Assembly: GCA_015063845.1 (NCBI GenBank)
Contig: SVTJ01000007.1
Location: 21,968 to 85,967, forward strand
Length of the DNA stretch: 64,000 nt
Direction: 5' to 3'
Origin: Oscillospiraceae bacterium
GTDB taxonomy: Bacteria; Bacillota; Clostridia; Oscillospirales; CAG-272
The notes under the pieces are model-generated. The model saw only the letters and a program-made list of their open reading frames with translations. It had not been told where the DNA came from and ran no database searches. The translations under genes were made by a program, and so were the position numbers. How positions within the stretch are numbered: position 1 is the first letter of the stretch; every line of letters starts with the position of its first letter. This document shows positions 1-64,000 of the stretch, piece after piece.

Positions 1-293
1 AATTTAACGGATTTATCCCAAAGGGGATACTTGTCGACACACCGCTCTTGCTGTTGTCGAAGCCAAAGCACAGCGTTATAGATTTCTTTTGCCTTGATTT
101 TGAACGGCTTAGAAAAGGACTGAGCGCGAGCCAAGACCCACGCGTGGGTGAGACCGATACCGCGCGTTATATTGAGGAATTCGCAAAAAAGGCGCGCGGC
201 GCGCGCATATCATTGAGAGGAACTGATAACGCAAGACCAAATGTTCTTTCCGAGCTGCTTGAAACAGTTGCACCGCATCGTATATACAAATAA
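1..293 (+). CDS. 3' fragment of a gene that runs off the window start (frame open from nt 3); unknown function
   Basis: The frame-3 ORF has no stop from nt 3 to 293, and the provided ORF (48..293) is just its first internal Met. No recognisable motif. Confidence 0.3.
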   Translation, partial: FNGFIPKGILVDTPLLLLSKPKHSVIDFFCLDFERLRKGLSASQDPRVGETDTARYIEEFAKKARGARISLRGTDNARPNVLSELLETVAPHRIYK

Positions 294-328
294 GTTGTAA
301 AACCGAGAAGAATTTTTCAAAAAAGTAT

Positions 329-361
329 TGACAAAAAAATGAATTTGTGATATCATATACG
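329..361 (+). promoter_or_regulatory. sigma-A type promoter for tRNA-Arg
   Basis: TTGACA (329-334), a 17-nt spacer, then TATCAT, ending about 35 nt upstream of the tRNA. Confidence 0.6.
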
Positions 362-397
362 GGTACGCGAACGGACGAATACGGCTGTGAGCGTCAT

Positions 398-474
398 GCG
401 GCGTTAGCTCAGCTGGATAGAGTGTTTGGCTACGAACCAAAAGGTCGGGGGTTCGAATCCCTTACGCCGTGCCA
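398..474 (+). tRNA. tRNA-Arg (anticodon ACG)
   Basis: Cloverleaf GCGGCGT..GCTCAGCTGGATAGAGT.., anticodon loop CUACGAA, T-loop GGTTCGAATCC, and an encoded CCA. Position 1-72 is a G-U pair, so the ends are +/-1. Confidence 0.85.
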
Positions 475-480
475 AAAAAG

Positions 481-512
481 CGGGAATGTACATTTGTGCA
501 TTCCTGTTTTTT
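481..512 (+). terminator. intrinsic terminator after tRNA-Arg
   Basis: GGGAATGTACATTTGTGCATTCC hairpin followed by TGTTTTTTT. Confidence 0.7.
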
Positions 513-664
513 TATTGTAACACAAGGAAGGGATTCGAAGGGGAGCGGAAGTGAATGACACCACAGTGTGGTGTCAGCGCCGCGACTGACCGAGGAGCGT
601 AACAAAACCGAAATCAAAGCTCGGCTTTGCGTCGTAGCGACGAGACCGAATCACTTAAGCTATA

Positions 665-705
665 TAAGAACGGGAAAGCACATAGTGCTTTCCCGTTCTT
701 ATTGG
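665..705. terminator. bidirectional hairpin terminator at the 3' end of the minus-strand lipoprotein operon
   Basis: AAGAACGGGAAAGCAC-ATA-GTGCTTTCCCGTTCTT with A/T runs on both sides. Confidence 0.6.
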
Positions 706-719
706 TTTTTATTCGATTA

Positions 720-1592
720 CTAAATTTCCCTTGTGAACAAAGAATTGTTATATATGCACGCTTCAGCAATAAGTGCATCCACGCTCTTTTCGTATACATC
801 AGTGATCGTCACACTGTCACAATATACACTCATAAACTTGTCTATGCCACCCAGTTGAGCCACACAGTAATCCACAAAAATATATCCTACTATGTATCTG
901 TATATATCTGTATTTTTATCAATTTTGGAAATGTCATAATCATTATACAGTATTGCAACAAAGCCGCGGTAATAATTCTTTTGATTATACTCAAGCTCAT
1001 TGTTGGATAAAAGCTCACAAATAGCTTGATGCTCTGTTGCGTTTGTATCCTCTGAAAAAGCTTCTTCCTTGAAGAACATATATTCCTGTGATGCGATACA
1101 GTCATAAAAATTCAAGCTTACGTATTCAGCCAAACCTTCGCTAAACAGCTTGCTCGGACTATAAACAAGATCTACGTTATTCTCGCTTACCATATGTACA
1201 TATTCGTGTACAAAATCTCCCAAGGAAACACAATACATTTTTCGTTCATTCCAATAGCACTGTGAACGTTTTCCTCCGCTTTCGTTACGATACGAACTGT
1301 CAAAATAACAAACCGACTCTCTTGCTTCTTCCAAAGTATAATTCGCCTTGAGATAAGTCCTGATATCCAACATTACGGAAACGGCTTCTGCCGCAATAGC
1401 TGCAATATCAGATTCATTAAAGTCCTGCTTTGAAAAATAAAAGGTCATCCAATCAGTGCGAAAAATATAGTCTGATTCTGTTTGTTCTATTGTCAATGTA
1501 TCTGCTTTTTTATCCGAAGTAACTGAATTGCACCCAAATAAGCAAAACACAAAACAAACGAGAATTAGAATAACAACTATTCGTTTAGTCAT
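720..1592 (-). CDS. putative lipoprotein with an HExxH (zinc-metallopeptidase-like) motif
   Basis: Signal peptide plus lipobox (LFGCNS) and an HEYVH motif. It overlaps the upstream gene by 8 nt, implying translational coupling. Confidence 0.5.
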   Translation of the reverse strand: MTKRIVVILILVCFVFCLFGCNSVTSDKKADTLTIEQTESDYIFRTDWMTFYFSKQDFNESDIAAIAAEAVSVMLDIRTYLKANYTLEEARESVCYFDSSYRNESGGKRSQCYWNERKMYCVSLGDFVHEYVHMVSENNVDLVYSPSKLFSEGLAEYVSLNFYDCIASQEYMFFKEEAFSEDTNATEHQAICELLSNNELEYNQKNYYRGFVAILYNDYDISKIDKNTDIYRYIVGYIFVDYCVAQLGGIDKFMSVYCDSVTITDVYEKSVDALIAEACIYNNSLFTREI

Positions 1593-2544
1593 GTTGATTT
1601 ATCCAAGATAATAATCTTTGCTGACTTTCTCCCGTAAAATCGGATGAAAGCGCATCTATCTTGTTGTAAGTACAATCATTATTAGTATTCTTTAATGAAT
1701 TGTAAAGAGCATCTGCTTGTTCCACAGGAAAAAATGGACTTTGTGTGTAGTGCAACAGCAATAGAGGTCTATCAATCTTTTGACAGAAATTCACAGCTGA
1801 GCGAAGCTCATATTCCTGGGGAGCTTCCTCGTATGTTTTTCCAATCAAAGACGCCATAAGATTAGTAATTCCGTCTCCACGAAATTCGGCATATGCAGCA
1901 AGGTCTGAAATCACATCAACAACAGCACAACCACTTATCCTCTTTTCGGTATCCTCGGCAAACAAACGAAGTGCGGTTATTGAGCCCTCGGAAGAACCTG
2001 CCACAAATATCTTTGAATTTTCAATAAAGCTTGCAGAATCAAATATTTTCAACAGTTTTTGTGCATCTGCAAGATCCTTTGCGCCGCCTGAGTCTCTCGT
2101 TCCCTCACTATCTCCATTACCTCTAGCGTACGGACGTATCACTATAATGTCGTTAAGAGCATAATTTGATGCAAGTGATTCTATATATGTACGAACTTGA
2201 GGAAAATATATCAAAACTGTATACTGCTTGTTTTCATTTGTATAATCGTCAGGAAGAACTACGTCTGCTGCAATCTTTCCGTATTCTGTTTCATACATAA
2301 CCTTGTAAGCAACCGCTCCGTTTATCTGCTTCGAAAAAGTTTGTTTTGTCACAGAAATCACACCGTCAACATCAGTCAATTTTTCCATACTGTTTATCGG
2401 GTTTGTCTCTTTTGGAGCATCGGGTTGTTGTTCTTCTTTAGGTTGCTCGGAAATATCCGTATTATTATCCATTGACGGCTGATTATTACATGCAGTCAGT
2501 ATAAGCATCAAAATCGCACAAAGTAAAGCTATATATTTTTTCAT
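1585..2544 (-). CDS. alpha/beta-hydrolase fold lipoprotein
   Basis: Lipoprotein signal (LTACNN), a GxSxG nucleophile elbow (AGSSEGS), and an overall alpha/beta hydrolase pattern. Confidence 0.6.
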   Translation of the reverse strand: MKKYIALLCAILMLILTACNNQPSMDNNTDISEQPKEEQQPDAPKETNPINSMEKLTDVDGVISVTKQTFSKQINGAVAYKVMYETEYGKIAADVVLPDDYTNENKQYTVLIYFPQVRTYIESLASNYALNDIIVIRPYARGNGDSEGTRDSGGAKDLADAQKLLKIFDSASFIENSKIFVAGSSEGSITALRLFAEDTEKRISGCAVVDVISDLAAYAEFRGDGITNLMASLIGKTYEEAPQEYELRSAVNFCQKIDRPLLLLHYTQSPFFPVEQADALYNSLKNTNNDCTYNKIDALSSDFTGESQQRLLSWINQHD

Positions 2545-3647
2545 ATTATTTTTTCCTTTCTTTTAAAAACGTACCAATGCGGCATCATTCCACCGTAGAA
2601 ATAGTCTCCTGATTTGTGTTGAACAAACAAAAATTCCTCGCCATCTATCACTTTTATTTGATATTCTTCGGCTGTCATTTCCTTATCGTCCAAAACAAAT
2701 CCCTTTGTGTAACGCAACATAAGGTTGGAACTTCTAGACATCGTGCGTATCCGTCTTGTACAAATCCCACGCGGCAAGAAATTAATGTTGATCACATAAA
2801 TATTCTTGTCATTACTGTATCTTTTGTTCGGACTGAATTTTGATATATCCGGAACGAGATCGAGCGCCGTCCATTCACCTTGAACCGATTTGTCTTCAAC
2901 AAACGGGAGCTCTGTTTTATCAATATTACGGCGTATTTTTTGTTCCGTATACGCAACAGTGTCTATTTGACGATACAAAAGCGTTACACTATCCACTCCT
3001 TTGTCTATACAATCGTCACTCATAAATTGCATAATAATATACCGTGTTCCGTCTTGCTCTACAGTCCTATATGAATTTGGTATCGCAAATTTGTATTTTG
3101 GCGATAGTCTGTAAAGTATCCCTTTTGTCCAGAAATATTTCCATGCAAAAGCACCGCCAGGCATAAATATTATTTCTTCATCAGCTATGCCCGCATTTAC
3201 TTTTTTCAACGATGTCAGCTCGTTCTCGTCAAGGAGCTTTCCGCATAACTGCCATTTTCCGACTACTTGAGGATCGTTTTCAAATGGCAGAAGAAGTATT
3301 TCAGACAAAACGGGCTTTTTTAAACCGTTCTCGCAAATTTCATTAATTATTTTGATCTGATTTTTGAATTTGTCGATCGAACAAGACAGTTCATCCTTTT
3401 TCTTTTGTAGAATATCTCGTAATTCATCACTTTTGGCCACTTGTATCTTTTTGATCTCATCCAAAGAAAAGCCAAGATTTTTATAGAACAGTATCTGCTT
3501 ATATTTTTCAACTGCCTCAGTCGAATAAAATCGGTATCCGCTTGACTGAGAAATAACGTCAGCTTTCAGCACGCCCTCGGAATCATAATACCGCAATGTT
3601 TGCGTGCTGACGTTACAGATCTTCGCCAAATCGCCTATTTTTATCAT
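2541..3647 (-). CDS. MerR-family transcriptional regulator with a large C-terminal effector domain
   Basis: N-terminal MerR HTH (IGDLAKICNVSTQTLRYYDSEGVL), GGAGG RBS, and a start overlapping the next gene by ATGA. Confidence 0.75.
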   Translation of the reverse strand: MIKIGDLAKICNVSTQTLRYYDSEGVLKADVISQSSGYRFYSTEAVEKYKQILFYKNLGFSLDEIKKIQVAKSDELRDILQKKKDELSCSIDKFKNQIKIINEICENGLKKPVLSEILLLPFENDPQVVGKWQLCGKLLDENELTSLKKVNAGIADEEIIFMPGGAFAWKYFWTKGILYRLSPKYKFAIPNSYRTVEQDGTRYIIMQFMSDDCIDKGVDSVTLLYRQIDTVAYTEQKIRRNIDKTELPFVEDKSVQGEWTALDLVPDISKFSPNKRYSNDKNIYVININFLPRGICTRRIRTMSRSSNLMLRYTKGFVLDDKEMTAEEYQIKVIDGEEFLFVQHKSGDYFYGGMMPHWYVFKRKEKII

Positions 3648-3671
3648 GCTGTCACCTCCTACTATATTAGT

Positions 3672-3702
3672 AGTATAACATTATAGTTAACTATAAAGTC
3701 AA
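3672..3702 (-). promoter_or_regulatory. MerR-type promoter with a 19-nt spacer and a 16-bp perfect palindromic operator (TTATAGTTAACTATAA)
   Basis: On the minus strand: TTGACT, a 19-nt spacer containing the palindrome at 3681-3696, then TATACT, about 25 nt upstream of the MerR start codon. Confidence 0.6.
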
Positions 3703-3817
3703 GAGTTTTTTTAATTATACTACAAATTTGCGAATTTTTCCAACAACTGTTAGTTTAAACGCAAAACAAGGGTGACTTTTTTAAAAATCACCCTCAAAAA
3801 CGCATCTTTGCCTCTAT

Positions 3818-4729
3818 TTAGTTTTCTCCGCCGTGGTATCTTTCATAATAAAACAAGTACTGCTGTGCGATGCCTGCGTATCTGCCGAAGCGCGCGCCGC
3901 TGAACTGTGTGTCTTCGGGGAAATACTTCGCCGCCACGCGCTTCATCCACACGTCAACGGGAAAAGCGTCGTATCTCGCAAGCCCGAAGAGTGCCGCGCA
4001 GCTCGCCACCTTTAGCCCTATTCCCTTTACTGCGCAAAGTCGCTCTATGCATTCGTCGGTGTTATCCGTGTCCGTAAGTGCGTCAAGGTCAAGCTCTCCG
4101 CTTGTCAGCTTACTTGCGGCATCGTATATGTACTTTGCTCGAAAGCCTGTTTTTAAGTCAAACAGCCCCTTCTCTCCAAGTGCCATAAGTGCTTGTCCGT
4201 CGGGGAAAGCACAAAGAGAGGACAGCCCCGACGTATGCGCCATAGCCTCGTCGCACAGCTCTATGGGGGTGCCGCTGTTTTTCGACAGTGCCTCAATTAT
4301 CTTCTTTATTCTCGGAATGTTGTTATTCTGCGAAATGATAAAGGATATCACCGCCTCAAAGGCATCCTGTCTGAGTATGCGTATTCCTCTGCCATACTCC
4401 ATAGCATTCCTCATAACACTGCCACTGTCATGCGCGAGTATGTCGCGGTCTATCTGCTCATAATCCACGTCGAGTGCGAGATATCTTCTCCAGATATTCT
4501 CAAAATCCTCTCTGTCGGAGCCGTATATATAAAGCGTATCACCGTCCTGAGCAAACGATACGTGTCTTGCGTGAGCCACGCCCGCAAATTCCGACGCGTG
4601 AGATGAAGCTTCAACTCTGTCAAAGCGGAAGCACTGACCGCAGTCAAATGTTTTTTCCACGTCAAAATATTTTACGTCCGTCAGCCTTATCACAGGCATA
4701 CTTCCCTGCCTACTCTCGTATATCTCCAT
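3818..4729 (-). CDS. 8-oxoguanine DNA glycosylase / HhH-GPD family base-excision glycosylase (Ogg-like)
   Basis: N-terminal OGG-like domain and an HhH-GPD motif (CAVKGIGLKVASCAALFGL). The start is moved to the second Met, which has an AAGGAG RBS. Confidence 0.75.
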   Translation of the reverse strand: MEIYESRQGSMPVIRLTDVKYFDVEKTFDCGQCFRFDRVEASSHASEFAGVAHARHVSFAQDGDTLYIYGSDREDFENIWRRYLALDVDYEQIDRDILAHDSGSVMRNAMEYGRGIRILRQDAFEAVISFIISQNNNIPRIKKIIEALSKNSGTPIELCDEAMAHTSGLSSLCAFPDGQALMALGEKGLFDLKTGFRAKYIYDAASKLTSGELDLDALTDTDNTDECIERLCAVKGIGLKVASCAALFGLARYDAFPVDVWMKRVAAKYFPEDTQFSGARFGRYAGIAQQYLFYYERYHGGEN

Positions 4730-4908
4730 AAATATCGCTCCTTTCTTTTGCATATTTTGCCAAAAAATTTGTACGTTTGGTCAAACCCTCTTGAAATATA
4801 CATAATTATATGGTATAATATTATGTAAGTATTTGTGTTTATCTCATCACAACAAATTATACCACAAACACCCGTATTTTTCAACATTTTTTGCAAAGGA
4901 AAAAGCAA

Positions 4909-5616
4909 ATGGAGCAAATTTACACAATACCCGTAAACGAAGCGTTTGAGGCGTCCGCCGCCGACAAATCCTGCGGATGTCCGTTTTGTTCGCTTCACAA
5001 CAAGCTTGAGAACGACGAGCTCGACCTCATTTTGGGAGCTTCGATGATGGAGCCCGACGTCAGAATAAAGACCAACGAGCAGGGCTTTTGCCGCACGCAT
5101 TACGACATGATGTTCGTACGCAAGAACCGTCTCGGAATGGCACTGACGCTTGAAAGTCATATAAACGAACTCAAAAGCCAGATAAAGGGCGGCGGATTGT
5201 TCGCTCAGCCCGGTGCAGCGGCAATAAAGAGGATAGGCGAGCTTGAAAGCACGTGCTACGTCTGCAAGCGAATCGATTTCAACTTTGTGCATATGGTAGA
5301 GACCGCCGTATTTTTATGGGACAGAGACGAGGCATTCCGCGAAAAGCTCGCAGCACAGCCGTACTTCTGTCTGCCTCATTACAGAATGATGCTGGAATAC
5401 GGCAAAGACAGACTTGGCAAAAAAAGATTTCCCGAGTTTGAAAAGGCGTGCGCCGCTATCGTCAACGCATACATTGAGGAGCTTGGCGAGGACGTGAGCT
5501 GGTTCTGCAAAAAATTCGACTACCGCTACGACGCCGAGCCGTGGTACAATTCCAAGGACGCTGTCGAGCGCGCTATGAAATTTTTGCGCTCTGACCTGCA
5601 CAAAAACGACAAGTAA
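4909..5616 (+). CDS. Cys-rich hypothetical protein (two CxxC...CxxH-type motif pairs; DUF-type)
   Basis: CGCPFC...CRTH and CYVCKR...CLPH motifs. The ATG at 4909 has an RBS, whereas the ORF-track start at 4891 is TTG. Confidence 0.5.
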   Translation: MEQIYTIPVNEAFEASAADKSCGCPFCSLHNKLENDELDLILGASMMEPDVRIKTNEQGFCRTHYDMMFVRKNRLGMALTLESHINELKSQIKGGGLFAQPGAAAIKRIGELESTCYVCKRIDFNFVHMVETAVFLWDRDEAFREKLAAQPYFCLPHYRMMLEYGKDRLGKKRFPEFEKACAAIVNAYIEELGEDVSWFCKKFDYRYDAEPWYNSKDAVERAMKFLRSDLHKNDK

Positions 5617-5648
5617 AAATAATAAACAAAAGGATTTGGCATATACTT

Positions 5649-6203
5649 ATGATAGACCTGCTTGACCTTCAAAAGCATTTTATACTTACTCATCTTGGTG
5701 AGGGAGACGTTGCCGTAGACTTCACGATGGGCAACGGTCACGACACCGAATTTCTTTCAAAAACGGTCGGAGAGAGCGGACACGTCTACGCCTTTGATAT
5801 TCAAGAGATGGCTCTTGCCTCGACCGCGAAAAATCTCAAAGAGGCGGGCTGTCCCGAGAACTATACGCTTATTCTCGACTCGCACCACAACGTAAAAAAG
5901 TACGTTGACAGACCTATAAAGGCGGGAATGTTCAATCTCGGTTATCTGCCCGGCAGTGACAAGACGGTCACCACAATGCGCACGACCACGCTCCCCGCCA
6001 TCGAGGCTGCTATATCCCTTATGGATAAGGACGCGATCATTTTGGTGGCGGTATATCCGGGGCACGCTGAGGGAGAGGCTGAGGGAAAGCTCATCTGCGA
6101 ATATCTCTCAACGCTCTCGCGCTACAAGGTGTGCGCAACGAGGATCAACATTCTCAACTCCCCCACTTCCCCGTTTTTTATAATCATCGAAAGCAAGCCG
6201 TAA
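5649..6203 (+). CDS. class I SAM-dependent methyltransferase (YtqB-like putative rRNA methylase family)
   Basis: The GxGxG-like region DFTMGNGHDTEFL and an acidic loop YAFDIQE match the small Rossmann methyltransferase pattern. Confidence 0.65.
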   Translation: MIDLLDLQKHFILTHLGEGDVAVDFTMGNGHDTEFLSKTVGESGHVYAFDIQEMALASTAKNLKEAGCPENYTLILDSHHNVKKYVDRPIKAGMFNLGYLPGSDKTVTTMRTTTLPAIEAAISLMDKDAIILVAVYPGHAEGEAEGKLICEYLSTLSRYKVCATRINILNSPTSPFFIIIESKP

Positions 6204-6220
6204 GGCATTAAGGATACTGA

Positions 6221-7672
6221 ATGAAAAAGAAAGACAAGGATATCAAAAACGATATTGAAAATATTGAAGATGTTGAAACCGTCGAAGAGCAAAATGAAGA
6301 AGTCACCGTCTCAGAGGAAGAAGTTCCGCTGAACGACGAGGAGCTGTTGATGCTGAAGAGGAGCGTGCGCGAGGACAGAAAAAAGCGTCGCAGACTTACT
6401 CACTACGACAACTCCGACAAGGCGAAATTCTGGAGATTTACAAAGCGAAACAAGATATTCTCGGTCATTTGCGTATTGCTTGCCGTTCTTATAATCGCGC
6501 TCTCCACGCTCGGCACGGTATTTCTTGTGAGAAAGATACGCGCCAGAGAAAACAAGTCGGATTTCACCATAATATTCGGCGACGGAAAGTACACTGAAAA
6601 ATCCACGTACACAGCAAAATACGAGGACCTTATGCGCGACGGAATACTGCATATTGATATGTATAAGCTCGCGGAATATGCCGATCTTACCGTTACGGGA
6701 ACAAAAACCTCAGTCAAGTTCACCTCAAACAAGGACAACTATCTTCGCTTTGAGAACGCAAGCACCGAGGCAATAATAAACGGCTCGAGCGTCGAGGTTG
6801 GCAGTGCCACCGTCGTGAATGCCGAAAACTGCTACGTTCCCTACGACTTTCTAACAAAGGCGGTTGGCGACGCACTCAAGTTCACACTTGACCGAGACAC
6901 CAACACGATAAAGATCGCGCGCAGAGTTCACGCCACCGACGACGATGACGTTTTCGAGCCCGTCGAGATACTCTTCTACACCGACAATTTTACAGTTATC
7001 GTAGCTATGCACCAAGTAACAGACGAATATAAATACGAATATCCGCTTACCGCAAAGCCGTATATATCCGCAATGGATCCCGAGGACCCGTCCGAGTATC
7101 TGCTGCTTGCAAACAAGCAGACCCCTCTTGGCGAGGCATATGCTCCGACAGACCTTGTAAAGCTTACCTGCAAAACGGCAACCGGCAGAGAGATGTTCTT
7201 ACGCAAGGATGCAGCAGACGCGCTCTACTTTATGATGATGTGTATGCAGGCTGACGGAATAAACGACACATACGTCACAAGCGCGTATCGCTCATACGCA
7301 TATCAGGTAGACCTCTGGAACAGATACGTCGACCAGCATATGTCCGAGGGAATGACACGCGAGCAGGCAGAGGAAATGGCGCTAACCTACTCAGCGCGCC
7401 CCGGTACGAGCGAGCACCAGACGGGACTTTGCATTGATTTTATGACTACGTCTATGACAGAGCTTGACGAGAGCTTTGAGAACAGTCAAGCGTTTGCGTG
7501 GCTCAAGGATAACGCTCACAAATACGGATTTGTTCTCCGCTATCCCGCAGATAAGGTTGGCACAACGGGTTACAAATACGAGCCTTGGCACTACCGCTTT
7601 GTCGGCAGAGAGGCGGCAACCGAGATGTACCTCTCAAACTTCTGCTTTGAGGAATATCTCAAAGTAAATTAA
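6221..7672 (+). CDS. membrane-anchored D-alanyl-D-alanine carboxypeptidase (VanY / peptidase M15 family)
   Basis: N-terminal TM segment, and a C-terminal domain with SEHQTGLCIDF and EPWHYRFVG (VanY zinc-binding signature). Confidence 0.8.
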   Translation: MKKKDKDIKNDIENIEDVETVEEQNEEVTVSEEEVPLNDEELLMLKRSVREDRKKRRRLTHYDNSDKAKFWRFTKRNKIFSVICVLLAVLIIALSTLGTVFLVRKIRARENKSDFTIIFGDGKYTEKSTYTAKYEDLMRDGILHIDMYKLAEYADLTVTGTKTSVKFTSNKDNYLRFENASTEAIINGSSVEVGSATVVNAENCYVPYDFLTKAVGDALKFTLDRDTNTIKIARRVHATDDDDVFEPVEILFYTDNFTVIVAMHQVTDEYKYEYPLTAKPYISAMDPEDPSEYLLLANKQTPLGEAYAPTDLVKLTCKTATGREMFLRKDAADALYFMMMCMQADGINDTYVTSAYRSYAYQVDLWNRYVDQHMSEGMTREQAEEMALTYSARPGTSEHQTGLCIDFMTTSMTELDESFENSQAFAWLKDNAHKYGFVLRYPADKVGTTGYKYEPWHYRFVGREAATEMYLSNFCFEEYLKVN

Positions 7673-7723
7673 CTTACTTTGTCTTTTAAAAAAGCACCAA
7701 AAAAACAAAACAAGGAGCTTATT

Positions 7724-8395
7724 ATGCTTACAGTTAAAACTAAAGAGCTATACGACCTCACACACACGCTTGCGGCAGATATGCTCGCTGAGTGTGAGTA
7801 CCCTTGGGAAGCGCTCCCAAAAATAAAGCATACTGTACTCGCCATAGGCGCAACGCTCTCTCCCGATGAATACTACTGCCCTGTTGAAGGGGTGTGGATA
7901 GCAAAGACCGCTTCTATCGCCCAAAACGCGACCATCGCTCCGCCTTGCATAATCGGTAAGCACACCGAGGTACGCCCGGGCGCGTTCATTCGCGGCTCTG
8001 TGATAGTCGGCGAGGGCTGTGTAGTCGGCAACTCTTGCGAGCTTAAGAACGCAATACTCTTCGACAACGTTCAAGTTCCGCATTTCAACTACGTCGGCGA
8101 TTCCATTCTCGGCTATCGCTCACACACGGGAGCGGGGGCTATCACCTCAAACGTTAAGAGCGACAAGACACTCGTCAAGGTCGTTACCGATGACGGTGTT
8201 ATAGAGACAGGACTTAAAAAGTTCGGCGCTATGCTCGGCGACTTCGTTGAGGTAGGCTGCAACAGCGTTCTCAACCCAGGTACGGTCGTTGGCAGAAACT
8301 CAAACATTTATCCTCTTTCCTCAGTCAGAGGAACAGTTCCCCCAAACAGCATTTACAAATCCCGTGAAAACGTAGTCACAAAACAAAACAGATAA
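7724..8395 (+). CDS. hexapeptide-repeat (left-handed beta-helix) transferase family protein
   Basis: Repeated [LIV]-G-x-x-x-x hexads (VIVGEGCVVGNSCEL...). The start is moved to the ATG at 7724, which has an AAGGAG RBS. Confidence 0.6.
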   Translation: MLTVKTKELYDLTHTLAADMLAECEYPWEALPKIKHTVLAIGATLSPDEYYCPVEGVWIAKTASIAQNATIAPPCIIGKHTEVRPGAFIRGSVIVGEGCVVGNSCELKNAILFDNVQVPHFNYVGDSILGYRSHTGAGAITSNVKSDKTLVKVVTDDGVIETGLKKFGAMLGDFVEVGCNSVLNPGTVVGRNSNIYPLSSVRGTVPPNSIYKSRENVVTKQNR

Positions 8396-8422
8396 AATCT
8401 AATTTTTGAAAGGAATAAACAA

Positions 8423-9778
8423 ATGGGAAGACTTTTTGGAACAGACGGTGTCAGAGGCATCGCCAATAAGGAGCTCACGTGCGAGCTCGCTATGGAGATA
8501 GGCAGAGCCGCCGCATCGGTGCTTTCAGACGGCTGCCGTCACAGACCCAGTTTCGTCATAGGAAGCGACACTCGCGCTTCCTCGGATATGCTTGGCGCGG
8601 CACTTATCGCGGGACTTTGCTCTGTTGGAGCGGACGTTATACAGCTCGGCGTTGTGCCCACCCCCGCAGTTGCGTATCTCGTTGGCAAATACAAGGCAGA
8701 CGCAGGCGTTATGATCTCCGCATCTCACAACCCCGCAGAGTTCAACGGCATCAAGATATTCAGTGGAAACGGCTTCAAGCTCCCCGATATGCTTGAAGAA
8801 AAGATAGAGGATATCATTCTTGAAAAGCATAAGACTTATGCGCTTCCTCTTGGCGGTGAGGTTGGTAAGGTCACCTACGCAAAGGATGCCGCAACCGATT
8901 ATATACGCCACATAAAGAGCACAGCTCATTGCTCACTTGACGGACTGCACATAGCTATCGACTGCGCTAACGGTTCGGCAAGCGCGACCGCTCCCGCTCT
9001 TTTCACCGAGCTTGGCGCTACCGTCAGCTTCCTTTCCTATGAGCCCGACGGCGTAAACATCAACCGCGACTGCGGCTCAACTCATCTTGACGCGCTCGCA
9101 AAGTACGTTGTAGAAAACAAGCTTGACTGCGGAGTTGCTTTTGACGGAGATGCTGACAGATGTCTTTGTGTTGACGAGCAGGGCAACGTCGTCGACGGCG
9201 ATATGATAATGGCTATCTGCGCGCTTGACCTCAAAAAGAGAGGCAAGCTCAACCGCGACACGGTCGTTGGCACGATAATGTCGAACTTCGGCTTTGGCAA
9301 GTTCTGCGACGACAATAACATAAGATTTATCGCTACCAAGGTTGGTGACAGATACGTACTTGAGGAGATGCTTCTCGAGGATTATTCCTTTGGCGGAGAG
9401 CAGTCGGGACACATTATATTCCGCGATTTCGCGACCACGGGTGACGGTCAGCTCACGGCGGCACAGCTGCTCGTTCATATGAAGCGTTCGGGCAAAAAAC
9501 TCTCCGAGCTTGCCTCTGTTATGACGCGTTATCCGCAGACTATGGTCAACCTCAAGATAAGCGCGGAGGGCAAGATAGCGTTCTATACCGACAGAGAGAT
9601 AAACGAAAAGCTCGAATGGGCAAAGAACGAGCTTGGAAAGTCGGGAAGAATAGTTGTTCGTCCCTCGGGAACAGAGCCGCTCATAAGAGTTATGGTCGAG
9701 GGCAGCGACGAGGAGCAGATAAAGGCTATCGCTCAAGAGGTAGCAAACACCATAACCACAAGACTTGCAGACAAATAA
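8423..9778 (+). CDS. glmM: phosphoglucosamine mutase
   Basis: MGRLFGTDGVRG N-terminus, active-site SASHNPAEFNGIK, and 451 aa. Confidence 0.95.
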   Translation: MGRLFGTDGVRGIANKELTCELAMEIGRAAASVLSDGCRHRPSFVIGSDTRASSDMLGAALIAGLCSVGADVIQLGVVPTPAVAYLVGKYKADAGVMISASHNPAEFNGIKIFSGNGFKLPDMLEEKIEDIILEKHKTYALPLGGEVGKVTYAKDAATDYIRHIKSTAHCSLDGLHIAIDCANGSASATAPALFTELGATVSFLSYEPDGVNINRDCGSTHLDALAKYVVENKLDCGVAFDGDADRCLCVDEQGNVVDGDMIMAICALDLKKRGKLNRDTVVGTIMSNFGFGKFCDDNNIRFIATKVGDRYVLEEMLLEDYSFGGEQSGHIIFRDFATTGDGQLTAAQLLVHMKRSGKKLSELASVMTRYPQTMVNLKISAEGKIAFYTDREINEKLEWAKNELGKSGRIVVRPSGTEPLIRVMVEGSDEEQIKAIAQEVANTITTRLADK

Positions 9779-9782
9779 ACAC

Positions 9783-9822
9783 TTTAGGGGGTATTCTGAG
9801 AATACCCCCATTTTTTATACAA
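9783..9822 (+). terminator. intrinsic terminator of glmM
   Basis: GGGGGTATTCTGAGAATACCCCC followed by ATTTTTT. Confidence 0.8.
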
Positions 9823-9840
9823 CACCGACGGTCATTTTTG

Positions 9841-10005
9841 TCAAATTAGGATTTATCGGGGACGCGTTTTTTTGAGGGGAACTTCTTGAAAGAAGTTCCC
9901 CTCAAACTCCCTTCAAGAACTTTAAAACTAAATTATTATTGGTGTAGCCGTAAGAAAAGATATAACTTTATTGTTTTTCTTATAAGGAAAAAACTCGTCG
10001 GACCT
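9841..10005 (+). repeat. copy A of the palindromic intergenic repeat family (X-type half element)
   Basis: Starts GTCAAATTAGGATTTATCGG, carries the conserved hairpin GAGGGGAACTTCTT-GAAA-GAAGTTCCCCTC, and ends AAAACTCGTCGGACC. Confidence 0.8.
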
Positions 10006-10019
10006 ATGTCCAAAGCTGA

Positions 10020-10048
10020 AAAAGCACCGCATAAAGCGGTGCTTTTTA
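10020..10048. terminator. bidirectional terminator between wecB and glmM
   Basis: AAAAAGCACCGC-ATAAA-GCGGTGCTTTTT. Confidence 0.75.
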
Positions 10049-11140
10049 TATAAGTAAGACATCTGAAATGGCTTTACTCGCGTTTCCGTCTCCGTATGGG
10101 TTCTCTGAACACGACATTCTTTCACGCAGCTCACTGTTATCAAGAATTTCGCAAACTTTTTCAAAGATTTTGTGCCCTTTTGTGCCAACCAGTGCCGATA
10201 TGCCCAACTTGATGCCGTCGCACCGTTCGGTCTCATCTCTCATCACGAGCACGGGAACTCCCAACGCTGCCGCCTCCTCCTGAAGCCCGCCCGAGTCGGT
10301 GAGCACAAGATAGCTTCTCGCGAGAATATTATGACATTCATACACCCCAAGTGGCGAGCAAAGCTTTACTCCATCGCACCTTCCAAGCACCCTCTCAGCT
10401 ACGTCACGCACGCGCGGATTGGGGTGCACGGGATATATGAATAACACGTCGGGGTACTTCTCTACCAAACGAAATACAGCGCGAAGCATATCCTCGAGCG
10501 AGCATATATTCTCCCGTCTGTGAGCCGTAAAGAATATTATTCTTTTTCCTATCGCTCCGTCAAGCAGCGGATGGGCGAAGTGAGGGCTTACGGTGGTACT
10601 AAGCGCGTCAATGACAGTGTTCCCCGTCACGAATATATTCTCCCCGTCTATTCCCTCTCTCAAAAGATTTTGACGCGCGCTCATGGTGGGAGCAAAGTGA
10701 TACCTTGCCGTCAACGCTATGGCGCGCCTATTGAACTCCTCAGGGAACGGGCTGCGAATATTCTTTGTTCTGAGGCCTGCCTCTACGTGCGCTACGGGAA
10801 TATTCATATAAAAGCAAGCAAGCGAAGCGGCAAACGCCGTTGTAGTATCTCCGTGGACAACGACCACGTCGGGCATCTCCCTTGACAGCACTTCCCTTAT
10901 CCGCTCAAGCACCCGTTCTGTCACATCAAAAAGCGTTTGTGAGGTGCTCATCACACCGAGGTCGTAATCCGCGCGCACACCAAAGTCATCAAGCACTCCT
11001 CTGAGCAGCTCCTTATGCTGTGAGCTGATACACACCCTAACCTGCGCCTTTTCCCTTTTCTCAAGCTCCTTTATCAGCGGACAAAGCTTTATCGCCTCAG
11101 GACGCGTTCCAAAAGCGATAAGTATCTTTTTCTTTTCAAT
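10046..11140 (-). CDS. wecB: UDP-N-acetylglucosamine 2-epimerase (non-hydrolysing)
   Basis: [21 protein letters not shown]-terminal region plus the HGDTTTA and DSGGLQEEA motifs. No in-frame ATG/GTG/TTG lies near the conserved N-terminus; the frame overlaps the sigE stop, so the start (about 11140) is uncertain. Confidence 0.8.
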
Positions 11141-11894
11141 AGCTTGCTTTGATCTCGTCTCTGAGCTTTGCGATGATCTTTTTTTCAAGTCTTGATATGT
11201 ATGACTGTGATATTCCAAGTCTATCCGCGACCTCCTTTTGCGTGAGCTCCTTTTGACCGCCAATACCGTATCTCATCTCGATTATCTCACGCTCTCTGTC
11301 CTCAAGTGCGGCGACCGCCCGTCTTACCGCCATTTTTTCTTCCATCTGCTCTATCTCAAAGGATATGCTGACCTCGTCACTTCCGAGGACGTCCGCGAGC
11401 AACAGCTCGTTTCCGTCCCAGTCTATGTTGAGAGGCTCATCTATGGACACCTCGGCACGAGAGCCCGAATGCTTGCGTATATACATCAGTATCTCGTTTT
11501 CTATACAGCGAGAGGCATAAGTGGCGAGCTTTATGTTCTTATCGACCTGAAAGGTATTTATTGCCTTTATAAGCCCTATCGTGCCGATAGAGACGAGGTC
11601 CTCAAGCCCCGCTCCCGTGTTTTCAAATCTTTTGGCTATATAGACCACAAGTCTCAGATTGTGCTCTATAAGCATCTGTCTTGCGCTCTCCTCGCTGCCA
11701 AGACGGGAGAGCACCTCGCTCTCTTCCTCGCGGCTGAGCGGCGGCGGAAGTATGTCAGCGCCGTTGACGTAATATACTCCGTCTCCCTCTCTTTTTCTCT
11801 TTCCAAAGCCCGACCTTATCCGCGCGACACACTTGCGGAAAAGCTGTTTTATTTTGTCACCCATTTTTTCAAGAAGCTCTACTAAACTATTCAT
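11136..11894 (-). CDS. sigE: sporulation sigma factor E precursor (pro-sigma-E)
   Basis: [13 protein letters not shown] pro-sequence junction, sigma-E-specific block [26 protein letters not shown], and [19 protein letters not shown]. It lies immediately downstream of spoIIGA. ATG at 11894 follows a GGAGG RBS. Confidence 0.9.
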
Positions 11895-11909
11895 TTGTTC
11901 CTCCAAGTA

Positions 11910-12776
11910 TCATATCAGTAATTCGTTGGGCAAAAGCACCTCACAGCCGTCCGCGAAGCTTTGTGCCTCGCTGAGCGCGATATATGCGTCAACCTCTTTT
12001 TGCGGCACGTCTCCGTCCTCTCCGACGAGTATCTTATCGGGTCGTATAGCCAAAAGGCAGCCTTCTCCCGTCGCCGTTTTGGCGGGTATAAGGCGCACAC
12101 GCCTCGCCATAGCCGCGTCCGTGCTTGCAAGAGGCGCCACGTTCTTTGTACGCGCGGCATTTATCACCTCGTCTCCCACTACCCCTTTAAGCGTCTGCGC
12201 GCTCACAAGCACGCATACGCGACCGCTGATAGGGTCACGCAAAAGGTTACCGCTGTCGCAAAATGCTCTTAGCTGCTTTGCTTTTCCGCCTATCTCAAAC
12301 GCCACGCTTGCATACCTCGCCGACGTTCGCCGTCTGAAAAATTTAGTGCCGACAAGAGCGAATGCCGCGCTTATCAGCGCAAGAAGAGCGAGCACCCAAG
12401 CTGATATGCCGTCGCTCTCGACCGCCTCTATCCCGAGATCTGCCCTATTCAAAAGAGTAAACAGCGCGCTCATAAAGCCACCAAGCGTCATTGACACAGC
12501 AAAATAGACCAGCGTATGTAAGAATACCGAACGCGCAACGCCAAAGGCTATTATGCACATAAGCAGGCATAGAAGCACGTCGAGCATAAACGCAGGAAAG
12601 CCCTCAAACGGCAAGAACAGCGCAACGCAAGCATAAACACCGCCAAGAGCTGCCGCCAGAAGCGTTCGTAGAAGCTTTAATTTTCCACCGAGCAGCTGAG
12701 ACGATAAAAAGAAGCATAGAAAATCCATACTGAAATTTATCATAAAGAACAGATCGACGTATACCGTTTGCCCCAT
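11910..12776 (-). CDS. spoIIGA: sigma-E processing peptidase SpoIIGA
   Basis: Polytopic membrane N-terminus (TVYVDLFFMINFSMDFL...) and a C-terminal aspartic-protease-like domain, directly upstream of sigE. The start is moved to M7, which has an AGAGGG RBS. Confidence 0.8.
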   Translation of the reverse strand: MGQTVYVDLFFMINFSMDFLCFFLSSQLLGGKLKLLRTLLAAALGGVYACVALFLPFEGFPAFMLDVLLCLLMCIIAFGVARSVFLHTLVYFAVSMTLGGFMSALFTLLNRADLGIEAVESDGISAWVLALLALISAAFALVGTKFFRRRTSARYASVAFEIGGKAKQLRAFCDSGNLLRDPISGRVCVLVSAQTLKGVVGDEVINAARTKNVAPLASTDAAMARRVRLIPAKTATGEGCLLAIRPDKILVGEDGDVPQKEVDAYIALSEAQSFADGCEVLLPNELLI

Positions 12777-12805
12777 ATCAACCCTCTTTTCCATTTATTA
12801 CCATT

Positions 12806-12838
12806 ATTATACACCTATAAAAGCGAATATTTTGTCAT
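12806..12838 (-). promoter_or_regulatory. candidate spoIIG-type promoter (-10 TATAAT, -35-like ATGACA, unusual 21-nt spacer)
   Basis: On the minus strand: ATGACA, 21 nt, then TGTATAAT. Long spacers are typical of Spo0A-dependent spoIIG promoters. Confidence 0.45.
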
Positions 12839-12913
12839 AAAAGGATAGAGGAATAAATTTATTTTTATTATTCATACGCCATATTCATCAACAAGGAATA
12901 TTATGCTTGAAGG

Positions 12914-12954
12914 TAAATTAGGATTTGTCGATGGACTCGCATAAATCTAATTTT
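12914..12954. repeat. cargo-less mini copy of the repeat-family termini (two inverted AAATTAG(G)ATTTRTCG arms back to back), each arm containing TGTCGA
   Basis: AAATTAGGATTTGTCGATGGACTCGCATAAATCTAATTT, about 90-130 bp upstream of the spoIIG -35. Confidence 0.6.
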
Positions 12955-13007
12955 CTCTTTATTGCTTGCGGGAGAAAGATGTGGCGGAGCCACCACCTCA
13001 TTATCAT

Positions 13008-13053
13008 TATCAATATCAATATTATTCTCATTATTATTATCATTATCATTATA
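13008..13053. repeat. AT-rich ATT/ATC microsatellite-like low-complexity tract
   Basis: cattatcattatcaatatcaatattattctcattattattatcattatcattat. Confidence 0.7.
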
Positions 13054-13064
13054 GGGTTTTTTCG

Positions 13065-13108
13065 CTTTTTTTGGCAACCGATAGCTTTTTTTGGCAACCG
13101 ATCGGTTT
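13065..13108. repeat. tandem direct repeat 2 x TTTTTTTGGCAACCGAT ending in the 12-bp palindrome AACCGATCGGTT
   Basis: ctttttttggcaaccgat agctttttttggcaaccgatcggtt. Confidence 0.7.
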
Positions 13109-13111
13109 TCA

Positions 13112-13146
13112 CAAAAAAACACAGCTGCGTTTTTACAGCTGTGTTC
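13112..13146 (-). terminator. intrinsic terminator of the PfkB-family kinase gene
   Basis: AACACAGCTG-CGTTTTTA-CAGCTGTGTT followed by a T-run on the minus strand. Confidence 0.7.
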
Positions 13147-13160
13147 TTTGATCATATTCA

Positions 13161-14090
13161 TTATATTTGCGATACGTTTATGAGCTCACCAAGCCTTTGT
13201 ATATCCTCTTTTCTCGGTGGCTTTGTGCCCTCTGTAAGACACGCCGCGCTTCCATAGGCAACGGCTGTGCGAAGCAAATCGCAATTTGCCGCCCCCTCAC
13301 TCATCGCCGCAAGAAAACCCGCTATCGAGCTATCCCCCGCGCCGATGGTGGAAAGTGCCTTTATTTTAGGCGCTTGCGCAAAGTATGCTCCGTCAGACGC
13401 GCAAAGCACCGCTCCGCGCGAGCCGAGGCTGATCATTACGTTTTCTATCCCCTGCTCTCTCAGAGCACGAGCCGCTTTCACAGCGTCCTCAAGCGTATCT
13501 ATCCTCTCATCGACGTATGCCGCCACCTCGTCCTCATTAGGCTTTATCAAAAAAGGTCCTATCAAGAACACGTCCTCTTTCGTAAGCGAACGGCTGTCTA
13601 TCACAAGCTTCGCGCCTTTTTCCTTCAGTTTCAAAAGAAAGCTGACAAGGGCATCTCTGCCGATACCGTCCGGGACACTTCCCGTAAAGGCAAGCACGCA
13701 GTCATTATCTATCATTTTAGAAATAAGCTCATAGACCTCGTCAAGAAGTCCGTCGCTCGCAGCCGCCCCCGCAAAGCTTATGCGTGTTTCCACACCGCTT
13801 TTTGTATGCACGGTGATATTCTCACGCACCCTTCCCTTGACCTCTACCGTCAAAGCATTTATACCGTCAGAGCTAAGAGCATCTTCAAAATCCGCTCTTC
13901 CTTCGCTTCCCACAACGGCGACCGCCGTATTCGGAACGCCCATGGCGCAGAGAGCGCGGGAGACGTTTATTCCCTTTCCGCCCGCATCGCGGGAGAGTAT
14001 GCTCACGATATTCTCGTGACCTGCGACAAAGCTATCCGTATAGCAATGCACGTCTTGCGCCACGTTAAGTGTCAATGTGATTATCTTCAT
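13161..14090 (-). CDS. 1-phosphofructokinase / tagatose-6-phosphate kinase family (PfkB) sugar kinase
   Basis: GGKGINVSRA motif near the N-terminus, a C-terminal GAGDS anion hole, and 309 aa. Confidence 0.85.
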   Translation of the reverse strand: MKIITLTLNVAQDVHCYTDSFVAGHENIVSILSRDAGGKGINVSRALCAMGVPNTAVAVVGSEGRADFEDALSSDGINALTVEVKGRVRENITVHTKSGVETRISFAGAAASDGLLDEVYELISKMIDNDCVLAFTGSVPDGIGRDALVSFLLKLKEKGAKLVIDSRSLTKEDVFLIGPFLIKPNEDEVAAYVDERIDTLEDAVKAARALREQGIENVMISLGSRGAVLCASDGAYFAQAPKIKALSTIGAGDSSIAGFLAAMSEGAANCDLLRTAVAYGSAACLTEGTKPPRKEDIQRLGELINVSQI

Positions 14091-14113
14091 TATTTAAATG
14101 TCCTTTAAATATA

Positions 14114-16423
14114 TTATCTCGCTTTTCTGCGTCTGTATATCATAATACCGCCCACCGCCATAAATGCTAACGGGATAATGACGAACAGCGCGCCGATTGC
14201 CGTCGCAGAGCCTGACGTTACCTTGCTCATAGTGCTTTGATACATCACCGAGGGCATCTCGGGAACGTTTGACGTATACTGTATACTCGTCCAATAGAGC
14301 GAATATACGACAGCCGCGTATGCCTCGTTCTCCACGTTATTGAAGGAGTCGCCGCCCGTAAACCAAACGACACGCGCTCCCGTATCAGCCTCAGCGGCGC
14401 AAGCAAGAATATGCGTCACCGTCTGCTCCTCGCTCTGTGTCTCGCTGACTGTAATAAGCGGAAAATGCAAAAGATTTTCTCTTGCCGTGGCATTTCTTAT
14501 GATAGCGTTGGTATTCTTAACGCTTGCGGAAAGCTTTGCACCTTCAAGCGCATAAAGGATATCGTTGTCGGTCTCTATAACGGGAACGAACTCCGCGCTT
14601 TCGACAACGCTTCCGTCCTCTCCCTCGACATCGACCTTTACAAAGCTTCTCTGTGCGCTCATTCCGTAAGAGGAGAGCACTGCCATGATATTGGGCATAT
14701 CGAATACCTTTTCATCAGTGACAAAGGTTATCTGCCCGCCCCTGTCAAGATATGAAAGAAGCGCCTGCTTTTCGTCCTCGCTTATGTCGCTTGTCGGCAT
14801 ATTTATCAGGATGCTCGACGCGTCGGCGGGAATCTCACCGCCCAACAGCTCAAACGCGGGAACACCGTAATACGGGCTCTGCGAGTCGCCGTATCCTCTC
14901 TCTCCATGTCCCGAAAGCGCATACTGCGTGGGGATCACGTCTGCGGTGACGTACTCGATATAGCTGCATATCACCTTATCAGCGCAGAAATACATCTTGG
15001 TATCGTATTCGATAGCGCTCATATAGTCCGCATACTGACTGTTGCTCGCGAACATCTGGTAGTAATAATTATATTCGGTAACCGATATCTCGGAGAAGCC
15101 AAGCGTTTCGTTGGTATAGGTGAACAAGCTCATATAGCTAAGATACTGCATACTGTCCGCGCTCTCGATAACAAGGCTGTTTGCGCTTATGCTTTCGATA
15201 GATATTCCCCTATCGCTGTAAAACTCAGGCTGATTTGAGTAGTAGACCTTTTTAAGCGTGAGCTTTTCGCTTGACGATACCAGCTCCTCAAGATACATCT
15301 CGTAGTTCGGCGCAAGTCCCGTAGGCTCGAGCAGATATATCGTAACCTCCTCGTCAAGCCCCGAAAGATACTCCTTTGCCGTTGCAGAGACCGTATTCTT
15401 TTTGCCCTGTGTCGTATCAAAGGTAGCCGCGCTGCTCGGTATCGCCGCCGCTGCCACACCAACCAAAATAGCCAGCACAAGTGTCAGCGGAACGACCGCA
15501 CGCGAGGTAATGCTGCTTATGCGCAGCCCCTCTCTTTGCGGCTTGCCGTTGTATCTTACAGAATACCAACGCACCGCAAGAAAAACAAAGGTCACGCTGA
15601 GCAACACAAAGAAAATAAGCGTTCTTATATCGAACATACCGCAAATAAAGCGGTCAAAGCAAGTAAATATGGCAATCTTTCCGCAAACCGTTTCAAACGC
15701 GCGAACGTATGTCTGCGGACGCAAGAAATAAAGCGCGCTGAGAGCGCCCTCGAGAACGACCAAAGCACCTACCGCAAACCATATGCGTCTGAGGAGCAGA
15801 TAAAGACCGAGAGACAGAAGAAGCGCCACCGCCGCAAAGCAGATAAATGACACGAGCGGCTTGAGCGGAAGAGCGGCAACGGCAATTCCCGCAAGATACC
15901 AAACCACCGCTACCGTGTAGCAATAGATATACGCTCTTACGCGGCTCTTTGCACGGCAAGCGATAAAGAAGTAGACCGCCAGGAGCGCCGCGCAGAAGAA
16001 TATGAACGCGACGCCCGAGGAATAGGTAACAGCCATATCAAAGCTCTGCGAGTAAAGCGAGGCGGCAAGCGGATAAATCACCACCATAAAGAGCACGGGT
16101 ATGAGCGTCTGCCAAAGAGCAGACAGATATTTGCCCACGACAACGTCTGCCGCGCTAAGAGGCATCATATCGTAGAGCGCGTCTGTATCCTTTTTCTTGC
16201 CCGCAAAGCTATTCACCGCCGTTACGGGGAGAATAAGAGCGATGACCAACGACATATTCGAAAGGACGGAAAGTATGCTGTCCGACGAATACGCGAGGTT
16301 TCCGAGAATGAGGAAGATAGCTCCCACTATGGCTGTAATGCCAACGGTCAGATATGCGTAAAGCCCCCAAAACGCGGAGAAAAACTCTTTTTTAGCTACT
16401 GTAAATACGTTGCGTATACTCAT
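14114..16423 (-). CDS. ABC-2 type transporter permease fused to a GldG-like extracytoplasmic domain
   Basis: About six N-terminal TM helices, a large middle soluble domain, a C-terminal TM helix, and translational coupling to the upstream ABC ATPase. Confidence 0.65.
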   Translation of the reverse strand: MSIRNVFTVAKKEFFSAFWGLYAYLTVGITAIVGAIFLILGNLAYSSDSILSVLSNMSLVIALILPVTAVNSFAGKKKDTDALYDMMPLSAADVVVGKYLSALWQTLIPVLFMVVIYPLAASLYSQSFDMAVTYSSGVAFIFFCAALLAVYFFIACRAKSRVRAYIYCYTVAVVWYLAGIAVAALPLKPLVSFICFAAVALLLSLGLYLLLRRIWFAVGALVVLEGALSALYFLRPQTYVRAFETVCGKIAIFTCFDRFICGMFDIRTLIFFVLLSVTFVFLAVRWYSVRYNGKPQREGLRISSITSRAVVPLTLVLAILVGVAAAAIPSSAATFDTTQGKKNTVSATAKEYLSGLDEEVTIYLLEPTGLAPNYEMYLEELVSSSEKLTLKKVYYSNQPEFYSDRGISIESISANSLVIESADSMQYLSYMSLFTYTNETLGFSEISVTEYNYYYQMFASNSQYADYMSAIEYDTKMYFCADKVICSYIEYVTADVIPTQYALSGHGERGYGDSQSPYYGVPAFELLGGEIPADASSILINMPTSDISEDEKQALLSYLDRGGQITFVTDEKVFDMPNIMAVLSSYGMSAQRSFVKVDVEGEDGSVVESAEFVPVIETDNDILYALEGAKLSASVKNTNAIIRNATARENLLHFPLITVSETQSEEQTVTHILACAAEADTGARVVWFTGGDSFNNVENEAYAAVVYSLYWTSIQYTSNVPEMPSVMYQSTMSKVTSGSATAIGALFVIIPLAFMAVGGIMIYRRRKAR

Positions 16424-17373
16424 TTTTGACCGTCTCCTCTCTCATCCTTATTGTTTGATGAAAGCGAGTAGAACACGTCCTCAAACGTAAGCTTTACCTG
16501 CCTTACCGAAAGCATAGGCGCACCTATCGCGCTAAGAGAAGCAAATATCTTATCCTTTATATTATCATCGTTTGTATATTCCACGGCATAGGTGCACACG
16601 TTATTGGAAGTCACCTTATCGAGCGTGACGTTTACTACGTTCTCCACTGCGCTCACAGCCTCAAAGACCTTTTCCTTGTCTCCGCGAACGGTTATAAACA
16701 TCTGCTGCTCTGCATTGAGCCTGCGCTCGATATCCTCTACCGTGCCGCTGACCGCTATCTTGCCACCGTGCAGAACGGCAACGCTCGCGCAAAGCTCTCT
16801 GACCTCTGTCGGCTTGTTCGAGACAAGTATGACCGTCTTTATCCTTCCAAGCATCGACAGCACCTCGCCAAGCTCCGCGCCGCCAACACCGCCCAGAGGT
16901 GTATCAAGAACTATAACGTCGGGGTTTCCTATAAGAGACGCCGCCAGAGAAAGTCTCGTTCTCTGAGCTTTCGTAAGCGCGCCAAAGGGGCGACCCTGAC
17001 ATTCTTCAAGTCCGCAAAGCTCAAGCGCTTCCTTTATCTGTCTGTATCTTTTGTTTGCCTCGACACCCATAGTCTGTCCGACAAAATCAAGGTATTCGAC
17101 CGAGGTCATCATATTGTCAATAGTAAGCGAGGTTGGCACAAATCTTACCTTTTTCTTAAGCTCGCGTGCCTTTCTCGACACAGCCTTACCGTCAAGAAGC
17201 ACCTCTCCGCTGCTTGCGTCCTCACAGCCGCAGATAAGCCTTGCGAGCGTTGTCTTGCCCGAGCCTCTGCCGCCGATGATGCCGTATATTCCCTTTTGCT
17301 CAAAGCTCAGGCTGACGCAGTCCAAAACGCGAACGCCCGAATAGCTTTTTGAAAGCTCCTTTATTTCTAACAC
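16420..17373 (-). CDS. ABC transporter ATP-binding protein
   Basis: Walker A GGRGSGKTT, ABC signature, Walker B VLDTPLGGV. Confidence 0.85.
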   Translation of the reverse strand: MLEIKELSKSYSGVRVLDCVSLSFEQKGIYGIIGGRGSGKTTLARLICGCEDASSGEVLLDGKAVSRKARELKKKVRFVPTSLTIDNMMTSVEYLDFVGQTMGVEANKRYRQIKEALELCGLEECQGRPFGALTKAQRTRLSLAASLIGNPDVIVLDTPLGGVGGAELGEVLSMLGRIKTVILVSNKPTEVRELCASVAVLHGGKIAVSGTVEDIERRLNAEQQMFITVRGDKEKVFEAVSAVENVVNVTLDKVTSNNVCTYAVEYTNDDNIKDKIFASLSAIGAPMLSVRQVKLTFEDVFYSLSSNNKDERGDGQK

Positions 17374-17537
17374 CGTATATCCTCCGAAAAAGAATATTAT
17401 ACTTCATATTATAATATACTACACATCTGTGTCCTCATTTTGAATAATTCTTGACCATTGTATGATTTTTCGTTTTTCCAAACGCTTTGAGAAAATCTTG
17501 CGCGAAAAAGGTTGCTTCAAAATGAAGCAACCTTTTT

Positions 17538-18602
17538 TCATATTATTCTTTTTATCAAAGCATCGGTATAGCTTCTCAGCGAACCGAAGTCCATACTCGC
17601 GACGTATATCCTCTCCATATTGGCGTGCGCCCTTCCCGCCTGTGCGAGCTGCCAAGAGGCAAGATCAAGCAAAGTGCGGTACGCCTGCCTTGCTGCTCTG
17701 TAATATCTACGCACCTCTGCAAGCTTCCCGATATCCGCAAAACGCTTCATATTGATCCTTGTCGTCTCTTTGTCCGCATTGCTCTCACCTGCCGTTATGT
17801 AGACGTAATCCCCCGTATCGGGAAAGAATATCTCGTTTGCAATGCCCGACACCACGTCCTGCGAAACGCATATGTTTTGCCCACACGCAAGCGCTCTGTC
17901 AACAAGTCTTTGCATATATTGCTGTGCGATGCCGTAGAAATCCACAACGGCATAACGCCGAAAAGCCGCATCCGAAAGAGTTGACAGGTGCACGCTTCCG
18001 TGTATACCGAATGCCTCGGTCTGAGTGTGAAAAAGCCTTGCCTGCTCCGCGCTATCCCTAAAGCTCTTAAGGCAAAAACGCTCAACGGCAGAGTTCATTT
18101 TGTCTCTCATAACACAGTCATCTGTCACCTGTCTGAGCGTAGCGTCTATCTCACCTGCCGCGCATAGATAACCGTACGCGTTCGAATACGCCGCCTTTTT
18201 TTGTGCGGCATATGCGGAAAGCGTCTCCCTTTTCTCACTCAACATCTCGGAATCCCAAAAAGCTCCGAGATCTATCAGCTCGTCACGCGCTCCGGGAAGG
18301 ACGGTATCATAGGAGTGCGGAGCTGTTCCGTCAAATATGGCGAGCCTTCCGTCGATTATCACTCCGTCAAGGGAGTTTGTGTCAGAGGAGCAATAATACA
18401 GCTCTACGCTATGCCCCGACGTGCGAGCGCTCTCCGCCACTCTTCGCATAAAGCTGCTTTTGCCCGTCCCGGGGCCGCCCTTTATTATGTATCTCCTCTC
18501 AATACCTTCGGAAAAGAATATCTCGTCAAAATAGCTGACAAACCCACTCGCCGTATTGGCGGCGGCAAAAAGACCGCCGCCTTTGTCCGTATTCAAGCTC
18601 AT
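17538..18602 (-). CDS. P-loop NTPase of unknown function, translationally coupled (ATGA overlap) to the end of spoIIIAH
   Basis: Walker A GGPGTGKSS and no other recognisable domain. The 4-nt overlap with the spoIIIAH stop suggests co-transcription with spoIIIA. Confidence 0.6.
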   Translation of the reverse strand: MSLNTDKGGGLFAAANTASGFVSYFDEIFFSEGIERRYIIKGGPGTGKSSFMRRVAESARTSGHSVELYYCSSDTNSLDGVIIDGRLAIFDGTAPHSYDTVLPGARDELIDLGAFWDSEMLSEKRETLSAYAAQKKAAYSNAYGYLCAAGEIDATLRQVTDDCVMRDKMNSAVERFCLKSFRDSAEQARLFHTQTEAFGIHGSVHLSTLSDAAFRRYAVVDFYGIAQQYMQRLVDRALACGQNICVSQDVVSGIANEIFFPDTGDYVYITAGESNADKETTRINMKRFADIGKLAEVRRYYRAARQAYRTLLDLASWQLAQAGRAHANMERIYVASMDFGSLRSYTDALIKRII

Positions 18603-19177
18603 CTCTCGATTATCTTAACGTTTGCCGGCTTTATGCCTGCCTGCTCGTAAACTATCTCGTTTATCTGCGATATCTGCGCGGGCATAAGACCGTCGCTCTT
18701 TACTACTATGCTCGCCGCGCCGTCACTGATGACCGCTACGCACTCCTCAAAGCCCTTTGCAACGATAAGCGTTTCGATATTTGCCTCTGCTTCCATAATG
18801 TCGGCAAGTCTGCCTATCTGCGCAAGCGCCTCATTCTTTGCGGTCTCGGTAGACGCCGCATTGTCGACCACCGACTGAAGCACCTCTATCGCCTCGTCTC
18901 TTGTTCTCTGTCGGTTGACCTGAACGCTTGAGAAGTATGTATCCTCGCTCTCTTGCTCGTCAGAAGGCTTTTGGTCGTTGGGGGTCTGCTGATTTGCCGC
19001 ATCCATACCCGCGCTCTGCTCATAATCAAATCCGTCGTCTTTGTTGCTCGTGACAATAATAACGTTCACAGCGATCGCGAGCACCGTAAGCGCGACGGCT
19101 CCGATAATGATAAAATTCCGCTTGCCGATCCTACGGCAAAGATCTAAGGTCTTAGTTTTAAGATCACTAAACTTCAT
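18599..19177 (-). CDS. spoIIIAH: stage III sporulation protein AH
   Basis: N-terminal TM segment, a C-terminal YscJ/FliF-like ring-building domain, and last position in the spoIIIA operon. Confidence 0.8.
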   Translation of the reverse strand: MKFSDLKTKTLDLCRRIGKRNFIIIGAVALTVLAIAVNVIIVTSNKDDGFDYEQSAGMDAANQQTPNDQKPSDEQESEDTYFSSVQVNRQRTRDEAIEVLQSVVDNAASTETAKNEALAQIGRLADIMEAEANIETLIVAKGFEECVAVISDGAASIVVKSDGLMPAQISQINEIVYEQAGIKPANVKIIER

Positions 19178-19244
19178 AATACGTTCCTCCGAATTTTAAT
19201 TCTACGCTACATATATATTTTGCATCGGCAAGGAATATGCCACC

Positions 19245-19769
19245 TCACTCGCACGAGGCAACGAAAATTTTATTCGTGCTTATATTGAGCGCGGCAGATA
19301 CGAGGTCAATTATCTCCTTGCGCACAGCGGGGTCATCTCCGCCCGAGCAAACGATCCCAACACCTGCTATTTCGGGGTTTTCATAAGCGGCGATGAGCGG
19401 TTTCTGCGCAGATCCGCTGCCCGACATTACCACCTCGCTCTTATATCCGCTCGAGTTTGACTGAGCGTCAACGGCGTAGACCGTCTTATATCCGCCCTTA
19501 AGGCTTACCAGAACGCTAACATCTCCCGCTCCCTTTACTCCCTTGCAAAGCTCAGATACACGCATCTCAACTTCGTTTGCATACGCATCGGCATCGGCAT
19601 AAGGGTTGCTCTGCATCTCGGTCTCGGAATCTGCGTTTTTATCGCTTATCCCACCGAAAACTATCAGTGCAACTCCAAATATCCCCGCCAGCGTCACAAG
19701 TAAAATACGTTGCCATTTAACATTGCCTTTAATTACATTTTCTGACACATCTTTTTCTCCGTTTTTCAC
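19245..19769 (-). CDS. spoIIIAG: stage III sporulation protein AG
   Basis: Single TM segment plus a C-terminal ring-building-motif domain, at operon position 7. Confidence 0.75.
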   Translation of the reverse strand: MKNGEKDVSENVIKGNVKWQRILLVTLAGIFGVALIVFGGISDKNADSETEMQSNPYADADAYANEVEMRVSELCKGVKGAGDVSVLVSLKGGYKTVYAVDAQSNSSGYKSEVVMSGSGSAQKPLIAAYENPEIAGVGIVCSGGDDPAVRKEIIDLVSAALNISTNKIFVASCE

Positions 19770-19802
19770 TGTTTTATAACAAATATTCTAATAATATTTT
19801 TA

Positions 19803-20297
19803 TTATTCGTCAAATAATTCGTATACTATATCACATTCGACACCAAGCGTATTTTTAATATGAGAAGATATCAGCGCAGGGTCGGTATCAACTGCACCGT
19901 TGCCGATTATCGCCGTTGCGGACAGCACCTTTGAGCTCTCCTCATCAATGTGAAGCACTATGCGTATAGCTCCGCCGTCAACACCCAACTGCTCGCACAG
20001 TGTATCCGATATAACGCTTTCAGCCGAATCAACTCCCTTGTCGTTCAAATAGCTTTTGTAAATTTCGTCATAATTATCGTCGCTCTCTCCGCTTTCGACG
20101 AAAACCGAATCAAATCCGTCAAAATCAGCAAATGCGCCAAATATCGGCAAAGATATCGCAGAGATAACGCACACGGCACAAAGCATCTCAATATACTTTT
20201 TCGTCGCGTTTTCTGGGCATGCAGTCCTTATCACCGCCGCCACGCAGCACACGCAAAACAAAGTAAGAATATATTCCTTCATAAGCACCTCACGCAA
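19803..20297 (-). CDS. spoIIIAF: stage III sporulation protein AF
   Basis: Two N-terminal TM helices and an acidic C-terminal domain, at operon position 6. Confidence 0.7.
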   Translation of the reverse strand: MREVLMKEYILTLFCVCCVAAVIRTACPENATKKYIEMLCAVCVISAISLPIFGAFADFDGFDSVFVESGESDDNYDEIYKSYLNDKGVDSAESVISDTLCEQLGVDGGAIRIVLHIDEESSKVLSATAIIGNGAVDTDPALISSHIKNTLGVECDIVYELFDE

Positions 20298-21441
20298 CGG
20301 CGACCGTGCACTTTACGAATATGGCAAACGCCACGCAGAACGCGATCGCGCTTATAGACACCGCGCCAAGCATACAGCCGTATATATTTCCAAGCTCATC
20401 AAGAAGCCGCGACGCGCCCCGACAGCCTAACATCTGCGCCATAGATGAGGTTATCAGCAACACAAGTCTCGAAAGCAAAATAGATACAAATACGGGTAAG
20501 GTCACGTACGCGACAAACAGTATCCCACCGATGCCTACCACGCTTTTTACGTATTGCACGCTCCCCGCGACCGTCCTCAAGGTATCTCCCACCGCTCCGC
20601 CGACCACGGGTATCACCGTGGAGCTTATCAGCTTGGCTCCGCGCGCCGTGACTGTGTCCGCCGCGCTGGCGACCGCTGTTTGAGCACCGAGCGCGAACAC
20701 CAAGACTGTCATGATAGACCCAACGATAAAGTTGTATATTTTCTTGACAGCACCGCCAAATCCGCCGAGGATCGTGCTGTCCGAAAGCCCCGAGCATACA
20801 GCCACTATTCCCATAACGCAGCAAACGGGAACGACGCTTGCGGCGCATACACGTTGGAGAACCGTCAAAAGCGCGTAAAGTCCTGCCGTTCCGACACTCG
20901 CGCCCGTAACGTTTCCTCCCATTGCCCAAACGATACCCGTTATTGGTATCATACTCTCCATAAGGCGCGAGAGGTCATCAAAATATTTTACGACGAGCGA
21001 TATGCTCCCGTATTGCGTGGCAACTATCGCGCTCATTATGGCAGCTGTTGAGCAAAACTCAAAGCCTCGCGACAGCTCCGCGCTCGATATCCCCGTACAT
21101 ACGGCATTACACAGCGAGCACAAGAGTACAAGGCCCGAAAGAATGCCGAGAAGCGCAAGAGCCTCGGGCACTCCGCCGCTCACGTACGAAAGCACGTCCG
21201 ACAGCAGCTTGCGCGGCTCAAGAGCTGACAGCAAGGCGTTCCCCGTATGCTCTGCGCTTTGCTTGTCAACGTCCGACAGCACCTGCTTTCCGCTGACTTC
21301 GGATACGTCCTCGGCGACAGATGAAAGACCGCTCAACACCTGCTCGTCCATGTCCGCCTCTCCACAAGAGGCATCCGCGCAAAGCAAGCAAGCAAAAAGC
21401 AACGCAAAGAGCAGTAAAAAAGCGCATTTTCGGGCACTCAT
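20290..21441 (-). CDS. spoIIIAE: stage III sporulation protein AE
   Basis: Signal peptide followed by a polytopic permease-like membrane domain, about 380 aa, at operon position 5. Confidence 0.8.
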   Translation of the reverse strand: MSARKCAFLLLFALLFACLLCADASCGEADMDEQVLSGLSSVAEDVSEVSGKQVLSDVDKQSAEHTGNALLSALEPRKLLSDVLSYVSGGVPEALALLGILSGLVLLCSLCNAVCTGISSAELSRGFEFCSTAAIMSAIVATQYGSISLVVKYFDDLSRLMESMIPITGIVWAMGGNVTGASVGTAGLYALLTVLQRVCAASVVPVCCVMGIVAVCSGLSDSTILGGFGGAVKKIYNFIVGSIMTVLVFALGAQTAVASAADTVTARGAKLISSTVIPVVGGAVGDTLRTVAGSVQYVKSVVGIGGILFVAYVTLPVFVSILLSRLVLLITSSMAQMLGCRGASRLLDELGNIYGCMLGAVSISAIAFCVAFAIFVKCTVAVA

Positions 21442-21836
21442 GAAAACCCCTCCGAAAGTGACACGGCGTGCTCCGCAAGACGGGATATCATCGGAAGCGC
21501 CAAAAGCACGAGTGTCAGCTTGCCCGCGCTCTCAACACCCGAGGCAAGGGTCGCATCTCCGCAATCCCTGCAAACGTCCGAGCATATTCTACAAAGCACG
21601 GTAATGCCGAGAGCCTTTGTCATGACCGACACGTATTCCGCGGCGTGCTCCATTCCGAAAATCATCGAGGTCTGTCGCGCTATATCGCCCGTGAGCGCAA
21701 CGGCGCCGCCGAGTATCATACAAAGTCCTGCAAGCTTGAGCGCTGTGGCAGTGCCACCGAGAGCGCGCCCAAGCACAGCGCCGATGACCGCGCACAGCAC
21801 GGCTATTCCGCAAATCTTTACTATATCCATATCCAC
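21438..21836 (-). CDS. spoIIIAD: stage III sporulation protein AD
   Basis: Small polytopic membrane protein of 132 aa at operon position 4. Confidence 0.75.
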   Translation of the reverse strand: MDMDIVKICGIAVLCAVIGAVLGRALGGTATALKLAGLCMILGGAVALTGDIARQTSMIFGMEHAAEYVSVMTKALGITVLCRICSDVCRDCGDATLASGVESAGKLTLVLLALPMISRLAEHAVSLSEGFS

Positions 21837-22031
21837 CTAAAAGCCGAATATCGTCTGCACGCTCTCAAAAAGCGCGCCTATCTCCTGAACGAGCATCAGC
21901 ATGACGACAAGTATTCCCGCGACTGTCACCAGCATCGCCTGCTCATCTCTGCCCGACTTGTTGAGTATAGCGACCATGACCGACACCAGCACCCCCACAC
22001 CCGCTATCTTCAATATAAGGCTCACATCCAT
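21837..22031 (-). CDS. spoIIIAC: stage III sporulation protein AC
   Basis: 64-aa two-TM protein, MDVSLILKIAGVGVLV. Confidence 0.8.
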   Translation of the reverse strand: MDVSLILKIAGVGVLVSVMVAILNKSGRDEQAMLVTVAGILVVMLMLVQEIGALFESVQTIFGF

Positions 22032-22047
22032 TTATTTTCTCCCCCGT

Positions 22048-22527
22048 TCAGATCAACAGTATGACCACCGCAAGTGCTCCGCAAAGACACATAGCACTGT
22101 TTCTTTTAGTCTTATTAGGCAGCTGCTCATAAAGCCTCTGCCTGCGCTCCTCGAGCATATCCGTATAATAATCGCAGATCGCGAGCTGCTCCTCTCTGTA
22201 TCCGCGGCCTATACTGCGAGCGAACGCGCGCATAGCCTTGCAGCTCTCGGCGTCGCTCACCGCGCAAGCCTCCACAAATGATAGCACGCTTCTCGGCGCG
22301 TCCTGCGCGACGTATCCGCATTTGACATACACCTCCGCAGGACATCTTGCAAGCGCAGACGGCAAAGGCATGGCAAAGCATTCGATATCCGAGCGCAACC
22401 GCCTTATAAGCGCGATAAAGCCCTCGGTCTGCTCAAGAGAGCGCCTCGCCGCCGCGTTGAGCGTATATGAGGCGACTATACCGCTAATCGCAACTATCAA
22501 GACCCCTACTACTTTTAAAGCGCTCAT
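22048..22527 (-). CDS. spoIIIAB: stage III sporulation protein AB
   Basis: About 160 aa with an N-terminal TM segment, at operon position 2. Confidence 0.7.
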   Translation of the reverse strand: MSALKVVGVLIVAISGIVASYTLNAAARRSLEQTEGFIALIRRLRSDIECFAMPLPSALARCPAEVYVKCGYVAQDAPRSVLSFVEACAVSDAESCKAMRAFARSIGRGYREEQLAICDYYTDMLEERRQRLYEQLPNKTKRNSAMCLCGALAVVILLI

Positions 22528-23440
22528 CTGCCTCCTCGTATCTCGTGACGGAGTATACGTAGTCTCGCTCCGCCCCTCTTCTCTTTATGCCGACGTACGC
22601 GCCGAACACAGCCGCACGGTGAAGAGCGGCTATGCCCGTCCTTCTGAGAAGCCCCTCTATGCTCGACGCGTGCGCGGAAGCAAGCAAGGGCACTCCGCAG
22701 TTTTGCGCGGCAATTATCGCCCTGACCTCCGCCTCGTCTCCTATCTCATCACAAACTATGAGCTGTGCGTTCATGCTTCGCGCGGCTATCTCTATTCCCT
22801 CTGCCTTGGGGTAGCCGGACAGCACGTCTGTGCAAAGCTCAGAGCCGCCGAGAAACGCCCCCAGCTCTCCCCGTCCGTCCACGACAGAGACCCGAAAAGC
22901 TCCGTCTCCCGAAGCAAGTGCCGCAGTCACGGCGCGAAGCAGCGTGGTCTTTCCCTCACCGGGCGGAGAGTAGACGAGCACTCCGCCGTCAAGTGAGCTG
23001 TCTCTCAACAGACGGCAAACAGGGCCGCCCACTCCGCTTACGGGATGAGGCAGTCGAATGCAAAGTCCGCTTATGTCGTATACTCCTATGACCCTTCCGT
23101 TCTCCACCGAGGCTCTGCCCACCATTCCCACACGTATGCCTCCGTCAAGCGTGACGTATCCCTTGCGTATGGTATCCGCGTGAGCGTACATAGAGCCGTC
23201 GCACACGTTCTCCACGATGTCGTCTATCTGCCATTGCTCGACGGTGATGCCGAGCGGTATATTCTTTCCGCGAGAGGTAACGTACGCGCGTTTACCGCCG
23301 CGCAGCCTCAGCTCCTCGACCGCAACTCCACGTGCGCTCAAGCTCTCAAGCTCAAGATATATCGACGGCGGCAGCACTCCCAAAAGAGCGGTCAAAGCCC
23401 CACTCGGACGCTTCTGCTTTTCCACTATAACGGTCGCCAT
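22484..23440 (-). CDS. spoIIIAA: stage III sporulation protein AA (secretion-ATPase-like)
   Basis: Walker A PPGEGKTTLLR, about 318 aa from the ATG at 23440 (GGAGG RBS), first gene of the operon. Confidence 0.85.
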   Translation of the reverse strand: MATVIVEKQKRPSGALTALLGVLPPSIYLELESLSARGVAVEELRLRGGKRAYVTSRGKNIPLGITVEQWQIDDIVENVCDGSMYAHADTIRKGYVTLDGGIRVGMVGRASVENGRVIGVYDISGLCIRLPHPVSGVGGPVCRLLRDSSLDGGVLVYSPPGEGKTTLLRAVTAALASGDGAFRVSVVDGRGELGAFLGGSELCTDVLSGYPKAEGIEIAARSMNAQLIVCDEIGDEAEVRAIIAAQNCGVPLLASAHASSIEGLLRRTGIAALHRAAVFGAYVGIKRRGAERDYVYSVTRYEEADERFKSSRGLDSCD

Positions 23441-23483
23441 AAAAACCTCCGTCAAACGTTTTCTTCCTGTCAAAGCATATGAT

Positions 23484-23513
23484 TGTCCAAAGTGCTTTAT
23501 GACAAGCTTTGCT
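23484..23513 (-). promoter_or_regulatory. candidate sigma-E-type promoter of spoIIIA
   Basis: On the minus strand: TCATAAA, 14 nt, then CATATGCT, resembling the sigma-E consensus (kmATATT-14-CATACAmT), about 45 nt upstream of spoIIIAA. Confidence 0.35.
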
Positions 23514-23704
23514 TTCCACAAAATTACAATTTTTAGTTTCAAAAGCGCAAAATAAGGGAAAAATGCCATGTTTTGTCACAAGATATTGTGTTGTTAACAA
23601 CAAGTTCACAATTTTTTAATAATATATTGTATCATAACTTATATAAAATATGGTATAATATCATATCAAAATATGTAAATAATAAATTTCTTACGGAGGT
23701 TTAT

Positions 23705-25534
23705 ATGTTTTTTAAGAATAACTTCCGCCCGGCATTCGCTACGGCAGGCGCTCAGGACAACACCTACCGCACACGCAAGAATGACACGTTGACATACGAA
23801 ACGGGCGCATCGGAAACTGACGACTTTGGTGCTTTCTCGGGCTCTGCTCCCAAGAAGACAGGCGCGAAGAAGTCCGGAAAGGGATCTCCCAAGGGCAACG
23901 GCCTCAATCTCTCTTCCATCATCATCGCTGCAGCAGCAGTCGTAGCAGTGATCCTCATCATAGTTCTTGTTGCAATATTTGCTTCGGGCAACAACAAGGA
24001 CCTTAAGATCGAGAACAACAGCTACGTCACCTTCTCTGATGAAAGCGGAACGTTCTACGTTCTCTCCAACGGCGAGATAGCTAAGCAGTTTGAGGACGAG
24101 GTAAAGCTTATCCTCGCAGCTGACAACTCTTTCGCTTACATCGAGGAGAATACCGACGAGGGATACAAGGTATACGTTATCGAGGGTAAGAAGATAACCC
24201 CCATCATAGAAAACCCCGTCACAAAGATCCTCGCTTATGCAACTCTTGAGCCCGGTGTTGTTTGGCTCGAGATGGAAAACGGTGTCTTCTTCTACAACGA
24301 GAAGAACCCCGCAGGCGAAAAGATCTCCAGAGACCACGAGGACGTTTTCGTAACCGATCCCGAGTCCGATGATGAGTTTGATTATATGTTCAGTATGTCC
24401 GCTGACGCAACCAAGGTTACATACGCTAAGTGGAAGGATGACGGTTCTGCATTCAACCTCTACATCCAGGAAGGCTCGAACGCTGTGTCCGCAGCTAAGA
24501 ACTTCTACCCCGTAGCACTTTCCGACAACGGAGATTTCGTTTACGCTTGGAAGCTTATCGAGGGTGATATAAAGGTATTGCTCGTTCTTTCCACCGATGA
24601 ACCCGGTAAGAGAGAGCAGATTGCTGACAACTTCAACAGTGTCGTTGATACAAATATGGCAGGTAATGAGGTCCTCTACACAGTTAACACGTCCGACGGC
24701 GGTGTTGCTACCTACCTCTACTCCTTCAACGCAAAGAAGCTCGGCGATAACGAATCCGAGCCCGCAAAGATCGGCAACGGCACGTACAGAGCTATATCCT
24801 TTAACAACGACGTTGCACGCTTCAACACATTCGCTGATAACTTCTTCAGCTGTGGCGACGGCATCAACACAACCACCTACTACCTTAACAAGAAGTATGA
24901 GCGTTCTACTCTCGCAAAGCAGAACGGTAAGTTCGATCCTGACGGCAACTACTTCTACTATACTACAAACGAAGACGTATTCATGTGGATAGACCTTGAC
25001 GACGAGCACTTTGTCGCTAACAAGATCTCCGAGGACGTAGCTGAGTTTGAAGTAACGGCTAAGGGCAATGCTTATTTCGTAACCAAGGGCGATAGAAACC
25101 TTATGTTCTTCGACAGAGCAAAGGACGATATCGAAAGAGTACAGTATGAGGTCGAGGCTATCTCGATGCACACCTACTCCAACACCCTTTACTATATTCC
25201 CGAAGAGGGTATCGACGTTTACTGCACTAAGGAAGGCTCCGCAGGCACAGTTGCAAAGTTCGGTAAGGACAAGCTTGCAAACGTTCCCGTATTTGTAAAC
25301 GGCAACCTCAAGACAGCGTTTGCCGCAGTTTGGGATGAGGACAACAACAACTGGAGATTGTTCTACACATCCAACGGCAAATCCTTCTCATTCATCACCA
25401 CTGCTGAATACGTTCAGGACGTTTATCTTCCCGTTAAGGACATTATCGACGAGATAATTGATGAAGTCACCGGCGAAGGCGAAGGTGGCGAAGGTGAAGG
25501 CGGCGAAGGCAACGAAGGCGGCGGAAACGAATAG
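23705..25534 (+). CDS. membrane-anchored (single N-terminal TM) large extracytoplasmic protein with a Gly/Glu-rich C-terminal tail; function unknown
   Basis: ATG at 23705 follows a GGAGG RBS. TM segment IIIAAAAVVAVILIIVLVAIF, then about 480 aa predicted extracellular, ending GEGEGGEGEGGEGNEGGGNE. Confidence 0.6.
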   Translation: MFFKNNFRPAFATAGAQDNTYRTRKNDTLTYETGASETDDFGAFSGSAPKKTGAKKSGKGSPKGNGLNLSSIIIAAAAVVAVILIIVLVAIFASGNNKDLKIENNSYVTFSDESGTFYVLSNGEIAKQFEDEVKLILAADNSFAYIEENTDEGYKVYVIEGKKITPIIENPVTKILAYATLEPGVVWLEMENGVFFYNEKNPAGEKISRDHEDVFVTDPESDDEFDYMFSMSADATKVTYAKWKDDGSAFNLYIQEGSNAVSAAKNFYPVALSDNGDFVYAWKLIEGDIKVLLVLSTDEPGKREQIADNFNSVVDTNMAGNEVLYTVNTSDGGVATYLYSFNAKKLGDNESEPAKIGNGTYRAISFNNDVARFNTFADNFFSCGDGINTTTYYLNKKYERSTLAKQNGKFDPDGNYFYYTTNEDVFMWIDLDDEHFVANKISEDVAEFEVTAKGNAYFVTKGDRNLMFFDRAKDDIERVQYEVEAISMHTYSNTLYYIPEEGIDVYCTKEGSAGTVAKFGKDKLANVPVFVNGNLKTAFAAVWDEDNNNWRLFYTSNGKSFSFITTAEYVQDVYLPVKDIIDEIIDEVTGEGEGGEGEGGEGNEGGGNE

Positions 25535-25587
25535 ACTGTTGATAAACAAAAATAAGAAGCACCTGCAAATGCAGGTGCTTCCTTTTT

Positions 25588-26571
25588 TTATTTGTACTGT
25601 GCCAGAGTTTCCTCGGCAAGCTCGGCAACGCGGTCCGAAACGTAACTCGGCGACACCACTCTCACCTTGTTGCCAAATCCCAATACCCATGAATAAAAGT
25701 TGGGGCTGAGCATTACCTTAGCGGTAAATTCAAATCGCTCCTCTCCCTTAGCTATGACTATCTCTCGTCCGAAGCGGTCTATGACCACACCCGCGAGAGA
25801 ATTGTCGCACGAGAGCCTGACGTGACACGCCTCTCCCGCATACATACCAAATACCTGTTTTGAATACTGCGTAAGATCAAGCGTCTCAAATTCGCGCTTA
25901 CCTTCACGCATCTCAGTGTCAACGTAAAGCTCAAGCATCTTATCTATGCGATAATGCTTTAGTGACTGAGCATCGGCATCGTAGCCGATCATATAATAAT
26001 TCTCATCCTCCCATATCAAAGCCCACGGACTTATCTTGTAAAACGCGCCGTCGCGCCTGAGCACTCTCTTTATCTCGGGAGACCAATCGAAATACCGGAA
26101 GCATATCCGTCTGTTTGCGGACATTGCCTTGTGTATCATATCCACGTTGCAGAATATCTCCTCATTCTCAGCCTTAAGACGACCCGAGACGGTGACGTGG
26201 CGATGCAGCTGCGCCGCATCGTATTTAGAGCTCAGCCCCTCAAGCTTCTTTATAAGAGTGTTGCTCTTCTTCTCCGTTATGAACTTTGAGGACTGCACAG
26301 CGTCAACCAGCAGCTTTAGCTCAGCAAGCTCAAAGCTGTGCCTGCCAACGTAGTACCTCACCTGCTTATCGCGAATGACCTTGATATCGATACCAAAGAC
26401 GCGAAGCATCTCTATATCGTCATAAACGCTTTTGCGCTCCGCCCTTATCTCATATTTTGCGAGCTCATTTATAAGCTCGCTCACAGTGAGCGCATGCGTT
26501 GCGTCCGTATTCTCAAGAAAAATTTTCGAAAGATACAAAAGCTTAAGCTTTTGATTTGAGCTTTTCGGCAT
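25588..26571 (-). CDS. HTH + WYL-domain transcriptional regulator
   Basis: N-terminal winged HTH, central WYL-type domain (YYMIGYDADAQSLKHYRIDKM), and a C-terminal extension. Confidence 0.7.
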   Translation of the reverse strand: MPKSSNQKLKLLYLSKIFLENTDATHALTVSELINELAKYEIRAERKSVYDDIEMLRVFGIDIKVIRDKQVRYYVGRHSFELAELKLLVDAVQSSKFITEKKSNTLIKKLEGLSSKYDAAQLHRHVTVSGRLKAENEEIFCNVDMIHKAMSANRRICFRYFDWSPEIKRVLRRDGAFYKISPWALIWEDENYYMIGYDADAQSLKHYRIDKMLELYVDTEMREGKREFETLDLTQYSKQVFGMYAGEACHVRLSCDNSLAGVVIDRFGREIVIAKGEERFEFTAKVMLSPNFYSWVLGFGNKVRVVSPSYVSDRVAELAEETLAQYK

Positions 26572-26648
26572 AAGAGTATGTCCTCCTCCGATCCGTAATA
26601 TACATATATTATTTTACCACAGACCTTCGGCAAAATCAAGTATGTAGC

Positions 26649-26801
26649 TTACATTGCGATAAGCGAATATATAACCGTTCCCACTGCGAGGAGAATGCCT
26701 CCCGCAACCGTTATCATAGAGTAAACGGAGCAGTTACAATTCTCGGAAACTATTCCCTTTTCCTTAAGCTGATCTCTGTCAAAATTCAATTGTGCGTTCA
26801 T
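26649..26801 (-). CDS. candidate small membrane protein (50 aa) upstream of the WYL regulator
   Basis: MNAQLNFDRDQLKEKGIVSENCNCSVYSMITVAGGILLAVGTVIYSLIAM, with a C-terminal TM helix and an extended -10 promoter (TGATATAAT) upstream. Too short to appear in the ORF track. Confidence 0.35.
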   Translation of the reverse strand: MNAQLNFDRDQLKEKGIVSENCNCSVYSMITVAGGILLAVGTVIYSLIAM

Positions 26802-27090
26802 ATCTGCACCTGCCTTTCCGTTGTTTTGAAGGTTTATTCCTTCCCTTCTGACACCATCATTATATCACACTATATGTCCAATAAACAGTACAATGCCAAA
26901 ATTTATTCAAAATTTTTATTCCTTTTTAGGATTTTTATTTGAATTTTGCATTGATTTCGCTTTGAATTTAGTTCTTAAAACGGAATTTTCTTAAAAATTA
27001 CGCGGTTTGCCATTTTGACATAGAACACCTAAAAAACGCTTGGCGCACCCAATATCTTTTGGGTACGCCAAGCTGTATCATTTTGATTTT

Positions 27091-28224
27091 TTATTTCCAA
27101 GCTGACGGAGTAGTTCGGTTTTTCTTAAACCAATTACTGTCCTTAAGAACGTCCTTCGACGCCGAGCAATGCACGCTCACTTCTCCGTCCACTGACCTCA
27201 CTATGATATCGCCGTTCATAGATTTGAATTCTTCCTTTTCGTAGTCCACGCACAGCGTCGTAACGTAGACCTTATCCGTATAAGGAGCTATGCGATCGAC
27301 GAACGCCTGTGTCGGGAACTGATTCTTATTTGTTGACGTATACTCAGGGCTTCCGCAACAGCAGCATACGCAAACTATCTCGGGCTTTATCACCTCGAGA
27401 AGTACTTCGTTCGACGATGTCTTAGAGCCGTGATGTCCCGCCTTATAAAGCTTGACCTCGGGTAAGTCATTCATTTCAACCAGCTTTTCCTCACCCTTCT
27501 TTTCAAGGTCTCCCGTGAAAAGATAGCTGTTCTTTCCATCCTCAAGAAGCGTGCAAACGGAGTGGTCGTTCTCAGTAGTCGACTTATTATAATAATAGTA
27601 GCTATCCAGCACCGTAAGCGACATTCCGTCTCCAAGGTCGAATACGCCCTTTATAGTCTCGTCCTCAATGCACTCGGCAGCTGTATAGTGCTTTGCGCCC
27701 TTTTCTATCTCCGCGTCACGCTCGCGCACGTAGTTCTTATACATGACCTTCTCTTCTCTGCCCGTCGTTATCTGAGCGAAGTCAATTATCACCTCGCACT
27801 CATAAAGGTCGAAAAGACTGTCAACGTTTTCATATGTGGCAAAGCCCGCATAATGGTCCTCATGCGCGTGAGTGACTATAACGTATTCCAGCTTTTTGTC
27901 GGTCACGTATCTCTCGATATATTCATCGATAGTTTTGATGCTCGACACCTTTGAGCCCGCATCTATAAGAATATCCTTGTCTCCAGCCTTTATGTAAGTG
28001 CAGTCACCCGTATAGCGGTTTCCGAGCTCGAGAAAATGTATCTCGATGTCGCCCTCGACGACCACGTTATTCTTCTCTCCGTCTCCGCCCCCGCTGCTGC
28101 CACGACTCTTTCCCGCACCGTCGGGAAGTAACGCTTCAAAGTACGCGCAAGAGCAAAGAGAAACACACATCACAAGCGCGAGAAATACCAGCGCAACACC
28201 TCTTAAAATATGCTTTTTAGACAT
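27091..28224 (-). CDS. MBL-fold metallo-hydrolase lipoprotein (ComEC C-terminal-domain-like)
   Basis: Lipoprotein signal (SLCSCA) and an HAHEDHYAGF metallo-beta-lactamase motif. Confidence 0.75.
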   Translation of the reverse strand: MSKKHILRGVALVFLALVMCVSLCSCAYFEALLPDGAGKSRGSSGGGDGEKNNVVVEGDIEIHFLELGNRYTGDCTYIKAGDKDILIDAGSKVSSIKTIDEYIERYVTDKKLEYVIVTHAHEDHYAGFATYENVDSLFDLYECEVIIDFAQITTGREEKVMYKNYVRERDAEIEKGAKHYTAAECIEDETIKGVFDLGDGMSLTVLDSYYYYNKSTTENDHSVCTLLEDGKNSYLFTGDLEKKGEEKLVEMNDLPEVKLYKAGHHGSKTSSNEVLLEVIKPEIVCVCCCCGSPEYTSTNKNQFPTQAFVDRIAPYTDKVYVTTLCVDYEKEEFKSMNGDIIVRSVDGEVSVHCSASKDVLKDSNWFKKNRTTPSAWK

Positions 28225-28251
28225 AAACTTCTCCTTTATATTATATATACG

Positions 28252-29184
28252 TTATTTTTCCGCAAACGCCTGTCTGTATTGCCTCGGCGTAACACCCTTG
28301 GCAAGCCTGAAGCGTTCTATAAAATGACTGCTCGTCGCAAAGCCGCAAGCAAGCGCTATCTCCGTTATCGGAGTGTCCGTTTCAAAGAGCATTCTCTCGG
28401 CGGCGTTTATCCTCGTTGCAGTCAGATACGTCTTAAAGCTTTTGCCCATCACCCGCTTGAAGGTACGGGAGAAATGACTGTAACTCATATTTATGACCGA
28501 GGCAGCCTCTGCTTCCGTAACAGTCGCAAAATTTGAATTTATGTACTCTACGGCATTGTGAACGAGCACAACATTCTCGATCCCGCTGTCGCGCTCGACA
28601 TCAAGCACGTTCTCTCCCATTTTGTAATTACGACGTATGGTCCACAAGAATATTCTGAACACCAGGCTCCTCAGCGAGACCTCATAGCCGTATTCCTTGT
28701 TTTTCCATTCGGATATCGCCTCGGAAAAGAAGCCTGCAATTTCGGTATCGGCGAGCTCGTCCTTGCGAAAGAGCTGATATCGGACAAGATTATTCTCAAG
28801 AAACGGAGCAACGTATCTCGCGTCAAAATACGAGCTTTTAGAGAAATATATGACCTCGGGTAGCGCCTTTATGCAAGCGTAGTTGTTTATGGGCAAACGT
28901 GGGAAAAAGCTGTGGGGGGTGTTTGAATTGATTATCATAAAATCGCCCGTGCGAAAATCGACCATCTCTCCCGCTATCCAGACCGAAATATCACATTCGC
29001 CCGAAGCATACAAAAATTCGATATATTCGTGATAGTGCGGCGCAGCAAGCTTTCCGCTTACGTATGCCTTGCTGTGCAGATTGTAGCACTCTATGGGAAA
29101 CTCCAGTCCGTGGTACAGCCCCACTCGCTCGTGAATTGCCTGCTCCATGATCCCTCCGCTCAAAAAAATGATGTTATTCGCCAA
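28252..29184 (-). CDS. AraC-family transcriptional regulator (cupin sensor + AraC HTH)
   Basis: N-terminal cupin domain and a C-terminal double HTH (ALACGFATSSHFIERFRLAKGVTPRQYR). Confidence 0.85.
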   Translation of the reverse strand: MANNIIFLSGGIMEQAIHERVGLYHGLEFPIECYNLHSKAYVSGKLAAPHYHEYIEFLYASGECDISVWIAGEMVDFRTGDFMIINSNTPHSFFPRLPINNYACIKALPEVIYFSKSSYFDARYVAPFLENNLVRYQLFRKDELADTEIAGFFSEAISEWKNKEYGYEVSLRSLVFRIFLWTIRRNYKMGENVLDVERDSGIENVVLVHNAVEYINSNFATVTEAEAASVINMSYSHFSRTFKRVMGKSFKTYLTATRINAAERMLFETDTPITEIALACGFATSSHFIERFRLAKGVTPRQYRQAFAEK

Positions 29185-29474
29185 ATTACTCGCGCATTTG
29201 GCAAAATACGCTCAAAAATACGATATTTCGTACCCAAGAAATTATACCATATTTTTGTCATCAATGCATACCTTATCCGATAAATTTACAATTAATTTAT
29301 ATTCTTCACCGCCGTACTCAAAAAACCGGGGATAGTCTGCGACAAAAAGGCACATCTATTGTGCAATATATACATTTTTTTGATTTTTTATAAAAATAAT
29401 ATAATTACTATTTACAAATAGTTTTTGTTGTGCTATAATATATTTGAGGAAATGATTTCCTCGGATATATGACG

Positions 29475-29510
29475 AATATTCCCGAGGATATGCATATCCT
29501 CGGGAATATT
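29475..29510 (+). promoter_or_regulatory. 36-bp perfect palindrome / strong hairpin plus U-run in the hpf 5' leader (attenuator or operator candidate)
   Basis: AATATTCCCGAGGATATG|CATATCCTCGGGAATATT followed by TTTTTCTTAGGAGG. The upstream TTCCTCGG could pair alternatively with CCGAGGA. Confidence 0.5.
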
Positions 29511-29530
29511 TTTTCTTAGGAGGATGTAAT

Positions 29531-30058
29531 ATGAAAATTACGATCGTTGGCAGACAAATGAACGTTTGGGATGAAATGAAATCCCTTATCGAAGCAAAGC
29601 TTTCGAAGTTTGAAAAATATTTCAACGATGAGGGCGAAGCAACCGTTACTCTCAGCTCCAAGCACAATCAGAAGTGCCTTGAGATCACAATAGTTTATTC
29701 AGGCACGATCTTCAGAAGCGAGGTGCAGGAGGAGACGTTCAGAAATGCCCTTGATAAGGCGATCTACGTTATAGAAAGACAGATAAGAAAGAACAAGACG
29801 AGACTTCAGAAGAAGCTGCGCTCGGGCGCGTTTGACAGCGGTATAATCGACACGGGTGAGGACTTTGAGGAAGAAGCTGAATTTAAGATCCGCCGTAAGA
29901 GCTTCACACTCAAGCCCATGTCCACCGAGGAAGCTATAATGCAGATGAACCTGCTCGACCACGAGTTCTTTGTTTATAAGGACGACAAAACGGGTGAGGT
30001 CTGCGTTGTTTACAAGCGCCGTGACGGTCACTACGGTCTTATCGAAACTCAGGAATAA
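29531..30058 (+). CDS. hpf: ribosome hibernation-promoting factor (long HPF)
   Basis: MKITIVGRQMNVWDEMK..., a typical RaiA/HPF N-domain plus a C-terminal dimerisation domain, 175 aa. Confidence 0.9.
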   Translation: MKITIVGRQMNVWDEMKSLIEAKLSKFEKYFNDEGEATVTLSSKHNQKCLEITIVYSGTIFRSEVQEETFRNALDKAIYVIERQIRKNKTRLQKKLRSGAFDSGIIDTGEDFEEEAEFKIRRKSFTLKPMSTEEAIMQMNLLDHEFFVYKDDKTGEVCVVYKRRDGHYGLIETQE

Positions 30059-30067
30059 TGATGTTTC

Positions 30068-30100
30068 AAGGGCGTCGGATATCCGACGCCCTTCTTTTTG
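30068..30100 (+). terminator. intrinsic terminator of hpf
   Basis: AAGGGCGTCGGATATCCGACGCCCTT followed by CTTTTTG. Confidence 0.8.
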
Positions 30101-30227
30101 TATATAATGACGAAACCGCTCTGTATGCCGCACTTATTTTATACAAAAATGACATTGTAAAATATCGAAAAATGTGGTATAATGTATTATCAAATTAAAC
30201 CGTTGAAGCCTTTAGAATTTGTGATAT

Positions 30228-30400
30228 GCAAAAACCGAAGGCGGAGGGGCTCTGGAGAATCTCCCAAAGTAGGAGTGCCGAAGGTGCAAAGCGAAGCTTT
30301 ATGCTTCGTCCAATCTCTCAGGCAAAAGGACAGAGCAGACAATAAAGGTCTGTATTGTTTCTCTTCACGAGCCACTGAAGGTTTTCAGTGGTTTTTTTAT
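30228..30400 (+). promoter_or_regulatory. glycine riboswitch (single aptamer) with terminator expression platform
   Basis: GGAGGGGCUCUGGAGAAUCUCCC...GCCGAAGGUGCAAAG...CUCAGGCAAAAGGACAGAG matches the glycine aptamer consensus. It is followed by CCACTGAAGG-TTTTCAGTGG plus a T-run, and lies upstream of the AGCS symporter. A TGgTATAAT promoter sits at 30174-30182. Confidence 0.75.
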
Positions 30401-30428
30401 TTTCATTTCATTTTAAGGAGGCATCCAC

Positions 30429-31841
30429 ATGGACGCTATTCAAAATTTTCTTCTTGGTATAGTCTCAAAGATCAATATGTATCTTTCTGACTATATCCTC
30501 ATTTTCCTTCTTGTCGGCGTAGGTCTTTTCTACACCATCAGAACAAGATTCGTTCAGATCCGTTGCTTTGGCGAGGGAATGAAGCAGGTTTTCGGCGGTA
30601 TTTTCTCAAAGAAAAACGGCGCTAAGGGTGGACTTTCATCCTTCCAGGCACTCGCTACCGCAGTTGCGGCTCAGGTAGGTACGGGTAACATCGTCGGTGC
30701 TTGTGGAGCGATCCTTATAGGTGGTCCCGGTGCTATATTCTGGATGTGGGTCATCGCATTCTTCGGTATGGCTACCATCTATGCCGAGGCAACTCTTGCT
30801 CAGAACACCAAGGTCGTCGGCGAAAACGGTGCGGTTCTCGGAGGTCCCGTTTACTACATCAAGAAAGCATTCAAAGGCACATTCGGCAAGATCCTCGCAG
30901 CCTTCTTTGCAATCGCAACAATTCTTGCTCTCGGATTTATGGGAACGATGGTTCAGTCCAACTCCATAGCAGGTGCTATCAACAATGCTGTTCCCGCTAT
31001 TCCTACGTTCGCAGTAGGTATAGTTCTCGCAATTATCTGCGGATTTATTTTCATTGGCGGCATAAAGCGCATTGCCTCGGTTGCTGAAAAGGTAGTTCCC
31101 GCAATGGCTGTTATCTACATTATTCTCGCCATCATTGTTCTCGGTGTTAACATCAAGGCAGTTCCCGCAACATTTGGCATGATCTTCAAATATGCATTTG
31201 TGCCTCATGCTGTACTCGGCGGCGGTATAGGCTTTGCTCTTAAGACAGCTATCAGCCAGGGTGCGAAGAGAGGTTTGTTCTCCAACGAAGCAGGTATGGG
31301 TTCAACACCTCACGCTCACGCACAGGCAGAGGTTGAAATTCCTCACCAGCAGGGTGTCGCAGCTATGATCGGTGTATTTGTAGATACATTTATAGTTCTT
31401 ACAATGACAGCCCTCGTTGTTATCACAACTCTTTACAAGGACGGAGTTCCCGTCGTTGACGTCACAAAGAACAACATGATGCAGGTCGCTATGGGTACCG
31501 TATTCGGCACAACAGCAGGCTCTCTGCTCGTTGCTATCTGCCTTATGTTCTTCGCTTTCACAACAATTATCAGCTGGAACTTCTTCGGTAAGCAGAACGT
31601 TGAGTATATGTTCGGCAAGAAAAACGCGAAGGCTGCAACAATAATTTACTCAGTAATCGCAATCGCATTCATTTTCCTCGGAACAGTATTCCAGTCCGAC
31701 CTCGTTTGGGAGCTCACAGACTTCTTCAACTATCTCATGGTACTCCCCAACGCACTCGCACTCTTCGTGCTTTCTCGAATCGTTGTCGATGCAACAAAAG
31801 AAGGCAAGGCACGCAAAAAGGCAAACAAAAACAACAAATAA
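30429..31841 (+). CDS. alanine/glycine:cation symporter (AGCS family)
   Basis: 470 aa, 11-12 TM helices, and a characteristic AGCS N-terminus (YILIFLLVGVGLFYTIRTRFVQIR). Confidence 0.85.
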   Translation: MDAIQNFLLGIVSKINMYLSDYILIFLLVGVGLFYTIRTRFVQIRCFGEGMKQVFGGIFSKKNGAKGGLSSFQALATAVAAQVGTGNIVGACGAILIGGPGAIFWMWVIAFFGMATIYAEATLAQNTKVVGENGAVLGGPVYYIKKAFKGTFGKILAAFFAIATILALGFMGTMVQSNSIAGAINNAVPAIPTFAVGIVLAIICGFIFIGGIKRIASVAEKVVPAMAVIYIILAIIVLGVNIKAVPATFGMIFKYAFVPHAVLGGGIGFALKTAISQGAKRGLFSNEAGMGSTPHAHAQAEVEIPHQQGVAAMIGVFVDTFIVLTMTALVVITTLYKDGVPVVDVTKNNMMQVAMGTVFGTTAGSLLVAICLMFFAFTTIISWNFFGKQNVEYMFGKKNAKAATIIYSVIAIAFIFLGTVFQSDLVWELTDFFNYLMVLPNALALFVLSRIVVDATKEGKARKKANKNNK

Positions 31842-31851
31842 TCATATACGC

Positions 31852-31892
31852 ATCTGCAAGCACAAAATTTCGTGCTTGCAGATGTTTTTTGT
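31852..31892 (+). terminator. intrinsic terminator after the AGCS gene
   Basis: ATCTGCAAGCAC-AAAATTTC-GTGCTTGCAGAT followed by GTTTTTTG. Confidence 0.8.
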
Positions 31893-31955
31893 TGACAAAA
31901 CAACTAACTTTTGGTATAATATAATTTACTAACTATATATTTAGGAGGAAAACAA

Positions 31956-34592
31956 ATGAAGTTTTATTGCGAAGATAATGAAAATGTCTTGCAAGAGCTT
32001 AACAGTACCCGCGACGGTCTGACTTCCGAAGAAGCAGCAAAACGACTTGCTGAAAACGGAAAGAATAAGTTGGCTGCCGCTAAGGGCAAATCCCTTGTTC
32101 GTCGTTTCTTCGAGCAGCTTGCCGATCCTATGACGATCATCCTTCTCGTAGCCGCCGCTATCAGCGGAGGTCTTGCGGTATACGAAAGCATTATGCATCC
32201 GGGTGAGGGCGAAGGCTTTGCCGACGTCATCATCATTCTCGCCGTTGTTCTTATAAACGCCGTTCTCGGTGTTTATCAGGAAAGCAAGGCCGAGAAAGCT
32301 ATTGAGGCACTCCAGGAAATGTCAGCTGCTACCTCAAAGGTGCTGCGTGACGGTAAGGTGCAGGTCATTCACAGCGAGGACCTCGTTGTCGGTGATATCA
32401 TCGTCCTCGAGGCAGGCGACGCAGTTCCCGCAGACGCGAGAATTCTTGAGAACGCAAGCCTTAAGGTAGAGGAAGCGGCTCTCACGGGTGAATCCGTACC
32501 CGTAACTAAATTTATCGACATCATTTATCTTAAGGAAGGCGAGAAGGACGTTCCTCTCGGCGACCGTAAGAATATGCTCTACATGGGATCTACCGTTGTT
32601 TACGGACGTGGCACGGCTGTTGTCACCGCAACGGGAATGCAGACAGAGATGGGTAAGATCGCAGATGCGCTTGCTTCCGCTGAAGAGGGTGAGACTCCTC
32701 TCCAGATAAAGCTCCATCAGCTCTCGAGAATACTCACGTGGTTGGTTATCGGAATATGTATCATCGTATTCGGCGTTCAGCTCATACGTCACGGTGCATT
32801 CAGCTTCGAGTTTGCGCTTGACGCGTTCATGATAGCAATATCGCTCGCAGTTGCCGCTATCCCCGAGGGACTTGCTGCGGTCGTTACCGTCGTTCTTTCC
32901 ATCGGTGTTACCAATATGTCTAAGCGTAACGCGATAATCCGCCGTCTTACAGCGGTCGAAACTCTCGGATGCGCTCAGATAATCTGCTCCGATAAGACAG
33001 GTACACTCACACAGAATAAGATGACCGTCGTCGATCACTTCGGTGAGGACGAGGTCGCTATCGCTTCGGCAATGGCTCTTTGCTGTGACGCAGAGATAGA
33101 TGCCGAGGGCAACGTAACAGGTGAGCCTACCGAGGCTGCTCTCGTTGTTTGGGCTGATAAGCTCGGCTACAAGAAGTACGACCTTAAGGCAACATCTCCC
33201 CGTTGCGGAGAAGCTCCCTTTGACTCGGGCAGAAAGATGATGTCCACCGTACACGTTATCGCTGATAACTTCGTACAGTACACAAAGGGTGCTCCCGACG
33301 TTATCATTGGAAAGTGCACTCATTACCTCAAGGACGGCGCTCCCGTTCCTATGACTGAGGAATACAAGGCAGAAATACTTGCCGCAAACAAGGAAATGGC
33401 AGACAAAGCGCTCCGCGTTCTCGCGTGCGCTACAAGAGTTTGGGATACTGCTCCCGAAATGTATGAGGCTGATCATCTTGAAAAGGACCTTTGCTTTATG
33501 GGTCTTTGCGGAATGATCGACCCCGTTCGTCCCGAGGTCAAGGACGCTATCGTCGAGTGCCGTGGCGCAGGTATCAGACCTATAATGATCACGGGTGACC
33601 ACATCGACACAGCGGTTGCTATCGCTAAGGAGCTCGGCATCATCACCGAGGACACCTACGCTATCACGGGCGCACAGCTCAACGATATGAGCGACGAGGA
33701 GTTTGCGGAGAAGTTCCAGAACATCAGCGTTTACGCTCGTGTTCAGCCAGAGCATAAGACAAGAATAGTTAACGCATGGCGTGGCGCAGGCTACGTAACC
33801 GCTATGACGGGTGACGGCGTTAACGACGCTCCCTCTATAAAGAGCGCAGATATCGGTGTTGGAATGGGTATCACGGGTACTGACGTTACAAAGAACGTCG
33901 CAGATATGGTTCTTGCTGACGACAACTTCGCAACTATCGTCGGAGCTGTTGAGGAAGGTAGACGTATCTACGACAACATCCGTAAGGCTATCCAGTTCCT
34001 TCTCGGCTCTAACCTCAGTGAGGTACTTTGCATATTCATTGCAACGCTTATAGGATTTACTATCCTTGAGCCCGTACACCTGCTTTGGATCAACCTCGTA
34101 ACAGACTGTCTGCCCGCTATCGCTCTCGGTATGGAAAAGGCAGAGCCCAATATAATGAGAAGAAAGCCCCGTTCCGCAAAGGCGGGAATATTCTCCGACG
34201 GTATGGGCTTCAACATCGCATATCAGGGTGCTCTCGTAACGGTTCTCGTTCTTGCTTCCTACTTCATAGGAAACAATATGGACGGTGCTGAGCACGGTAT
34301 GACAATGGCGTTCCTTACACTCTCTATGGCAGAGATATTCCACAGCCTTAATATGCGTTCTGTTCGCGGAAGCATATTCACGCTGCCCTCTATCAACAAG
34401 ATGCTGCTTCTCGCGGCAGGCGGCTCGTTCCTCGCAACAACGCTTGTATGTGAGGTTCCCTTCCTTGCAAACGCGTTCGGATTTACGCACGTTAACCTCA
34501 AGGAATACCTCATCGCTATCGGTCTCGGACTTGTTGTTATCCCCGTAGTTGAGATAGTAAAATTCATTCAGAGAAAGATAAGCAAAAACTAA
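31956..34592 (+). CDS. calcium-translocating P-type ATPase (PMCA/SERCA-type, P2)
   Basis: Phosphorylation site CSDKTGTLTQN, TGDGVNDAP, 878 aa, 10 TM helices. Confidence 0.9.
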   Translation: MKFYCEDNENVLQELNSTRDGLTSEEAAKRLAENGKNKLAAAKGKSLVRRFFEQLADPMTIILLVAAAISGGLAVYESIMHPGEGEGFADVIIILAVVLINAVLGVYQESKAEKAIEALQEMSAATSKVLRDGKVQVIHSEDLVVGDIIVLEAGDAVPADARILENASLKVEEAALTGESVPVTKFIDIIYLKEGEKDVPLGDRKNMLYMGSTVVYGRGTAVVTATGMQTEMGKIADALASAEEGETPLQIKLHQLSRILTWLVIGICIIVFGVQLIRHGAFSFEFALDAFMIAISLAVAAIPEGLAAVVTVVLSIGVTNMSKRNAIIRRLTAVETLGCAQIICSDKTGTLTQNKMTVVDHFGEDEVAIASAMALCCDAEIDAEGNVTGEPTEAALVVWADKLGYKKYDLKATSPRCGEAPFDSGRKMMSTVHVIADNFVQYTKGAPDVIIGKCTHYLKDGAPVPMTEEYKAEILAANKEMADKALRVLACATRVWDTAPEMYEADHLEKDLCFMGLCGMIDPVRPEVKDAIVECRGAGIRPIMITGDHIDTAVAIAKELGIITEDTYAITGAQLNDMSDEEFAEKFQNISVYARVQPEHKTRIVNAWRGAGYVTAMTGDGVNDAPSIKSADIGVGMGITGTDVTKNVADMVLADDNFATIVGAVEEGRRIYDNIRKAIQFLLGSNLSEVLCIFIATLIGFTILEPVHLLWINLVTDCLPAIALGMEKAEPNIMRRKPRSAKAGIFSDGMGFNIAYQGALVTVLVLASYFIGNNMDGAEHGMTMAFLTLSMAEIFHSLNMRSVRGSIFTLPSINKMLLLAAGGSFLATTLVCEVPFLANAFGFTHVNLKEYLIAIGLGLVVIPVVEIVKFIQRKISKN

Positions 34593-34612
34593 AGATCTTA
34601 TATAACAAAAAT

Positions 34613-34650
34613 GGACAGAGAACGTAAAACGTTCTCTGTCCTCTTTTTTG
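34613..34650. terminator. terminator between the P-type ATPase and the LysR gene
   Basis: GGACAGAGAACG-TAAAA-CGTTCTCTGTCC followed by TCTTTTTTG. Confidence 0.75.
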
Positions 34651-34654
34651 TCTT

Positions 34655-35557
34655 TTATTTTTTCTCGGTCAACAGCTTGATAACCAGCTCTGCGTAGGGG
34701 GTAAGCACCTGACCCTTTCGAGTGGCGATAACGGGTTGCCTCGAATAAAGGTTGCTCTTAATGATGTACAACGACAGCTCGTCATCGAAATAGCTCTCTC
34801 GAACGAACTGTAACGGAAGCAGTGCCGCTCCGACCCCGGCACGCGCCATTGCCCAAGCTGACGTGACGCCGTTCACCTCGGCGGCGATAGTCGGATAAAC
34901 GTCGGTCGCGGCGCAAAGACCGTCAAACACCTGACGCATTTCCTGACCTTGACCGAGTACGATGAAGGGCAGATGCTTCGCGTCTTTAAAATCTATCGTG
35001 GGAAACATCTCCTCACCGTTTGACGGCAGCCCATCTGCCATTTTATTGTGTACTGCCAAAACGAGCGTGTCGGGCTCTAAGGCAACGGTGTCGAGCAAAG
35101 ACGTGTCCACGGGCAGATTGACGATCGCCAGATCGTACCTTCCCTCTGCCGCTTCCTTTCTGAGCTGAGACGCAGGTACTTCCTGCAACGATACTTGCAC
35201 CCCGGGATATTGAGCTCTTATCTTTTTAACAAGCTCGGGCATAAGATACAAGCTTCTAAAAGGAGTTATTCCTATAACCAACCGTCCGTTCTCACCCGAC
35301 TGAAATCCTTCCAGCGCCTTTCTCATCTGCTCTTCCTTATATACAAGCTCGCGCGCGCTGCGCACAAAATAATCCCCCGCAGGTGTCAGAGCGAGCGGTG
35401 AACGCTCACGGTCAAAAAGCTTAACGCCAAGCTCGTTTTCTATATGCTGTATCTGCTTGCTTAAAGCAGGCTGAGAAATTCCAAGCTGCTCGGCTGCCTG
35501 AGAAAAGCTCGAGGTCTGCGCCAAAGCCAAAACGTATTGGATATGCTTTGTGTTCAT
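34655..35557 (-). CDS. LysR-family transcriptional regulator
   Basis: MNTKHIQYVLALAQTSSFSQAAEQLGISQPALSKQI HTH and a C-terminal substrate-binding domain. The start is set at M21. Confidence 0.85.
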   Translation of the reverse strand: MNTKHIQYVLALAQTSSFSQAAEQLGISQPALSKQIQHIENELGVKLFDRERSPLALTPAGDYFVRSARELVYKEEQMRKALEGFQSGENGRLVIGITPFRSLYLMPELVKKIRAQYPGVQVSLQEVPASQLRKEAAEGRYDLAIVNLPVDTSLLDTVALEPDTLVLAVHNKMADGLPSNGEEMFPTIDFKDAKHLPFIVLGQGQEMRQVFDGLCAATDVYPTIAAEVNGVTSAWAMARAGVGAALLPLQFVRESYFDDELSLYIIKSNLYSRQPVIATRKGQVLTPYAELVIKLLTEKK

Positions 35558-35742
35558 ATTTAATATCCCCCACACATCTCTTTTGAATAACTTGTATTTA
35601 GAATACATCATTTGCAAAAAAAAGTCAACAAGTTATTCCAAAAAAATTATAATTTCTATTGACAAAAAGATATAACAATGGTATAATATTCACGGTTAGT
35701 AATAATATCAATAACCAATAAGTTATAAAAAGGAGCTTTATT

Positions 35743-37107
35743 ATGGAATCTTTGTTATACCTCGGTATAATGCTGGCAGTAATATGTATATGGTTCTTGC
35801 TATTCAAGCGCCCCGTTTACGAGGCAGTGCTTATAGCTTTTGTAATACTGCTAATAGTTACTGGTACGTGGAGCAACGTTTTGGTATACATAAACGAGGG
35901 CTTATCCACCTCTCTCTTGTATTCGATGGTTGCCTTCGTGGCTATGTCCATTCTGCTTACGAAAACGAAAATCGTAGACAGTTGTATCACGATAATACTC
36001 TCGCTTATCGGACGCATAAGAGGCGGTGCGGGATATACAGCCGTCATAGCAAGCGCTTTTATGGGTGCACTTTCGGGCTCCGGTCCAGGTAACGTAATGG
36101 CAACGGGCGCTTTGACTATCCCCGCAATGAAGCGCACGGGCTTCCCCGCTGAGCTTGCTGCCAATATAGAGTCCAACGCAAGCTACCTTGGAAATATGAT
36201 CCCCCCTTCGTCAAATATCGTTGCGGCAATGGCGGCATTTACCACCTTTGCGGCAGGTATGGGAATAGCAGATGTCTCTCAGGGTAAGTTCTGGGTGGTT
36301 TTGTGGGGTGTTGCTATTTGGTTTATAGCGCAGCGTCTCATAATGGTATGGGCTTTCTGCAAGTACTATAAGGTACAGCCGATAAAGAAAGAGGATCTCC
36401 CCAGTCTCAAAGAGACCTTCAAGGCAGGTTGGCAGGCATTGCTGCTTCCCATCGTGATCCTCACTCCCTTTATTCTCGATGCGGTATTCGCTGATACCTT
36501 CTTCGTTGCAAGACTTGGCGCGGCGGGCGCGAAGTATCTCTCCAAATCCGTTCTTCTTTTCGTACCGGGTATCTCGATAATATTTGCGTGTCTTATTGTT
36601 AAGGACAAGTCCACGATCACTCCTAATAAAATAGCTAAAATGTTTGCAAACGGAGTTAAGTCGATAGCTCCCGCAATAGGCGTTTGCGTATTCGGATATA
36701 TGATAGGCGCAATGTTTGAGGATCTTGGCGTTGCTCAGTCCCTCGGAGCAGTCATGGCAAATTGGAGCTTTGGAAAGTTCGGTATGGTACTTATGATCTG
36801 CGCTATCACATGCGTCATGGGTATGGTAGTACCGGGCTCATCTCAGGTCGTTATCTTTGGTCCTGTATTCATTTCACTTTTGTACGGTGTTGGAGTAGAC
36901 CCGCTTCTCGCAGCCGCTATGCTTCCCTGCATATGCGGAGTTATGTGCGGTATCACACCGCCCTTAGGACTTGGAATGTACGCAGGCATGACTATCGCCG
37001 AATCGGATTTCAGCAAGACCTTCAAAAACAACCTTTGGTGGGTCGCTGCGCAGTTTATTATGCAAGTCGCCGTTTTGATGGGTTGGTTGCCAATTTTGGG
37101 ACTGTAA
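35743..37107 (+). CDS. DctM-like (TRAP large-permease family) membrane transporter; no DctP/DctQ nearby
   Basis: Polytopic, 454 aa, with a DctM-like conserved block GRIRGGAGYTAVIASAFMGALSGSGPGNVMATGALTIPAMKRTGFP...IPPS. It is divergent from the LysR gene. Confidence 0.5.
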   Translation: MESLLYLGIMLAVICIWFLLFKRPVYEAVLIAFVILLIVTGTWSNVLVYINEGLSTSLLYSMVAFVAMSILLTKTKIVDSCITIILSLIGRIRGGAGYTAVIASAFMGALSGSGPGNVMATGALTIPAMKRTGFPAELAANIESNASYLGNMIPPSSNIVAAMAAFTTFAAGMGIADVSQGKFWVVLWGVAIWFIAQRLIMVWAFCKYYKVQPIKKEDLPSLKETFKAGWQALLLPIVILTPFILDAVFADTFFVARLGAAGAKYLSKSVLLFVPGISIIFACLIVKDKSTITPNKIAKMFANGVKSIAPAIGVCVFGYMIGAMFEDLGVAQSLGAVMANWSFGKFGMVLMICAITCVMGMVVPGSSQVVIFGPVFISLLYGVGVDPLLAAAMLPCICGVMCGITPPLGLGMYAGMTIAESDFSKTFKNNLWWVAAQFIMQVAVLMGWLPILGL

Positions 37108-37120
37108 AGGAGGAAACAAA

Positions 37121-37414
37121 ATGAAAGAATTTTGCAAGAAGCTTTCCGCTATACTTAAGACAATTTTCGGCTATGGCATTATGATATCCGTCTTTGCAGG
37201 TGGACTGACCTTTTTCGGCTACGTGGTCGCTCTTATCATAGGCGGTGAGGTAGCTACTGCTATCTGCACAGTAATATATAAGAACATAATTCCCATCATT
37301 ATCTATCTCTCCGTAAGTATGGTGCTCCTCGGACTTGTCGCTATGTATCTTGCGGGAGAAAAAGCATTGACACCTGACAAAAAGAAATCGCAAAAGCACA
37401 AAGGCGAGATATAA
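37121..37414 (+). CDS. small membrane protein (97 aa) co-transcribed with the DctM-like permease
   Basis: AGGAGG RBS, three predicted TM helices, no known motif. Confidence 0.5.
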   Translation: MKEFCKKLSAILKTIFGYGIMISVFAGGLTFFGYVVALIIGGEVATAICTVIYKNIIPIIIYLSVSMVLLGLVAMYLAGEKALTPDKKKSQKHKGEI

Positions 37415-37420
37415 ATATAA

Positions 37421-37456
37421 CCCCCCTGACTTTCTTTGAAGTCAGGGGATTTGTTT
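37421..37456 (+). terminator. intrinsic terminator after the small membrane protein gene
   Basis: CCCCCCTGACTTC-TTTGAA-GTCAGGGGATTTGTTT. Confidence 0.7.
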
Positions 37457-37458
37457 AA

Positions 37459-37521
37459 GCACCGACGCTGCCATCGCAGCTCGCTTCGCATAAGTGCCAT
37501 CCCAGCCAGCACAAAAGGCAC
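37459..37521 (+). repeat. 63-bp direct repeat, copy 1 (contains CCATCCCAGCCA, the tRNA-Gln 3'-end sequence)
   Basis: Identical except for one mismatch to 37939-38001. Confidence 0.85.
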
Positions 37522-37938
37522 CCCAAGAGGTGTCTTACATAAAGCAGGTTTTAATCTCCCTGCGAGATCCGAACGGCGTTGCCGTTCGCCCTTCGGGTTT
37601 CGACTGCGTCCGCCCGTGTCATTCTGAGCGAAGCGGAGCGGAGTCGAACTGCGAAGCAGCACCGAGCAAAGCGAAGGTAGAATCTCGGGCGGACTCCGCT
37701 CAAGATGACACGCAGGGGGCAGCACCTTCCGAAAAAATAACAAAAGGAGTACGAGCAATTTTGTTCGTACTCCTTTTGTGTTTGCGGTAGGTAAAACCTG
37801 CTTTATCGCAGGTACGCCAATGCGTGCCTTTTGTATTGGAGCTTTTTTCGCCGGGTATTCAAATTTGCTTTGCAAATTTGAAGATTTCCTCGCCCTGCGC
37901 CTGGTGAGCGAGCTACCCGATCTTCGGGCGGGAAATGT

Positions 37939-38001
37939 GCACCGACGCTGCTATCGCAGCTCGCTTCGCATAAGTGCCATCCCAGCCAGCACAAAAGGCA
38001 C
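37939..38001 (+). repeat. 63-bp direct repeat, copy 2, abutting tRNA-Gln and forming a 26-bp-stem perfect hairpin with the tRNA 3' end
   Basis: CCATCCCAGCCAGCACAAAAGGCACG-CCAATG-CGTGCCTTTTGTGCTGGCTGGGATGG. Confidence 0.85.
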
Positions 38002-38022
38002 GCCAATGCGTGCCTTTTGTGC

Positions 38023-38097
38023 TGGCTGGGATGGCCGGATTTGAACCGACGGATGCCAGAGTCAAAGTCTGGTGCCTTACCGCTTGGCGACATCCCA
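38023..38097 (-). tRNA. tRNA-Gln (anticodon UUG)
   Basis: 75-nt cloverleaf with U1-A72, anticodon loop CUUUGAC, T-loop GGTTCAAATCC, and an encoded CCA. Confidence 0.85.
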
Positions 38098-38180
38098 TTA
38101 TTTACAACGTCAATTATTATATCATATTTGTTCGCCCGTGTCAAGCGTTTTTTTGTGGATACGTATCGTTTTTTAAATAC

Positions 38181-38506
38181 GTCAAATTAGGATTTGTCGG
38201 TGTGTTCGCACAGGCTTGCCGACGCTTGCGAGTGTTCCTCACTCTAAGAACTTTAACACAAAGAAATTATTATTTTTTTAATTGGGCTGAAAAACTCATT
38301 GTAGTGCAGAACGTTCAAATACCCATAAAACTCGTCGGTACGTAGGGTCCGACGAGTTTTTACCTCAGAGAAAAACAATAAAGTTATATATTTCCTATGG
38401 CTGTAACAATAACTATTTTGTTTTAAAGTTCTTGAAGGGAGTTTGAGGGAAGCTTCTTTCAAGAAGTTTCCCTCAAAAAAACGCGTCCCCGATAAATCCT
38501 AATTTA
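38181..38506. repeat. copy B of the palindromic intergenic repeat family (full element: Y arm, central bidirectional terminator hairpin, inverted X arm)
   Basis: Termini GTCAAATTAGGATTTGTCGG ... CCGATAAATCCTAATTTA, centre AAAACTCGTCGG-TACGTAGGGT-CCGACGAGTTTTT (38327-38361). Confidence 0.85.
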
Positions 38507-38525
38507 TCATATTTTTCAAAATTCC

Positions 38526-38830
38526 TTGACAAATATTTCTTTGTGTGATATAATACTTAATTGTAATAAACAAATGCTTTGACGAAGACAGTAGCGTAGA
38601 TGAGCGTTTTCAGAGAATCGGGGTATGGTGTGAGCCCGATATTCGCCGCTATGTGAATATCACTTCCGAGCTGCGTGGACGAAGCCGTTTTTTGGTGTGT
38701 AGTCTCCGACGGGACCGAGCCGTTATTTTCGGGACGTATGATGTACGTTTTAATGGGTGGTTTGTGAGCTTTCGTCCTATTAGCGGCGGAGCTTTTTTTA
38801 TTTTTAAATATAAACTCTAAAAGGAGAATT
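38526..38830 (+). promoter_or_regulatory. consensus sigma-A promoter plus a T-box-like leader of ileS
   Basis: TTGACA-17-TATAAT (38526-38554), and a roughly 270-nt structured leader with AGAGA and GGGTGG (T-box-like) elements. The canonical T-box and terminator are not cleanly resolved. Confidence 0.45.
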
Positions 38831-38833
38831 AAT

Positions 38834-41800
38834 ATGCTTTACAACAAGGTATCAACCAATCTGAGCTTCGTTGAGCGTGAAAAGAACACTGCAAACTTTT
38901 GGCGCGAGAACGATGTTGTCAGAAAGAATCTTGACAAGGCGGGAGAAACCTACACGTTCTACGACGGTCCTCCTACCGCAAACGGTAAGCCCCATATCGG
39001 TCACTTGCTCACACGTGCGATCAAGGATATGATCCCTCGCTATCAGGTAATGAAAGGCAAGTGTGTCACGCGAAAGGCCGGCTGGGATACTCACGGTCTC
39101 CCCGTTGAGCTTGAGGTCGAGAAGCTTCTCGGTCTTGACGGTAAGGAGCAGATCGAGCAGTACGGTCTTGAGCCGTTTATCGGCAAATGTAAGGAAAGCG
39201 TTTGGAAGTACAAGGGTATGTGGGAGGACTTCTCCGAGACCGTTGCATTCTGGGCGGATATGAAGGATCCTTACGTTACCTACGACAACAACTTCATCGA
39301 GTCCGAGTGGTGGGCTCTCAAGGAGATATACAACAAGGGACTGCTTTATAAGGGCTTCAAGATCGTCCCCTACTGCCCCCGTTGCGGTACTCCCTTGTCC
39401 AGCCACGAGGTAGCTCAGGGATATAAGGACGTCAAGGAAAAATCCGCTATCGCGAAGTTCCGCGTAAAGGGCAAGACAGACGAGTATATCCTCGCTTGGA
39501 CGACCACGCCTTGGACACTTCCCTCAAACGTAGCTCTCTGCGTAAACCCTGTTGAGACCTACGCAAAGATATCTGTCGGCGATGAGAAGTACATTCTCGC
39601 AGAGGCGCTCATTCCCTCTGTTATCTCCGATGAGTATACTGTTCTCGAAACTTACATCGGTAAGGACCTTGAGAGAATGGAATACGAGCCTCTCTTTGAC
39701 TTCGCAAAGCCGCAGAAGAAGGCGTTCTACGTTGTCTGCGACGGCTACGTAACGCTTACGGACGGTACAGGTATAGTTCATATCGCTCCCGCATTCGGTG
39801 AGGACGACTCCCGCGTCGGTCGCGAGTATGACCTTCCCTTCGTTCAGCTCGTCGACTCTCACGGCTGTATGACAAAGGAGACCGATTGGCCCGGTATGTT
39901 CTGCAAGGACGCGGACGCAGAGGTATTCAAGTCTCTTCGTGAAAAAGGCTTGCTCTTCAAGGCTCTTCCCTTTGAACACTCCTATCCCTTCTGCTGGAGA
40001 TGCGACACTCCCCTTATCTACTACGCTCGCGAGAGCTGGTTCATACGTATGACCGCAGTTCGCGACAGACTTGTTGCGAACAACAACACTATCAATTGGA
40101 TACCCGAGAGCATTGGTAAGGGACGCTTCGGCGACTGGATATGCAACGTTCAGGACTGGGGTATCAGCCGTAACCGTTATTGGGGTACTCCCCTTAACAT
40201 CTGGCAGTGTGAGTGCGGAGAGATGCACTCCGTAGGCTCTATCGCAGAGCTTCGCGAGCTTTCCGACAACTGCCCTGAGAACATTGAGCTTCACAGACCT
40301 TTCGTTGATAACGTAACCTTCAAGTGTAAGAAGTGCGGCGGCGAGATGCGCCGTGTTCCCGAGGTTATCGACTGCTGGTTCGACTCGGGTGCTATGCCCT
40401 TCGCTCAGTGGCACTATCCTTTTGAGAACAAGGATATATTCGAGAAGAACTTCCCTGCTGACTTTATCAGTGAGGCAGTTGACCAGACCAGAGGTTGGTT
40501 CTATTCGCTTCTCGCTATCTCCACGCTTCTCTTTGACAAAGCTCCCTACAAGAACGTAATAGTTCTCGGTCTTGTTCAGGACGAGAACGGACAGAAGATG
40601 TCCAAGTCCAAGGGCAACGCTGTAGACCCCTTTGAGGCTCTCGCTAAGTACGGCGCAGATGCTCTCCGTTGGTACTTCTATTCCAACAGCGCTCCTTGGC
40701 TGCCCAGCCGTTTCTACGGCGACGCTGTCGTTGACTGTCAGAGAAAGTTCCTCGGAACGCTCTGGAACACATATGCGTTCTTCGTTCTTTATGCAAACAT
40801 CGACGATTTCGATGCTACAAAGTACACGCTCGACAAGGAAAAGCTCTCCGTTATGGACAAGTGGTTGCTCTCTCGCCTTAACACGGTAGTCCGCGAGTGC
40901 GACCAGCTTTACAGCGAGATGAAGATAGTTGAGACCACCAAAGTACTTGAGAAGTTTGTTGACGAGCTCTCCAACTGGTACGTTCGTCGTTCACGTGAGC
41001 GTTTCTGGGGCAAGGATATGACCGAGGACAAGATAAACGCTTATATGACGCTTTACACCGTTCTCGTTACTATCGCAAAGGTCTCTGCTCCTATGATACC
41101 CTTTATGTCCGAGGATATCTACCGCAATCTCGTTTGCTCCATTGACAAGGATGCGCCCATAAGCGTTCACCTCTCCGACTTCCCCGTATGTGACGAGTCT
41201 TACATCGACGCGGAGCTTGAGGAGATGATGAAGGACGTGCTTGATATCGTCGTTCTCGGACGCGCAGGCAGAAACGCAGCTGCTATCAAGAACCGTCAGC
41301 CCATAGGCAAGATGTACGTCAAGGCAGACTTCACCATGTCGGAGCTTTACACCGATATCATTGAGGACGAGCTTAACGTAAAGTCCGTTGAATTCACAGA
41401 CAACGTAAGCGCATTCTCAAGCTACAGCTTCAAGCCTCAGATGAGAACTGTTGGACCGAAGTACGGCAAGTATCTCGGCAAGATCAAGGAGCTTCTCGCC
41501 GCTGTTGACGGCAACGCCGCTATGGCAGAGCTTGAGACAAACGGAGTGCTCTCACTCGATCTTGGAGACGGAACAGTCGCAAAGCTTGAGCGTGACGATC
41601 TTCTTATCGACGTCAAGCAGATCGAAGGCTACCTCTCTACAAGTGATTACGGTGTGACCGTGGTGCTTGACACCAACCTCACCGAAGAGCTTATCGAAGA
41701 GGGTATCGTCCGTGAGCTTGTAAGTAAGATACAGAATATGCGTAAGGATAGCGGATTTGAGGTCATGGACCACATCGTTATCACCATCGGCGGCAGCGAA

Positions 41801-41938
41801 CGCGTAAGCGATATTCTCCGCCGCAACGCAGAGGAGATCTGCACACAGACTCTTGCAGACAACGTCGTATATGCCGACGGTGGCAAGGAATGGAACATAA
41901 ACGGCGAGACCGTTTCCCTTTCCGTTGCAAAGGTTTAA
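38834..41938 (+). CDS. ileS: isoleucine--tRNA ligase, type 2 (1034 aa, no C-terminal zinc finger)
   Basis: HIGH (GKPHIGHLLT), KMSKS (KMSKSKGN), editing-domain blocks, and a long type-2 C-terminal extension. Confidence 0.95.
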   Translation: MLYNKVSTNLSFVEREKNTANFWRENDVVRKNLDKAGETYTFYDGPPTANGKPHIGHLLTRAIKDMIPRYQVMKGKCVTRKAGWDTHGLPVELEVEKLLGLDGKEQIEQYGLEPFIGKCKESVWKYKGMWEDFSETVAFWADMKDPYVTYDNNFIESEWWALKEIYNKGLLYKGFKIVPYCPRCGTPLSSHEVAQGYKDVKEKSAIAKFRVKGKTDEYILAWTTTPWTLPSNVALCVNPVETYAKISVGDEKYILAEALIPSVISDEYTVLETYIGKDLERMEYEPLFDFAKPQKKAFYVVCDGYVTLTDGTGIVHIAPAFGEDDSRVGREYDLPFVQLVDSHGCMTKETDWPGMFCKDADAEVFKSLREKGLLFKALPFEHSYPFCWRCDTPLIYYARESWFIRMTAVRDRLVANNNTINWIPESIGKGRFGDWICNVQDWGISRNRYWGTPLNIWQCECGEMHSVGSIAELRELSDNCPENIELHRPFVDNVTFKCKKCGGEMRRVPEVIDCWFDSGAMPFAQWHYPFENKDIFEKNFPADFISEAVDQTRGWFYSLLAISTLLFDKAPYKNVIVLGLVQDENGQKMSKSKGNAVDPFEALAKYGADALRWYFYSNSAPWLPSRFYGDAVVDCQRKFLGTLWNTYAFFVLYANIDDFDATKYTLDKEKLSVMDKWLLSRLNTVVRECDQLYSEMKIVETTKVLEKFVDELSNWYVRRSRERFWGKDMTEDKINAYMTLYTVLVTIAKVSAPMIPFMSEDIYRNLVCSIDKDAPISVHLSDFPVCDESYIDAELEEMMKDVLDIVVLGRAGRNAAAIKNRQPIGKMYVKADFTMSELYTDIIEDELNVKSVEFTDNVSAFSSYSFKPQMRTVGPKYGKYLGKIKELLAAVDGNAAMAELETNGVLSLDLGDGTVAKLERDDLLIDVKQIEGYLSTSDYGVTVVLDTNLTEELIEEGIVRELVSKIQNMRKDSGFEVMDHIVITIGGSERVSDILRRNAEEICTQTLADNVVYADGGKEWNINGETVSLSVAKV

Positions 41939-41950
41939 GAATACGTTTTT

Positions 41951-41988
41951 TAGGGGAACTTCTTCCAAGAAGTTCCCCTAAATTTTTG
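41951..41988 (+). terminator. intrinsic terminator of ileS, using the same hairpin sequence found inside the repeat family
   Basis: TAGGGGAACTTCTT-CC-AAGAAGTTCCCCTA followed by AATTTTTG. Confidence 0.8.
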
Positions 41989-41996
41989 TTTGTGAG

Positions 41997-42326
41997 GTAA
42001 ATTAGGATTTATCGGGGACGCGTTTTTTTGAGGGACGCGTTTTTTTTGAGGGAAACTTCTTGAAAGAAGTTTCCCTCAAACTCCCTTCAAGAACTTTAAA
42101 ACAAAATAGTTATTGTTACAGCCATAGGAAATATATAACTTTATTGTTTTTCTCTGAGGTAAAAACTCGTCGGACCCTACGTACCGACGAGTTTTATGGG
42201 TATTTGAACGTTCTGCACTACAATGAGTTTTTCAGCCCAATTAAAAAAACAATAATTTCTTTGTGTTAAAGTTCTTAGAGGGGAATACTCGCAAGCCTGT
42301 GCGAACTCCCCGATAAATCCTAATTT
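41997..42326. repeat. copy C of the palindromic repeat family (full element, inverted relative to copy B; internal 17-bp tandem duplication GACGCGTTTTTTTGAGG)
   Basis: Termini GGTAAATTAGGATTTATCGGGG ... CCCCGATAAATCCTAATTTA, central hairpin at 42162-42195. Confidence 0.85.
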
Positions 42327-42347
42327 AAAAATTTTTTTCAAACCCTA

Positions 42348-42376
42348 TTGACAAAGGTAGGAAAATAGTGTATAAT
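42348..42376 (+). promoter_or_regulatory. feo upstream promoter P1 (TTGACA-17-TATAAT)
   Basis: Exact consensus hexamers. Confidence 0.6.
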
Positions 42377-42382
42377 AATTAC

Positions 42383-42400
42383 AGTTAGCATACGCTAACT
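42383..42400. promoter_or_regulatory. operator-like palindrome 1 (AGTTAGC-ATAC-GCTAACT) at +1 of P1
   Basis: Perfect 7-4-7 inverted repeat, 7 nt downstream of the -10. Confidence 0.5.
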
Positions 42401-42438
42401 CGTATCAGTGAGTATTAAGAGGCAATACCCTCTTGTCC

Positions 42439-42486
42439 ATCGGATCGTCGTTTTCCGTTTTTCGGCGATCCGATTTTAATTTTTTC
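42439..42486 (+). terminator. hairpin plus T-run ending a short P1 transcript (leader or sRNA)
   Basis: ATCGGATCG-(18-nt loop)-CGATCCGAT followed by TTTTAATTTTTT. Confidence 0.45.
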
Positions 42487-42567
42487 AACAAAAAATATAA
42501 AAAAAGATACACCAAGCTTTTCCTTGTATCGATTTTTAACAAACATAATAAAAATTTCCAAAAAGTC

Positions 42568-42596
42568 TTGACAAAGCTTTTGAATAGCGGTATAAT
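42568..42596 (+). promoter_or_regulatory. feo promoter P2 (TTGACA-17-TATAAT)
   Basis: Exact consensus hexamers, about 60 nt upstream of feoA. Confidence 0.65.
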
Positions 42597-42602
42597 ACTT
42601 AA

Positions 42603-42620
42603 GGTTAGTTGAGGCTAACT
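42603..42620. promoter_or_regulatory. operator-like palindrome 2 (GGTTAGT-TGAG-GCTAACT) at +1 of P2
   Basis: Same half-sites as palindrome 1, at the same position relative to the -10. Confidence 0.45.
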
Positions 42621-42655
42621 CATTCACTATTATATATTTGTTTAGGAGAATTTCT

Positions 42656-42868
42656 ATGAATTTGCGTGCTGCAGAGGAAGGAAAAGAATATATAATCAAG
42701 AGCATCGAAACAGACGATGAAGAGCTTGACGCTTTTCTCTTCTCTCTCGGTTGTTATAGTGGAGAGCCTATCACTGTCATAGCTCATAAAAAAGGCGGAT
42801 GTATCGTTTCTATTAAAGATGGACGCTACAACATCGACAAGGATCTCGCTGAGGCTATAATTATTTAA
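42656..42868 (+). CDS. feoA: ferrous iron transport protein A
   Basis: 70-aa SH3-like FeoA, AGGAG RBS, upstream of feoB. Confidence 0.85.
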   Translation: MNLRAAEEGKEYIIKSIETDDEELDAFLFSLGCYSGEPITVIAHKKGGCIVSIKDGRYNIDKDLAEAIII

Positions 42869-42901
42869 AAATAATCCAAACGGATTATTTTTTTGAACAG
42901 C

Positions 42902-42919
42902 GGTTAGCCACCGCTAACT
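42902..42919. promoter_or_regulatory. operator-like palindrome 3 (GGTTAGC-CACC-GCTAACT) between feoA and feoB
   Basis: Third copy of the rGTTAGy-N4-GCTAACT motif. Confidence 0.45.
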
Positions 42920-42987
42920 TCGCTTTTCGTGTTTTAACAGCAACATCTGTAAAATAAATCATCTATCATTCTCAAGGAGGAACAACA

Positions 42988-45057
42988 ATGAGAATTGCTC
43001 TTGCGGGCAACCCCAACAGCGGAAAGACCACAATGTTCAACGCTCTTACGGGCAAGAACGAGAAGGTCGGAAACTGGGCGGGCGTCACAGTTGACAAAAA
43101 AGAACACCCCATCAAAAAGAGCTTGTACAAAGGAGAACACGAGCTCATCGCGGTAGACCTTCCCGGTGCGTATTCTATGTCTCCCTTCACATCTGAGGAA
43201 AGTATCACAAGCTCTTACGTAAAAAATGAAAGCCCCGATGCTATCATCAACATCGTTGACTCCACAAACCTCAGCCGAAGCCTGTTCTTCACAACTCAGC
43301 TTCTCGAGCTCGGTATTCCCGTTGTAGTCGCGCTCAACAAGGACGACATCAATCAGAAGAAGGACAACAAGATAGACGAAAAGCTTCTTTCCGAAAAACT
43401 TGGCTGTCCCGTTTTCCACACAACGTCAACATCAGGCAAGGGACTTAAGGAAGTCGTTGCCGCTGCTGTTGAATCTCTTGGCAAGAGCCAAAGTGCTCCT
43501 TACGTACAGGGAGATATCGACCTTACTAACAAGACTGCTGTCGTTGAGGCTGACAAAAAGCGTTTTAATTTTGTAAACGAAGTCGTTGCCGCTGTTGAGA
43601 CAAGAACAGTTCTCACCAAGAACAAGAACTTCCAGGACAAGATCGATGCGGTTCTTACCAACAAGTGGGCAGGCATTCCAATATTTGCCGTTGTTATGTT
43701 TCTCGTATTCCAGATCTCTCAGGCTTGGCTCGGCCCTTGGATAGCAGAGGGCTATGAATTCGAGAACGGATTTACTATTCCGGGTCTTGTTACACTCATC
43801 GAGATGTTCGGTGAATGGGTAGGCGGACTTATGGAAAACGCTAATCCCCTTCTCACCTCTATAATCGTTGACGGTATTATAGGCGGTGTCGGAGCGGTCG
43901 TTGGCTTCCTTCCCCTCGTAATGGTAATGTACTTCCTCATCGCTCTCCTTGAGGACTGCGGATATATGGCAAGAGCTACCGTTGTACTCGACCCCATCTT
44001 CAAGAAGGTCGGTCTTTCGGGTAAGTCGGTAATTCCCTTCGTTATAGGCACGGGATGCGCTATCCCGGGCGTTATGGCTTGCCGTACGATACGTAACGAG
44101 CGTGAGCGCAGAGCGACTGCAATGCTTGCTCCCTTTATGCCCTGTGGCGCGAAGCTCCCCGTTATCGCTCTCTTTGCGGGCGCGTTCTTCTCCGACTCCA
44201 CCTGGGTTGGAACAGCAATGTATTTTGCAGGTATAGTCATTATATTCTTCTGTGCGCTTCTCATAAACAAGCTCACAGGTCACAAGGCAAGAAAATCCTT
44301 CTTTATCATAGAGCTTCCCGAGTATAAAGCTCCCAGCTTTCCCAAAGCGCTTCTCTCAATGTGCCAGCGCGGTTGGGCTTACATAGTTAAGGCAGGAACG
44401 ATAATCCTCGTTTGTAACTTCGTAGTTCAGCTTATGCAGACATTTGCTTGGAACTTCCAGCCTGCCGAGGATGCAAGTCAGTCTATCCTCGCGACAGTCG
44501 CTACACCCTTTGCTTACATCTTTGCTCCTATCGTCGGAGTTGTTGCTTGGCAGCTTGCGGCAGCAGCTATCACAGGCTTTATCGCTAAGGAAAACGTTGT
44601 TGGTACTCTCGCTGTTTGCTTCGTAGGTCTTGAAAATCTCATCGACACAGAAGAGCTCGCTCTTATGGAGGGTGCAGGCGCTGAGGTTGCGGCAGTATTC
44701 GCAATATCCAAGGTTGCCGCTCTCGCTTATCTTTGTTTCAACCTTTTCACTCCCCCTTGCTTTGCAGCTATCGGCGCTATGAACTCCGAGATCAAGAGCA
44801 AAAAGTGGCTGTTCGCAGGTATCGGACTTCAGTTCGGTGTGGGCTACTCCGTAGGCTTCCTCATATACTTCTTCGGCTCTATCTTCACGGGCGCATTCAG
44901 CACAGCATTCAATTCCATCTGGATGCCTATCGTAGGCTGGACTATCGTTGGTGTATTCGCGGCTGTACTCGTTGTTCTCATCATAAGAAAGAACAAGCAG
45001 CTCAAGGACGAGTATGCTCTTAAGGGAACTAAAGAAAAAGAAAAAGTAAACGCTTGA
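42988..45057 (+). CDS. feoB: ferrous iron transporter B
   Basis: N-terminal G-domain (GNPNSGKTTMFNALTG) and a polytopic C-terminal gate domain, 689 aa. Confidence 0.95.
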   Translation: MRIALAGNPNSGKTTMFNALTGKNEKVGNWAGVTVDKKEHPIKKSLYKGEHELIAVDLPGAYSMSPFTSEESITSSYVKNESPDAIINIVDSTNLSRSLFFTTQLLELGIPVVVALNKDDINQKKDNKIDEKLLSEKLGCPVFHTTSTSGKGLKEVVAAAVESLGKSQSAPYVQGDIDLTNKTAVVEADKKRFNFVNEVVAAVETRTVLTKNKNFQDKIDAVLTNKWAGIPIFAVVMFLVFQISQAWLGPWIAEGYEFENGFTIPGLVTLIEMFGEWVGGLMENANPLLTSIIVDGIIGGVGAVVGFLPLVMVMYFLIALLEDCGYMARATVVLDPIFKKVGLSGKSVIPFVIGTGCAIPGVMACRTIRNERERRATAMLAPFMPCGAKLPVIALFAGAFFSDSTWVGTAMYFAGIVIIFFCALLINKLTGHKARKSFFIIELPEYKAPSFPKALLSMCQRGWAYIVKAGTIILVCNFVVQLMQTFAWNFQPAEDASQSILATVATPFAYIFAPIVGVVAWQLAAAAITGFIAKENVVGTLAVCFVGLENLIDTEELALMEGAGAEVAAVFAISKVAALAYLCFNLFTPPCFAAIGAMNSEIKSKKWLFAGIGLQFGVGYSVGFLIYFFGSIFTGAFSTAFNSIWMPIVGWTIVGVFAAVLVVLIIRKNKQLKDEYALKGTKEKEKVNA

Positions 45058-45070
45058 TCAGGAGGTCAAA

Positions 45071-45259
45071 ATGATAGATATTATCGTGATTGCCGTGATA
45101 GTTTTGATAGTTGGCGCAGCAGTTGCGTACATTATCAAGGCCAAAAAGAGCGGCAAAAAATGCATCGGCTGTCCCGATGGTTGCAGCTGTGGCAAAAGCA
45201 AAAATAGCGGTGACTGTTCAAGCGGTTGCTGTGAATGTCAAGGAAAAGAAGACAAATAA
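45071..45259 (+). CDS. FeoB-associated Cys-rich small membrane protein
   Basis: One TM helix and a CIGCPDGCSCG...CSSGCCEC tail, directly after feoB. Confidence 0.75.
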   Translation: MIDIIVIAVIVLIVGAAVAYIIKAKKSGKKCIGCPDGCSCGKSKNSGDCSSGCCECQGKEDK

Positions 45260-45355
45260 TCGACATTTTTCGTATGAATTTCACAAAACATCTTGACATA
45301 TAATGAAATAGGTTGTATAATATTTATGTAATCTATTTTTAGAAAGGATATCACT

Positions 45356-45592
45356 ATGAAAACAGTTGCAAAAGTATTTATCATCCTCGGTATGATTTTC
45401 CAGTGCTGGCTTATATTCCCACTGGTTCTCGGATTTATCGCATTGAAGAAGCTTAAGAATGCTCAATCCAGAGCGGACTTCTCCATTGGATTTTCCGTTG
45501 TAGTGCTTCTGCTCGTCAACCTTATTGCAGGAATCGTACTTCTTTGCATGAAGGATAAGGATTTCGCAGACGCTCCCAAGACTGAGGAGTAA
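45356..45592 (+). CDS. small two-TM membrane protein (78 aa), function unknown
   Basis: Own promoter (TTGACA...TGTATAAT), an RBS, and a downstream terminator. Confidence 0.5.
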   Translation: MKTVAKVFIILGMIFQCWLIFPLVLGFIALKKLKNAQSRADFSIGFSVVVLLLVNLIAGIVLLCMKDKDFADAPKTEE

Positions 45593-45607
45593 TTCTTAAA
45601 AACATAA

Positions 45608-45640
45608 AAAGCAGATAGCAATGCTATCTGCTTTTTTCAT
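45608..45640. terminator. bidirectional terminator (small ORF / rpsR)
   Basis: AAAAAGCAGATAGCA-ATG-CTATCTGCTTTTTT. Confidence 0.8.
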
Positions 45641-45692
45641 TAGTATACAAAAAATGCGTGGTGCTCTTTTGAACACCACGCGTTTTTTATTT

Positions 45693-45953
45693 TTAGTCTG
45701 TAACGTAAGGAAGAAGAGCGACCTGTCTTGCACGCTTGATAGCTGTGTTGAGCTCTCTCTGGTGCTTAGAGCAAGTACCGGAAATTCTTCTGGGAAGGAT
45801 CTTTCCGCGCTCACTGATGAACTTACGAAGCTTTGCAGAATCCTTGTAGTCGATGAAGTCTACCTTATCTGCACAGAAAATGCAAACCTTTTTTCTTCTG
45901 CGCACCATAGGACGGGGCGCACGAACAGCTGCTTCTGTCTTATTGTTATCCAT
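45693..45953 (-). CDS. rpsR: 30S ribosomal protein S18
   Basis: [38 protein letters not shown]... Confidence 0.95.
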
Positions 45954-45989
45954 GATAAAAACCTCCTGTTAATTTTGTTGATGTACAAC

Positions 45990-46451
45990 TCAGAACGGCA
46001 GATCGTCGTCTGTGTTGTGGTCCTCAAAGTTAGGAGCTGAGCCTGCGTTTGAGGAATAGGACGGAGCCGTACCGTAAGCGTCGGTGGTATAGGGCTGATT
46101 ATTTCCGCCTTCACTGCGGGACTCTACGAAGGCAGCCTCATCAGCTACTACTTCGGTTACGTAACGCTTCTGACCCTGCTGGTCCTGCCAGGTTCTGGTC
46201 TGAATGCTTCCTGTTACGCAAATTGCGGAGCCCTTTCTGAAATACTTGGAAATAAACTCAGCGGTCTGTCTCCACGCAACTACGTTGATGAAATCCGCCT
46301 GTCTTTCTCCCTGCTCGCTGTTCTTAGATACGTAGCCGCGATTTACAGCTATCGTAAAGCTGAGCACGGAAATACCCGAGGTAGTCTGCTTGAGTTCAGG
46401 GTCAGCAGTTATTCTACCTGCAAGAACGACCTTGTTCAAGTTAAGCGACAT
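45990..46451 (-). CDS. ssb: single-stranded DNA-binding protein
   Basis: OB-fold N-domain, a Gly/Asn/Ser-rich linker, and the C-terminal DDDLPF tail. Confidence 0.95.
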   Translation of the reverse strand: MSLNLNKVVLAGRITADPELKQTTSGISVLSFTIAVNRGYVSKNSEQGERQADFINVVAWRQTAEFISKYFRKGSAICVTGSIQTRTWQDQQGQKRYVTEVVADEAAFVESRSEGGNNQPYTTDAYGTAPSYSSNAGSAPNFEDHNTDDDLPF

Positions 46452-46472
46452 AATATACCTCCTTAAGTGTGA

Positions 46473-46868
46473 TTACTCTGCGTCAGCAGCATCAGCGGGC
46501 TCTGCCTCAACAGCAGGAGCAGCCTCTTCAGCCTCTTCAGCAACAACCTTAGCAGCCTTCTTCTCTGCTGCGTCGTACTCGAGCTTGATGATCATAGATC
46601 TCATAACTGTCTCGTCAATATTGAAGAGACGGTCAAGCTCGCTGGGGAACTCGGGCGCGGACTTGAAAGTTACTACTGTGTAGTATCCTTCGGGCATATC
46701 GTTGATAGGATATGCAAGACGGCGCTTGCCCCACTTAGCCACGTCAACGACCTCGGCATTTGCCTCGACCAAAGACATGAACTTGTTCACAGTTGCGTCG
46801 GTAGCTTCATCACCGTTTGTTACATCAACAATGAACAGGCACTCGTAAGAATTGATTACCTTTTCCAT
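46473..46868 (-). CDS. rpsF: 30S ribosomal protein S6
   Basis: Typical S6 fold sequence with an acidic C-terminal tail, and the conserved rpsF-ssb-rpsR order. Confidence 0.9.
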   Translation of the reverse strand: MEKVINSYECLFIVDVTNGDEATDATVNKFMSLVEANAEVVDVAKWGKRRLAYPINDMPEGYYTVVTFKSAPEFPSELDRLFNIDETVMRSMIIKLEYDAAEKKAAKVVAEEAEEAAPAVEAEPADAADAE

Positions 46869-47099
46869 TTTTTACACCTCCCTATGGACTTTAAGACCGT
46901 GAGCATGAAGTAAAAGAATTTACCCACGGTAAGGAGACGGAACTTTGAGCTTCAAAATCCCGTACTAAATAGGTATTATACCATATTTGCATTTAATTGT
47001 CAACAGTTTTTCAAAAAAAGTCTCTATGCAGAAAAAGTTGACTATTCTACCCTTTTCGTGTTATAATATATACATAACTACACGCAAAGGAGTTTCGAT

Positions 47100-48098
47100 A
47101 TGTCCTATACCGCATCAAATGAAAGATACACCGAAATGAAATACAACAAGTGCGGAGAGAGCGGTCTTAAGCTCCCTGCCGTCTCCTTGGGCCTTTGGCA
47201 TAATTTCAGCGCAGTCGATAATTTTGAGAATATGAAGGCTATGTGCTTCACAGCCTTTGACAGCGGCATCACCCACTTCGATATCGCCAATAACTACGGC
47301 AGACCCGTATCGGGCAGTGCCGAGATAAACTTCGGCAGGATACTGCGCGAGGAAATGAGCGCTTACCGTGACGAAATGGTGATAAGTACCAAGGCGGGAT
47401 ATACTATGTGGGACGGCCCTTACGGCGACTTCGGCAGCCGCAAATATCTGCTCTCCAGCCTTGACGCAAGCCTTAAGCGTCTTGGGGTTGATTACGTTGA
47501 TATATTCTATCATCACCGCCCCGACCCCGACACTCCCCTCGAAGAAACGATGGGTGCGCTCGATCAGGCGGTCAAGAGCGGAAAAGCACTGTATGCAGGA
47601 CTTTCCAACTACGACGGAGAAACAATGATACGAGCCGCTGAGATACTGCGCGAGCTCAGATGTCCTTTTGTGATAAATCAGATCAGATACTCAATATTTG
47701 ACAGAAAGATCGAACAAAACGGTCTTCTTGATGCCGCGCGCGAGCAAAAGAAAGGCATTATCGTGTTCAGCCCTCTCGCACAAGGACTGCTGACAAACAG
47801 ATATCTTAACGGCATTCCCGAGGATAGCCGAGTAAGAACGAGCGGCGTATTTCTTAAGGAAAGCGCGCTGACTGAGGAAAAGCTCGCAAAGGTGCGCGCG
47901 CTCAACAGCCTTGCCGCAGAGCGTGGCGAGAGCCTTGCTCAAATGGCGCTCGCTTGGGTGCTTCGCCGCGAGGAAGTGACAAGCGTGCTCGTAGGCGCGT
48001 CCAATCCCGCGCAGATAAAGGACAACGTGGGCGTTCTCCGCTCCGCCCCCTTCTCTGCCGAGGAGCTCGAAAAAATTGATGAGATAGTGCTTGCGTAA
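47100..48098 (+). CDS. aldo/keto reductase (NADP-dependent oxidoreductase)
   Basis: AKR family blocks (GITHFDIANNYG, IFYHHRPDPDTP), with its own TTGACT-17-TATAAT promoter. Confidence 0.85.
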   Translation: MSYTASNERYTEMKYNKCGESGLKLPAVSLGLWHNFSAVDNFENMKAMCFTAFDSGITHFDIANNYGRPVSGSAEINFGRILREEMSAYRDEMVISTKAGYTMWDGPYGDFGSRKYLLSSLDASLKRLGVDYVDIFYHHRPDPDTPLEETMGALDQAVKSGKALYAGLSNYDGETMIRAAEILRELRCPFVINQIRYSIFDRKIEQNGLLDAAREQKKGIIVFSPLAQGLLTNRYLNGIPEDSRVRTSGVFLKESALTEEKLAKVRALNSLAAERGESLAQMALAWVLRREEVTSVLVGASNPAQIKDNVGVLRSAPFSAEELEKIDEIVLA

Positions 48099-48136
48099 AA
48101 AACAAATCAAAAAGTTTTAAACGGCAGGTAAGCCAC

Positions 48137-48178
48137 AAGGGCTTGCCTGCCGTTTTTGTTTTGCCAAATCTCCGCGGG
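48137..48178 (+). terminator. intrinsic terminator of the AKR gene
   Basis: ACGGCAGGTAAGCC-ACAAG-GGCTTGCCTGCCGT followed by TTTTGTTTTG. Confidence 0.8.
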
Positions 48179-48192
48179 GAGATCTATGATTT

Positions 48193-51100
48193 TTAGTTTG
48201 TCGTACCTACGTTTTTGAGCGTGGGATGCGTGCCTTCGGCAAAGCTCCAATCATCGGCGGACCAAGTGAGAGTTGTGGTCTGGAACGTTACCGATTGCAA
48301 TTCGGTCAAGGATTTAGTCGTTCCATACGTGTTGGTAGGCTCGTAGGTTGTCTTTTCGCTTTTCGTCACGGTAAAGCTTTGTCCGCTGTAGCGATAGCAA
48401 TTGGTTATTGTTCCCTTGTAATTATCACCGACCAAGCCGCCTGCGTAGCTGTATTTGCTGGAGCTGGAGCTTACATCACCCGTTGCATAGCAATTACTTA
48501 TTGTACCGCCGTCATTATCACCAACCAAGCCGCCTGCGTAACTGTATCCGGAGTTAGAGTTGGTGATAGAGCTTGTTGCGTCACCTATTGCATAGCAGTT
48601 GGTTATTGTACCGCTATTACAACCAACCAAGCCGCCTGCGTAACTATCGCTGTAGCTAGAGCTGGAGCTTATATCACCCGTGGCATAGCAGTTATTTATT
48701 ATTCCATCATCGTCATTATAGCCGACCAAGCCGCCTGCGTAGCTGTATTTGCTGGAGTTGGAGCTGGAGCTGGTTACATCTCCCGTGGCATAGCAGTTGG
48801 TTATTGTACCGCCATTACCACCAACCAAGCCACCTGCTTTGCTACTGGAGCTGGAGCTGGAGCTGGTTACATCTCCCGTTGCATAGCAGTTGGTTATTCT
48901 ACCGCTACCATTATAACCAACCAAGCCGCCTGCGTAGCTGGGGTCGTAGCTTGAGCTGGAGCTTACGTCACCCATTGCATAGCAGTTGGTTATTCTACCG
49001 CTACCATTATAACCAACCAAGCCGCCTGCTCTGCTACGGCAGGAGGAGCTATCGACGCAAATGGAGATTACCTCTCCCGTTGCATAGCAATTATTTATGT
49101 TACCGTAATTACAACCAACCAAGCCGCCTGCGTAACTATCTCCGTCGTTGGAGACGGAGCTTACGTCTCCCGTTGCATAGCAGTTATTTATTATTCCATC
49201 ATCGTCATTAAAGCCGACCAAGCCGCCTGTGTAACTGAGGGAGATGTGTTTGGGGCTGGAACTGGAGCTTACGTCACCCGTTGCATAGCAATTACTTATT
49301 GTACCGCCGTAATTCCAACCAACCAAGCCGCCTGTGTGTCTGCTGGAGGTTTCTCCGGAGCTGGAGCTGGTTACATCTCCCGTGGCATAGCAATTACTTA
49401 TTGTACCGCCGTAATTATAACCAACCAAGCCACCTGCGTAACTATGGTCAGGGCATACGTCTATTGTAAAATTCTCTACGCCAAGATTCTTTATAGTACC
49501 CTCGTTATATCCAAACAAGCCCGCAGCATATGCTACCGAATCCGTTATCTTGAAATTAGATATGGCATATCCGTTTCCGTCAAAAACGCCCTTAAAAGGT
49601 AAGTCTTTTGTACCTATAGGCGTCCACTCTATGCCGCCAAGATCCAAATTCGTCACCAAACAGTATTTGACATTTTCAGCATTTGTAGAGATTGATCTTA
49701 GTTGCTGTACCGTATAGATCGGTATATATCCCGATATGTACGTACCGTAATACAATTGGATGCTTTCGGGCAATTGTATAATACCAATTCCATTCGTTTT
49801 TGAATACACCGTTCCGTTTTTATCAGTCCATACACTCTCAAAGCCATCTTCTACCGTAGGCATCGGCAGCGTATAGTTACTTGCATTATCTACAAACAAT
49901 ATCTGCCACAGCTCACCGTCCACGTAAAGCTCAACGAAAGGCTTTTCGGAAAGAAGAACACCGAAAGCGTATTGTTTTACTACGGTATTATCGGCGACAT
50001 CTGTCGCCGTAACGGTAACTACCACCGTAGTTCCGGCAATCATCTCTCCTGAGCACATCACATCAAAGCTCAATTCCTTGCCAAAGTAGTCATACGCCCT
50101 AAATAGTGTAGAAAGGTCGGTATCCTCGTGAATAATGCGGTTACTCTGCACAAGCTCTACGGTAGGCATACCGTAAAACGTATATACAGCATTAATCGTA
50201 ATATCCTCGTGTCCGAGCGTATAGCTTTCCCACTTGCCCGTATATCCCGCATGTGTGGGAACGGCAGGCTCGGTGATGGACTGTGTTTCTACCGTGAATT
50301 TAACAGTATCGACAACGGTAGTACCGTCCATAAAGGTTGCCGTATATTCAACAGCCTCCCACTTTGCGTAAAGGTGAACGATATCCGTAGTGCCGACTGC
50401 GATCTCGGTTACTATGTTGTTAAATCCGGCATCGCTGTACCAGCCCTTGAAGCTATAGTAATTCTTACTTGCGTTAGTAAGAACGAGGGGCAGATCCTCT
50501 ACGTCGTAATTTGCGGGGTTGTTATGCGTTGCTCCCTCGACGTTGTGATATACGATATTATAATTGATCGGGGTATATATAGCATTAATCGTAATATCCT
50601 CGTGTCCGAGCGTATAGCTTTCCCACTTGCCCGTATATCCCACATGTGTGGGAACGGCAGGCTCGGTGATGGACTGTGTTTCTACCGTGAATTTAACAGT
50701 ATCGACAACGGTAGTACCGTCCATAAAGGTTGCCGTATATTCAACAGGCTCCCACTTTGCGTAAAGGTGAACGATATCCGTAGTGCCGACTGCGATCTCG
50801 GTTACTATGTTGTTAAATCCGGCATCGCTGTACCAGCCCTTGAAGATATAGTAATTCTTACTTGCGTTAGTAAGAACGAGGGGCAGATCCTCTGCGTCGT
50901 AATTTGCGGGGTTGTTATGCGTTGCTCCCTCGACGTTGTGGTATATAATATTATAATCAACCGTATCCCATTTTGCGGTCAACGTAAGATTGCCCGTACT
51001 GCCCTTGGATATTTGGGAAACGGGAGTATTGCCAACGTACCATCCGCTAAAGGTATAGCCATCCTTAGACAAGGGCGCAAATGTGATCGTATCGCTGTTG

Positions 51101-51705
51101 ATGGTATATGTAGCAGGATTTGTGTTTACAGCACCCTTTGTGTTCTCGTAGGTAATGCTGTACGTTGCCAATTCAAACTTGGCGTAAAGCGTCATATCTC
51201 CGGTAGTACCCGCAGCTATGGCTGTTATCTGTGTTGTAAATGCCGCGTCCGTGTACCATCCCAAGAAGTTATAACATGCCTTCTGCGCGTCGGCAAACGC
51301 AAAGCCTATATCCGCCGTATATTTCAAGGGGTTGTTATGCGTACCGCCGTCCGTTTCGTAAGATATGGAATATTCGGTCGCCTTGAATCTTGCATATACG
51401 GACATATTGCTCGAGATAGGAGTATCAAGCAAGGAGCTGACCGTAAACGGATTGCTCCACACATCCTTATCCCAATACCAGCCCTCAAAGGTATAGCCCT
51501 CCTTTTTCGGGTCATCGGGTAGGGTCGGTGTTTCGCCTTCGATCATTTCGATAGTAGAGTACGTTTGTCCGTCCACTATAAAAGACAGCGTGAAATTGCT
51601 GTCGGACGGAACGTCGGGTTTGCTGCCCGAGTCGCCCTTACCGCAGGATGCAAGAATGGCAACCAGCATAGCAAGCGTCAGAAATAAAGCGATAAGCCTT
51701 TTCAT
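48193..51705 (-). CDS. large cell-surface lipoprotein with Listeria-Bacteroides (InlB B-repeat/Flg_new) repeats and about 12 C-terminal GLUG-motif repeats
   Basis: Lipobox ILASCG, several EGYTFxGWY..xxxTxDxTLYAKW repeats, and a C-terminal array of YAGGLVG(Y/C)N..GTI(T/S)NCYATGDV units. Confidence 0.8.
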   Translation of the reverse strand: MKRLIALFLTLAMLVAILASCGKGDSGSKPDVPSDSNFTLSFIVDGQTYSTIEMIEGETPTLPDDPKKEGYTFEGWYWDKDVWSNPFTVSSLLDTPISSNMSVYARFKATEYSISYETDGGTHNNPLKYTADIGFAFADAQKACYNFLGWYTDAAFTTQITAIAAGTTGDMTLYAKFELATYSITYENTKGAVNTNPATYTINSDTITFAPLSKDGYTFSGWYVGNTPVSQISKGSTGNLTLTAKWDTVDYNIIYHNVEGATHNNPANYDAEDLPLVLTNASKNYYIFKGWYSDAGFNNIVTEIAVGTTDIVHLYAKWEPVEYTATFMDGTTVVDTVKFTVETQSITEPAVPTHVGYTGKWESYTLGHEDITINAIYTPINYNIVYHNVEGATHNNPANYDVEDLPLVLTNASKNYYSFKGWYSDAGFNNIVTEIAVGTTDIVHLYAKWEAVEYTATFMDGTTVVDTVKFTVETQSITEPAVPTHAGYTGKWESYTLGHEDITINAVYTFYGMPTVELVQSNRIIHEDTDLSTLFRAYDYFGKELSFDVMCSGEMIAGTTVVVTVTATDVADNTVVKQYAFGVLLSEKPFVELYVDGELWQILFVDNASNYTLPMPTVEDGFESVWTDKNGTVYSKTNGIGIIQLPESIQLYYGTYISGYIPIYTVQQLRSISTNAENVKYCLVTNLDLGGIEWTPIGTKDLPFKGVFDGNGYAISNFKITDSVAYAAGLFGYNEGTIKNLGVENFTIDVCPDHSYAGGLVGYNYGGTISNCYATGDVTSSSSGETSSRHTGGLVGWNYGGTISNCYATGDVSSSSSPKHISLSYTGGLVGFNDDDGIINNCYATGDVSSVSNDGDSYAGGLVGCNYGNINNCYATGEVISICVDSSSCRSRAGGLVGYNGSGRITNCYAMGDVSSSSSYDPSYAGGLVGYNGSGRITNCYATGDVTSSSSSSSSKAGGLVGGNGGTITNCYATGDVTSSSSNSSKYSYAGGLVGYNDDDGIINNCYATGDISSSSSYSDSYAGGLVGCNSGTITNCYAIGDATSSITNSNSGYSYAGGLVGDNDGGTISNCYATGDVSSSSSKYSYAGGLVGDNYKGTITNCYRYSGQSFTVTKSEKTTYEPTNTYGTTKSLTELQSVTFQTTTLTWSADDWSFAEGTHPTLKNVGTTN
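50181..50960. repeat. near-identical 2 x 393-bp tandem duplication inside the surface-protein gene (131-aa protein repeat)
   Basis: Unit 1 (50188-50580) and unit 2 (50581-about 50960) differ by only a few substitutions. Confidence 0.85.
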
Positions 51706-52035
51706 TTTTACCTCCGTGATTTCAAAAACTCATTGTAATTGCTTGTAATGAAAAGAAAAAAGGCGCTGACCGAAGCTAACGCCTAAAAACGCAAACCCCG
51801 ATTTGTCGCCAAACAAAATTGTATAGGATAAGTACGAACAAATGCGTATATGTCACCTATGGGATTTGCATTTTTTCAAATTCAAAGCGGTGACTTTCAG
51901 CAACGCAAAAAAGTCGTCTTATACTTACAATATACAATTTTGTTTGACTCTTTTATTATACTACCATATTAAAGAAATTGCAATAAAATTTTCAAAAAAT
52001 ATTCCCCCAACACCGCGTGTTGGGGGATAGTCATT

Positions 52036-52989
52036 TTACAAATACGGATCAAAAAATGCCCTGACCTCTTTAAAATATTCCTCTGTGTCTACGGGGAAGC
52101 AAAGGCCGTGCCCTGCTCCTTTGGTAATTACAAGCCGCTTGTATTCCGACGCGCAGGCAGCGTAGTTTTGCTCACTCATACTGCACGGCACGTATGCATC
52201 AACGTCCCCGTGAAAGAAGATTATCGGCAAACGGCACTCCTTCATCGACTTTATCGGCGAATCCTTGTCGGGGTCAAAGCCGCCGAAAATAATAGCCGAA
52301 AGCCTTGCGAAGGGATAAAGAATGTTTGCGGGAAGCTTCATATCCTGCATTACCTTTTTTACGATCTCTTTTGTCGACGTATATCCACAGTCGGCAAGCA
52401 CTCCGACCACGTTCTCGGGAAGCTTCTTGCCTGCCGCCGTCATAACAGTCGCCGCGCCCATTGAAATTCCCGTGATGATAATTTTTGCGTCCTTGTCTAT
52501 GTTATTTATGGCGAAATCTATCCAGTCAAGACAGTCGCGGCTCTCCTTTGCACCGAAGGTGATAACATGACCCTCGCTGTTGCCACTTGATCTGTGGTCA
52601 ACTATCAGCGCGTTTCTGCCAAGCTCAAAGCATCTGTAAACACCGCCGCAAAGGTCTCGCTCCGCAGTGCCGCGGTAGCCGTGAAAAAGTATCTCTATTG
52701 GCGCGCCCTTTTTGTATTCGTAATACTTTCCGCAAAGCTTCAAGCCGTCATACGACGTAATGGATACGTCCGTGCGCTCCATAGCGCGTATATCCTTTAT
52801 CCACTGCACCATCTGCTCGCGATGCGCATCATATATACGACCTGCGGGTGTGGGATACTCGTCGTCTCCCACGGGCTTTCTTTTGGGTGAATAAAATATC
52901 TTAAAAAAGCAAACGAGTGATACCGACAAAACTATCAGCACAGCGAATACCAACACACATAAAGGTATTATCCAATAAAGCAATTCCAA
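52036..52989 (-). CDS. membrane-anchored alpha/beta hydrolase (esterase/lipase-like)
   Basis: N-terminal TM segment, a GISMG nucleophile elbow, and a conserved HG oxyanion motif. Confidence 0.75.
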   Translation of the reverse strand: MELLYWIIPLCVLVFAVLIVLSVSLVCFFKIFYSPKRKPVGDDEYPTPAGRIYDAHREQMVQWIKDIRAMERTDVSITSYDGLKLCGKYYEYKKGAPIEILFHGYRGTAERDLCGGVYRCFELGRNALIVDHRSSGNSEGHVITFGAKESRDCLDWIDFAINNIDKDAKIIITGISMGAATVMTAAGKKLPENVVGVLADCGYTSTKEIVKKVMQDMKLPANILYPFARLSAIIFGGFDPDKDSPIKSMKECRLPIIFFHGDVDAYVPCSMSEQNYAACASEYKRLVITKGAGHGLCFPVDTEEYFKEVRAFFDPYL

Positions 52990-53044
52990 CGCCTCTTTCC
53001 TTTTTCTTGTAACACCTATATTTTATCAATAATCTACCGTAAAA

Positions 53045-54088
53045 TCAAACGATACCCATGCAAATCTCGACAAGCAGTGCGACTACAACAACAAGTGCCG
53101 AAATAATAAATCCGTGTATCATCGGTCGTATTCCCGATTTTTTCATGTCTGACAGCGATGTATTCAATCCAATGGCGGCAAGCGCGCAAACCATAAGAAA
53201 TTTGCTCGTGCTTTTCGTAAAACCAACGATTTCTGTAGGGATCGAAAAGACAGTTGCTACAACAACCATAGCCAGAAATCCTAAAATAAACCAAGGAAAG
53301 ATCTTCGTTATCTTAACGTTTGTCTTTATACCGTCACTCGATTGTGCGTTTGACAAGGCTTCTTTTCGCTTCAGGCGAAGAGATATAAGAGCAAAAGTAA
53401 TAACAGTCGGAACTATCGCAAGCGTTCTTGTCAGTTTTACCATTGTTGCAAAGTCTCCCGCAGCTTCAGAGAACGCGTATCCCGTAGCAACAACGGAAGA
53501 CGTATCGTTTACCGCAGTTCCTGCCCAGATACCAAACGCCTGGTCGCTCATTCCCATTGCCTGACCCATAATAGGAAAAAGAACGATCATTGCCATATCG
53601 AACAAAAAGGTCGCACTCATAGCATAAGCTATATCGTTATCGTCTGCATCTATCGTGGGGGCAATGGCGGCAATGGCAGAACCACCGCAGATTCCCGTTC
53701 CGGCAGATATGAGATTGGAAAGTTTCCAATTCAGTCCCAACGCTTTTCCAATGAAATACCCGCCGCCAAAACAGGTCAGCAGCGTAAATACCATAACTGC
53801 CAAAGACATCTTTCCAACGCTCAAGACGGTTTTAATATTCAAAGACAGACCAAGCAAAATAATCGCAAATTTCAAGAGCTTTTTAGATGTGAATTTCAAC
53901 CCTGTGGAAAAGACAGTAAATCTTTTCAGAAAAGTATTTAACATCATGCCTATGAACATTGCGATAACTGCAGCACCGATAAAATGAATAGGCAAAAGAT
54001 TTTCGATGAATGTGGCAAGTGCCGCGATAAGTGCGGCTAAAATTATGCCTGGAATAAGTCTTAAAACTTTGATACAATATTCTTTCAC
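53045..54088 (-). CDS. YeiH/UPF0324-family putative sulfate exporter
   Basis: 347 aa, 10-11 TM helices, and the characteristic YeiH N-terminus (LIPGIILAALIAALA...). Confidence 0.7.
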   Translation of the reverse strand: MKEYCIKVLRLIPGIILAALIAALATFIENLLPIHFIGAAVIAMFIGMMLNTFLKRFTVFSTGLKFTSKKLLKFAIILLGLSLNIKTVLSVGKMSLAVMVFTLLTCFGGGYFIGKALGLNWKLSNLISAGTGICGGSAIAAIAPTIDADDNDIAYAMSATFLFDMAMIVLFPIMGQAMGMSDQAFGIWAGTAVNDTSSVVATGYAFSEAAGDFATMVKLTRTLAIVPTVITFALISLRLKRKEALSNAQSSDGIKTNVKITKIFPWFILGFLAMVVVATVFSIPTEIVGFTKSTSKFLMVCALAAIGLNTSLSDMKKSGIRPMIHGFIISALVVVVALLVEICMGIV

Positions 54089-54136
54089 AATTACACTCCG
54101 ATGATCTGAATAATATAAAGATGATTTTCAAAAAGA

Positions 54137-54160
54137 AACGGGCTTTCATAAAAAGCCCGT
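54137..54160 (-). terminator. terminator after tRNA-Leu
   Basis: AACGGGCTTT-TTATGA-AAGCCCGTT followed by a T-run on the minus strand. Confidence 0.7.
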
Positions 54161-54247
54161 TGGTGCGGGTAAAAGGACTTGAACCTTCACCGAGTTGCCC
54201 CGACTAGAACCTGAATCTAGCGCGTCTGCCAATTCCGCCATACCCGC
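54161..54247 (-). tRNA. tRNA-Leu (anticodon CAG)
   Basis: 87-nt class-II tRNA with a long variable arm, anticodon loop UUCAGGU, and an encoded CCA. Confidence 0.85.
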
Positions 54248-54390
54248 ATATTAAGTTTTATTTGTGGGCAGACGCTCCCGCGTAACCGCTTGAAACATAG
54301 TCGCCTTGCTCGCACTTGCTCACAATTCTCCTTGTTTCTGCGCCTTGTCAAATTCGCTTCATCGCCCACTGGGCGCGCTCATTCTCCAAG

Positions 54391-54420
54391 CTGCCAATTC
54401 CGCCATACCCGCATAAATAT
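54391..54420 (-). repeat. direct repeat of the tRNA-Leu 5' end plus its upstream flank (copy 2, 24/24 nt identical)
   Basis: CTGCCAATTCCGCCATACCCGCATA, 165 bp upstream of the real 5' end. Confidence 0.8.
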
Positions 54421-54551
54421 TAAATTTTTAAAAGCTTATTCTATTGAGTATTGCTATCGCGCAGATTCAGACTGAATCTATCGCTGTCTGCAACTTCGCT
54501 TCGCTCGTACAAGAATGCTTTGCATTCTTGCATCGCAACTCCCGTTGCTTG

Positions 54552-54572
54552 TTCCGCCATACCCGCATATTA
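54552..54572 (-). repeat. direct repeat of the tRNA-Leu 5' end plus flank (copy 3, 21 nt). The preceding segment resembles a degenerate anticodon-arm region
   Basis: TTCCGCCATACCCGCATATTA, with AGATTCAGACTGAATCT nearby. Confidence 0.75.
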
Positions 54573-54743
54573 GATCAAGAATTGATAGTTGAAACCAACC
54601 GTCTCTTCACAACGTCAATTATTATAGCATAAATAGCTTTTTTTGTCAAGTGGGATTTTCTTATTTTTATATTTGTTATTTGGTTGTTGACTATTCCAAC
54701 ATTTTATGCTAAGATATATTTACAAATACCAAAGAGGTGTATT

Positions 54744-55670
54744 ATGAAATTCTTATACTTTCTTGAGGAAATAAGAAATCCCGTTCTTGATTTTTTGGTC
54801 GGTGCGATTACATATCTCGGCGATGAGATAGCTTTTCTCGCGATTGCACTTGCCGTGTTCTGGTGTGTTGACAAACGCCGCGGCTATTATCTGCTCGGTA
54901 CGGGCTTTGCGGGCACGATCATCAATCAGACGCTAAAGCTCTGCTTCCGTATTCCCCGCCCTTGGGTGCTTGACCCGAACTTCAAGGCTGTCGAATCGGC
55001 TATCCCCGCCGCTACGGGCTATTCATTCCCCAGCGGGCACACGCAAAACGTTTCCTGCACTGTCGGCGGTGTAGCGCGCTTTGCAAAAAAGCTCTGGCTT
55101 CGCATCGTATGTATAGTCTTGATCGTGCTCGTTGCGTTCTCCCGAATGTATCTTGGAGTACACACCCCTAAGGACGTTTTAGTTTCCTTCGCAATCGGAG
55201 CGATATTGGTGTTTGCTCTCTATCCCCTTTTTGAGCTTGCGAGCAAGAAAAAGTGGCTGTACTACGTCATTTTCGGCGGTATGGTCGTGCTTTCGCTTGG
55301 CTTTATGATATTCACGCAGATACTCCCGAGCTTTGTAGAGCTTGACCCCTCTCACATCGCATCGGGCGTAAAGAACTCCGCCACCATACTCGGTGCGTCG
55401 GTCGGTATTCTCGTCGTTTACGCGCTTGATGACAATCTCATAAAGTTTGACGAAAAAGCACCTCTTGTCGGTCAGATACTCAAATTTGCCATTGGTGTTG
55501 CCCTTGTTGTGGCACTCAAAAGCGGATTGAAGGTAGTATTTGGCGGCTCGGACGAGCACTTTATTCTAAGAGCTGTGCGCTATGCGCTCATCGTAGTATT
55601 TGCAGGCGGTGTTTATCCGCTGACCTTCAAATGGTTTGCAAAGCTCGGCAGAAAAAGAGAGGAAAAGTAA
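54744..55670 (+). CDS. PAP2-family phosphatase (membrane)
   Basis: KxxxxxxRP, PSGH and SRxxxxxHxxxD motifs (RIPRPW, FPSGHTQ, SRMYLGVHTPKD). Confidence 0.8.
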   Translation: MKFLYFLEEIRNPVLDFLVGAITYLGDEIAFLAIALAVFWCVDKRRGYYLLGTGFAGTIINQTLKLCFRIPRPWVLDPNFKAVESAIPAATGYSFPSGHTQNVSCTVGGVARFAKKLWLRIVCIVLIVLVAFSRMYLGVHTPKDVLVSFAIGAILVFALYPLFELASKKKWLYYVIFGGMVVLSLGFMIFTQILPSFVELDPSHIASGVKNSATILGASVGILVVYALDDNLIKFDEKAPLVGQILKFAIGVALVVALKSGLKVVFGGSDEHFILRAVRYALIVVFAGGVYPLTFKWFAKLGRKREEK

Positions 55671-56390
55671 ATGGATACGGTAAAAATAAATAAGGGTAAC
55701 GTAAAAATAATAGCTCACAGAGGAGTGAGCGGACTTGAATGTGAGAACACTTGCGCGGCATTTGTTGCGGCAGGTAACAGAAGCTATTTTGGCATTGAGA
55801 CAGACACGCACGTCACCTCGGACGGTCAGTTTGCAATATTTCACGACGACAACACCGAGCGTGTAAGTGGTGTCAGCCTTGAGGTAGAAGCATCTACTTA
55901 CGCAGAGCTCTCTTCTCTCAGGCTATTTGACAAGCAAGAGGGACTCACTCGCTCCGACCTCGTTATTCCAAAGCTCGACGAGTACGTAAGAATATGTAAA
56001 AGATACGGCAAGGTCGCAGTTCTTGAGTTAAAGAATGCTATGACTAAAGAGGTATGCACGCGTATCGTTGATATCATCCGCGAGCTTGAATACCTTGAGA
56101 AGACGGTGTTCATATCGTTCAGCCAACAAAACTGCGTTTATTTGCGCGAGCTCCTGCCTGACGCGAAGATACAGTTTCTCACCACAAAGTGGGAACCCGA
56201 GGTGTTGGATTTTCTGAAAGAATATCGTCTTGACCTTGATATACTTCACAAGCGCGTGACAAAAGAGCTTGTCGAGCTGCTTCACGCAAACGGACACGAG
56301 ATAAACGTCTGGACAGTCGACGACGCGGCGCGCGCAGAGGAGCTTGCCGATATGGGCGTTGACTACATCACAAGCAATATACTTGAATAA
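55671..56390 (+). CDS. glycerophosphodiester phosphodiesterase family protein
   Basis: IAHRGVSG...ENT...FGIETDTHVTSDGQFAIFHDDN motif set. The start abuts the stop of the PAP2 gene. Confidence 0.85.
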   Translation: MDTVKINKGNVKIIAHRGVSGLECENTCAAFVAAGNRSYFGIETDTHVTSDGQFAIFHDDNTERVSGVSLEVEASTYAELSSLRLFDKQEGLTRSDLVIPKLDEYVRICKRYGKVAVLELKNAMTKEVCTRIVDIIRELEYLEKTVFISFSQQNCVYLRELLPDAKIQFLTTKWEPEVLDFLKEYRLDLDILHKRVTKELVELLHANGHEINVWTVDDAARAEELADMGVDYITSNILE

Positions 56391-56405
56391 AGATAAGGAT
56401 GCGCG

Positions 56406-56819
56406 AGGGGAAAACTTCTTGGAAGAAGTTTTCCCCACTCCTGTTGCGTTTAACGGTTCTGTCTGCGCTCGCGTAGCGAGCTTGACAATCACCGAACGCC
56501 GCCACGCCTTATCGCTCGCTTTGTCTGCCACAGGCAGCGCTCGCAAACGTCCCCCCTTTCAAGAACTTTAAAACAAATTGTTTGTTGGTGTAGCCATAAA
56601 AAACATATAACTTTTTGTTTTTCTTTAATGTAAAAACACGTCGATAATCTATTGCCCGACGTGTTTTATGGGTATTTGCGCTTTGTGCGCTGTAACAAGT
56701 TTTTTAGCCCAACTAAAAAAGTAATAAATTATTTGTGTTAAAGTTCTTTCGGGAGTTTGAGGGAGCTTTCTTTCAAGAAAGCTCCCTCAAAAAACGCGTC
56801 CCATATAAATTCTAATTTG
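56406..56819. repeat. copy D of the palindromic repeat family (mosaic, with a roughly 120-bp divergent insertion)
   Basis: Begins with the hairpin GAGGGGAAAACTTCTT-GG-AAGAAGTTTTCCCC, has the central hairpin AAAAACACGTCG...CGACGTGTTTT (56632-56667), and ends CCCATATAAATTCTAATTTGTC. Confidence 0.75.
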
Positions 56820-57261
56820 TCGCCTCTTTGTTTTCGAGGGACAAATATGATATAGTTCTCACTTCCCTATTATAGTCTGCGGCAAGCTTATTCATAGCCT
56901 TAAATATCTGAGCCCATGCAACGTAGCTCGTCCAACCGCTTATATAAGAAAGGACGTAGCAAATTATAATAAAGCTGGGCTTTACGTCAACGTCAATTCC
57001 GCGTCTGCGTCCCTCTCTTGAGAGAACGTCTGCGGTTTTGAACATCCAAAAGATACCGTATAAACCTAAAGTAACAAAGAAAAGCACAAAGAATTTCGCT
57101 ACTCCGTCCACCTTTGTGTCGCTGTCCTTACACAGCTTTTTCATATCCCTGAGCAGCGTATATATGCACCACCACTGATAGATACCCAGCGTAAGTATAC
57201 CGAGAAATATAAATTTCCATATGCTGCGCTCATCATCCATATAATCAAGCTTTCTTTTCAT
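56812..57261 (-). CDS. DUF4234-like small membrane protein
   Basis: Repeated LTLGIY / VTLGLYGIFW membrane motifs. Confidence 0.6.
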   Translation of the reverse strand: MKRKLDYMDDERSIWKFIFLGILTLGIYQWWCIYTLLRDMKKLCKDSDTKVDGVAKFFVLFFVTLGLYGIFWMFKTADVLSREGRRRGIDVDVKPSFIIICYVLSYISGWTSYVAWAQIFKAMNKLAADYNREVRTISYLSLENKEATN

Positions 57262-57264
57262 ATA

Positions 57265-57480
57265 TCAATCTCCTTTATCACTGTCAAAAAAGTCACTTAC
57301 GGAGCATCCGAGGAGCTCAGCTATTTTGGGAAGCACCGTAATGTCGGGGTACGACTTATCTGTTTCCCACTTAGACACCGCCTGCGGAGATACTCCCACA
57401 AGATCGCCAAAGCGCTCTTGTGACACGTTATTCAGTTTTCGCCATTCCCGTATCTTCGAGGAAACAGTTATCTTGCTCAT
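57265..57480 (-). CDS. XRE-family HTH transcriptional regulator (71 aa)
   Basis: IREWRKLNNVSQERFGDLVGVSPQAVSKWE. Confidence 0.85.
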   Translation of the reverse strand: MSKITVSSKIREWRKLNNVSQERFGDLVGVSPQAVSKWETDKSYPDITVLPKIAELLGCSVSDFFDSDKGD

Positions 57481-57491
57481 AAATACACCCC

Positions 57492-58064
57492 TTATATCCT
57501 ATCGCTATTCCAGCTCTTATATACGATCATATCAAGCAACAGCGACACCACGAAAAAGAACGCGCAGGACATCAAAAATCCCACTATGCCTATATGCGTT
57601 ATTTCGTAAAAGCCCGCCTGAAGGCTGTAAAACATCTCAAATTGAGTAACAATTGCCGTATCGTACGTCAGCCCCCACTTCGAGTAAAAGATCAAAAACG
57701 GTATAGAGAACACCGCATAAACCGCGGTATGTCCCAGATTTCGTCTCCATGCAAGTGAGACGGCGTCCTTCAAGGTGAATTTTTTGTCCTTGAAGCGCGC
57801 CCTGAACAGTCGCTTCTTTTCCGCATCTCTTGCGCCCACCAAAGCGGTAATTATACAGACCGCGACAGTAGCTATAATTGAAAACAATATCGTTATGGTA
57901 ATGTATGCCGTATTATCGTTATACCTTGAATCGTAGTAAGCCTGACCTATCATCGTAGTAAAAAACATAGTTCTTATAAGATAAACTATGAGTTGAATGA
58001 CTAAAAAATAGACCGCGTAGCGCATATAGTGTCGGATCTTTTCCTTGTCGACAGCTTTTTTCAT
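57492..58064 (-). CDS. DUF2975-like polytopic membrane protein, partner of the small XRE regulator
   Basis: Four or five TM helices and a conserved gene pairing with the XRE gene just downstream. Confidence 0.55.
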   Translation of the reverse strand: MKKAVDKEKIRHYMRYAVYFLVIQLIVYLIRTMFFTTMIGQAYYDSRYNDNTAYITITILFSIIATVAVCIITALVGARDAEKKRLFRARFKDKKFTLKDAVSLAWRRNLGHTAVYAVFSIPFLIFYSKWGLTYDTAIVTQFEMFYSLQAGFYEITHIGIVGFLMSCAFFFVVSLLLDMIVYKSWNSDRI

Positions 58065-58125
58065 ATAATTCTCCTCACCGTTTCAAAAAGCTCGCCTCTC
58101 CGAGAGAGGCGAGCTTTAACTTTTT

Positions 58126-59514
58126 TTACGCCTCAGTGCTTTCAGCGACGGAGCTCTCCTGCTCCTCTGCCTTCTTGCCGAGGTATGAGGGCAACTGCAT
58201 TCCTGCCATTGCGAACATCTCGTCAAGAGGGGGAACAGACTTCATCATGCCCGAGATAAAGTTTGCTGTGGATGTCTTACCGTCAGTGCTCTGACCGCCG
58301 TCCCAAACGGTTACCTTATCTATCTTGATATTCTTGATAGCGTCAACCTGGACCTTCATAAGGTCTTCAAGCTTATCGGCTATAAGCAGCTTGAGAGCCG
58401 CGTCTGCGTCTCCGCCTGCGCTCTTTACTATCTCAGCAAAACCTGCCGCCTGCTTCTTAAGTATCTCTTCAACGCCTCGCGCCTGAGCTTCCATCTTTGC
58501 ATATATAGCATCAGCTTCACCCTGCGCGCGTCTGCGCATCTGCTCTGCCTCTGCCTCTGCCTCAAGCTCGAGCTCTTTCTTCTTTGCCTCAGCGCGAACG
58601 ATTATGTCCGCTTCAAGGGTTGCCTGCTCCTTGGAGCGTCTTGCCTGCTCTGCTGCTTCCTCTGCCGCATAGGACTCCTCGAGTGCCTTTGCTGCCTGTA
58701 TCTTCTCTGCGGTGGTCGCTATCTTGCGAGCTTCCGCTTCCTTTTCCTTAAGAGCAGCGTCGGACATAGCAACCTTCATCTTTGCTTCGTTCTCACCCTG
58801 AATAGCTACGGACTCAGCCTCGGATACCTTGATCCTCTGCTCCATCTTAGCGTTTGCCTCACCGATAGAACCTTCTCTGTCCTGCTCGGCAACACTCTTC
58901 TTAGCCTCATTGATAGCCTTTGCAGCAGCTTCCTTACCGAGAGCCTCGATATATCCCGACTCGTCGCTGATATCGGTTACGTTAACGTTTATAAGGCGAA
59001 GACCTATCTTCTTAAGCTCGGTCTCAACGTTTGAGCTCACAGCCGCAAGGAACTTATCACGGTCGGTGTTGATCTCCTCGATATCCATCGTTGCGATAAC
59101 AAGACGAAGCTGACCGAAGATAATATCCTTGGAGAGCTCCTGTATCTCGGAGAGCTGAAGTCCGAGAAGACGCTCAGCCGCATTCTGCATAACACCGGGC
59201 TCCGTTGAGATACCTACGGTAAATCTCGAGGGAACGTCTATACGGATATTCTGTCTTGAAAGAGCGTTCTTCAGGTCGACCTGAATAGATATAGGAGTAA
59301 GGTCGAGGTATGAATATGACTGAAATACGGGAATAACGAATTCCGCACCACCGTGGATACACTTCGCGCTTCTGTTCGTACCGTCCTTGTTCTTACCGAT
59401 AGAACCGTATACTACCATGATCTTGTCGGAGGGACACTTTTTGTACCTTGAGCATATCCAAGCAATAAAGGATATGACTACCAAAACAACAGCACATACA
59501 AGAATAATGATCAT
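58126..59514 (-). CDS. flotillin-like SPFH/band-7 protein
   Basis: N-terminal TM segment, an SPFH domain, and a long Ala/Glu-rich coiled coil (EAEAEQMRRRAQGEADAIYAK...). Confidence 0.85.
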   Translation of the reverse strand: MIIILVCAVVLVVISFIAWICSRYKKCPSDKIMVVYGSIGKNKDGTNRSAKCIHGGAEFVIPVFQSYSYLDLTPISIQVDLKNALSRQNIRIDVPSRFTVGISTEPGVMQNAAERLLGLQLSEIQELSKDIIFGQLRLVIATMDIEEINTDRDKFLAAVSSNVETELKKIGLRLINVNVTDISDESGYIEALGKEAAAKAINEAKKSVAEQDREGSIGEANAKMEQRIKVSEAESVAIQGENEAKMKVAMSDAALKEKEAEARKIATTAEKIQAAKALEESYAAEEAAEQARRSKEQATLEADIIVRAEAKKKELELEAEAEAEQMRRRAQGEADAIYAKMEAQARGVEEILKKQAAGFAEIVKSAGGDADAALKLLIADKLEDLMKVQVDAIKNIKIDKVTVWDGGQSTDGKTSTANFISGMMKSVPPLDEMFAMAGMQLPSYLGKKAEEQESSVAESTEA

Positions 59515-59542
59515 CTTTTTTCTCCTTTTATATATAAAAATT

Positions 59543-60196
59543 TTACTTTCTCTTGACTACAAGGTCTACCTGACCGCTAACGCCGACTACGACTATCTCC
59601 GTACCCGTGGGTATCGGCTCGGTCTCGTCTGTGACAGCATTTCTTTCAACGCACGAGCCCTGGAGTATGACCTCTACCTTTCCAGAGCCGCTTCTCGCGG
59701 GTGGGATAGTGAGATACACCTTACCCGACTTTCCGATAGCGTTTCGGTTGTCGGTATTTCCGTCGCTTCTGAGCTTCATTACCGCTTTGAAAAGGAATGC
59801 AAGCGCGACCATCATAGCAAATCCGCTGACAGCAGCCACAGCAAGCGTTATAGCGAGGTGCACGTTTGCTCCGAGCATTACCACACCTACCCAGCCGAAC
59901 ACCACGAAGAACGCAACTATTCCGCGGACGGTAAATATGCGAAGCCCCTCAAGTCCGGAGGCATCGACCGTGTCGCTTATGCTGTCCTCGCCGAAAACTC
60001 CGTCAGGCACTTCATCGGGAACGTCGCTTATATCGTCTATATTGCCAACGTCGGCGTCACCGACGTCACCGTCATCTCCAAGTCCTATGAGCATCATTAC
60101 CGTTTGTATCAGCAATACAAGCGTTGCGGGGATCGCGATGCAGTAGAATATCTGCAAAATGATACCAAGGCTGTTCCACCATTCAATAAAAAACAT
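59543..60196 (-). CDS. NfeD-like membrane protein (flotillin-associated, C-terminal OB-fold)
   Basis: N-terminal TM helices, an acidic linker and a C-terminal beta-barrel region, directly upstream of the flotillin gene. Confidence 0.65.
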   Translation of the reverse strand: MFFIEWWNSLGIILQIFYCIAIPATLVLLIQTVMMLIGLGDDGDVGDADVGNIDDISDVPDEVPDGVFGEDSISDTVDASGLEGLRIFTVRGIVAFFVVFGWVGVVMLGANVHLAITLAVAAVSGFAMMVALAFLFKAVMKLRSDGNTDNRNAIGKSGKVYLTIPPARSGSGKVEVILQGSCVERNAVTDETEPIPTGTEIVVVGVSGQVDLVVKRK

Positions 60197-60225
60197 AACA
60201 TTCGTCCTTTCATATAAGTTTTGTA

Positions 60226-60780
60226 TCAGTCAAGCGTAGAGAATATCTCGTTCGCCGAGCTTTTCAGCCGTGAGGCTGTATGCGCGTAAAGCATTATTTT
60301 AAGGATTTTAACAAGCTGTCGCTTAGCGTTGGCTTCTTTCTCGGTGACCTCCTCGGTAGCCCTCAAAGCCGCCTCGGTTATTGAAGCCTCATCACTTATG
60401 TTTATGTTGCCGTCGGCTATCATATCCACGTAGAAATGATAAAGGTCATCGTCACCCTTAAGATGGTCGCTGGTATCGTCGATGACGTCTCCTATCGTCT
60501 CGACAAGCGAGCATATACGGTCGATCTGTATTGCCTCGCGGAGCATATTTATTATGACGATACGTGCAAACTGCTCTTTTGTGTAAACTCTCTTTTTTGG
60601 AGAGCTGACAAACCCTCGTTTGACCCAGTTCTGTATCATATACGGCTCAAGTCCCGTCATCACCGATACCTGAGATAGCGTTATTCCGCCCGTTGCAAAT
60701 ATTCCGTCGAACAATATTCTCGACGCTCCCTTTTGCAGATGAAGCACCTCAACAGTCGTTCCCGGAAAAGTTTTTGGCAT
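60226..60780 (-). CDS. hypothetical protein (DUF1836-like), first gene of the flotillin cluster
   Basis: No catalytic motifs; call based on conserved neighbourhood only. Confidence 0.45.
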   Translation of the reverse strand: MPKTFPGTTVEVLHLQKGASRILFDGIFATGGITLSQVSVMTGLEPYMIQNWVKRGFVSSPKKRVYTKEQFARIVIINMLREAIQIDRICSLVETIGDVIDDTSDHLKGDDDLYHFYVDMIADGNINISDEASITEAALRATEEVTEKEANAKRQLVKILKIMLYAHTASRLKSSANEIFSTLD

Positions 60781-60912
60781 CTTGTCACCTCCATTTCTTC
60801 TTACTGTAATTTGATTATATCACACGGTCACGTGATTGTCAAGAGCAATCGTATAATTTTTTCTTGTTTCTCCGTCTTACACAATTTTCAAAAAATATAT
60901 TTATTCAAATAC

Positions 60913-60996
60913 GACAAATTAGGATTTACCCGCGTGTTCGCACAGTACTCAGTTTTAAAGTTTTGATAAAACTTTTAAGAGGGGGAATGTGCGAAC
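60913..60996. repeat. copy E of the repeat family (short: one terminus plus the GTGTTCGCACAG...CTGTGCGAACA hairpin)
   Basis: GACAAATTAGGATTTACCCGCGTGTTCGCACAG...AATGTGCGAACAT. Confidence 0.65.
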
Positions 60997-61010
60997 ATAC
61001 ATGTAAAATC

Positions 61011-61042
61011 AAAAAAACAAGGGACTGTCAAAAGGCAGTCCC
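61011..61042 (-). terminator. terminator of the glycerate kinase gene
   Basis: GGGACTGTC-AAAAG-GCAGTCCC with a T-run on the minus strand. Confidence 0.7.
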
Positions 61043-61054
61043 TTGGAAAGTTTT

Positions 61055-62173
61055 TTATTTACACCATTCTCTCATCGCGGTCTCTGCGGCACGCTCGAGA
61101 TTTTTCGCGGCGTTCTTTATTGCCTCGTCTATCGGCACGCCGTCCGTTACGGTAGCGTATGCGGCAACGATGCCGTTATCAAAAAGCGCGGAAATATCTC
61201 CCTTTATCGCTCCGCTGATAAGTACACAGGGTATTCCCTGCGATCTCGCAGCATTTGCTACACCGCTCGGGAGCTTGCCGAATGCCGTCTGATAGTCACT
61301 TCTGCCCTCTCCTGTTATCACGAGGTCAGCGCCCTTTATGCGCTCCGAGAGAGCTACCGTCTCGGAAATAATGTCAAAACCGCGTCTGAGGCTTGCGCCG
61401 CAAAAGGCGTACAGCCCCGCGCCAAGTCCGCCCGCAGCTCCACCGCCGCTTATCTCTCTCACATCAACGCCGAGGCACTCGTATATCTTACTTGCAAAAT
61501 GCGAAAGGTTTTCGTCGAGGAGCTTGACAGTCTCTTTGTCCGCTCCCTTTTGAGGACCGAACACGTAAGACGCGCCGCTCTCTCCGCAAAGCGGATTTGT
61601 AACGTCGCAAGCCACCAAAAACTCGGTCTTTTTTATCTCGACCGGCATTTCCGACACGTCTATGGTCTCGACACGCCAAAGCTCTCCGCCAGAGGGACTC
61701 ACTATCGTACCGTTCTTATCCAAGAACCTTGCGCCAAGAGCCGCCGCCATACCTGCGCCGCCGTCGTTAGTTGCGCTTCCGCCAATGCCAAGTATTATTC
61801 TTTTACAGCCACGCCCAATAGCATCGAGTATAAGCTCGCCCGTGCCGTACGTTGACGTAGCCTTTGGGTCAAGTCTATCCTTTGAAACAAGCGTTATTCC
61901 CGATGCCGCCGACATCTCTATCACGGCAAGCTCGCCGGCGATGCAGTAAGTTGCCTCAACATCGTCAAAAAGAGGTCCTTTGACTGTAACCGTCACAAGA
62001 GAGCCGCCAAGCGTCGCCGCAAGAGCCTCGACCGTTCCCTCTCCGCCGTCCGCCATGGGTATCTTTACAGTCTCGCAATCGAGCACTCGTCTTATTCCTT
62101 TTTCTATGCAGTCCGCCGCCTCACTTGCCGAAAGGCTTCCCTTAAAGGAGTCGGGCGCAATTACTATTTTCAT
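61055..62173 (-). CDS. glycerate kinase
   Basis: MKIVIAPDSFKGSLSA N-terminus and GarK/GlxK family blocks, 372 aa. Confidence 0.9.
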   Translation of the reverse strand: MKIVIAPDSFKGSLSASEAADCIEKGIRRVLDCETVKIPMADGGEGTVEALAATLGGSLVTVTVKGPLFDDVEATYCIAGELAVIEMSAASGITLVSKDRLDPKATSTYGTGELILDAIGRGCKRIILGIGGSATNDGGAGMAAALGARFLDKNGTIVSPSGGELWRVETIDVSEMPVEIKKTEFLVACDVTNPLCGESGASYVFGPQKGADKETVKLLDENLSHFASKIYECLGVDVREISGGGAAGGLGAGLYAFCGASLRRGFDIISETVALSERIKGADLVITGEGRSDYQTAFGKLPSGVANAARSQGIPCVLISGAIKGDISALFDNGIVAAYATVTDGVPIDEAIKNAAKNLERAAETAMREWCK

Positions 62174-62329
62174 AGCACTACCTCTTTTTTATTACTGTGA
62201 TAATGATATCACAAAGTCGCCGCTTTGTCAACGCGATATGCATTATCCGCTCTTTTTTTATTCCCGTCTTGAAATAGATAAAAAAATGTGCTATAATTGT
62301 GATATCACATCAAAAGGAGCTAGGGTAAC

Positions 62330-63010
62330 GTGATTTTCAAGAAAAAAGGAATAAAAATTGCGGCTGTATGTTTAGCCTCTTTGGTGTTGGTCGCTTTTCT
62401 CGGAGTAATTGCGCTCGATCTGGTGGTCACGCTCTCGTCAAAGCCTGATATATCCGCTATCGGTGACGTTGACTCCTCGGAATACGATTGCATTCTCGTG
62501 CTTGGCGCTGGAGTAAAGGCTGACGGCAAGCCGTCGGACATGCTTGAGGACAGGCTTCTCACCGCAATTGAGCTTTATAAAAAAGCAGACGTTGCGCCCA
62601 AGCTTCTTATGAGCGGAGACCACGGCAGAGTCGACTACGACGAGGTAAACACTATGAAGAGCTTTGCCATTTCACAAGGAGTTCCGTCAGAGGATATATT
62701 TATGGATCACGCAGGCTTTTCAACGTATGAGAGCATTTACCGAGCTAAGGAGATCTTTGGAGCAGAGCGTATTGTAGTAGTAACACAGGAATATCACCTT
62801 TACCGTGCTCTTTACGTTGCTCAGAGATTTGATATTGAAGCGGTCGGTGTCAGCGCCGATATAAGAGAATACCGTGGAGAATATATCCGAGGAGCGCGAG
62901 AGATACTTGCGAGAGGCAAGGACTTTCTTATGTGCGTATTCAAGCCCAAGCCAACGTATCTTGGAGATGCGATATCTCTTGAGGGTGATGGTAATATAAC
63001 AAACGGATAA
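62330..63010 (+). CDS. SanA/YdcF (DUF218) family membrane-anchored protein
   Basis: N-terminal TM segment and a DUF218 core (DCILVLGAGV...LLMSGDHGR). GTG start, 9 nt after an AAGGAG RBS. Confidence 0.75.
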   Translation: MIFKKKGIKIAAVCLASLVLVAFLGVIALDLVVTLSSKPDISAIGDVDSSEYDCILVLGAGVKADGKPSDMLEDRLLTAIELYKKADVAPKLLMSGDHGRVDYDEVNTMKSFAISQGVPSEDIFMDHAGFSTYESIYRAKEIFGAERIVVVTQEYHLYRALYVAQRFDIEAVGVSADIREYRGEYIRGAREILARGKDFLMCVFKPKPTYLGDAISLEGDGNITNG

Positions 63011-63034
63011 ACTGAAAGGACAAAATACAAAGCC

Positions 63035-63748
63035 ATGAAGATACTTATTACAGGCGGAAGCCGAGGAATAGGAAAAGCTATCGTAGAGCTTTTTGCAAAA
63101 GAGGGACACGACGTTGTCTTTCTCTACCGTTCAAGCGACAAGGCGGCAGAGGAGCTTTGCTGCGCTACGGGAGCTCGTGCCGTAAGGTGCGATGTATCAA
63201 TTTCAGCTGACACAACAAAAGCAGTCAAAGCAACAATAGATATGCTTGGTGGCATCGACGTGCTAATAAACAATGCTGGTATCTCGTCGTTTGGCTTCTT
63301 TGACACAATTACCGATGACGAGTGGAGAAAAATGATAGACACAAATCTCTCTGGCGCGTTTTACGTAACGAGAGAGGTGGCAAAGGTGATGATCGCGCAA
63401 AAGAGCGGACGGATAATAAACGTAGGCTCTATGTGGGGCAAGGTCGGCGCCGCGTGCGAGGTACACTACTCCGCTTCCAAGGCAGGACTTCGAGGAATGA
63501 CGCGCGCTCTTGCCAAGGAGCTTGGTCCTTGCGGCATAACCGTAAACTGCATTGAACCCGGTGTTATAGACACCGAAATGAACGCGCATCTCTCGGATGA
63601 GGACGTATCGGCGCTTTGCGACGACACTCCGCTTGGACGCATCGGCAGTCCTGAAGAGGTCGCGCATCTTGCGTATTTCCTCTCATCCGACAAAGCGAGC
63701 TTTATCACAGGGCAGACAATAGGCATTGACGGCGGATTTGCCATATAA
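63035..63748 (+). CDS. SDR-family oxidoreductase (FabG-like 3-oxoacyl-ACP reductase)
   Basis: TGGSRGIG cofactor motif, NNAG, and catalytic YSASK. Confidence 0.85.
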   Translation: MKILITGGSRGIGKAIVELFAKEGHDVVFLYRSSDKAAEELCCATGARAVRCDVSISADTTKAVKATIDMLGGIDVLINNAGISSFGFFDTITDDEWRKMIDTNLSGAFYVTREVAKVMIAQKSGRIINVGSMWGKVGAACEVHYSASKAGLRGMTRALAKELGPCGITVNCIEPGVIDTEMNAHLSDEDVSALCDDTPLGRIGSPEEVAHLAYFLSSDKASFITGQTIGIDGGFAI

Positions 63749-63754
63749 TACAAA

Positions 63755-63786
63755 AAGCGGGCGAAATGTTTTCGCCCTTTTTTTGT
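63755..63786 (+). terminator. intrinsic terminator of the SDR gene
   Basis: GCGGGCGAAA-TGTT-TTCGCCC followed by TTTTTTTG. Confidence 0.8.
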
Positions 63787-63788
63787 TT

Positions 63789-64000
63789 GTCAAATTAGGA
63801 TTTGTCGGTGGGTTCGCACAGGCTTGCCGACGCTTGCGAGTGTCCCCCCTCTAAGAACTTTAACACAAAGAAATTTTAATTGGGCTGAAAAACTCATTGT
63901 AGTGCAGAACGTTCAAATACCCATAAAACTCGTCGGTACGTAGGGTCCGACGAGTTTTTACCTCAGAGAAAAACAATAAAGTTATATATTTCCTATGGCT
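63789..64000. repeat. copy F of the palindromic repeat family (nearly identical to copy B; truncated by the window end)
   Basis: GTCAAATTAGGATTTGTCGGTGGGTTCGCACAGGCTTGCCGACGCTTGCGAG, the central hairpin AAAACTCGTCGGTACGTAGGGTCCGACGAGTTTTT, and the start of the inverted X arm. Confidence 0.85.

Follow-up and report, generated by a model that had tools for sequence, protein, structure and literature searches.

The intergenic region upstream of spoIIGA in the window (the whole 64-kb stretch of DNA that was analysed) appears to hold two unrelated features, a Spo0A-type promoter for the spoIIGA-sigE operon and the remnant of a MITE-like repeat that is most likely a neutral passenger. We assign this reading a probability of about 0.75. 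The long-spacer architecture of the promoter fits the Spo0A-activated type, and its dependence on Spo0A is suggested by analogy with known systems. The remnant would descend from a lineage-specific MITE-like repeat that measures ~322 bp and has inverted termini of at least 17 nt; after loss of the interior of this copy, ~27 nt would be left from one end and ~12 nt from the other. Its TGTCGA sequence would then represent the family terminus TGTCGG carrying one private G-to-A change, rather than a selected Spo0A site. The coordinates of the features are given in Table 1.

The genes of the locus lie on the minus strand in the order pfkB, a gap of 384 bp, spoIIGA and sigE. The start of spoIIGA was placed at ATG 12776, in agreement with the 288-aa product of the gene callers on four identical contigs. 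The first in-frame ATG, at 12794, was rejected as the start, since it lies within a few bases of the start of any transcript driven by the -10 hexamer. An exact look-up of SpoIIGA returned four contigs of the same strain, in which the whole spacer, including the remnant, is identical to that of the window, and which carry no presence/absence information. On the sense strand, the intergenic region runs from distal to proximal through the pfkB terminator hairpin, which forms its distal limit, a tandem pair of 20-bp repeats, an unusual stretch rich in A/T, a short GC hairpin, then the palindrome and finally TTTTATGACAAAATATTCGCTTTTATAGGTGTATAATAATGGTAATAAATGGAAAAGAGGGTTGATATG. An 86-aa ORF on the minus strand (12901-13161) was rejected as a gene, as it has no Pfam match and a low-complexity ND-rich middle, crosses the pfkB terminator and has no conserved counterpart in L001, the closest relative. 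A search of the region and its surroundings against Rfam gave nothing at the gathering threshold and, at E <= 1, only sRNA matches far below threshold.

Table 1. Coordinates of the spoIIG region and of the repeat family in the 64-kb window
Feature	Position	Strand	Description
sigE (pro-sigma-E)	11136..11894	minus	second gene of the operon; NF006158 SigE, 344.5 bits, exceeds cut-off; a 252-aa sigE gene call of L007 maps onto this interval
spoIIGA	11910..12776	minus	288 aa; TIGR02854 SpoIIGA, E = 3e-36
Ribosome-binding site GAGGG	12786..12782	minus	precedes ATG 12776
Predicted transcription start, ~12799	12797..12801	minus	6-8 nt downstream of the -10
-10 hexamer TATAAT	12806..12811	minus	direct reading; invariant in 10 species
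Spacer AAATATTCGCTTTTATAGGTG	12812..12832	minus	21 nt; 5' half AAATATTCGC conserved, 3' half variable
Conserved block TGACAAAATATTCGC	12837..12823	minus	includes part of the -35-like hexamer
-35-like hexamer ATGACA	12833..12838	minus	opposite strand TGTCAT(A), 5/7, weak 0A-box-like
A/T-rich conserved block AAAATAAATTTATTC	12851..12865	minus	upstream limit of the 10-species footprint
CATAATATTCCTTG, copy of the (A)TATTCC motif	12892..12905	minus	anchored alignment, by eye
Internally deleted MITE-like remnant	12915..12953		39 bp: AAATTAGGATTTGTCGA / TGGAC / TCGCATAAATCTAATTT
Left arm of remnant	12915-12931		
Centre of remnant			TGGAC
Right arm of remnant	12937-12953		degenerate
TGTCGAT, 6/7 0A-box-like	12926..12932	plus	about -127..-133; sole such heptamer in the intergenic region
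pfkB terminator hairpin	13114..13149	minus	inverted repeat I3, 14-nt arms, 93% complementary, then T run
pfkB (1-phosphofructokinase)	13161-14090	minus	upstream neighbour of spoIIGA
Full family copies	38184-38505; 41999-42326		322 bp and 328 bp; 93% identical to each other
Partial/diverged family copies	9843-10004; 56555-56818; 63792 to window end		
~95-bp family member	60916-61010		

Direct reading of the minus strand gave TATAAT (12811..12806) and ATGACA (12838..12833), 21 nt apart, exactly as stated in the first-pass annotation of this DNA. The two hexamers lie 30-62 nt upstream of ATG 12776, and a transcription start at ~12799 would leave a leader of ~23 nt that holds the ribosome-binding site. 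In a promoter scan, this -10 had no -35 partner at a distance of 16-18 nt; at 17 nt stands CAAAAT, which scores 1/6. On the two strands of the 64-kb window there is a single GACA-N21-TATAAT, and a search for TGACAAAATATTCGC elsewhere in the window gave only 3-mismatch matches at chance level.

We compared the window with the spoIIGA loci of nine other species, which were collected by a genome scan, a protein search that gave 628 homologues, and contig look-ups. These relatives are MAGs of uncultured Clostridia/Eubacteriales, and their SpoIIGA identities range from 46 to 83%. We found xxGACA-N21-TATAAT upstream of spoIIGA in all ten species, always with a spacer of 21 nt, and the block TGACAAA(A/T)TATT was likewise kept in 10/10. 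The alignment anchored on the -10 hexamer gave the consensus AAAata..TTta.Tc......Cct.TT.TGACAAAaTATTcgc.......GgtGTATAAT. The mean majority fraction was 0.81 in the 40 nt counted upstream from the 3' end of the -10, 0.72 in the 20 nt beyond them (-60..-40), and only 0.48-0.52 farther upstream. Comparison of the window with its two closest relatives, L001 and L011, showed an abrupt change in conservation at the element: the 138 nt from the proximal end of the element to the ATG showed 81-83% identity, the coding sequence 82%, and the 199 nt outward from the element 55-58%. As judged from these identities, the remnant abuts the conserved promoter block but sits outside it.

The spoIIG promoter of B. 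subtilis is known to depend on sigma-A and to respond to Spo0A~P, which activates it through weak 0A boxes, and the spoIIE promoter of the same organism is activated by Spo0A with a spacing of 21 bp. We read the Bacillus architecture directly from three spoIIG regions, those of B. halotolerans (whose SigE is 99% identical to a B. subtilis query), the B. cereus group and Anoxybacillus. TTGACA-22-TATACT was found upstream of spoIIGA in all three Bacillus-group genomes. A reverse-oriented 0A box is present at -91/-92 as TGTCGAG in B. halotolerans and as TGTCGGT in the B. cereus group, and the decamer ATGACAAAAT, the upstream box of Anoxybacillus, recurs as the -35-like element in the clade of the window. 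Like Bacillus spoIIG, the window promoter stands directly upstream of spoIIGA-sigE and shows a good -10, no normally spaced -35, and an xTGACA element that is displaced to 21-22 nt and would double as a weak 0A box, TGTCAxx. This candidate box reads TGTCATA over the -35-like element of the window, a conserved 5/7 match in which G5 is lost; the Bacillus equivalent, TGTCAAT, is also a 5/7 match. Taken together, the fixed 21-nt spacer and the conserved block in 10/10 species, the lack of a -35 at 16-18 nt and the TTGACA-22-TATACT of Bacillus argue, at the level of sequence, for the long-spacer promoter type that had been proposed in the first-pass annotation.

The window promoter differs from Bacillus spoIIG in its spacer (21 vs 22 nt) and its -10 hexamer (TATAAT vs TATACT). 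It has no tandem second weak 0A box 10 bp upstream and, unlike the Bacillus promoters with their boxes at -91/-92, the clade has no positionally conserved box near -90. What it does conserve is AAATATTCGC within the spacer and an A/T block at -50..-65, together with a TATTCC motif that recurs among its members. The last of these, (A)TATTCC, was recognized by eye in most relatives, clearly in L001, L011, L002, L004 and L005, and as GGAATATT in L003. The conserved AATATT of the spacer and the TATTCC motif could belong to another regulator.

In the mechanism that we propose, the spoIIGA-sigE promoter would be of the sigma-A type, with a perfect TATAAT, no -35 at 17 +/- 1 nt and ATGACA displaced to 21 nt, and the displaced GACA element, which reads TGTCATA on the bottom strand, would act as a weak 0A box, in analogy to the promoters of B. 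subtilis spoIIG (22-nt spacer) and spoIIE (21 nt). Spo0A~P would bind the weak box TTTTGTCATAA (bottom strand), which overlaps the -35-like element, and would let the sigma-A polymerase open TATAAT, start at ~12799 and transcribe spoIIGA-sigE. We infer the activator, its contacts and the start site from the sequence, the spacing and the conservation of the region. The assignment to Spo0A rests on the architecture and the 5/7 box, because no 0A box with at most one mismatch was found at a conserved position anywhere upstream of spoIIGA in the clade. With the promoter of B. subtilis spoIIE, which drives another gene, the window promoter shares a distance of 21 nt from the -35-like element to the -10, and would share Spo0A-dependent transcription by sigma-A polymerase. 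In C. difficile, the Spo0A-DBD binds the DNA upstream of spoIIGA specifically and with low affinity (>200 nM), and this DNA contains no perfect 0A box (PMC3485338). The window region resembles it in being clostridial and in having no perfect 0A box.

The second feature had been described as a 40-bp palindrome of two inverted repeat termini, ~90-130 bp upstream of the promoter. We found that it does consist of family termini without an interior and does lie upstream of the promoter, but that it measures 39 bp, has a degenerate right arm and spans 104-142 nt from the -10, with 103 nt between it and the 5' end of this hexamer. The left arm matches the family terminus at 16/17 positions. The right arm, TCGCATAAATCTAATTT, differs from the TCGACAAATCCTAATTT quoted for it by one inserted C, one deleted C and one substitution. 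Positions 12915-12941 align to positions 1-27 of the family element at 85%, and the last ~12 nt match the other end; with the interior lost and these two ends kept, 'cargo-less' was a fair description. The claim of paired TGTCGA motifs did not hold: the palindrome contains one TGTCGA (12926-12931, plus strand), and in the other arm the opposite strand has TATGCGA. The hairpin formed by the remnant is weak (-6 kcal/mol, z = -2.05).

The family to which the remnant belongs is abundant in the window, where AAATTAGGATTTGTCGA with <=3 mismatches gave 7 matches, as compared with 0.34 expected. The terminal inverted repeat AAATTAGGATTTRTCGG is present at both ends of the two full copies (38184-38505 and 41999-42326), and also at 9843, 63792 and 60916. 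The full copies are small, non-coding and strongly self-complementary, and the fold of a full copy is a long nested hairpin (DNA fold -60.3 kcal/mol, z = -8.8). When the ends are read as AATTAGG...CCTAATT, the flanks are TA...TA at 41999-42326 and CA...TA at 38184-38505. A perfect TTGACA-17-TATAAT promoter lies 21-22 bp downstream of the end of each full copy, and insertion adjoining promoters seems typical of the family. The genes beside the copies are housekeeping genes (ileS, glmM/wecB and the feoB region) and not sporulation genes.

Bacterial MITEs, such as the Correia elements of Neisseria and the RUP/BOX elements of pneumococci, are short intergenic repeats that lack coding capacity and have inverted repeats at their ends; they are strongly self-complementary, occur in many copies, often adjoin promoters or terminators and are prone to internal deletion. 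Like Correia and RUP/BOX, the present family is short, intergenic and self-complementary and has inverted termini. Unlike described MITE families, it showed no sequence similarity to known elements in the Rfam and plasmid searches, and no cognate transposase was found; 'MITE' is here a structural label only. Neither the window nor the viral contigs, metagenome contigs and plasmids, a limited search space, yielded an autonomous element that combines these termini with a transposase. In the viral contigs, the terminus pattern gave 25 matches, all of which were coding-sequence coincidences and none of which continued as a repeat. In the metagenome contigs it gave 71 matches, nearly all at the N-termini of Rossmann-fold proteins (MKLGFIGAG...), and the sole related element among them was one of ~436 bp in contig L109. 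A blastn search of plasmids with a full copy gave no match. The family is known from this clade of uncultured Clostridia, together with the one related element in the metagenome contig.

Family sequence was found in the spoIIG spacer of the window, L001, L011 and L002, and in none of the six other relatives (L012, L013 and L003-L006). L012 (74% SpoIIGA identity) has the same pfkB-terminator-promoter layout without the element, and L013 (68% SpoIIGA identity) has a terminator followed by the promoter, also without the element, on a short contig in which the upstream gene was not identified. The comparison of relatives that the first-pass annotation had called for turned out against a regulatory role of the palindrome, as the core promoters of these six relatives are, at the sequence level, unchanged. 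L001 carries the family terminus AAATTTAGGATTTGTCGGTGTG at 2757-2777, followed by ~100 bp of a different interior, L011 a piece without a terminus and with 75% identity to positions 212-304 of the element, and L002 a related element of ~225 bp at 2587-2811. The subterminal sequence suggests that the family element has opposite orientations in the window and in L001. The pieces in the window, L001, L011 and L002 may go back to a single old insertion that later decayed, or to more than one insertion.

The number of 0A-like boxes upstream of spoIIGA is at chance level. One heptamer with at most one mismatch to TGTCGAA on either strand was found in the 366-bp intergenic region, as compared with 1.17 expected from the window-wide density and 0.97 from shuffles of the spacer, and 62% of the shuffles contained at least one. 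Perfect TGTCGAA occurs 8 times in the window (10.2 expected) and nowhere near spoIIG.

Two further readings of the region involve a conventional sigma-A site, TTGCCA-18-TATAAT at 13077..13048, which at 11/12 is the best consensus match in the region. We consider it very unlikely that this site is the real spoIIG promoter and the long-spacer arrangement incidental, as the site lies inside a window-specific tandem duplication and is not conserved even in L001, whereas the proximal arrangement is found in 10/10 species and conservation over the proximal 138 nt equals that of the coding sequence. The same site, 240 bp upstream on the same strand, could give a use to the palindrome as a hairpin terminator or insulator against read-through from it or from pfkB; alternatively, the palindrome could be the operator of a dimeric regulator. 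The palindrome does fold, as its z value indicates, but it forms a weak, imperfect stem rich in A/T with no T run behind it on the sense strand, and the terminator scan did not report it; we rejected it as a terminator because of the weak stem and the missing T run. In addition, the palindrome is not conserved in relatives, and its arms are explained by descent from repeat termini. Any such function is thus highly improbable.

A closer question is whether the remnant was co-opted as a Spo0A site, its proximal arm, TCGACAAAT on the sense strand, serving as an upstream site of higher affinity and as the counterpart of the Bacillus box at ~-90. This would imply that the private G-to-A change, which improves the 0A match, was selected. 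TGTCGAT matches 6/7 positions and keeps G2, C4 and G5, the 0A-box bases that are contacted by Spo0A (PMC3485338), and it reads TCGACA on the sense strand, which is the orientation of the Bacillus box at -91/-92. Moreover, ATTTGTCGATGGA matches ATTTGTCGAGGGA of B. halotolerans at 12/13 positions, the B. cereus-group box at -91, TGTCGGT, equals the family terminus heptamer, so that the terminus may have some affinity for Spo0A, and the core-intact 0A-like boxes of the window (-131), L001 (-208) and L002 (-182) all lie inside MITE termini; the window has, in addition, two weaker 5/7 boxes outside the remnant. Against these similarities, one such box is expected by chance in a region of this size, and the box of the remnant is centred at ~-130, ~39 bp (3.7 helical turns) farther upstream than in Bacillus. 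Its position is not conserved, since the box of L001 is at -208 and points the other way, and there is none in L011 or L005, and the conserved promoter block ends before the remnant. The flanks of the Bacillus box differ among the three Bacillus-group genomes, which makes the 12/13 match largely a coincidence. Co-option of the remnant thus appears possible in principle but improbable, and the sequence comparison does not support it. The more general proposal, that the terminus of the family is itself a Spo0A site, or derives from one, and that the repeats spread 0A boxes genome-wide, is less probable still. G-type termini, which read TTTGTCGG and contain the three contacted bases, make up 3/10 of the termini in the window. 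However, the base corresponding to G2 is A in 5/10 termini, and a G2A change lowered the affinity ~10-fold in a C. difficile EMSA (PMC3485338). Every copy except the spoIIG remnant has TCGG, TCGA being private to the remnant, and box positions 6-7 are GG/GT and not AA in all copies but one. The resemblance of 5/7 within a terminus of 17-30 nt is statistically unremarkable, and the location of the copies beside housekeeping rather than sporulation genes also speaks against this proposal. It is likewise doubtful that, with a terminus co-opted at spoIIG, G-type termini TTTGTCGG(T) could scatter low-affinity Spo0A boxes beside promoters of the clade; a full-text literature search gave no MITE-Spo0A link among its top matches. 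The suggestion in the first-pass annotation that the terminus doubles as, or evolved from, a Spo0A-type site was not borne out, given the private A, the A at G2 in half of the termini and the chance-level count. Its alternative, insertion of a minimal element into a developmental promoter, agrees best with the data, with the correction that the element lies near the promoter, outside the conserved block, and not inside it. We therefore prefer the reading of a Spo0A-type promoter accompanied by a passenger remnant, in which nothing would surprise a specialist; the one surprising possibility, binding of Spo0A to repeat termini, is unsupported by the evidence.

An abundant MITE-like repeat is thus present beside a developmental promoter in several species, with the core of the promoter untouched. 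If G-type termini did act as Spo0A boxes, they would link a mobile repeat to the sporulation regulon. The long-spacer design of the spoIIG promoter, which has been studied in Bacillus, is also present in a clade of uncultured gut Clostridia, whose nearest named relatives are Eubacteriales, Clostridia and Ruminococcaceae MAGs. A spacing that is fixed at 21 nt over deep divergence fits an ancient activator-dependent mechanism, and the promoter footprint at 12800-12866 is usable for annotating sporulation control in these organisms.

Upstream of spoIIGA, the window holds a near-consensus sigma-A promoter-like site in addition to the conserved spoIIG promoter, together with several other peculiarities of the pfkB-spoIIGA spacer, which are listed below with the promoters beside the full repeat copies.

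Sequence features of the spoIIG upstream region and of the repeat copies (window positions)
Feature	Position	Strand	Remark
Sigma-A promoter-like site, TTGCCA-18-TATAAT	13048-13077	minus	near-consensus, 11/12
(A)TATTCC / GGAATAT motif	12892-12905 and 12845-12856		upstream of spoIIG
20-bp direct repeat, GCTTTTTTTGGCAACCGATA / ...GATC	13064-13103		in tandem
A/T-rich tract, ATAATGATAATG...	13000-13059		12-nt periodicity; window-specific
Perfect TTGACA-17-TATAAT promoters	38528-38556 and 42349-42377		beside full repeat copies

The (A)TATTCC motif, judged by eye without an enrichment statistic, recurs upstream of spoIIG in most relatives and is clear in L001, L011, L002, L004 and L005; L003 carries the version GGAATATT, and GAGAATATTCGA is found in its place in L012 and L013. 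The motif may be a regulator's binding site. In the B. cereus group contig L113, a 16-17-nt inverted repeat (ATCTGTCGGTAAAAAAT ... ATTTTTTACCGACAGAT, 380-460) upstream of spoIIGA puts one TGTCGGT box near -144 and another near -91: a natural palindromic 0A-like pair ahead of a spoIIG promoter in Bacillus.

Two full copies of the MITE-like repeat family (38184-38505 and 41999-42326), inverted relative to each other, flank just one housekeeping gene, ileS (38834-41938), and each ends 21-22 bp upstream of one of the perfect promoters. The ileS leader of about 280 nt (38557-38833), with a terminator-like hairpin at its end (about 38770-38800), looks like a T-box or attenuator; Rfam gave no match to it at the gathering threshold. 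The ileS terminator hairpin (41943-41986, GGGGAACTTCTT..AAGAAGTTCCCC) is almost identical to the hairpin module within the family, and a terminator may have been captured or spread by the repeat. A family terminus or copy also lies directly downstream of wecB in the window (9843-10004), L001 (5762-5776) and L012 (5720-5749), overlapping the wecB stop codon in the last; being present in three species, this insertion appears older than that upstream of spoIIG. The metagenome contig L109 (JAEEGL015247648.1, about 1681-2116) holds an element of about 436 bp, of higher GC, with related termini (AAATTAGGATTTGTCGGGGAGAACCC / AAATTGGGATTTCATGGGGGAACCC), and the terminus class is therefore also found beyond the window's clade.

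In the spacer, the tandem repeat has one related copy at the equivalent place in L001, and a similar motif, GGCAAAAGAAAACGAAAC, occurs twice downstream of wecB there (5804-5868), a possible sign of another small repeat family. The A/T-rich tract is missing from L001. An 86-aa ORF (12901-13161, minus), annotated by gene callers in the corresponding contig L007, was rejected as a spurious, low-complexity product of this tract plus the terminator.

The sigma-A-like site faces spoIIGA and lies upstream of the conserved spoIIG promoter, at a distance of about 240 bp; comparison of the window with L001 revealed no conservation of the site in L001. If active, it would provide Spo0A-independent read-through, barring termination.

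Follow-up and report, generated by a model that had tools for sequence, protein, structure and literature searches.

Introduction

The Correia repeat carries a TA duplication at its very start. REP sequences are hairpins of 20–40 nt that are not known to have a separate long terminal inverted repeat, and bcr1 of the Bacillus cereus group is a MITE-like repeat of about 155 bp, whose apparent terminus is lengthened by a constant flanking direct repeat, the pentanucleotide TTTAT.

In bacterial type II MITEs, only the termini are shared between subfamilies (PMC10969869). Among the repeats of Streptococcus pneumoniae, SPRITE is terminator-like and enriched at the 3' ends of genes, without a matching IS or a detectable target duplication (PMC3049150), while BOX is modular and variable in length, and repeats of this pneumococcal set occur in clusters, with insertions of one into another (PMC3049150, Croucher et al. 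2011). A survey of bacteria has grouped 1.4 million candidate MITEs into more than 110,000 clusters, most of them genus-specific (PMC11602168); with clusters so numerous and so narrowly distributed, a new family at the level of a genus is to be expected rather than surprising.

Here we analyse such repeats in a window of 64,000 nucleotides, which is the whole stretch of DNA under study, from the genome of an Oscillospiraceae bacterium. An earlier note, made from the letters of this DNA, had proposed a candidate MITE-like palindromic repeat with at least seven copies. The data presented below lead us to a new superfamily of non-autonomous MITE-type inverted-repeat elements as the probable explanation, in which modular hairpin cargo lies between termini that would be recognised by an enzyme encoded elsewhere.

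Results

Copies of the element in the window

The repeat is multi-copy: all seven loci were confirmed where they had been reported in the 64 kb, at a density far above chance. The 17-mer AAATTAGGATTTRTCGG at the terminus has 10 matches in the window with up to three mismatches, six of them exact, compared with a mean of 0.35 and a maximum of 2 in 100 shuffles. The exact ends lie at 9843, 38184, 41999 and 63792 on the plus strand and at 38505 and 42326 on the minus strand. Degenerate ends are located at 12915 and 60916 (plus strand) and at 56818 (minus strand), and a match with three mismatches at 8405 (minus strand) is doubtful. A sensitive blastn search of the window with copies B and G recovered the seven loci and a lone Y-type hairpin (41946–41982), and nothing else. 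The elements occupy about 2.5% of the window.

Copies B and C are complete (about 325 bp), and both are bounded by inverted termini, as had been claimed for full copies. Copy B (38184–38505, plus strand, 322 bp) is composed of an X arm, a centre and a Y arm, placed between a left terminal inverted repeat, AAATTAGGATTTGTCGGTGTGTT (38184–38206, plus strand), and a right one (38483–38505, minus strand), both of which match the terminus in the logo of 57 ends described below. Copy C (41999–42326, minus strand, 328 bp) is the reverse complement of B; the two are 99% reverse-complementary over 240 nt, and C has a 17-nt internal tandem duplication. Copy G (63792–64000, plus strand), which is cut by the end of the window, is 100% identical to B over 127 nt, and the suspicion that some copies are near-identical and young is thereby borne out. 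In a longer assembly of the same strain the full copy G measures 419 bp, with an X arm, a centre and a Y arm with an insert (L113 3758–4176, also L207).

The half copy, the mosaic copy with an insert and the 40-bp copy are also as described in the earlier note. Half element A (9843–10004, minus strand) retains an exact terminus, a Y arm and the left half of the central hairpin; its Y arm forms a perfect GAGGGGAACTTCTT/AAGAAGTTCCCCTC hairpin and is 90% identical to the right arm of B. The 40-bp mini copy (12915–12954) consists of two degenerate termini back to back, with almost no cargo. Copy E (56405–56818, minus strand) is an old mosaic with a degenerate terminus at 56818, assembled from a Y hairpin without terminus, a GC-rich insert of about 110 nt that is common to copies E and G, a Y interior, a centre, an X interior and a Y-type terminal module. 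Copy F (60916–60996, plus strand) is short, decayed and of another arm type, GTGTTCGCAC..AAAGTTTTGATAAAACTTT..GTGCGAAC, which is intact at L204 19259–19708 and in the MAG JAZSNX (L075).

Recurrence in independent assemblies

The window contains spoIIGA and the spoIIIA operon, and its host is an uncultured, spore-forming member of the Clostridia from the ruminant gut, whose IleRS has its closest homologues at about 80% identity and the next at no more than 76%. The 40-odd contigs that carry genes of the window are all 100% identical to it, except two at 99.8–99.95%, so that only one clonal strain is represented. Seven of the 11 contigs carrying ileS are about 3.8 kb long and end inside copies B and C, and the JGI metagenome contig Ga0224413_10003177 (97.6 kb), whose first 64 kb form the window in reverse complement, ends inside copy G. 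Contig ends inside copies are what a collapsed multi-copy repeat leaves behind. With two 10-kb extensions from the same strain, elements at L204 19259–19708, L204 20602–20851 and L207 15793–16318 are added, which gives about 11 element loci in roughly 84 kb (the 64-kb window and the two extensions).

Two same-strain assemblies, L209 (13990–14162) and L211 (4223–4448), diverge right after a common 23-mer terminus, and past that terminus a B-type X arm is all that follows in the 97.6-kb contig. The far end of this contig is probably a chimeric join via the repeat and is not to be trusted. A contig that stops inside G on one side and looks joined through a shared terminus on the other (L209 13990 versus L211 4223) could raise the question of whether the repeats themselves arose as an artefact of assembly or chimerism in the metagenome contig. 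However, copies B, C, E, F and G recur without a base change in as many as 23 independent assemblies (JGI, ENA, Logan) and the family is also present in unrelated MAG projects, and we regard the probability of such an artefact as negligible. What the family does account for is the fragmentation of short-read assemblies and MAGs of this ruminant-gut lineage about every 8 kb, with chimeric joins being possible.

Position relative to genes

The claim that all copies are intergenic and lie at operon ends holds for part of them. Copies C and G follow gene terminators, each starting a few bases past the U-tract of the neighbouring gene's own terminator; C has the ileS terminator on one side and the feoAB operon promoter on the other, with the −35 hexamer of the latter 22 nt past C's end. 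Copy A lies between the terminators of a phosphoglucosamine-mutase-like gene and a UDP-GlcNAc 2-epimerase gene. Copy B, in contrast, sits between divergent promoters, those of tRNA-Gln (minus strand) and of the T-box/ileS unit (plus strand), with its right end 20 nt upstream of the ileS −35 hexamer, and copy E and the mini copy overlap coding sequence. The TAG stop of a DUF4234 gene (56812–56814) falls within the degenerate terminus of E (AAATTAG, 56812–56818), and the last 18 or so codons of an 86-codon Asn/Asp-rich ORF (12901–13161, minus strand) cross the 40-bp copy. The elements encode no protein, as had been stated: an ORF common to the copies is absent, and the ORFs overlapping copies lie opposite or across real genes.

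Complete copies B and C flank ileS, and we considered B-ileS-C as a composite transposon carrying this gene. This candidate was rejected: in relatives, too, tRNA genes diverge from T-box-ileS, and the type of IleRS is the one native to the lineage.

The T-box leader upstream of ileS (38570–38782) scores 78.9 bits (E = 1.5e-16), under the Rfam gathering score of 93, and was missed by the default Rfam scan. Near tRNA-Gln, there is a 78-nt direct repeat (37459–37536 and 37939–38016, 92% identical) and a perfect 28-nt palindrome (37976–38003 / 38008–38035), the right arm of which overlaps the 3' end of tRNA-Gln; these repeats (37459–38035) resemble scars left by integrative elements, of the att-like or duplicated tRNA-end kind. 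In relatives L201 and L203, tRNAs and genes for a serine recombinase or phage integrase immediately precede ileS. Elsewhere in the window, a gene on the minus strand (48193–51705) encodes a 1170-aa protein with Flg_new and Glug repeats in imperfect tandem units of about 93 nt, and includes a 300-nt duplication that is 99% identical (50180–50479 and 50573–50872). A glycine riboswitch (30242–30343) is found upstream of a Na+/alanine symporter gene (30429–31841).

A conserved 23-nt inverted terminus

In a logo built from 57 distinct ends, the inverted terminus is 23 nt long, AAATTAGGATTTRTCGGKGWGTT; its positions 1–23 are conserved and conservation drops sharply at −1. Inverted pairs of this consensus delimit at least 19 complete elements, which thus have the terminal inverted repeats, of at least 10–15 bp at both ends, that characterise MITEs. 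The 23-mer termini of the window are neither palindromes nor hairpins. Outside the terminus there is a weak signal at −3 to −1 only (K-T-Y; 0.27–0.45 bits per position), and composition is at background beyond −3. C is nearly absent at −3 or −2, the flank bias is mostly on one side of an element, and TTTGTG-N-KTY is found immediately outside the terminus in about 15 of 54 ends. A conserved stretch of about 55 nt upstream of some termini suggested that the 23-mer could be an internal part of a longer unit. This was discarded as a general rule, as the stretch belongs to one compound (Z) subfamily and the other 54 flanks are background.

Internal modules and their folding

In the window's subfamily, an arm is laid out as a terminal module followed by a common box, AAGAACTTTAAMAC. 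The X-type terminal module is GTGTTCGCACAGG..., and the Y-type module is GGACGCG-T7 followed by the GAGGGGAACTTCTT hairpin, an arm of which has 9 matches in the window versus 0.31 expected. The whole of copy B forms a long imperfect hairpin (DNA fold −60.3 kcal/mol, z = −8.8).

The central hairpin of B (38327–38363) has A4, a 9-bp stem, a 10-nt loop and T5, and the centre reads AAAA-ACTCGTCGG-loop-CCGACGAGT-TTTTT. Among copies, the stem differs by compensated changes (ACTCGTCGG versus ACACGTCGG). The centre folds with −20.4 and −18.8 kcal/mol on the two strands (z = −4.7 and −3.1, respectively), with U5 on one and U4 on the other; its loop exceeds the 8-nt limit of the scanner, hence its absence from the listing of the terminator scan. 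The central module is shaped like a bidirectional intrinsic terminator, and this fold predicts that it should stop transcription coming from either side.

The terminator function attributed to the elements in the earlier note is therefore credible for the central A-run/hairpin/T-run, which is terminator-shaped both ways, but not for the GAGGGG hairpin of the Y arm. This subterminal hairpin (38442–38477 in B, TTTGAGGGAAGCTTCTT..AAGAAGTTTCCCTCAAA) has a T-run 5' and an A-run 3' of the stem on both strands, and so is not a terminator in either direction. Its stem is kept by compensated changes: among 13 distinct copies, taken from several species and loci, 94.4% of cells are paired and 8 of the 18 pairs have changed on both sides, a level of covariation that was reached in 0 of 500 shuffles.

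Modules of the same kind are also found apart from the termini. The lone Y-type hairpin at 41946–41982 (plus strand), to which no terminus is attached, is the ileS terminator, located 16 nt ahead of copy C, and is the sole Y-type copy with TTTTTGTTTG after the stem; the same order of hairpin and then terminus occurs in L108 and L204. In JAZSNX01, a Y arm follows a gene without its outer terminus, and a relative (85%) that has no terminus in 9 kb has Z-type and Y-like hairpin modules at gene ends. The presence of modules without termini, including in this terminus-free relative, indicates that the internal modules are older or more widespread than the terminus.

The Z module itself consists of a hairpin, CCTACTTTTCTTTT..AAAAGAAAAGTAGG, and a tail, CAAAAGAAAACAACA..GGTTTGTGCKTY, and was observed at L207 15793–15880, L086 3620–3790, L095 7254–7400 and L216 3686–3750. 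In two species, a terminus comes directly after it. The compound order, again in two species, is a terminus, the Z hairpin, ...GGTTTGTGCKTY and a second terminus in the same orientation, with different elements downstream, so that the junction of ...GGTTTGTGCKTY with AAATTAGG recurs ahead of different elements. The Z module is either an insertion hot spot or a compound end.

Distribution beyond the window

A 19-mer scan across 185,579 species, each represented by one genome, returned 77 loci, about half of which are chance coding matches, chiefly to the MKLGFIGAGNMA N-terminus of ProC-like proteins. The 19-mer AAATTAGGATTTATCGGTG doubles as coding DNA for this N-terminus in pyrroline-5-carboxylate-reductase-like Rossmann proteins of many unrelated bacteria; family searches by motif alone consequently need the next bases as a filter. 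The true members belong to about ten genomes, all of them MAGs of uncultured animal-gut Clostridia, Eubacteriales or Oscillospiraceae, namely JAZSNX01 (20 contigs), JAZQUS01, JAZKZP01, RGIG9556, RGIG5332, RGIG6481, RGIG1849, RUG10975 and an Avispirillum MAG. One contig binned as Alphaproteobacteria resembles a member.

The family thus occurs in related genomes, where the earlier note had suggested looking for it. In MAGs JAZSNX01, JAZQUS01, RGIG9556 and RGIG6481, the terminus bounds 16 further complete elements of 77–654 bp, whose hairpin-rich interiors are unrelated, and single ends of the same kind are present in six further assemblies, often at contig ends. Unlike the window copies, the MAG subfamilies have REP-like interior modules with GTAGGGG hairpins. 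All elements measure 40–654 bp and share no ORF, in keeping with the size (below about 800 bp) and non-coding nature of MITEs. In a metagenome collection that excludes the source samples, a scan for the terminus gave 71 loci, nearly all of them chance coding matches, with true members only at L173, L184 and L198.

No match continuing into family-like sequence was found among 25 terminus matches in viral contigs, and blastn of copy B gave no match in plasmids and phages. In the Rfam scan the elements match no family, the best within them being a 25-bit hairpin against a threshold of 440 bits; the Rfam matches in the window are tRNAs, the glycine riboswitch and the T-box only. A full-text literature search with the 12-mer core returned unrelated primer matches only. 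The view that this is not a recognised named repeat is upheld by these searches of Rfam, plasmid and phage collections and full text.

Shared junctions with different cargo in three species

One of the JAZSNX01 elements lies beside the gene for a galactose-binding protein (MglB), whose orthologue on the 97.6-kb contig is 92% identical; a third metagenome has one at 89%. The gene order of the mglB region is conserved among the three organisms. Two junctions, one upstream of mglB and the other 5–6 nt past the U-tract of the mglC terminator, are occupied by an element in all three species at exactly the same place, and the cargo there is wholly different in each. Between the source and JAZSNX01, mglB DNA is 83.6% identical and orthologous intergenic flanks are 70–74% identical, while element interiors at the same junction reach 36.6% (unalignable) and arms at non-orthologous loci 86–93%. 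The same junctions with different cargo, together with similar arms elsewhere, indicate that the family has been active, exchanged or homogenised since the species split. Either the sites are fixed and their cargo has been replaced, or insertion is highly site-specific. Distant relatives keep tRNA genes divergent from T-box-ileS without an element there, and the terminus is also absent beside their mglB.

Occupation of the same two junctions in three species can be read, too, as the mark of fixed host features with exchangeable content. Taken to its end, this leads to a model in which the elements are not mobile at present and are old, host-maintained intergenic modules, serving as terminators, insulators or RNA-stability hairpins and combined with a protein-binding 23-mer, that were spread and homogenised by recombination and gene conversion. 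Such a model would account for the conserved occupied sites, for hairpins that are kept by compensated changes, with a terminator-like centre, for the location of copies just after terminators or just before promoters, and for the terminus-less Y- and Z-type hairpins that serve at gene ends. It is difficult to reconcile with copies B, C and G, which are 94–100% alike in unrelated flanks, and with the position of C and G downstream of genes that already have their own terminator. Furthermore, the Y hairpin terminates in neither direction, the decayed, truncated, nested and cargo-less copies of 40–81 bp are typical of selfish repeats, and the arms at non-orthologous loci are more alike between two species than coding DNA is. 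We consider present-day immobility unlikely, and retain mobile elements as the preferred explanation.

Target site, empty sites and the search for an enzyme

For an element mobilised in trans, the earlier note had pointed to a target-site duplication, to empty sites in related strains and to a transposase or recombinase flanked by the same termini. A target-site duplication, which in MITEs usually measures 2–10 bp, is not seen: there is no direct repeat outside the termini in any of the more than 19 complete elements, including the young copies B, C and G. It follows that either the first six bases of the terminus conceal a palindromic TA, AT or AATT duplication, at positions 2–6, or the enzyme makes no duplication. 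A transposase or recombinase with the same termini was found neither in the window nor in 24 MAG loci, nor in the viral, plasmid or phage collections. A Pfam scan of 30 window proteins detected no transposase, integrase or Y1_Tnp domain, and an all-versus-all blastp of the ORFs in 33 loci gave no ORF recurring beside termini. Of the candidate solo ends, those in L041 and L061 were rejected as lying inside ORFs, and that in L038 stands alone, as a single terminus ahead of guaA. When metagenome contigs were scanned for an empty site of copy B (its left flank, 0–14 nt and its right flank), there were 0 matches; the relatives at no more than 80% IleRS identity are without elements, with synteny or flanks too diverged to define a junction. 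In the data searched, the lack of a target duplication, of an empty site and of an enzyme gene counts against the main explanation.

Ends without an outer duplication could be rationalised by a mover other than a staggered-cut DDE transposase, for example a DEDD enzyme (IS110/IS1111-type), an HUH enzyme (IS91, RAYT/REP-type) or a tyrosine or serine recombinase, which would either insert into favoured sequences duplication-free or exchange, as a cassette, whatever lies between two inverted termini. Consistent with this are the one-sided K-T-Y bias with TTTGTG-N-KTY at about 15 of 54 ends, the recurrent Z junction with different elements downstream, the different cargo at the same junctions of three species and the REP-like GTAGGGG hairpins of the MAG subfamilies. 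On the other hand, the flank signal is weak at 0.27–0.45 bits per position, no gene of such an enzyme lies near any copy examined, and the 23-nt terminal inverted repeat sets the family apart from IS110, IS91, IS200/605 and REP elements, which are not known to have long perfect terminal inverted repeats. An enzyme of one of these classes is an unlikely, though not an extravagant, choice.

A related proposal concerns the termini themselves, which might mark a duplication-free, site-preferring exchange system, where a recombinase or an unusual transposase inserts or swaps hairpin cassettes at fixed intergenic junctions. Exchange at such junctions (after U-tracts, at TTTGTG-N-KTY) would explain why junctions are kept while cargo is replaced, and also why arms are 86–93% identical across species compared with 70–74% for orthologous intergenic DNA. 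We put this forward as a speculative and rather improbable variant.

Discussion

Proposed mode of propagation

Based on the above data, we favor the explanation by non-autonomous MITE-type elements, supported by near-identical young copies in unrelated flanks, by their excess over chance, by the broken assemblies and by the covarying hairpins. In the mechanism that we propose, the terminus AAATTAGGATTTRTCGGKGWGTT would be bound and cleaved by a putative transposase or recombinase whose gene lies elsewhere in the genome, and we infer that the elements are mobilised in trans. The segment between the termini would be built of exchangeable non-coding modules, namely GC-rich subterminal hairpins, the AAGAACTTTAAMAC box, optional inserts and the central A-run/hairpin/T-run. 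New copies would land in AT-rich DNA just past terminator U-tracts or just upstream of promoters. The effect on the host is likely to be mostly neutral, and a copy may occasionally serve as a terminator, as an insulator or as the donor of a stop codon.

The family adds a dense modular repeat superfamily to a class, the Clostridia, for which few such families have been described, and a small uncultured clade of this class can be recognised specifically by the 23-mer. It also offers a test case for inverted-repeat elements without target duplications and for the turnover of cargo at fixed sites. It opens no new category, as interspersed inverted-repeat elements are ubiquitous in bacteria.

Comparison with known repeat families

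The elements resemble bacterial MITEs (Correia/CREE of Neisseria, ERIC, RUP, Nezha, Chunjie and QMITE1/2) in being small (40–650 bp), non-coding, mostly intergenic and strongly folded. Terminal inverted repeats of 4–30 bp, the coexistence of full and truncated copies with relics devoid of terminal inverted repeats, and type II behaviour are further points in common (PMC10969869). They differ in having no flanking direct repeat even on young copies and no cognate IS in the data searched, and they are not AT-rich throughout, because the hairpin modules are GC-rich. A TA placed as in Correia would here fall at positions 5–6 of the terminus rather than at its very start.

A Firmicute precedent for a conserved target hidden in the terminus is provided by bcr1. 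Its sequence, size and host are different, and the new family allows only a palindromic hidden duplication. REP/BIME/REPIN elements, associated with RAYT (IS200-like Y1), are likewise palindromic, extragenic inverted pairs at operon ends without target duplication, and the GTAG-led GC-rich hairpins of REP/REPIN are matched in the MAG subfamilies. In contrast to the REP/REPIN and RAYT system, the window termini are not palindromes and no Y1_Tnp is encoded among the 30 window proteins.

SPRITE, BOX and RUP share with the new family their nature as Firmicute interspersed repeats, SPRITE being terminator-like and BOX modular. The "TIR" of SPRITE is only AAAA/TTTT, compared with a specific 23-mer in the new family, and the hosts are streptococci and Clostridia, respectively. 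No sequence relation to BOX, RUP or SPRITE is evident, this distinction being drawn from their descriptions and not from direct sequence comparison. While no sequence relationship to a named family was found, the closest known systems are bacterial MITEs in general and the pneumococcal SPRITE, BOX and RUP repeats.

Follow-up and report, generated by a model that had tools for sequence, protein, structure and literature searches.

The window, i.e., the whole stretch of 64,000 nucleotides of Oscillospiraceae DNA analysed here, contains an ileS gene for isoleucyl-tRNA synthetase that is flanked on both sides by copies of a short non-coding repeat, called B and C (Table 1). Copy B lies between the divergent promoters of tRNA-Gln and ileS, and copy C in the spacer that separates the ileS terminator from the next promoter (42348-42376). 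A preliminary description had reported two full elements in opposite orientation that enclose a complete ileS transcription unit. Both observations hold, as the two elements were recovered with ends at most 3 nt away from those first proposed, and promoter, probable T-box leader, coding sequence, and terminator are all located between the copies. A repeat search finds inverted arms of 240 nt (38242-38481 and 42041-42280), which are 99% complementary and 3559 nt apart. The same arrangement and orientation exist in every contig that extends into the flanks and encodes an identical IleS.

Table 1. Features of the ileS locus and members of the repeat family in the window
Feature	Position	Strand	Remarks
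Copy A	9843..10004	-	truncated: R end, side hairpin, one inner arm, half of central hairpin
Mini form H	12915..12953	.	two terminal inverted repeats and 7-nt joint (AAATTAGGATTTGTCGATGGACTCGCATAAATCTAATTT)
tRNA-Gln(UUG)	38023..38097	-	perfect promoter, 38144-38116
Copy B	38184..38505	+	full length, 322 nt; BLAST and profile alignment
ileS promoter	38526..38554	+	perfect TTGACA-17-TATAAT with TG extension
T-box leader	38570..38782	+	probable; AUC (Ile) specifier; covariance model RF00230
ileS CDS	38834..41938	+	1034 aa
ileS intrinsic terminator	41949..41982	+	hairpin GGGGAACTTCTT..AAGAAGTTCCCC
Copy C	41999..42326	-	full length, 328 nt; inverted relative to B; BLAST and profile alignment
Copy D	56394..56818	-	divergent, ~71-74% to B/C/F; between convergent genes
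Copy E	60916..60945	+	L end only (TIR and GTGTTCGCACAG), then unrelated hairpins
Copy F	63792..64000	+	cut by window/contig end

The match to the T-box model spans its full length (positions 1-219) with 78.9 bits and an E value of 1.7e-16, which is under the Rfam gathering score of 93, and the terminator/antiterminator of the leader is situated at ~38770-38800. As had been proposed, the encoded protein is of the type-2 form, consisting of tRNA-synt_1, Anticodon_1, and DUF5915 (PF19302, residues 841-1034) and lacking a zinc-finger C-terminus; a search of IleS for zf-FPG_IleRS gave no match. Its motifs are canonical, with HIGH at residue 54 and KMSKS at residue 588. The top NCBIfam models for IleS are those of MupA and MupB, and at 1025 and 999 bits, respectively, the scores remain far under the cutoff of 1900, so that an acquired mupirocin-resistance IleRS of the MupA/MupB kind was rejected. 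A swapped G/AXHH signature motif is the mark of hyper-resistant IleRS2 (PMC10485003); it is absent from IleS, whose HIGH motif is intact, and this candidate was discarded as well. All 593 of the 593 confirmed genome relatives are type-2 proteins from Clostridia with 66-76% identity over the full length, and type 2 is the normal form of IleS in Clostridia. No plasmid or viral relatives were found, and the window shows no paired ileS1; outside the Bacillaceae, bacteria possess either ileS1 or ileS2 as sole gene (bioRxiv 10.1101/2022.02.09.479832), so that a single ileS is to be expected in this genome, too. A foreign composition of ileS was not borne out, its GC content of 0.512 (0.487 +/- 0.042 for genes of the window) and GC3 of 0.636 (0.544 +/- 0.070) being ordinary in comparison to the flanks.

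Members of the repeat family are nested palindromes that are AT-rich, free of ORFs, and bounded by 17-nt terminal inverted repeats (TIRs). In copy B, the TIRs AAATTAGGATTTGTCGG and CCGATAAATCCTAATTT pair at 17/17 positions, counting one G-T pair, and enclose inner arms (AAGAACTTTAAnACAAA) as well as two hairpins, a central one resembling a bidirectional terminator and a side hairpin. Ordinary terminators, that of ileS among them, have hairpins of the same family as the side hairpin. Copies have lengths of 322, 328, 419, and ~425 nt, and their ORFs do not exceed 10 aa, the longest ones starting with ATG in B and C comprising 9 and 10 aa, respectively. Their GC content ranges from 0.35 to 0.42 (0.373 in B) versus 0.47 for the window. 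The element folds with -60.7 kcal/mol as DNA (z = -8.4) and with -111 and -113 kcal/mol as RNA (z = -8.6 and -9.6). Modules may be absent or ordered differently, as in D, E, F, and H, and copy C has lost 12 nt and contains an 18-nt tandem duplication. Copy F is complete in L219 (6758-7176, 419 nt). B, C, and F agree almost completely in their cores, which differ by one SNP and one 9-nt deletion, the latter in F, the core of which is otherwise the same as in B and C. As, in addition, the left (L) end of B is closer to F than to C, B and C do not form a special pair.

The terminal motif AAATTAGGATTT occurs nine times in the window where 0.58 occurrences are expected. Seven copies or fragments are present in the 64 kb, 7/7 of them intergenic, and at least one more is found in the next 6 kb; full copies are confined to this species in a profile search of 2.68 Mb of loci. 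Many short-read contigs end inside the repeat, which fragments assemblies. With a copy in 7 of the 34 usable intergenic gaps, the probability of at least one gene having a copy on each side amounts to P = 0.57 (P = 0.20 if only the four full copies are counted), and an adjacency of this kind is expected by chance. No autonomous IS with the AAATTAGGATTTRTCGG ends of the family was found in the 64-kb window or ~6 kb beyond it, a metagenome scan with the 17-nt end produced chance matches only, and no transposase Pfam family occurs among the genes called around the elements. The outer flanks (AAATACGTC before 38184 and AAAAATTTT after 42326) have no direct repeat in common. No target-site duplication could be read at B or C; T and A dominate the flanks there, and the lineages that supply the empty sites are 11% diverged.

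The synteny comparison, covering the sister lineages L095, L096 (=L239), L097, and L240, finds ileS in place in all four and the repeats missing. IleS proteins of these lineages are 96-98% identical (22-39 amino acid differences), and their DNA shows 88-89% identity to the window around ileS. Alignments start at 38509, i.e., 4 nt past the end of B (the L240 contig starts within the leader and aligns from 38658), end at 41978 or 41938, and resume at 42323-42324 in L095 and L097, which is 3 nt before the end of C. Neither B nor C is present in any of the four lineages, and as homology is interrupted no more than 4 nt from the ends of the elements, ileS is the older resident at this site and the repeats are later arrivals. 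In L096, the 5' half of tRNA-Gln and its promoter are located 49 nt from the -35 box of ileS with no element between them, whereas L095 has the order tRNA-Gln, one extra gene, and ileS; the extra upstream gene (579 aa) also exists in L097, so that upstream synteny is not uniform among the sisters. Downstream, feoA follows 154-455 nt past ileS in all sisters versus 717 nt in the window. The gene order of tRNA-Gln upstream, ileS, and feoAB downstream is kept, and the same promoter, leader, and terminator are retained without elements. Conservation of the ileS promoter in sisters lacking B shows that B is not its source. Relatives at 76% IleS identity have no conserved synteny, and the synteny argument is therefore limited to one shallow clade. 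The C site harbours a 30-nt TIR-TIR relic in L095 and a hairpin with an inner arm in L097; it may already have been occupied by a family member before the lineages split, which complicates a simple later insertion of C.

The preliminary description had further noted a duplicated att-like sequence at the tRNA-Gln locus. The repeats themselves (37459-37536 and 37939-38016, 92%) are real, but no integrase is found nearby; the att-like sequence forms part of the tRNA's trailer hairpin, and one of its copies holds a separate 268-nt TIR element. A tRNA-targeted integrated island was rejected, as the direct repeats, 480 nt apart, enclose only this 268-nt element, no integrase Pfam family occurs among the neighbouring genes, and the tRNA-Gln/ileS adjacency is ancestral, with tRNA-Gln being the ancestral upstream neighbour of ileS.

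Very probably, ileS is a native resident gene, and B and C are independent copies of a MITE-like repeat that came to lie on either side of it by chance. Vertical inheritance of ileS is supported indirectly. The gene would be inherited vertically, be regulated by a T-box, and encode the housekeeping isoleucyl-tRNA synthetase of an uncultured member of the Oscillospiraceae (Clostridia), and the non-coding repeat family would have expanded once this lineage had separated from the closest sisters sampled. Two independent copies would then have inserted into dispensable spacers on both sides of ileS, their opposite orientation being presumably happenstance. An unseen transposase may mobilise the copies in trans, so that they spread in the manner of MITEs; their sole consequences would be to add transcriptional insulation and to offer RecA a substrate for inverting the 3.6-kb segment. 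As no transposase with matching ends was found in the ~70 kb covered, the term MITE serves here to describe an architecture and not a demonstrated mechanism. The fallback offered in the preliminary description, a native ileS that attracted repeats, fits well with conserved synteny and repeat-free relatives, which are two of the three parts of the evidence named there as speaking against a mobile cassette, and both were observed.

The cassette itself, in which B and C would be the ends of a composite (MITE-flanked) transposon that brought a mupirocin-insensitive type-2 ileS beside tRNA-Gln, draws on the fact that two near-identical TIR elements enclose exactly one self-contained transcription unit, on the horizontal spread of type-2 ileS in some taxa, and on known examples of MITE-flanked cargo such as class 1 integrons of Acinetobacter (PMC10969869, Fig. 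3). However, it is contradicted by sisters that hold ileS in the same position with the same neighbours and without B or C, and sister homology breaks at the inner and not at the outer edges of the elements. The module is seen in a single genomic context, plasmid or viral copies and a transposase were not found, the composition is native, and type 2 is the form across the whole class; we regard this origin as extremely improbable. A composite transposon of the IS-cargo-IS kind was dismissed because the flanking elements are non-coding, with ORFs of 9-10 aa and no transposase, and the outer ends of the module lack a target-site duplication. The 240-nt, 99% inverted repeats around ileS are long, similar, and close enough to serve as substrates for RecA-dependent inversion. 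One might expect recurrent inversion of the 3.6-kb ileS unit, with both orientations in the population and some physiological effect, and many short-read contigs indeed break inside both repeats. Yet these breaks are accounted for by a multi-copy repeat and assembly with k = 141, all repeat-crossing contigs (L001, L002, L003, and L098) have a single orientation, and with promoter and terminator inside the segment expression would not be switched, which makes such an invertible segment very unlikely. That the element acts as an sRNA or cis-regulatory insulator selected at its positions, including that beside ileS, is an unlikely reading as well: folds are very stable on both strands, pairing holds for 95% of the proposed pair cells over five copies, with three double compensatory changes, and T-runs on both sides of the central hairpin resemble a bidirectional terminator, but no Rfam family matches, covariation among the five sequences is not significant (39/500 shuffles reach the observed value), palindromes of mobile DNA produce the same signal, and sisters without elements work with the same promoter, leader, and terminator.

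Less improbable, and in our opinion a possibility to be taken seriously, is that the family is not a transposon and consists of modular palindromes of the REP/BIME or BOX/SPRITE kind, which spread and homogenise by recombination or gene conversion without an end-acting transposase, full copies for example overwriting short TIR-TIR palindromes. Target duplications and a partner IS were not found, modules are present or absent or in either order (D, E, F, and H), B, C, and F possess identical cores, ordinary terminators such as that of ileS share the side hairpin, and a mini TIR-TIR form exists in the window, with a similar relic exactly at the C site in L095. In contrast, defined 17-nt TIRs, sharp boundaries versus the sisters, and AT-rich intergenic targets are classical MITE features (PMC10969869), and the search for a partner IS covered just ~70 kb of the genome. 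In a more specific and rather doubtful version, there would be no classical transposition, TIR-TIR palindromes would seed spacers and later be overwritten by full copies via TIR-templated gene conversion, and the B/C pair would render the essential ileS unit invertible; this would account for the identical B/C/F cores and for the lack of target duplications and of a transposase. Candidate seeds are the mini form H and the relic in the ileS-feoA spacer of L095.

The result is chiefly a negative one, since what looked like a resistance-type aminoacyl-tRNA synthetase set within inverted repeats is an ordinary housekeeping gene of a genome rich in repeats, and this ileS should not be listed among mobile determinants of mupirocin resistance. 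A modest secondary value consists in an undescribed, recently expanded MITE-like family of an uncultured gut/rumen-type member of the Oscillospiraceae, the terminator-like hairpins of which are related to the host's own terminators.

On staphylococcal plasmids, mupA (ileS2) is flanked by IS257. The cargo there is a type-2 ileS as well. In the MITE-flanked class 1 integrons of Acinetobacter, a gene unit is similarly placed between two near-identical short repeats (PMC10969869, Fig. 3). Unlike in both of these systems, ileS occupies here a chromosomal site that is ancestral in repeat-free sisters, the repeats are independent insertions, and there is no plasmid context; in contrast to MupA, IleS reaches 1025 bits on the MupA model, where the cutoff is 1900. 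Bacterial MITEs such as Correia, ERIC, RUP, and QMITE (PMC10969869) resemble the present family in being shorter than 500 bp, with TIRs (17 nt here) and no ORF, AT-rich, strictly intergenic, and multicopy, with a very stable stem-loop, embedded terminator-like hairpins, and presence or absence among close lineages. In contrast to them, the family has no demonstrable target-site duplication and no cognate IS was found, its nesting (TIR, GC-rich module, inner arms, and central hairpin) is unusually deep, modules can be missing or rearranged, and it is seen in one uncultured Oscillospiraceae lineage only. Pneumococcal BOX, RUP, and SPRITE repeats (PMC10969869) are likewise intergenic modular repeats of Firmicutes with hairpins resembling rho-independent terminators, which cluster and insert into one another, whereas the element described here is larger and has clear inverted termini, the likeness seen being one of architecture. 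As for the gene itself, IleS has no GXHH hyper-resistance motif and does not differ notably from IleRS2 enzymes that serve as sole housekeeping enzyme (bioRxiv 10.1101/2022.02.09.479832; PMC10485003), with which it has in common a C-terminus organised as in type 2 and canonical HXGH and KMSKS motifs, together with a sigma-70 promoter and probable control by a T-box.

Two full copies of an intergenic repeat element in opposite orientation, B and C, bracket exactly one transcription unit, consisting of promoter, probable T-box leader, ileS, and terminator. A repeat search identifies the inverted arms at 38242–38481 and 42041–42280 (240 nt, 99% complementary, separated by 3559 nt), and the preliminary description had placed the full inverted repeats around a type-2 ileS unit correctly, to within 3 nt. 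Compared with B, C carries two differences, a deletion of 12 nt close to one end and a tandem duplication of 18 nt close to the other. The encoded IleS is of type 2, possessing DUF5915 at its C-terminus and lacking the zinc-finger domain. Its top NCBIfam models are MupA and MupB, with scores at half their cutoffs, and both the HIGH and KMSKS motifs are canonical. The GXHH motif, required for hyper-resistance of IleRS (PMC10485003), is absent.

Repeat elements, the ileS unit, and related features. Coordinates are those of the window unless a contig is named; TIR, terminal inverted repeat; MITE, miniature inverted-repeat transposable element
Feature	Position	Remarks
Copy A	9843–10004	truncated
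Copy H	12915–12953	39-nt TIR-TIR mini form, TIRs joined by a few bases
Second MITE-like insert	37539–37806	268 nt, perfect 15-nt inverted ends (ATAAAGCAGGTTTTA), unrelated to B/C family
Copy B	38184–38505	limits from BLAST, MAFFT, and profile search
ileS promoter	38526–38554	perfect, extended
T-box leader	38570–38782	full-length model match, E 1.7e-16, AUC specifier, 78.9 bits vs Rfam gathering score of 93
ileS	38834–41938	
ileS intrinsic terminator	41949–41982	
Copy C	41999–42326	inverted vs B; limits from BLAST, MAFFT, and profile search
Copy D	56394–56818	divergent; extra 118-nt module
Copy E	60916–60945	one end only
Copy F	63792 to window end	window end is the source contig end
GGGGAAnCTTCTT..AAGAAGnTTCCCC hairpin	window 41949–41982, 56408–56435; L095 6841–6874; L097 5909–5975; L215 2116–2194	

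The element measures 322–419 nt, is AT-rich (GC 0.37 vs 0.47 for the window) and ORF-free (longest ORF 9–10 aa), and is built as a nested palindrome. From the outside inward it comprises 17-nt TIRs (AAATTAGGATTTRTCGG), a GC-rich segment, inner inverted arms (AAGAACTTTAAnACAAA), and a central hairpin that resembles a bidirectional terminator, with A- and T-runs at its two sides; a side hairpin (GAGGGAAnCTTCTT..AAGAAGnTTCCCTC) is also present. On either strand it is far more stably folded than shuffled sequences (z = -8.4 to -9.6), and across five copies 95% of the positions proposed to pair do so. Three compensatory changes are not significant as RNA-structure covariation in these five copies only, and Rfam provides no match to the element at the gathering threshold or at E <= 1. 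All seven family members in the window are intergenic. Copy F is complete (419 nt) on a longer contig from another sample, where a further diverged element end follows 5.8 kb past it. Many short-read contigs of this species stop inside the repeat. A search with a five-copy profile in 2.68 Mb of loci, including 84 ileS loci of other Clostridia, finds full elements confined to this species. Low-complexity ATT/ATC-rich sequence adjoins the mini element H (12960–13110), with a tandem duplication of TTTTTTTGGCAACCGATNG.

The exact IleS protein, labeled at NCBI as originating from a Ruminococcaceae/Oscillospiraceae MAG, is encoded on 11 contigs drawn from several metagenomes, and all those with enough flank match the arrangement and orientation of the window. 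The MAG of this species carries MBE6577531.1, and its source metagenomes include JGI 3300032167, 3300029705, and 3300024270. Sister variants in the 90% cluster of IleS differ by 22–39 amino acids and are encoded on contigs with 88–89% nucleotide identity to the window. Sister contig L096 (identical to L239) begins within tRNA-Gln and continues with the tRNA promoter, 49 nt, the ileS promoter, leader, ileS, a terminator differing from that of the window, and feoA-feoB, and no element is present on either side of its ileS. In L095 the order is tRNA-Gln, one extra gene, ileS, and feoA, and in L097 and L240 feoA follows ileS. The sister alignment begins at 38509, 4 nt past the end of B (at 38658 for L240, as this contig starts inside the leader), stops at 41978 or 41938, and restarts in L095 and L097 at 42323–42324, 3 nt short of the end of C. 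Sister contigs without B or C, together with these breaks in homology, indicate that the tRNA-Gln/ileS/feoAB order as well as the ileS promoter, leader, and terminator are older than the elements. Judged by these sequence comparisons, B and C joined the spacers around ileS afterwards. Synteny among 80 genome relatives and in the P0014 and P0020 contexts (IleS 66–76%) is uninformative, with neighbors differing everywhere. A candidate closest relative, P0002 (L091 467–4051; a 1194-aa IleS from GCA_965324505.1), was discarded as an internally duplicated chimera in which residues around 380–540 are present twice, probably an assembly artefact.

The preliminary description had proposed a composite-transposon-like, mobile ileS cassette and, as an alternative, a native ileS that attracted repeats. 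The bracketing itself would seem to favor a cassette, and yet sister lineages hold ileS in place without B or C. Neither composition nor divergence sets the gene apart: GC (0.512) and GC3 (0.636) are inside the spread of the window genes (0.487 +/- 0.042 and 0.544 +/- 0.070), and with identities of 91% in the tRNA-Gln segment and 70–81% in feoAB, ileS is no divergence outlier. A genome scan confirmed 593 relatives, and the best 80 of these (66–76% identity, full length) are labeled nearly all as Clostridia (Eubacteriales, Acutalibacteraceae, Oscillospiraceae, and Lachnospiraceae), so that type 2 is the class-wide form. According to bioRxiv 10.1101/2022.02.09.479832, bacteria generally rely on ileS1 or ileS2 alone as the housekeeping gene, and the two coexist essentially only in Bacillaceae and a mupirocin producer. 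The closest protein-database cluster beyond that of the species itself lies at 76%, giving no sign of an allele recently shared with another taxon. Plasmid BLAST yields no match for the element and distant core matches only for the ileS module, and longer motifs of the element have no match in two scans of viral contigs. A metagenome scan with the 17-nt TIR, a query too unspecific, returned single chance matches, with a real element in 0 of 120 loci among the matches listed. The cassette is rejected, and the sister-lineage order and the empty sites support the alternative, a native ileS beside which repeats came to lie.

Bracketing of ileS is also unsurprising by chance: 7 of 34 usable intergenic gaps are occupied, and random placement leaves at least one gene with a copy on each side in 57% of trials, or in 20% with the four full-length copies alone. 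Nor are B and C a matched pair, since they share a common core with F, differing by one SNP and one 9-nt deletion, and the left end of B (including a 12-nt segment and the GTCGGTG TIR variant) matches F, not C. A recent burst or homogenisation across the family fits this better than a paired origin.

Most likely, the elements are MITEs mobilised in trans, whose copies would land in AT-rich spacers tolerant of insertion. B separates two divergent perfect promoters, neither of which is disrupted, and C places additional hairpins in the stretch from the ileS terminator to the promoter that follows. The promoters beside B and C do not belong to the element, since they are missing from its other copies and retained in sisters that have no element there. 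No transposase family was seen among the window genes and no partner IS within the roughly 70 kb covered; the empty sites, 11% diverged and T/A-rich, give no readable target duplication at B or C. In L095 a degenerate TIR-TIR relic of about 30 nt (6887–6915) occupies precisely the position of C, and in L097 a side hairpin and inner-arm motif are fused to the ileS stop codon. The ileS terminator belongs to the same hairpin family as the side hairpin of the element. Mini form H, the relic, the fusion, and the shared terminator hairpin hint at a more modular, recombinational biology. The GGGGAAnCTTCTT..AAGAAGnTTCCCC hairpin is common to the side hairpin and to ordinary terminators of the lineage and its relatives. 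RecA-dependent inversion of ileS could proceed via the 240-nt inverted identity and would leave expression unaltered; all four contigs crossing a repeat show one orientation only.

The att-like duplication noted earlier at tRNA-Gln is real as direct repeats (37459–37536 and 37939–38016, 480 nt apart), which are part of the palindromic tRNA-Gln trailer. An integrated island is not upheld, as no integrase was seen nearby and sisters without the direct repeats or the 268-nt insert also have the tRNA-Gln/ileS adjacency. This insert sits within a duplicated copy of the trailer and is the sole content between the repeats. Its interior contains a GTCATTCTGAGCGAAGCGGAG-type palindrome, with a similar motif at 12640–12700 of the longer contig carrying complete F (L219). 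The trailer palindrome (37976–38035) is perfect with 28-nt arms. Its right arm covers the tRNA's own 3' acceptor end, so that the complement of this end is found again past the terminator.

Just upstream of feoAB (42348–42480), a perfect sigma-70 promoter precedes a GTTAGC-N4-GCTAAC palindrome, a short untranslated transcript rich in hairpins, and a terminator; further copies of the palindrome lie at the feoA promoter and in the feoA/feoB spacer (42604–42619 and 42903–42918). This unit, kept in L095 and L097 and missing in L096 and L240, is a candidate for a small RNA or leader under metal control, its operators being DtxR/IdeR-like. In composition, the real outlier of the window is a three-gene low-GC block (720–3647; GC 0.36–0.38 vs about 0.49), possibly a small acquired island, which adjoins tRNA-Arg (398–474) and codes for a MerR-family regulator and a BD-FAE-like hydrolase. 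A glycine riboswitch (30242–30343, 58.3 bits) precedes a Na+/alanine-family symporter gene (30429–31841), and a Flg_new/Glug repeat protein gene (48193–51705, 1170 aa) contains nine roughly 93-nt tandem units and a 300-nt duplication of 99% identity.

With regard to known systems, the element belongs, as a previously undescribed member, to a familiar bacterial class, the MITE-like intergenic repeats.
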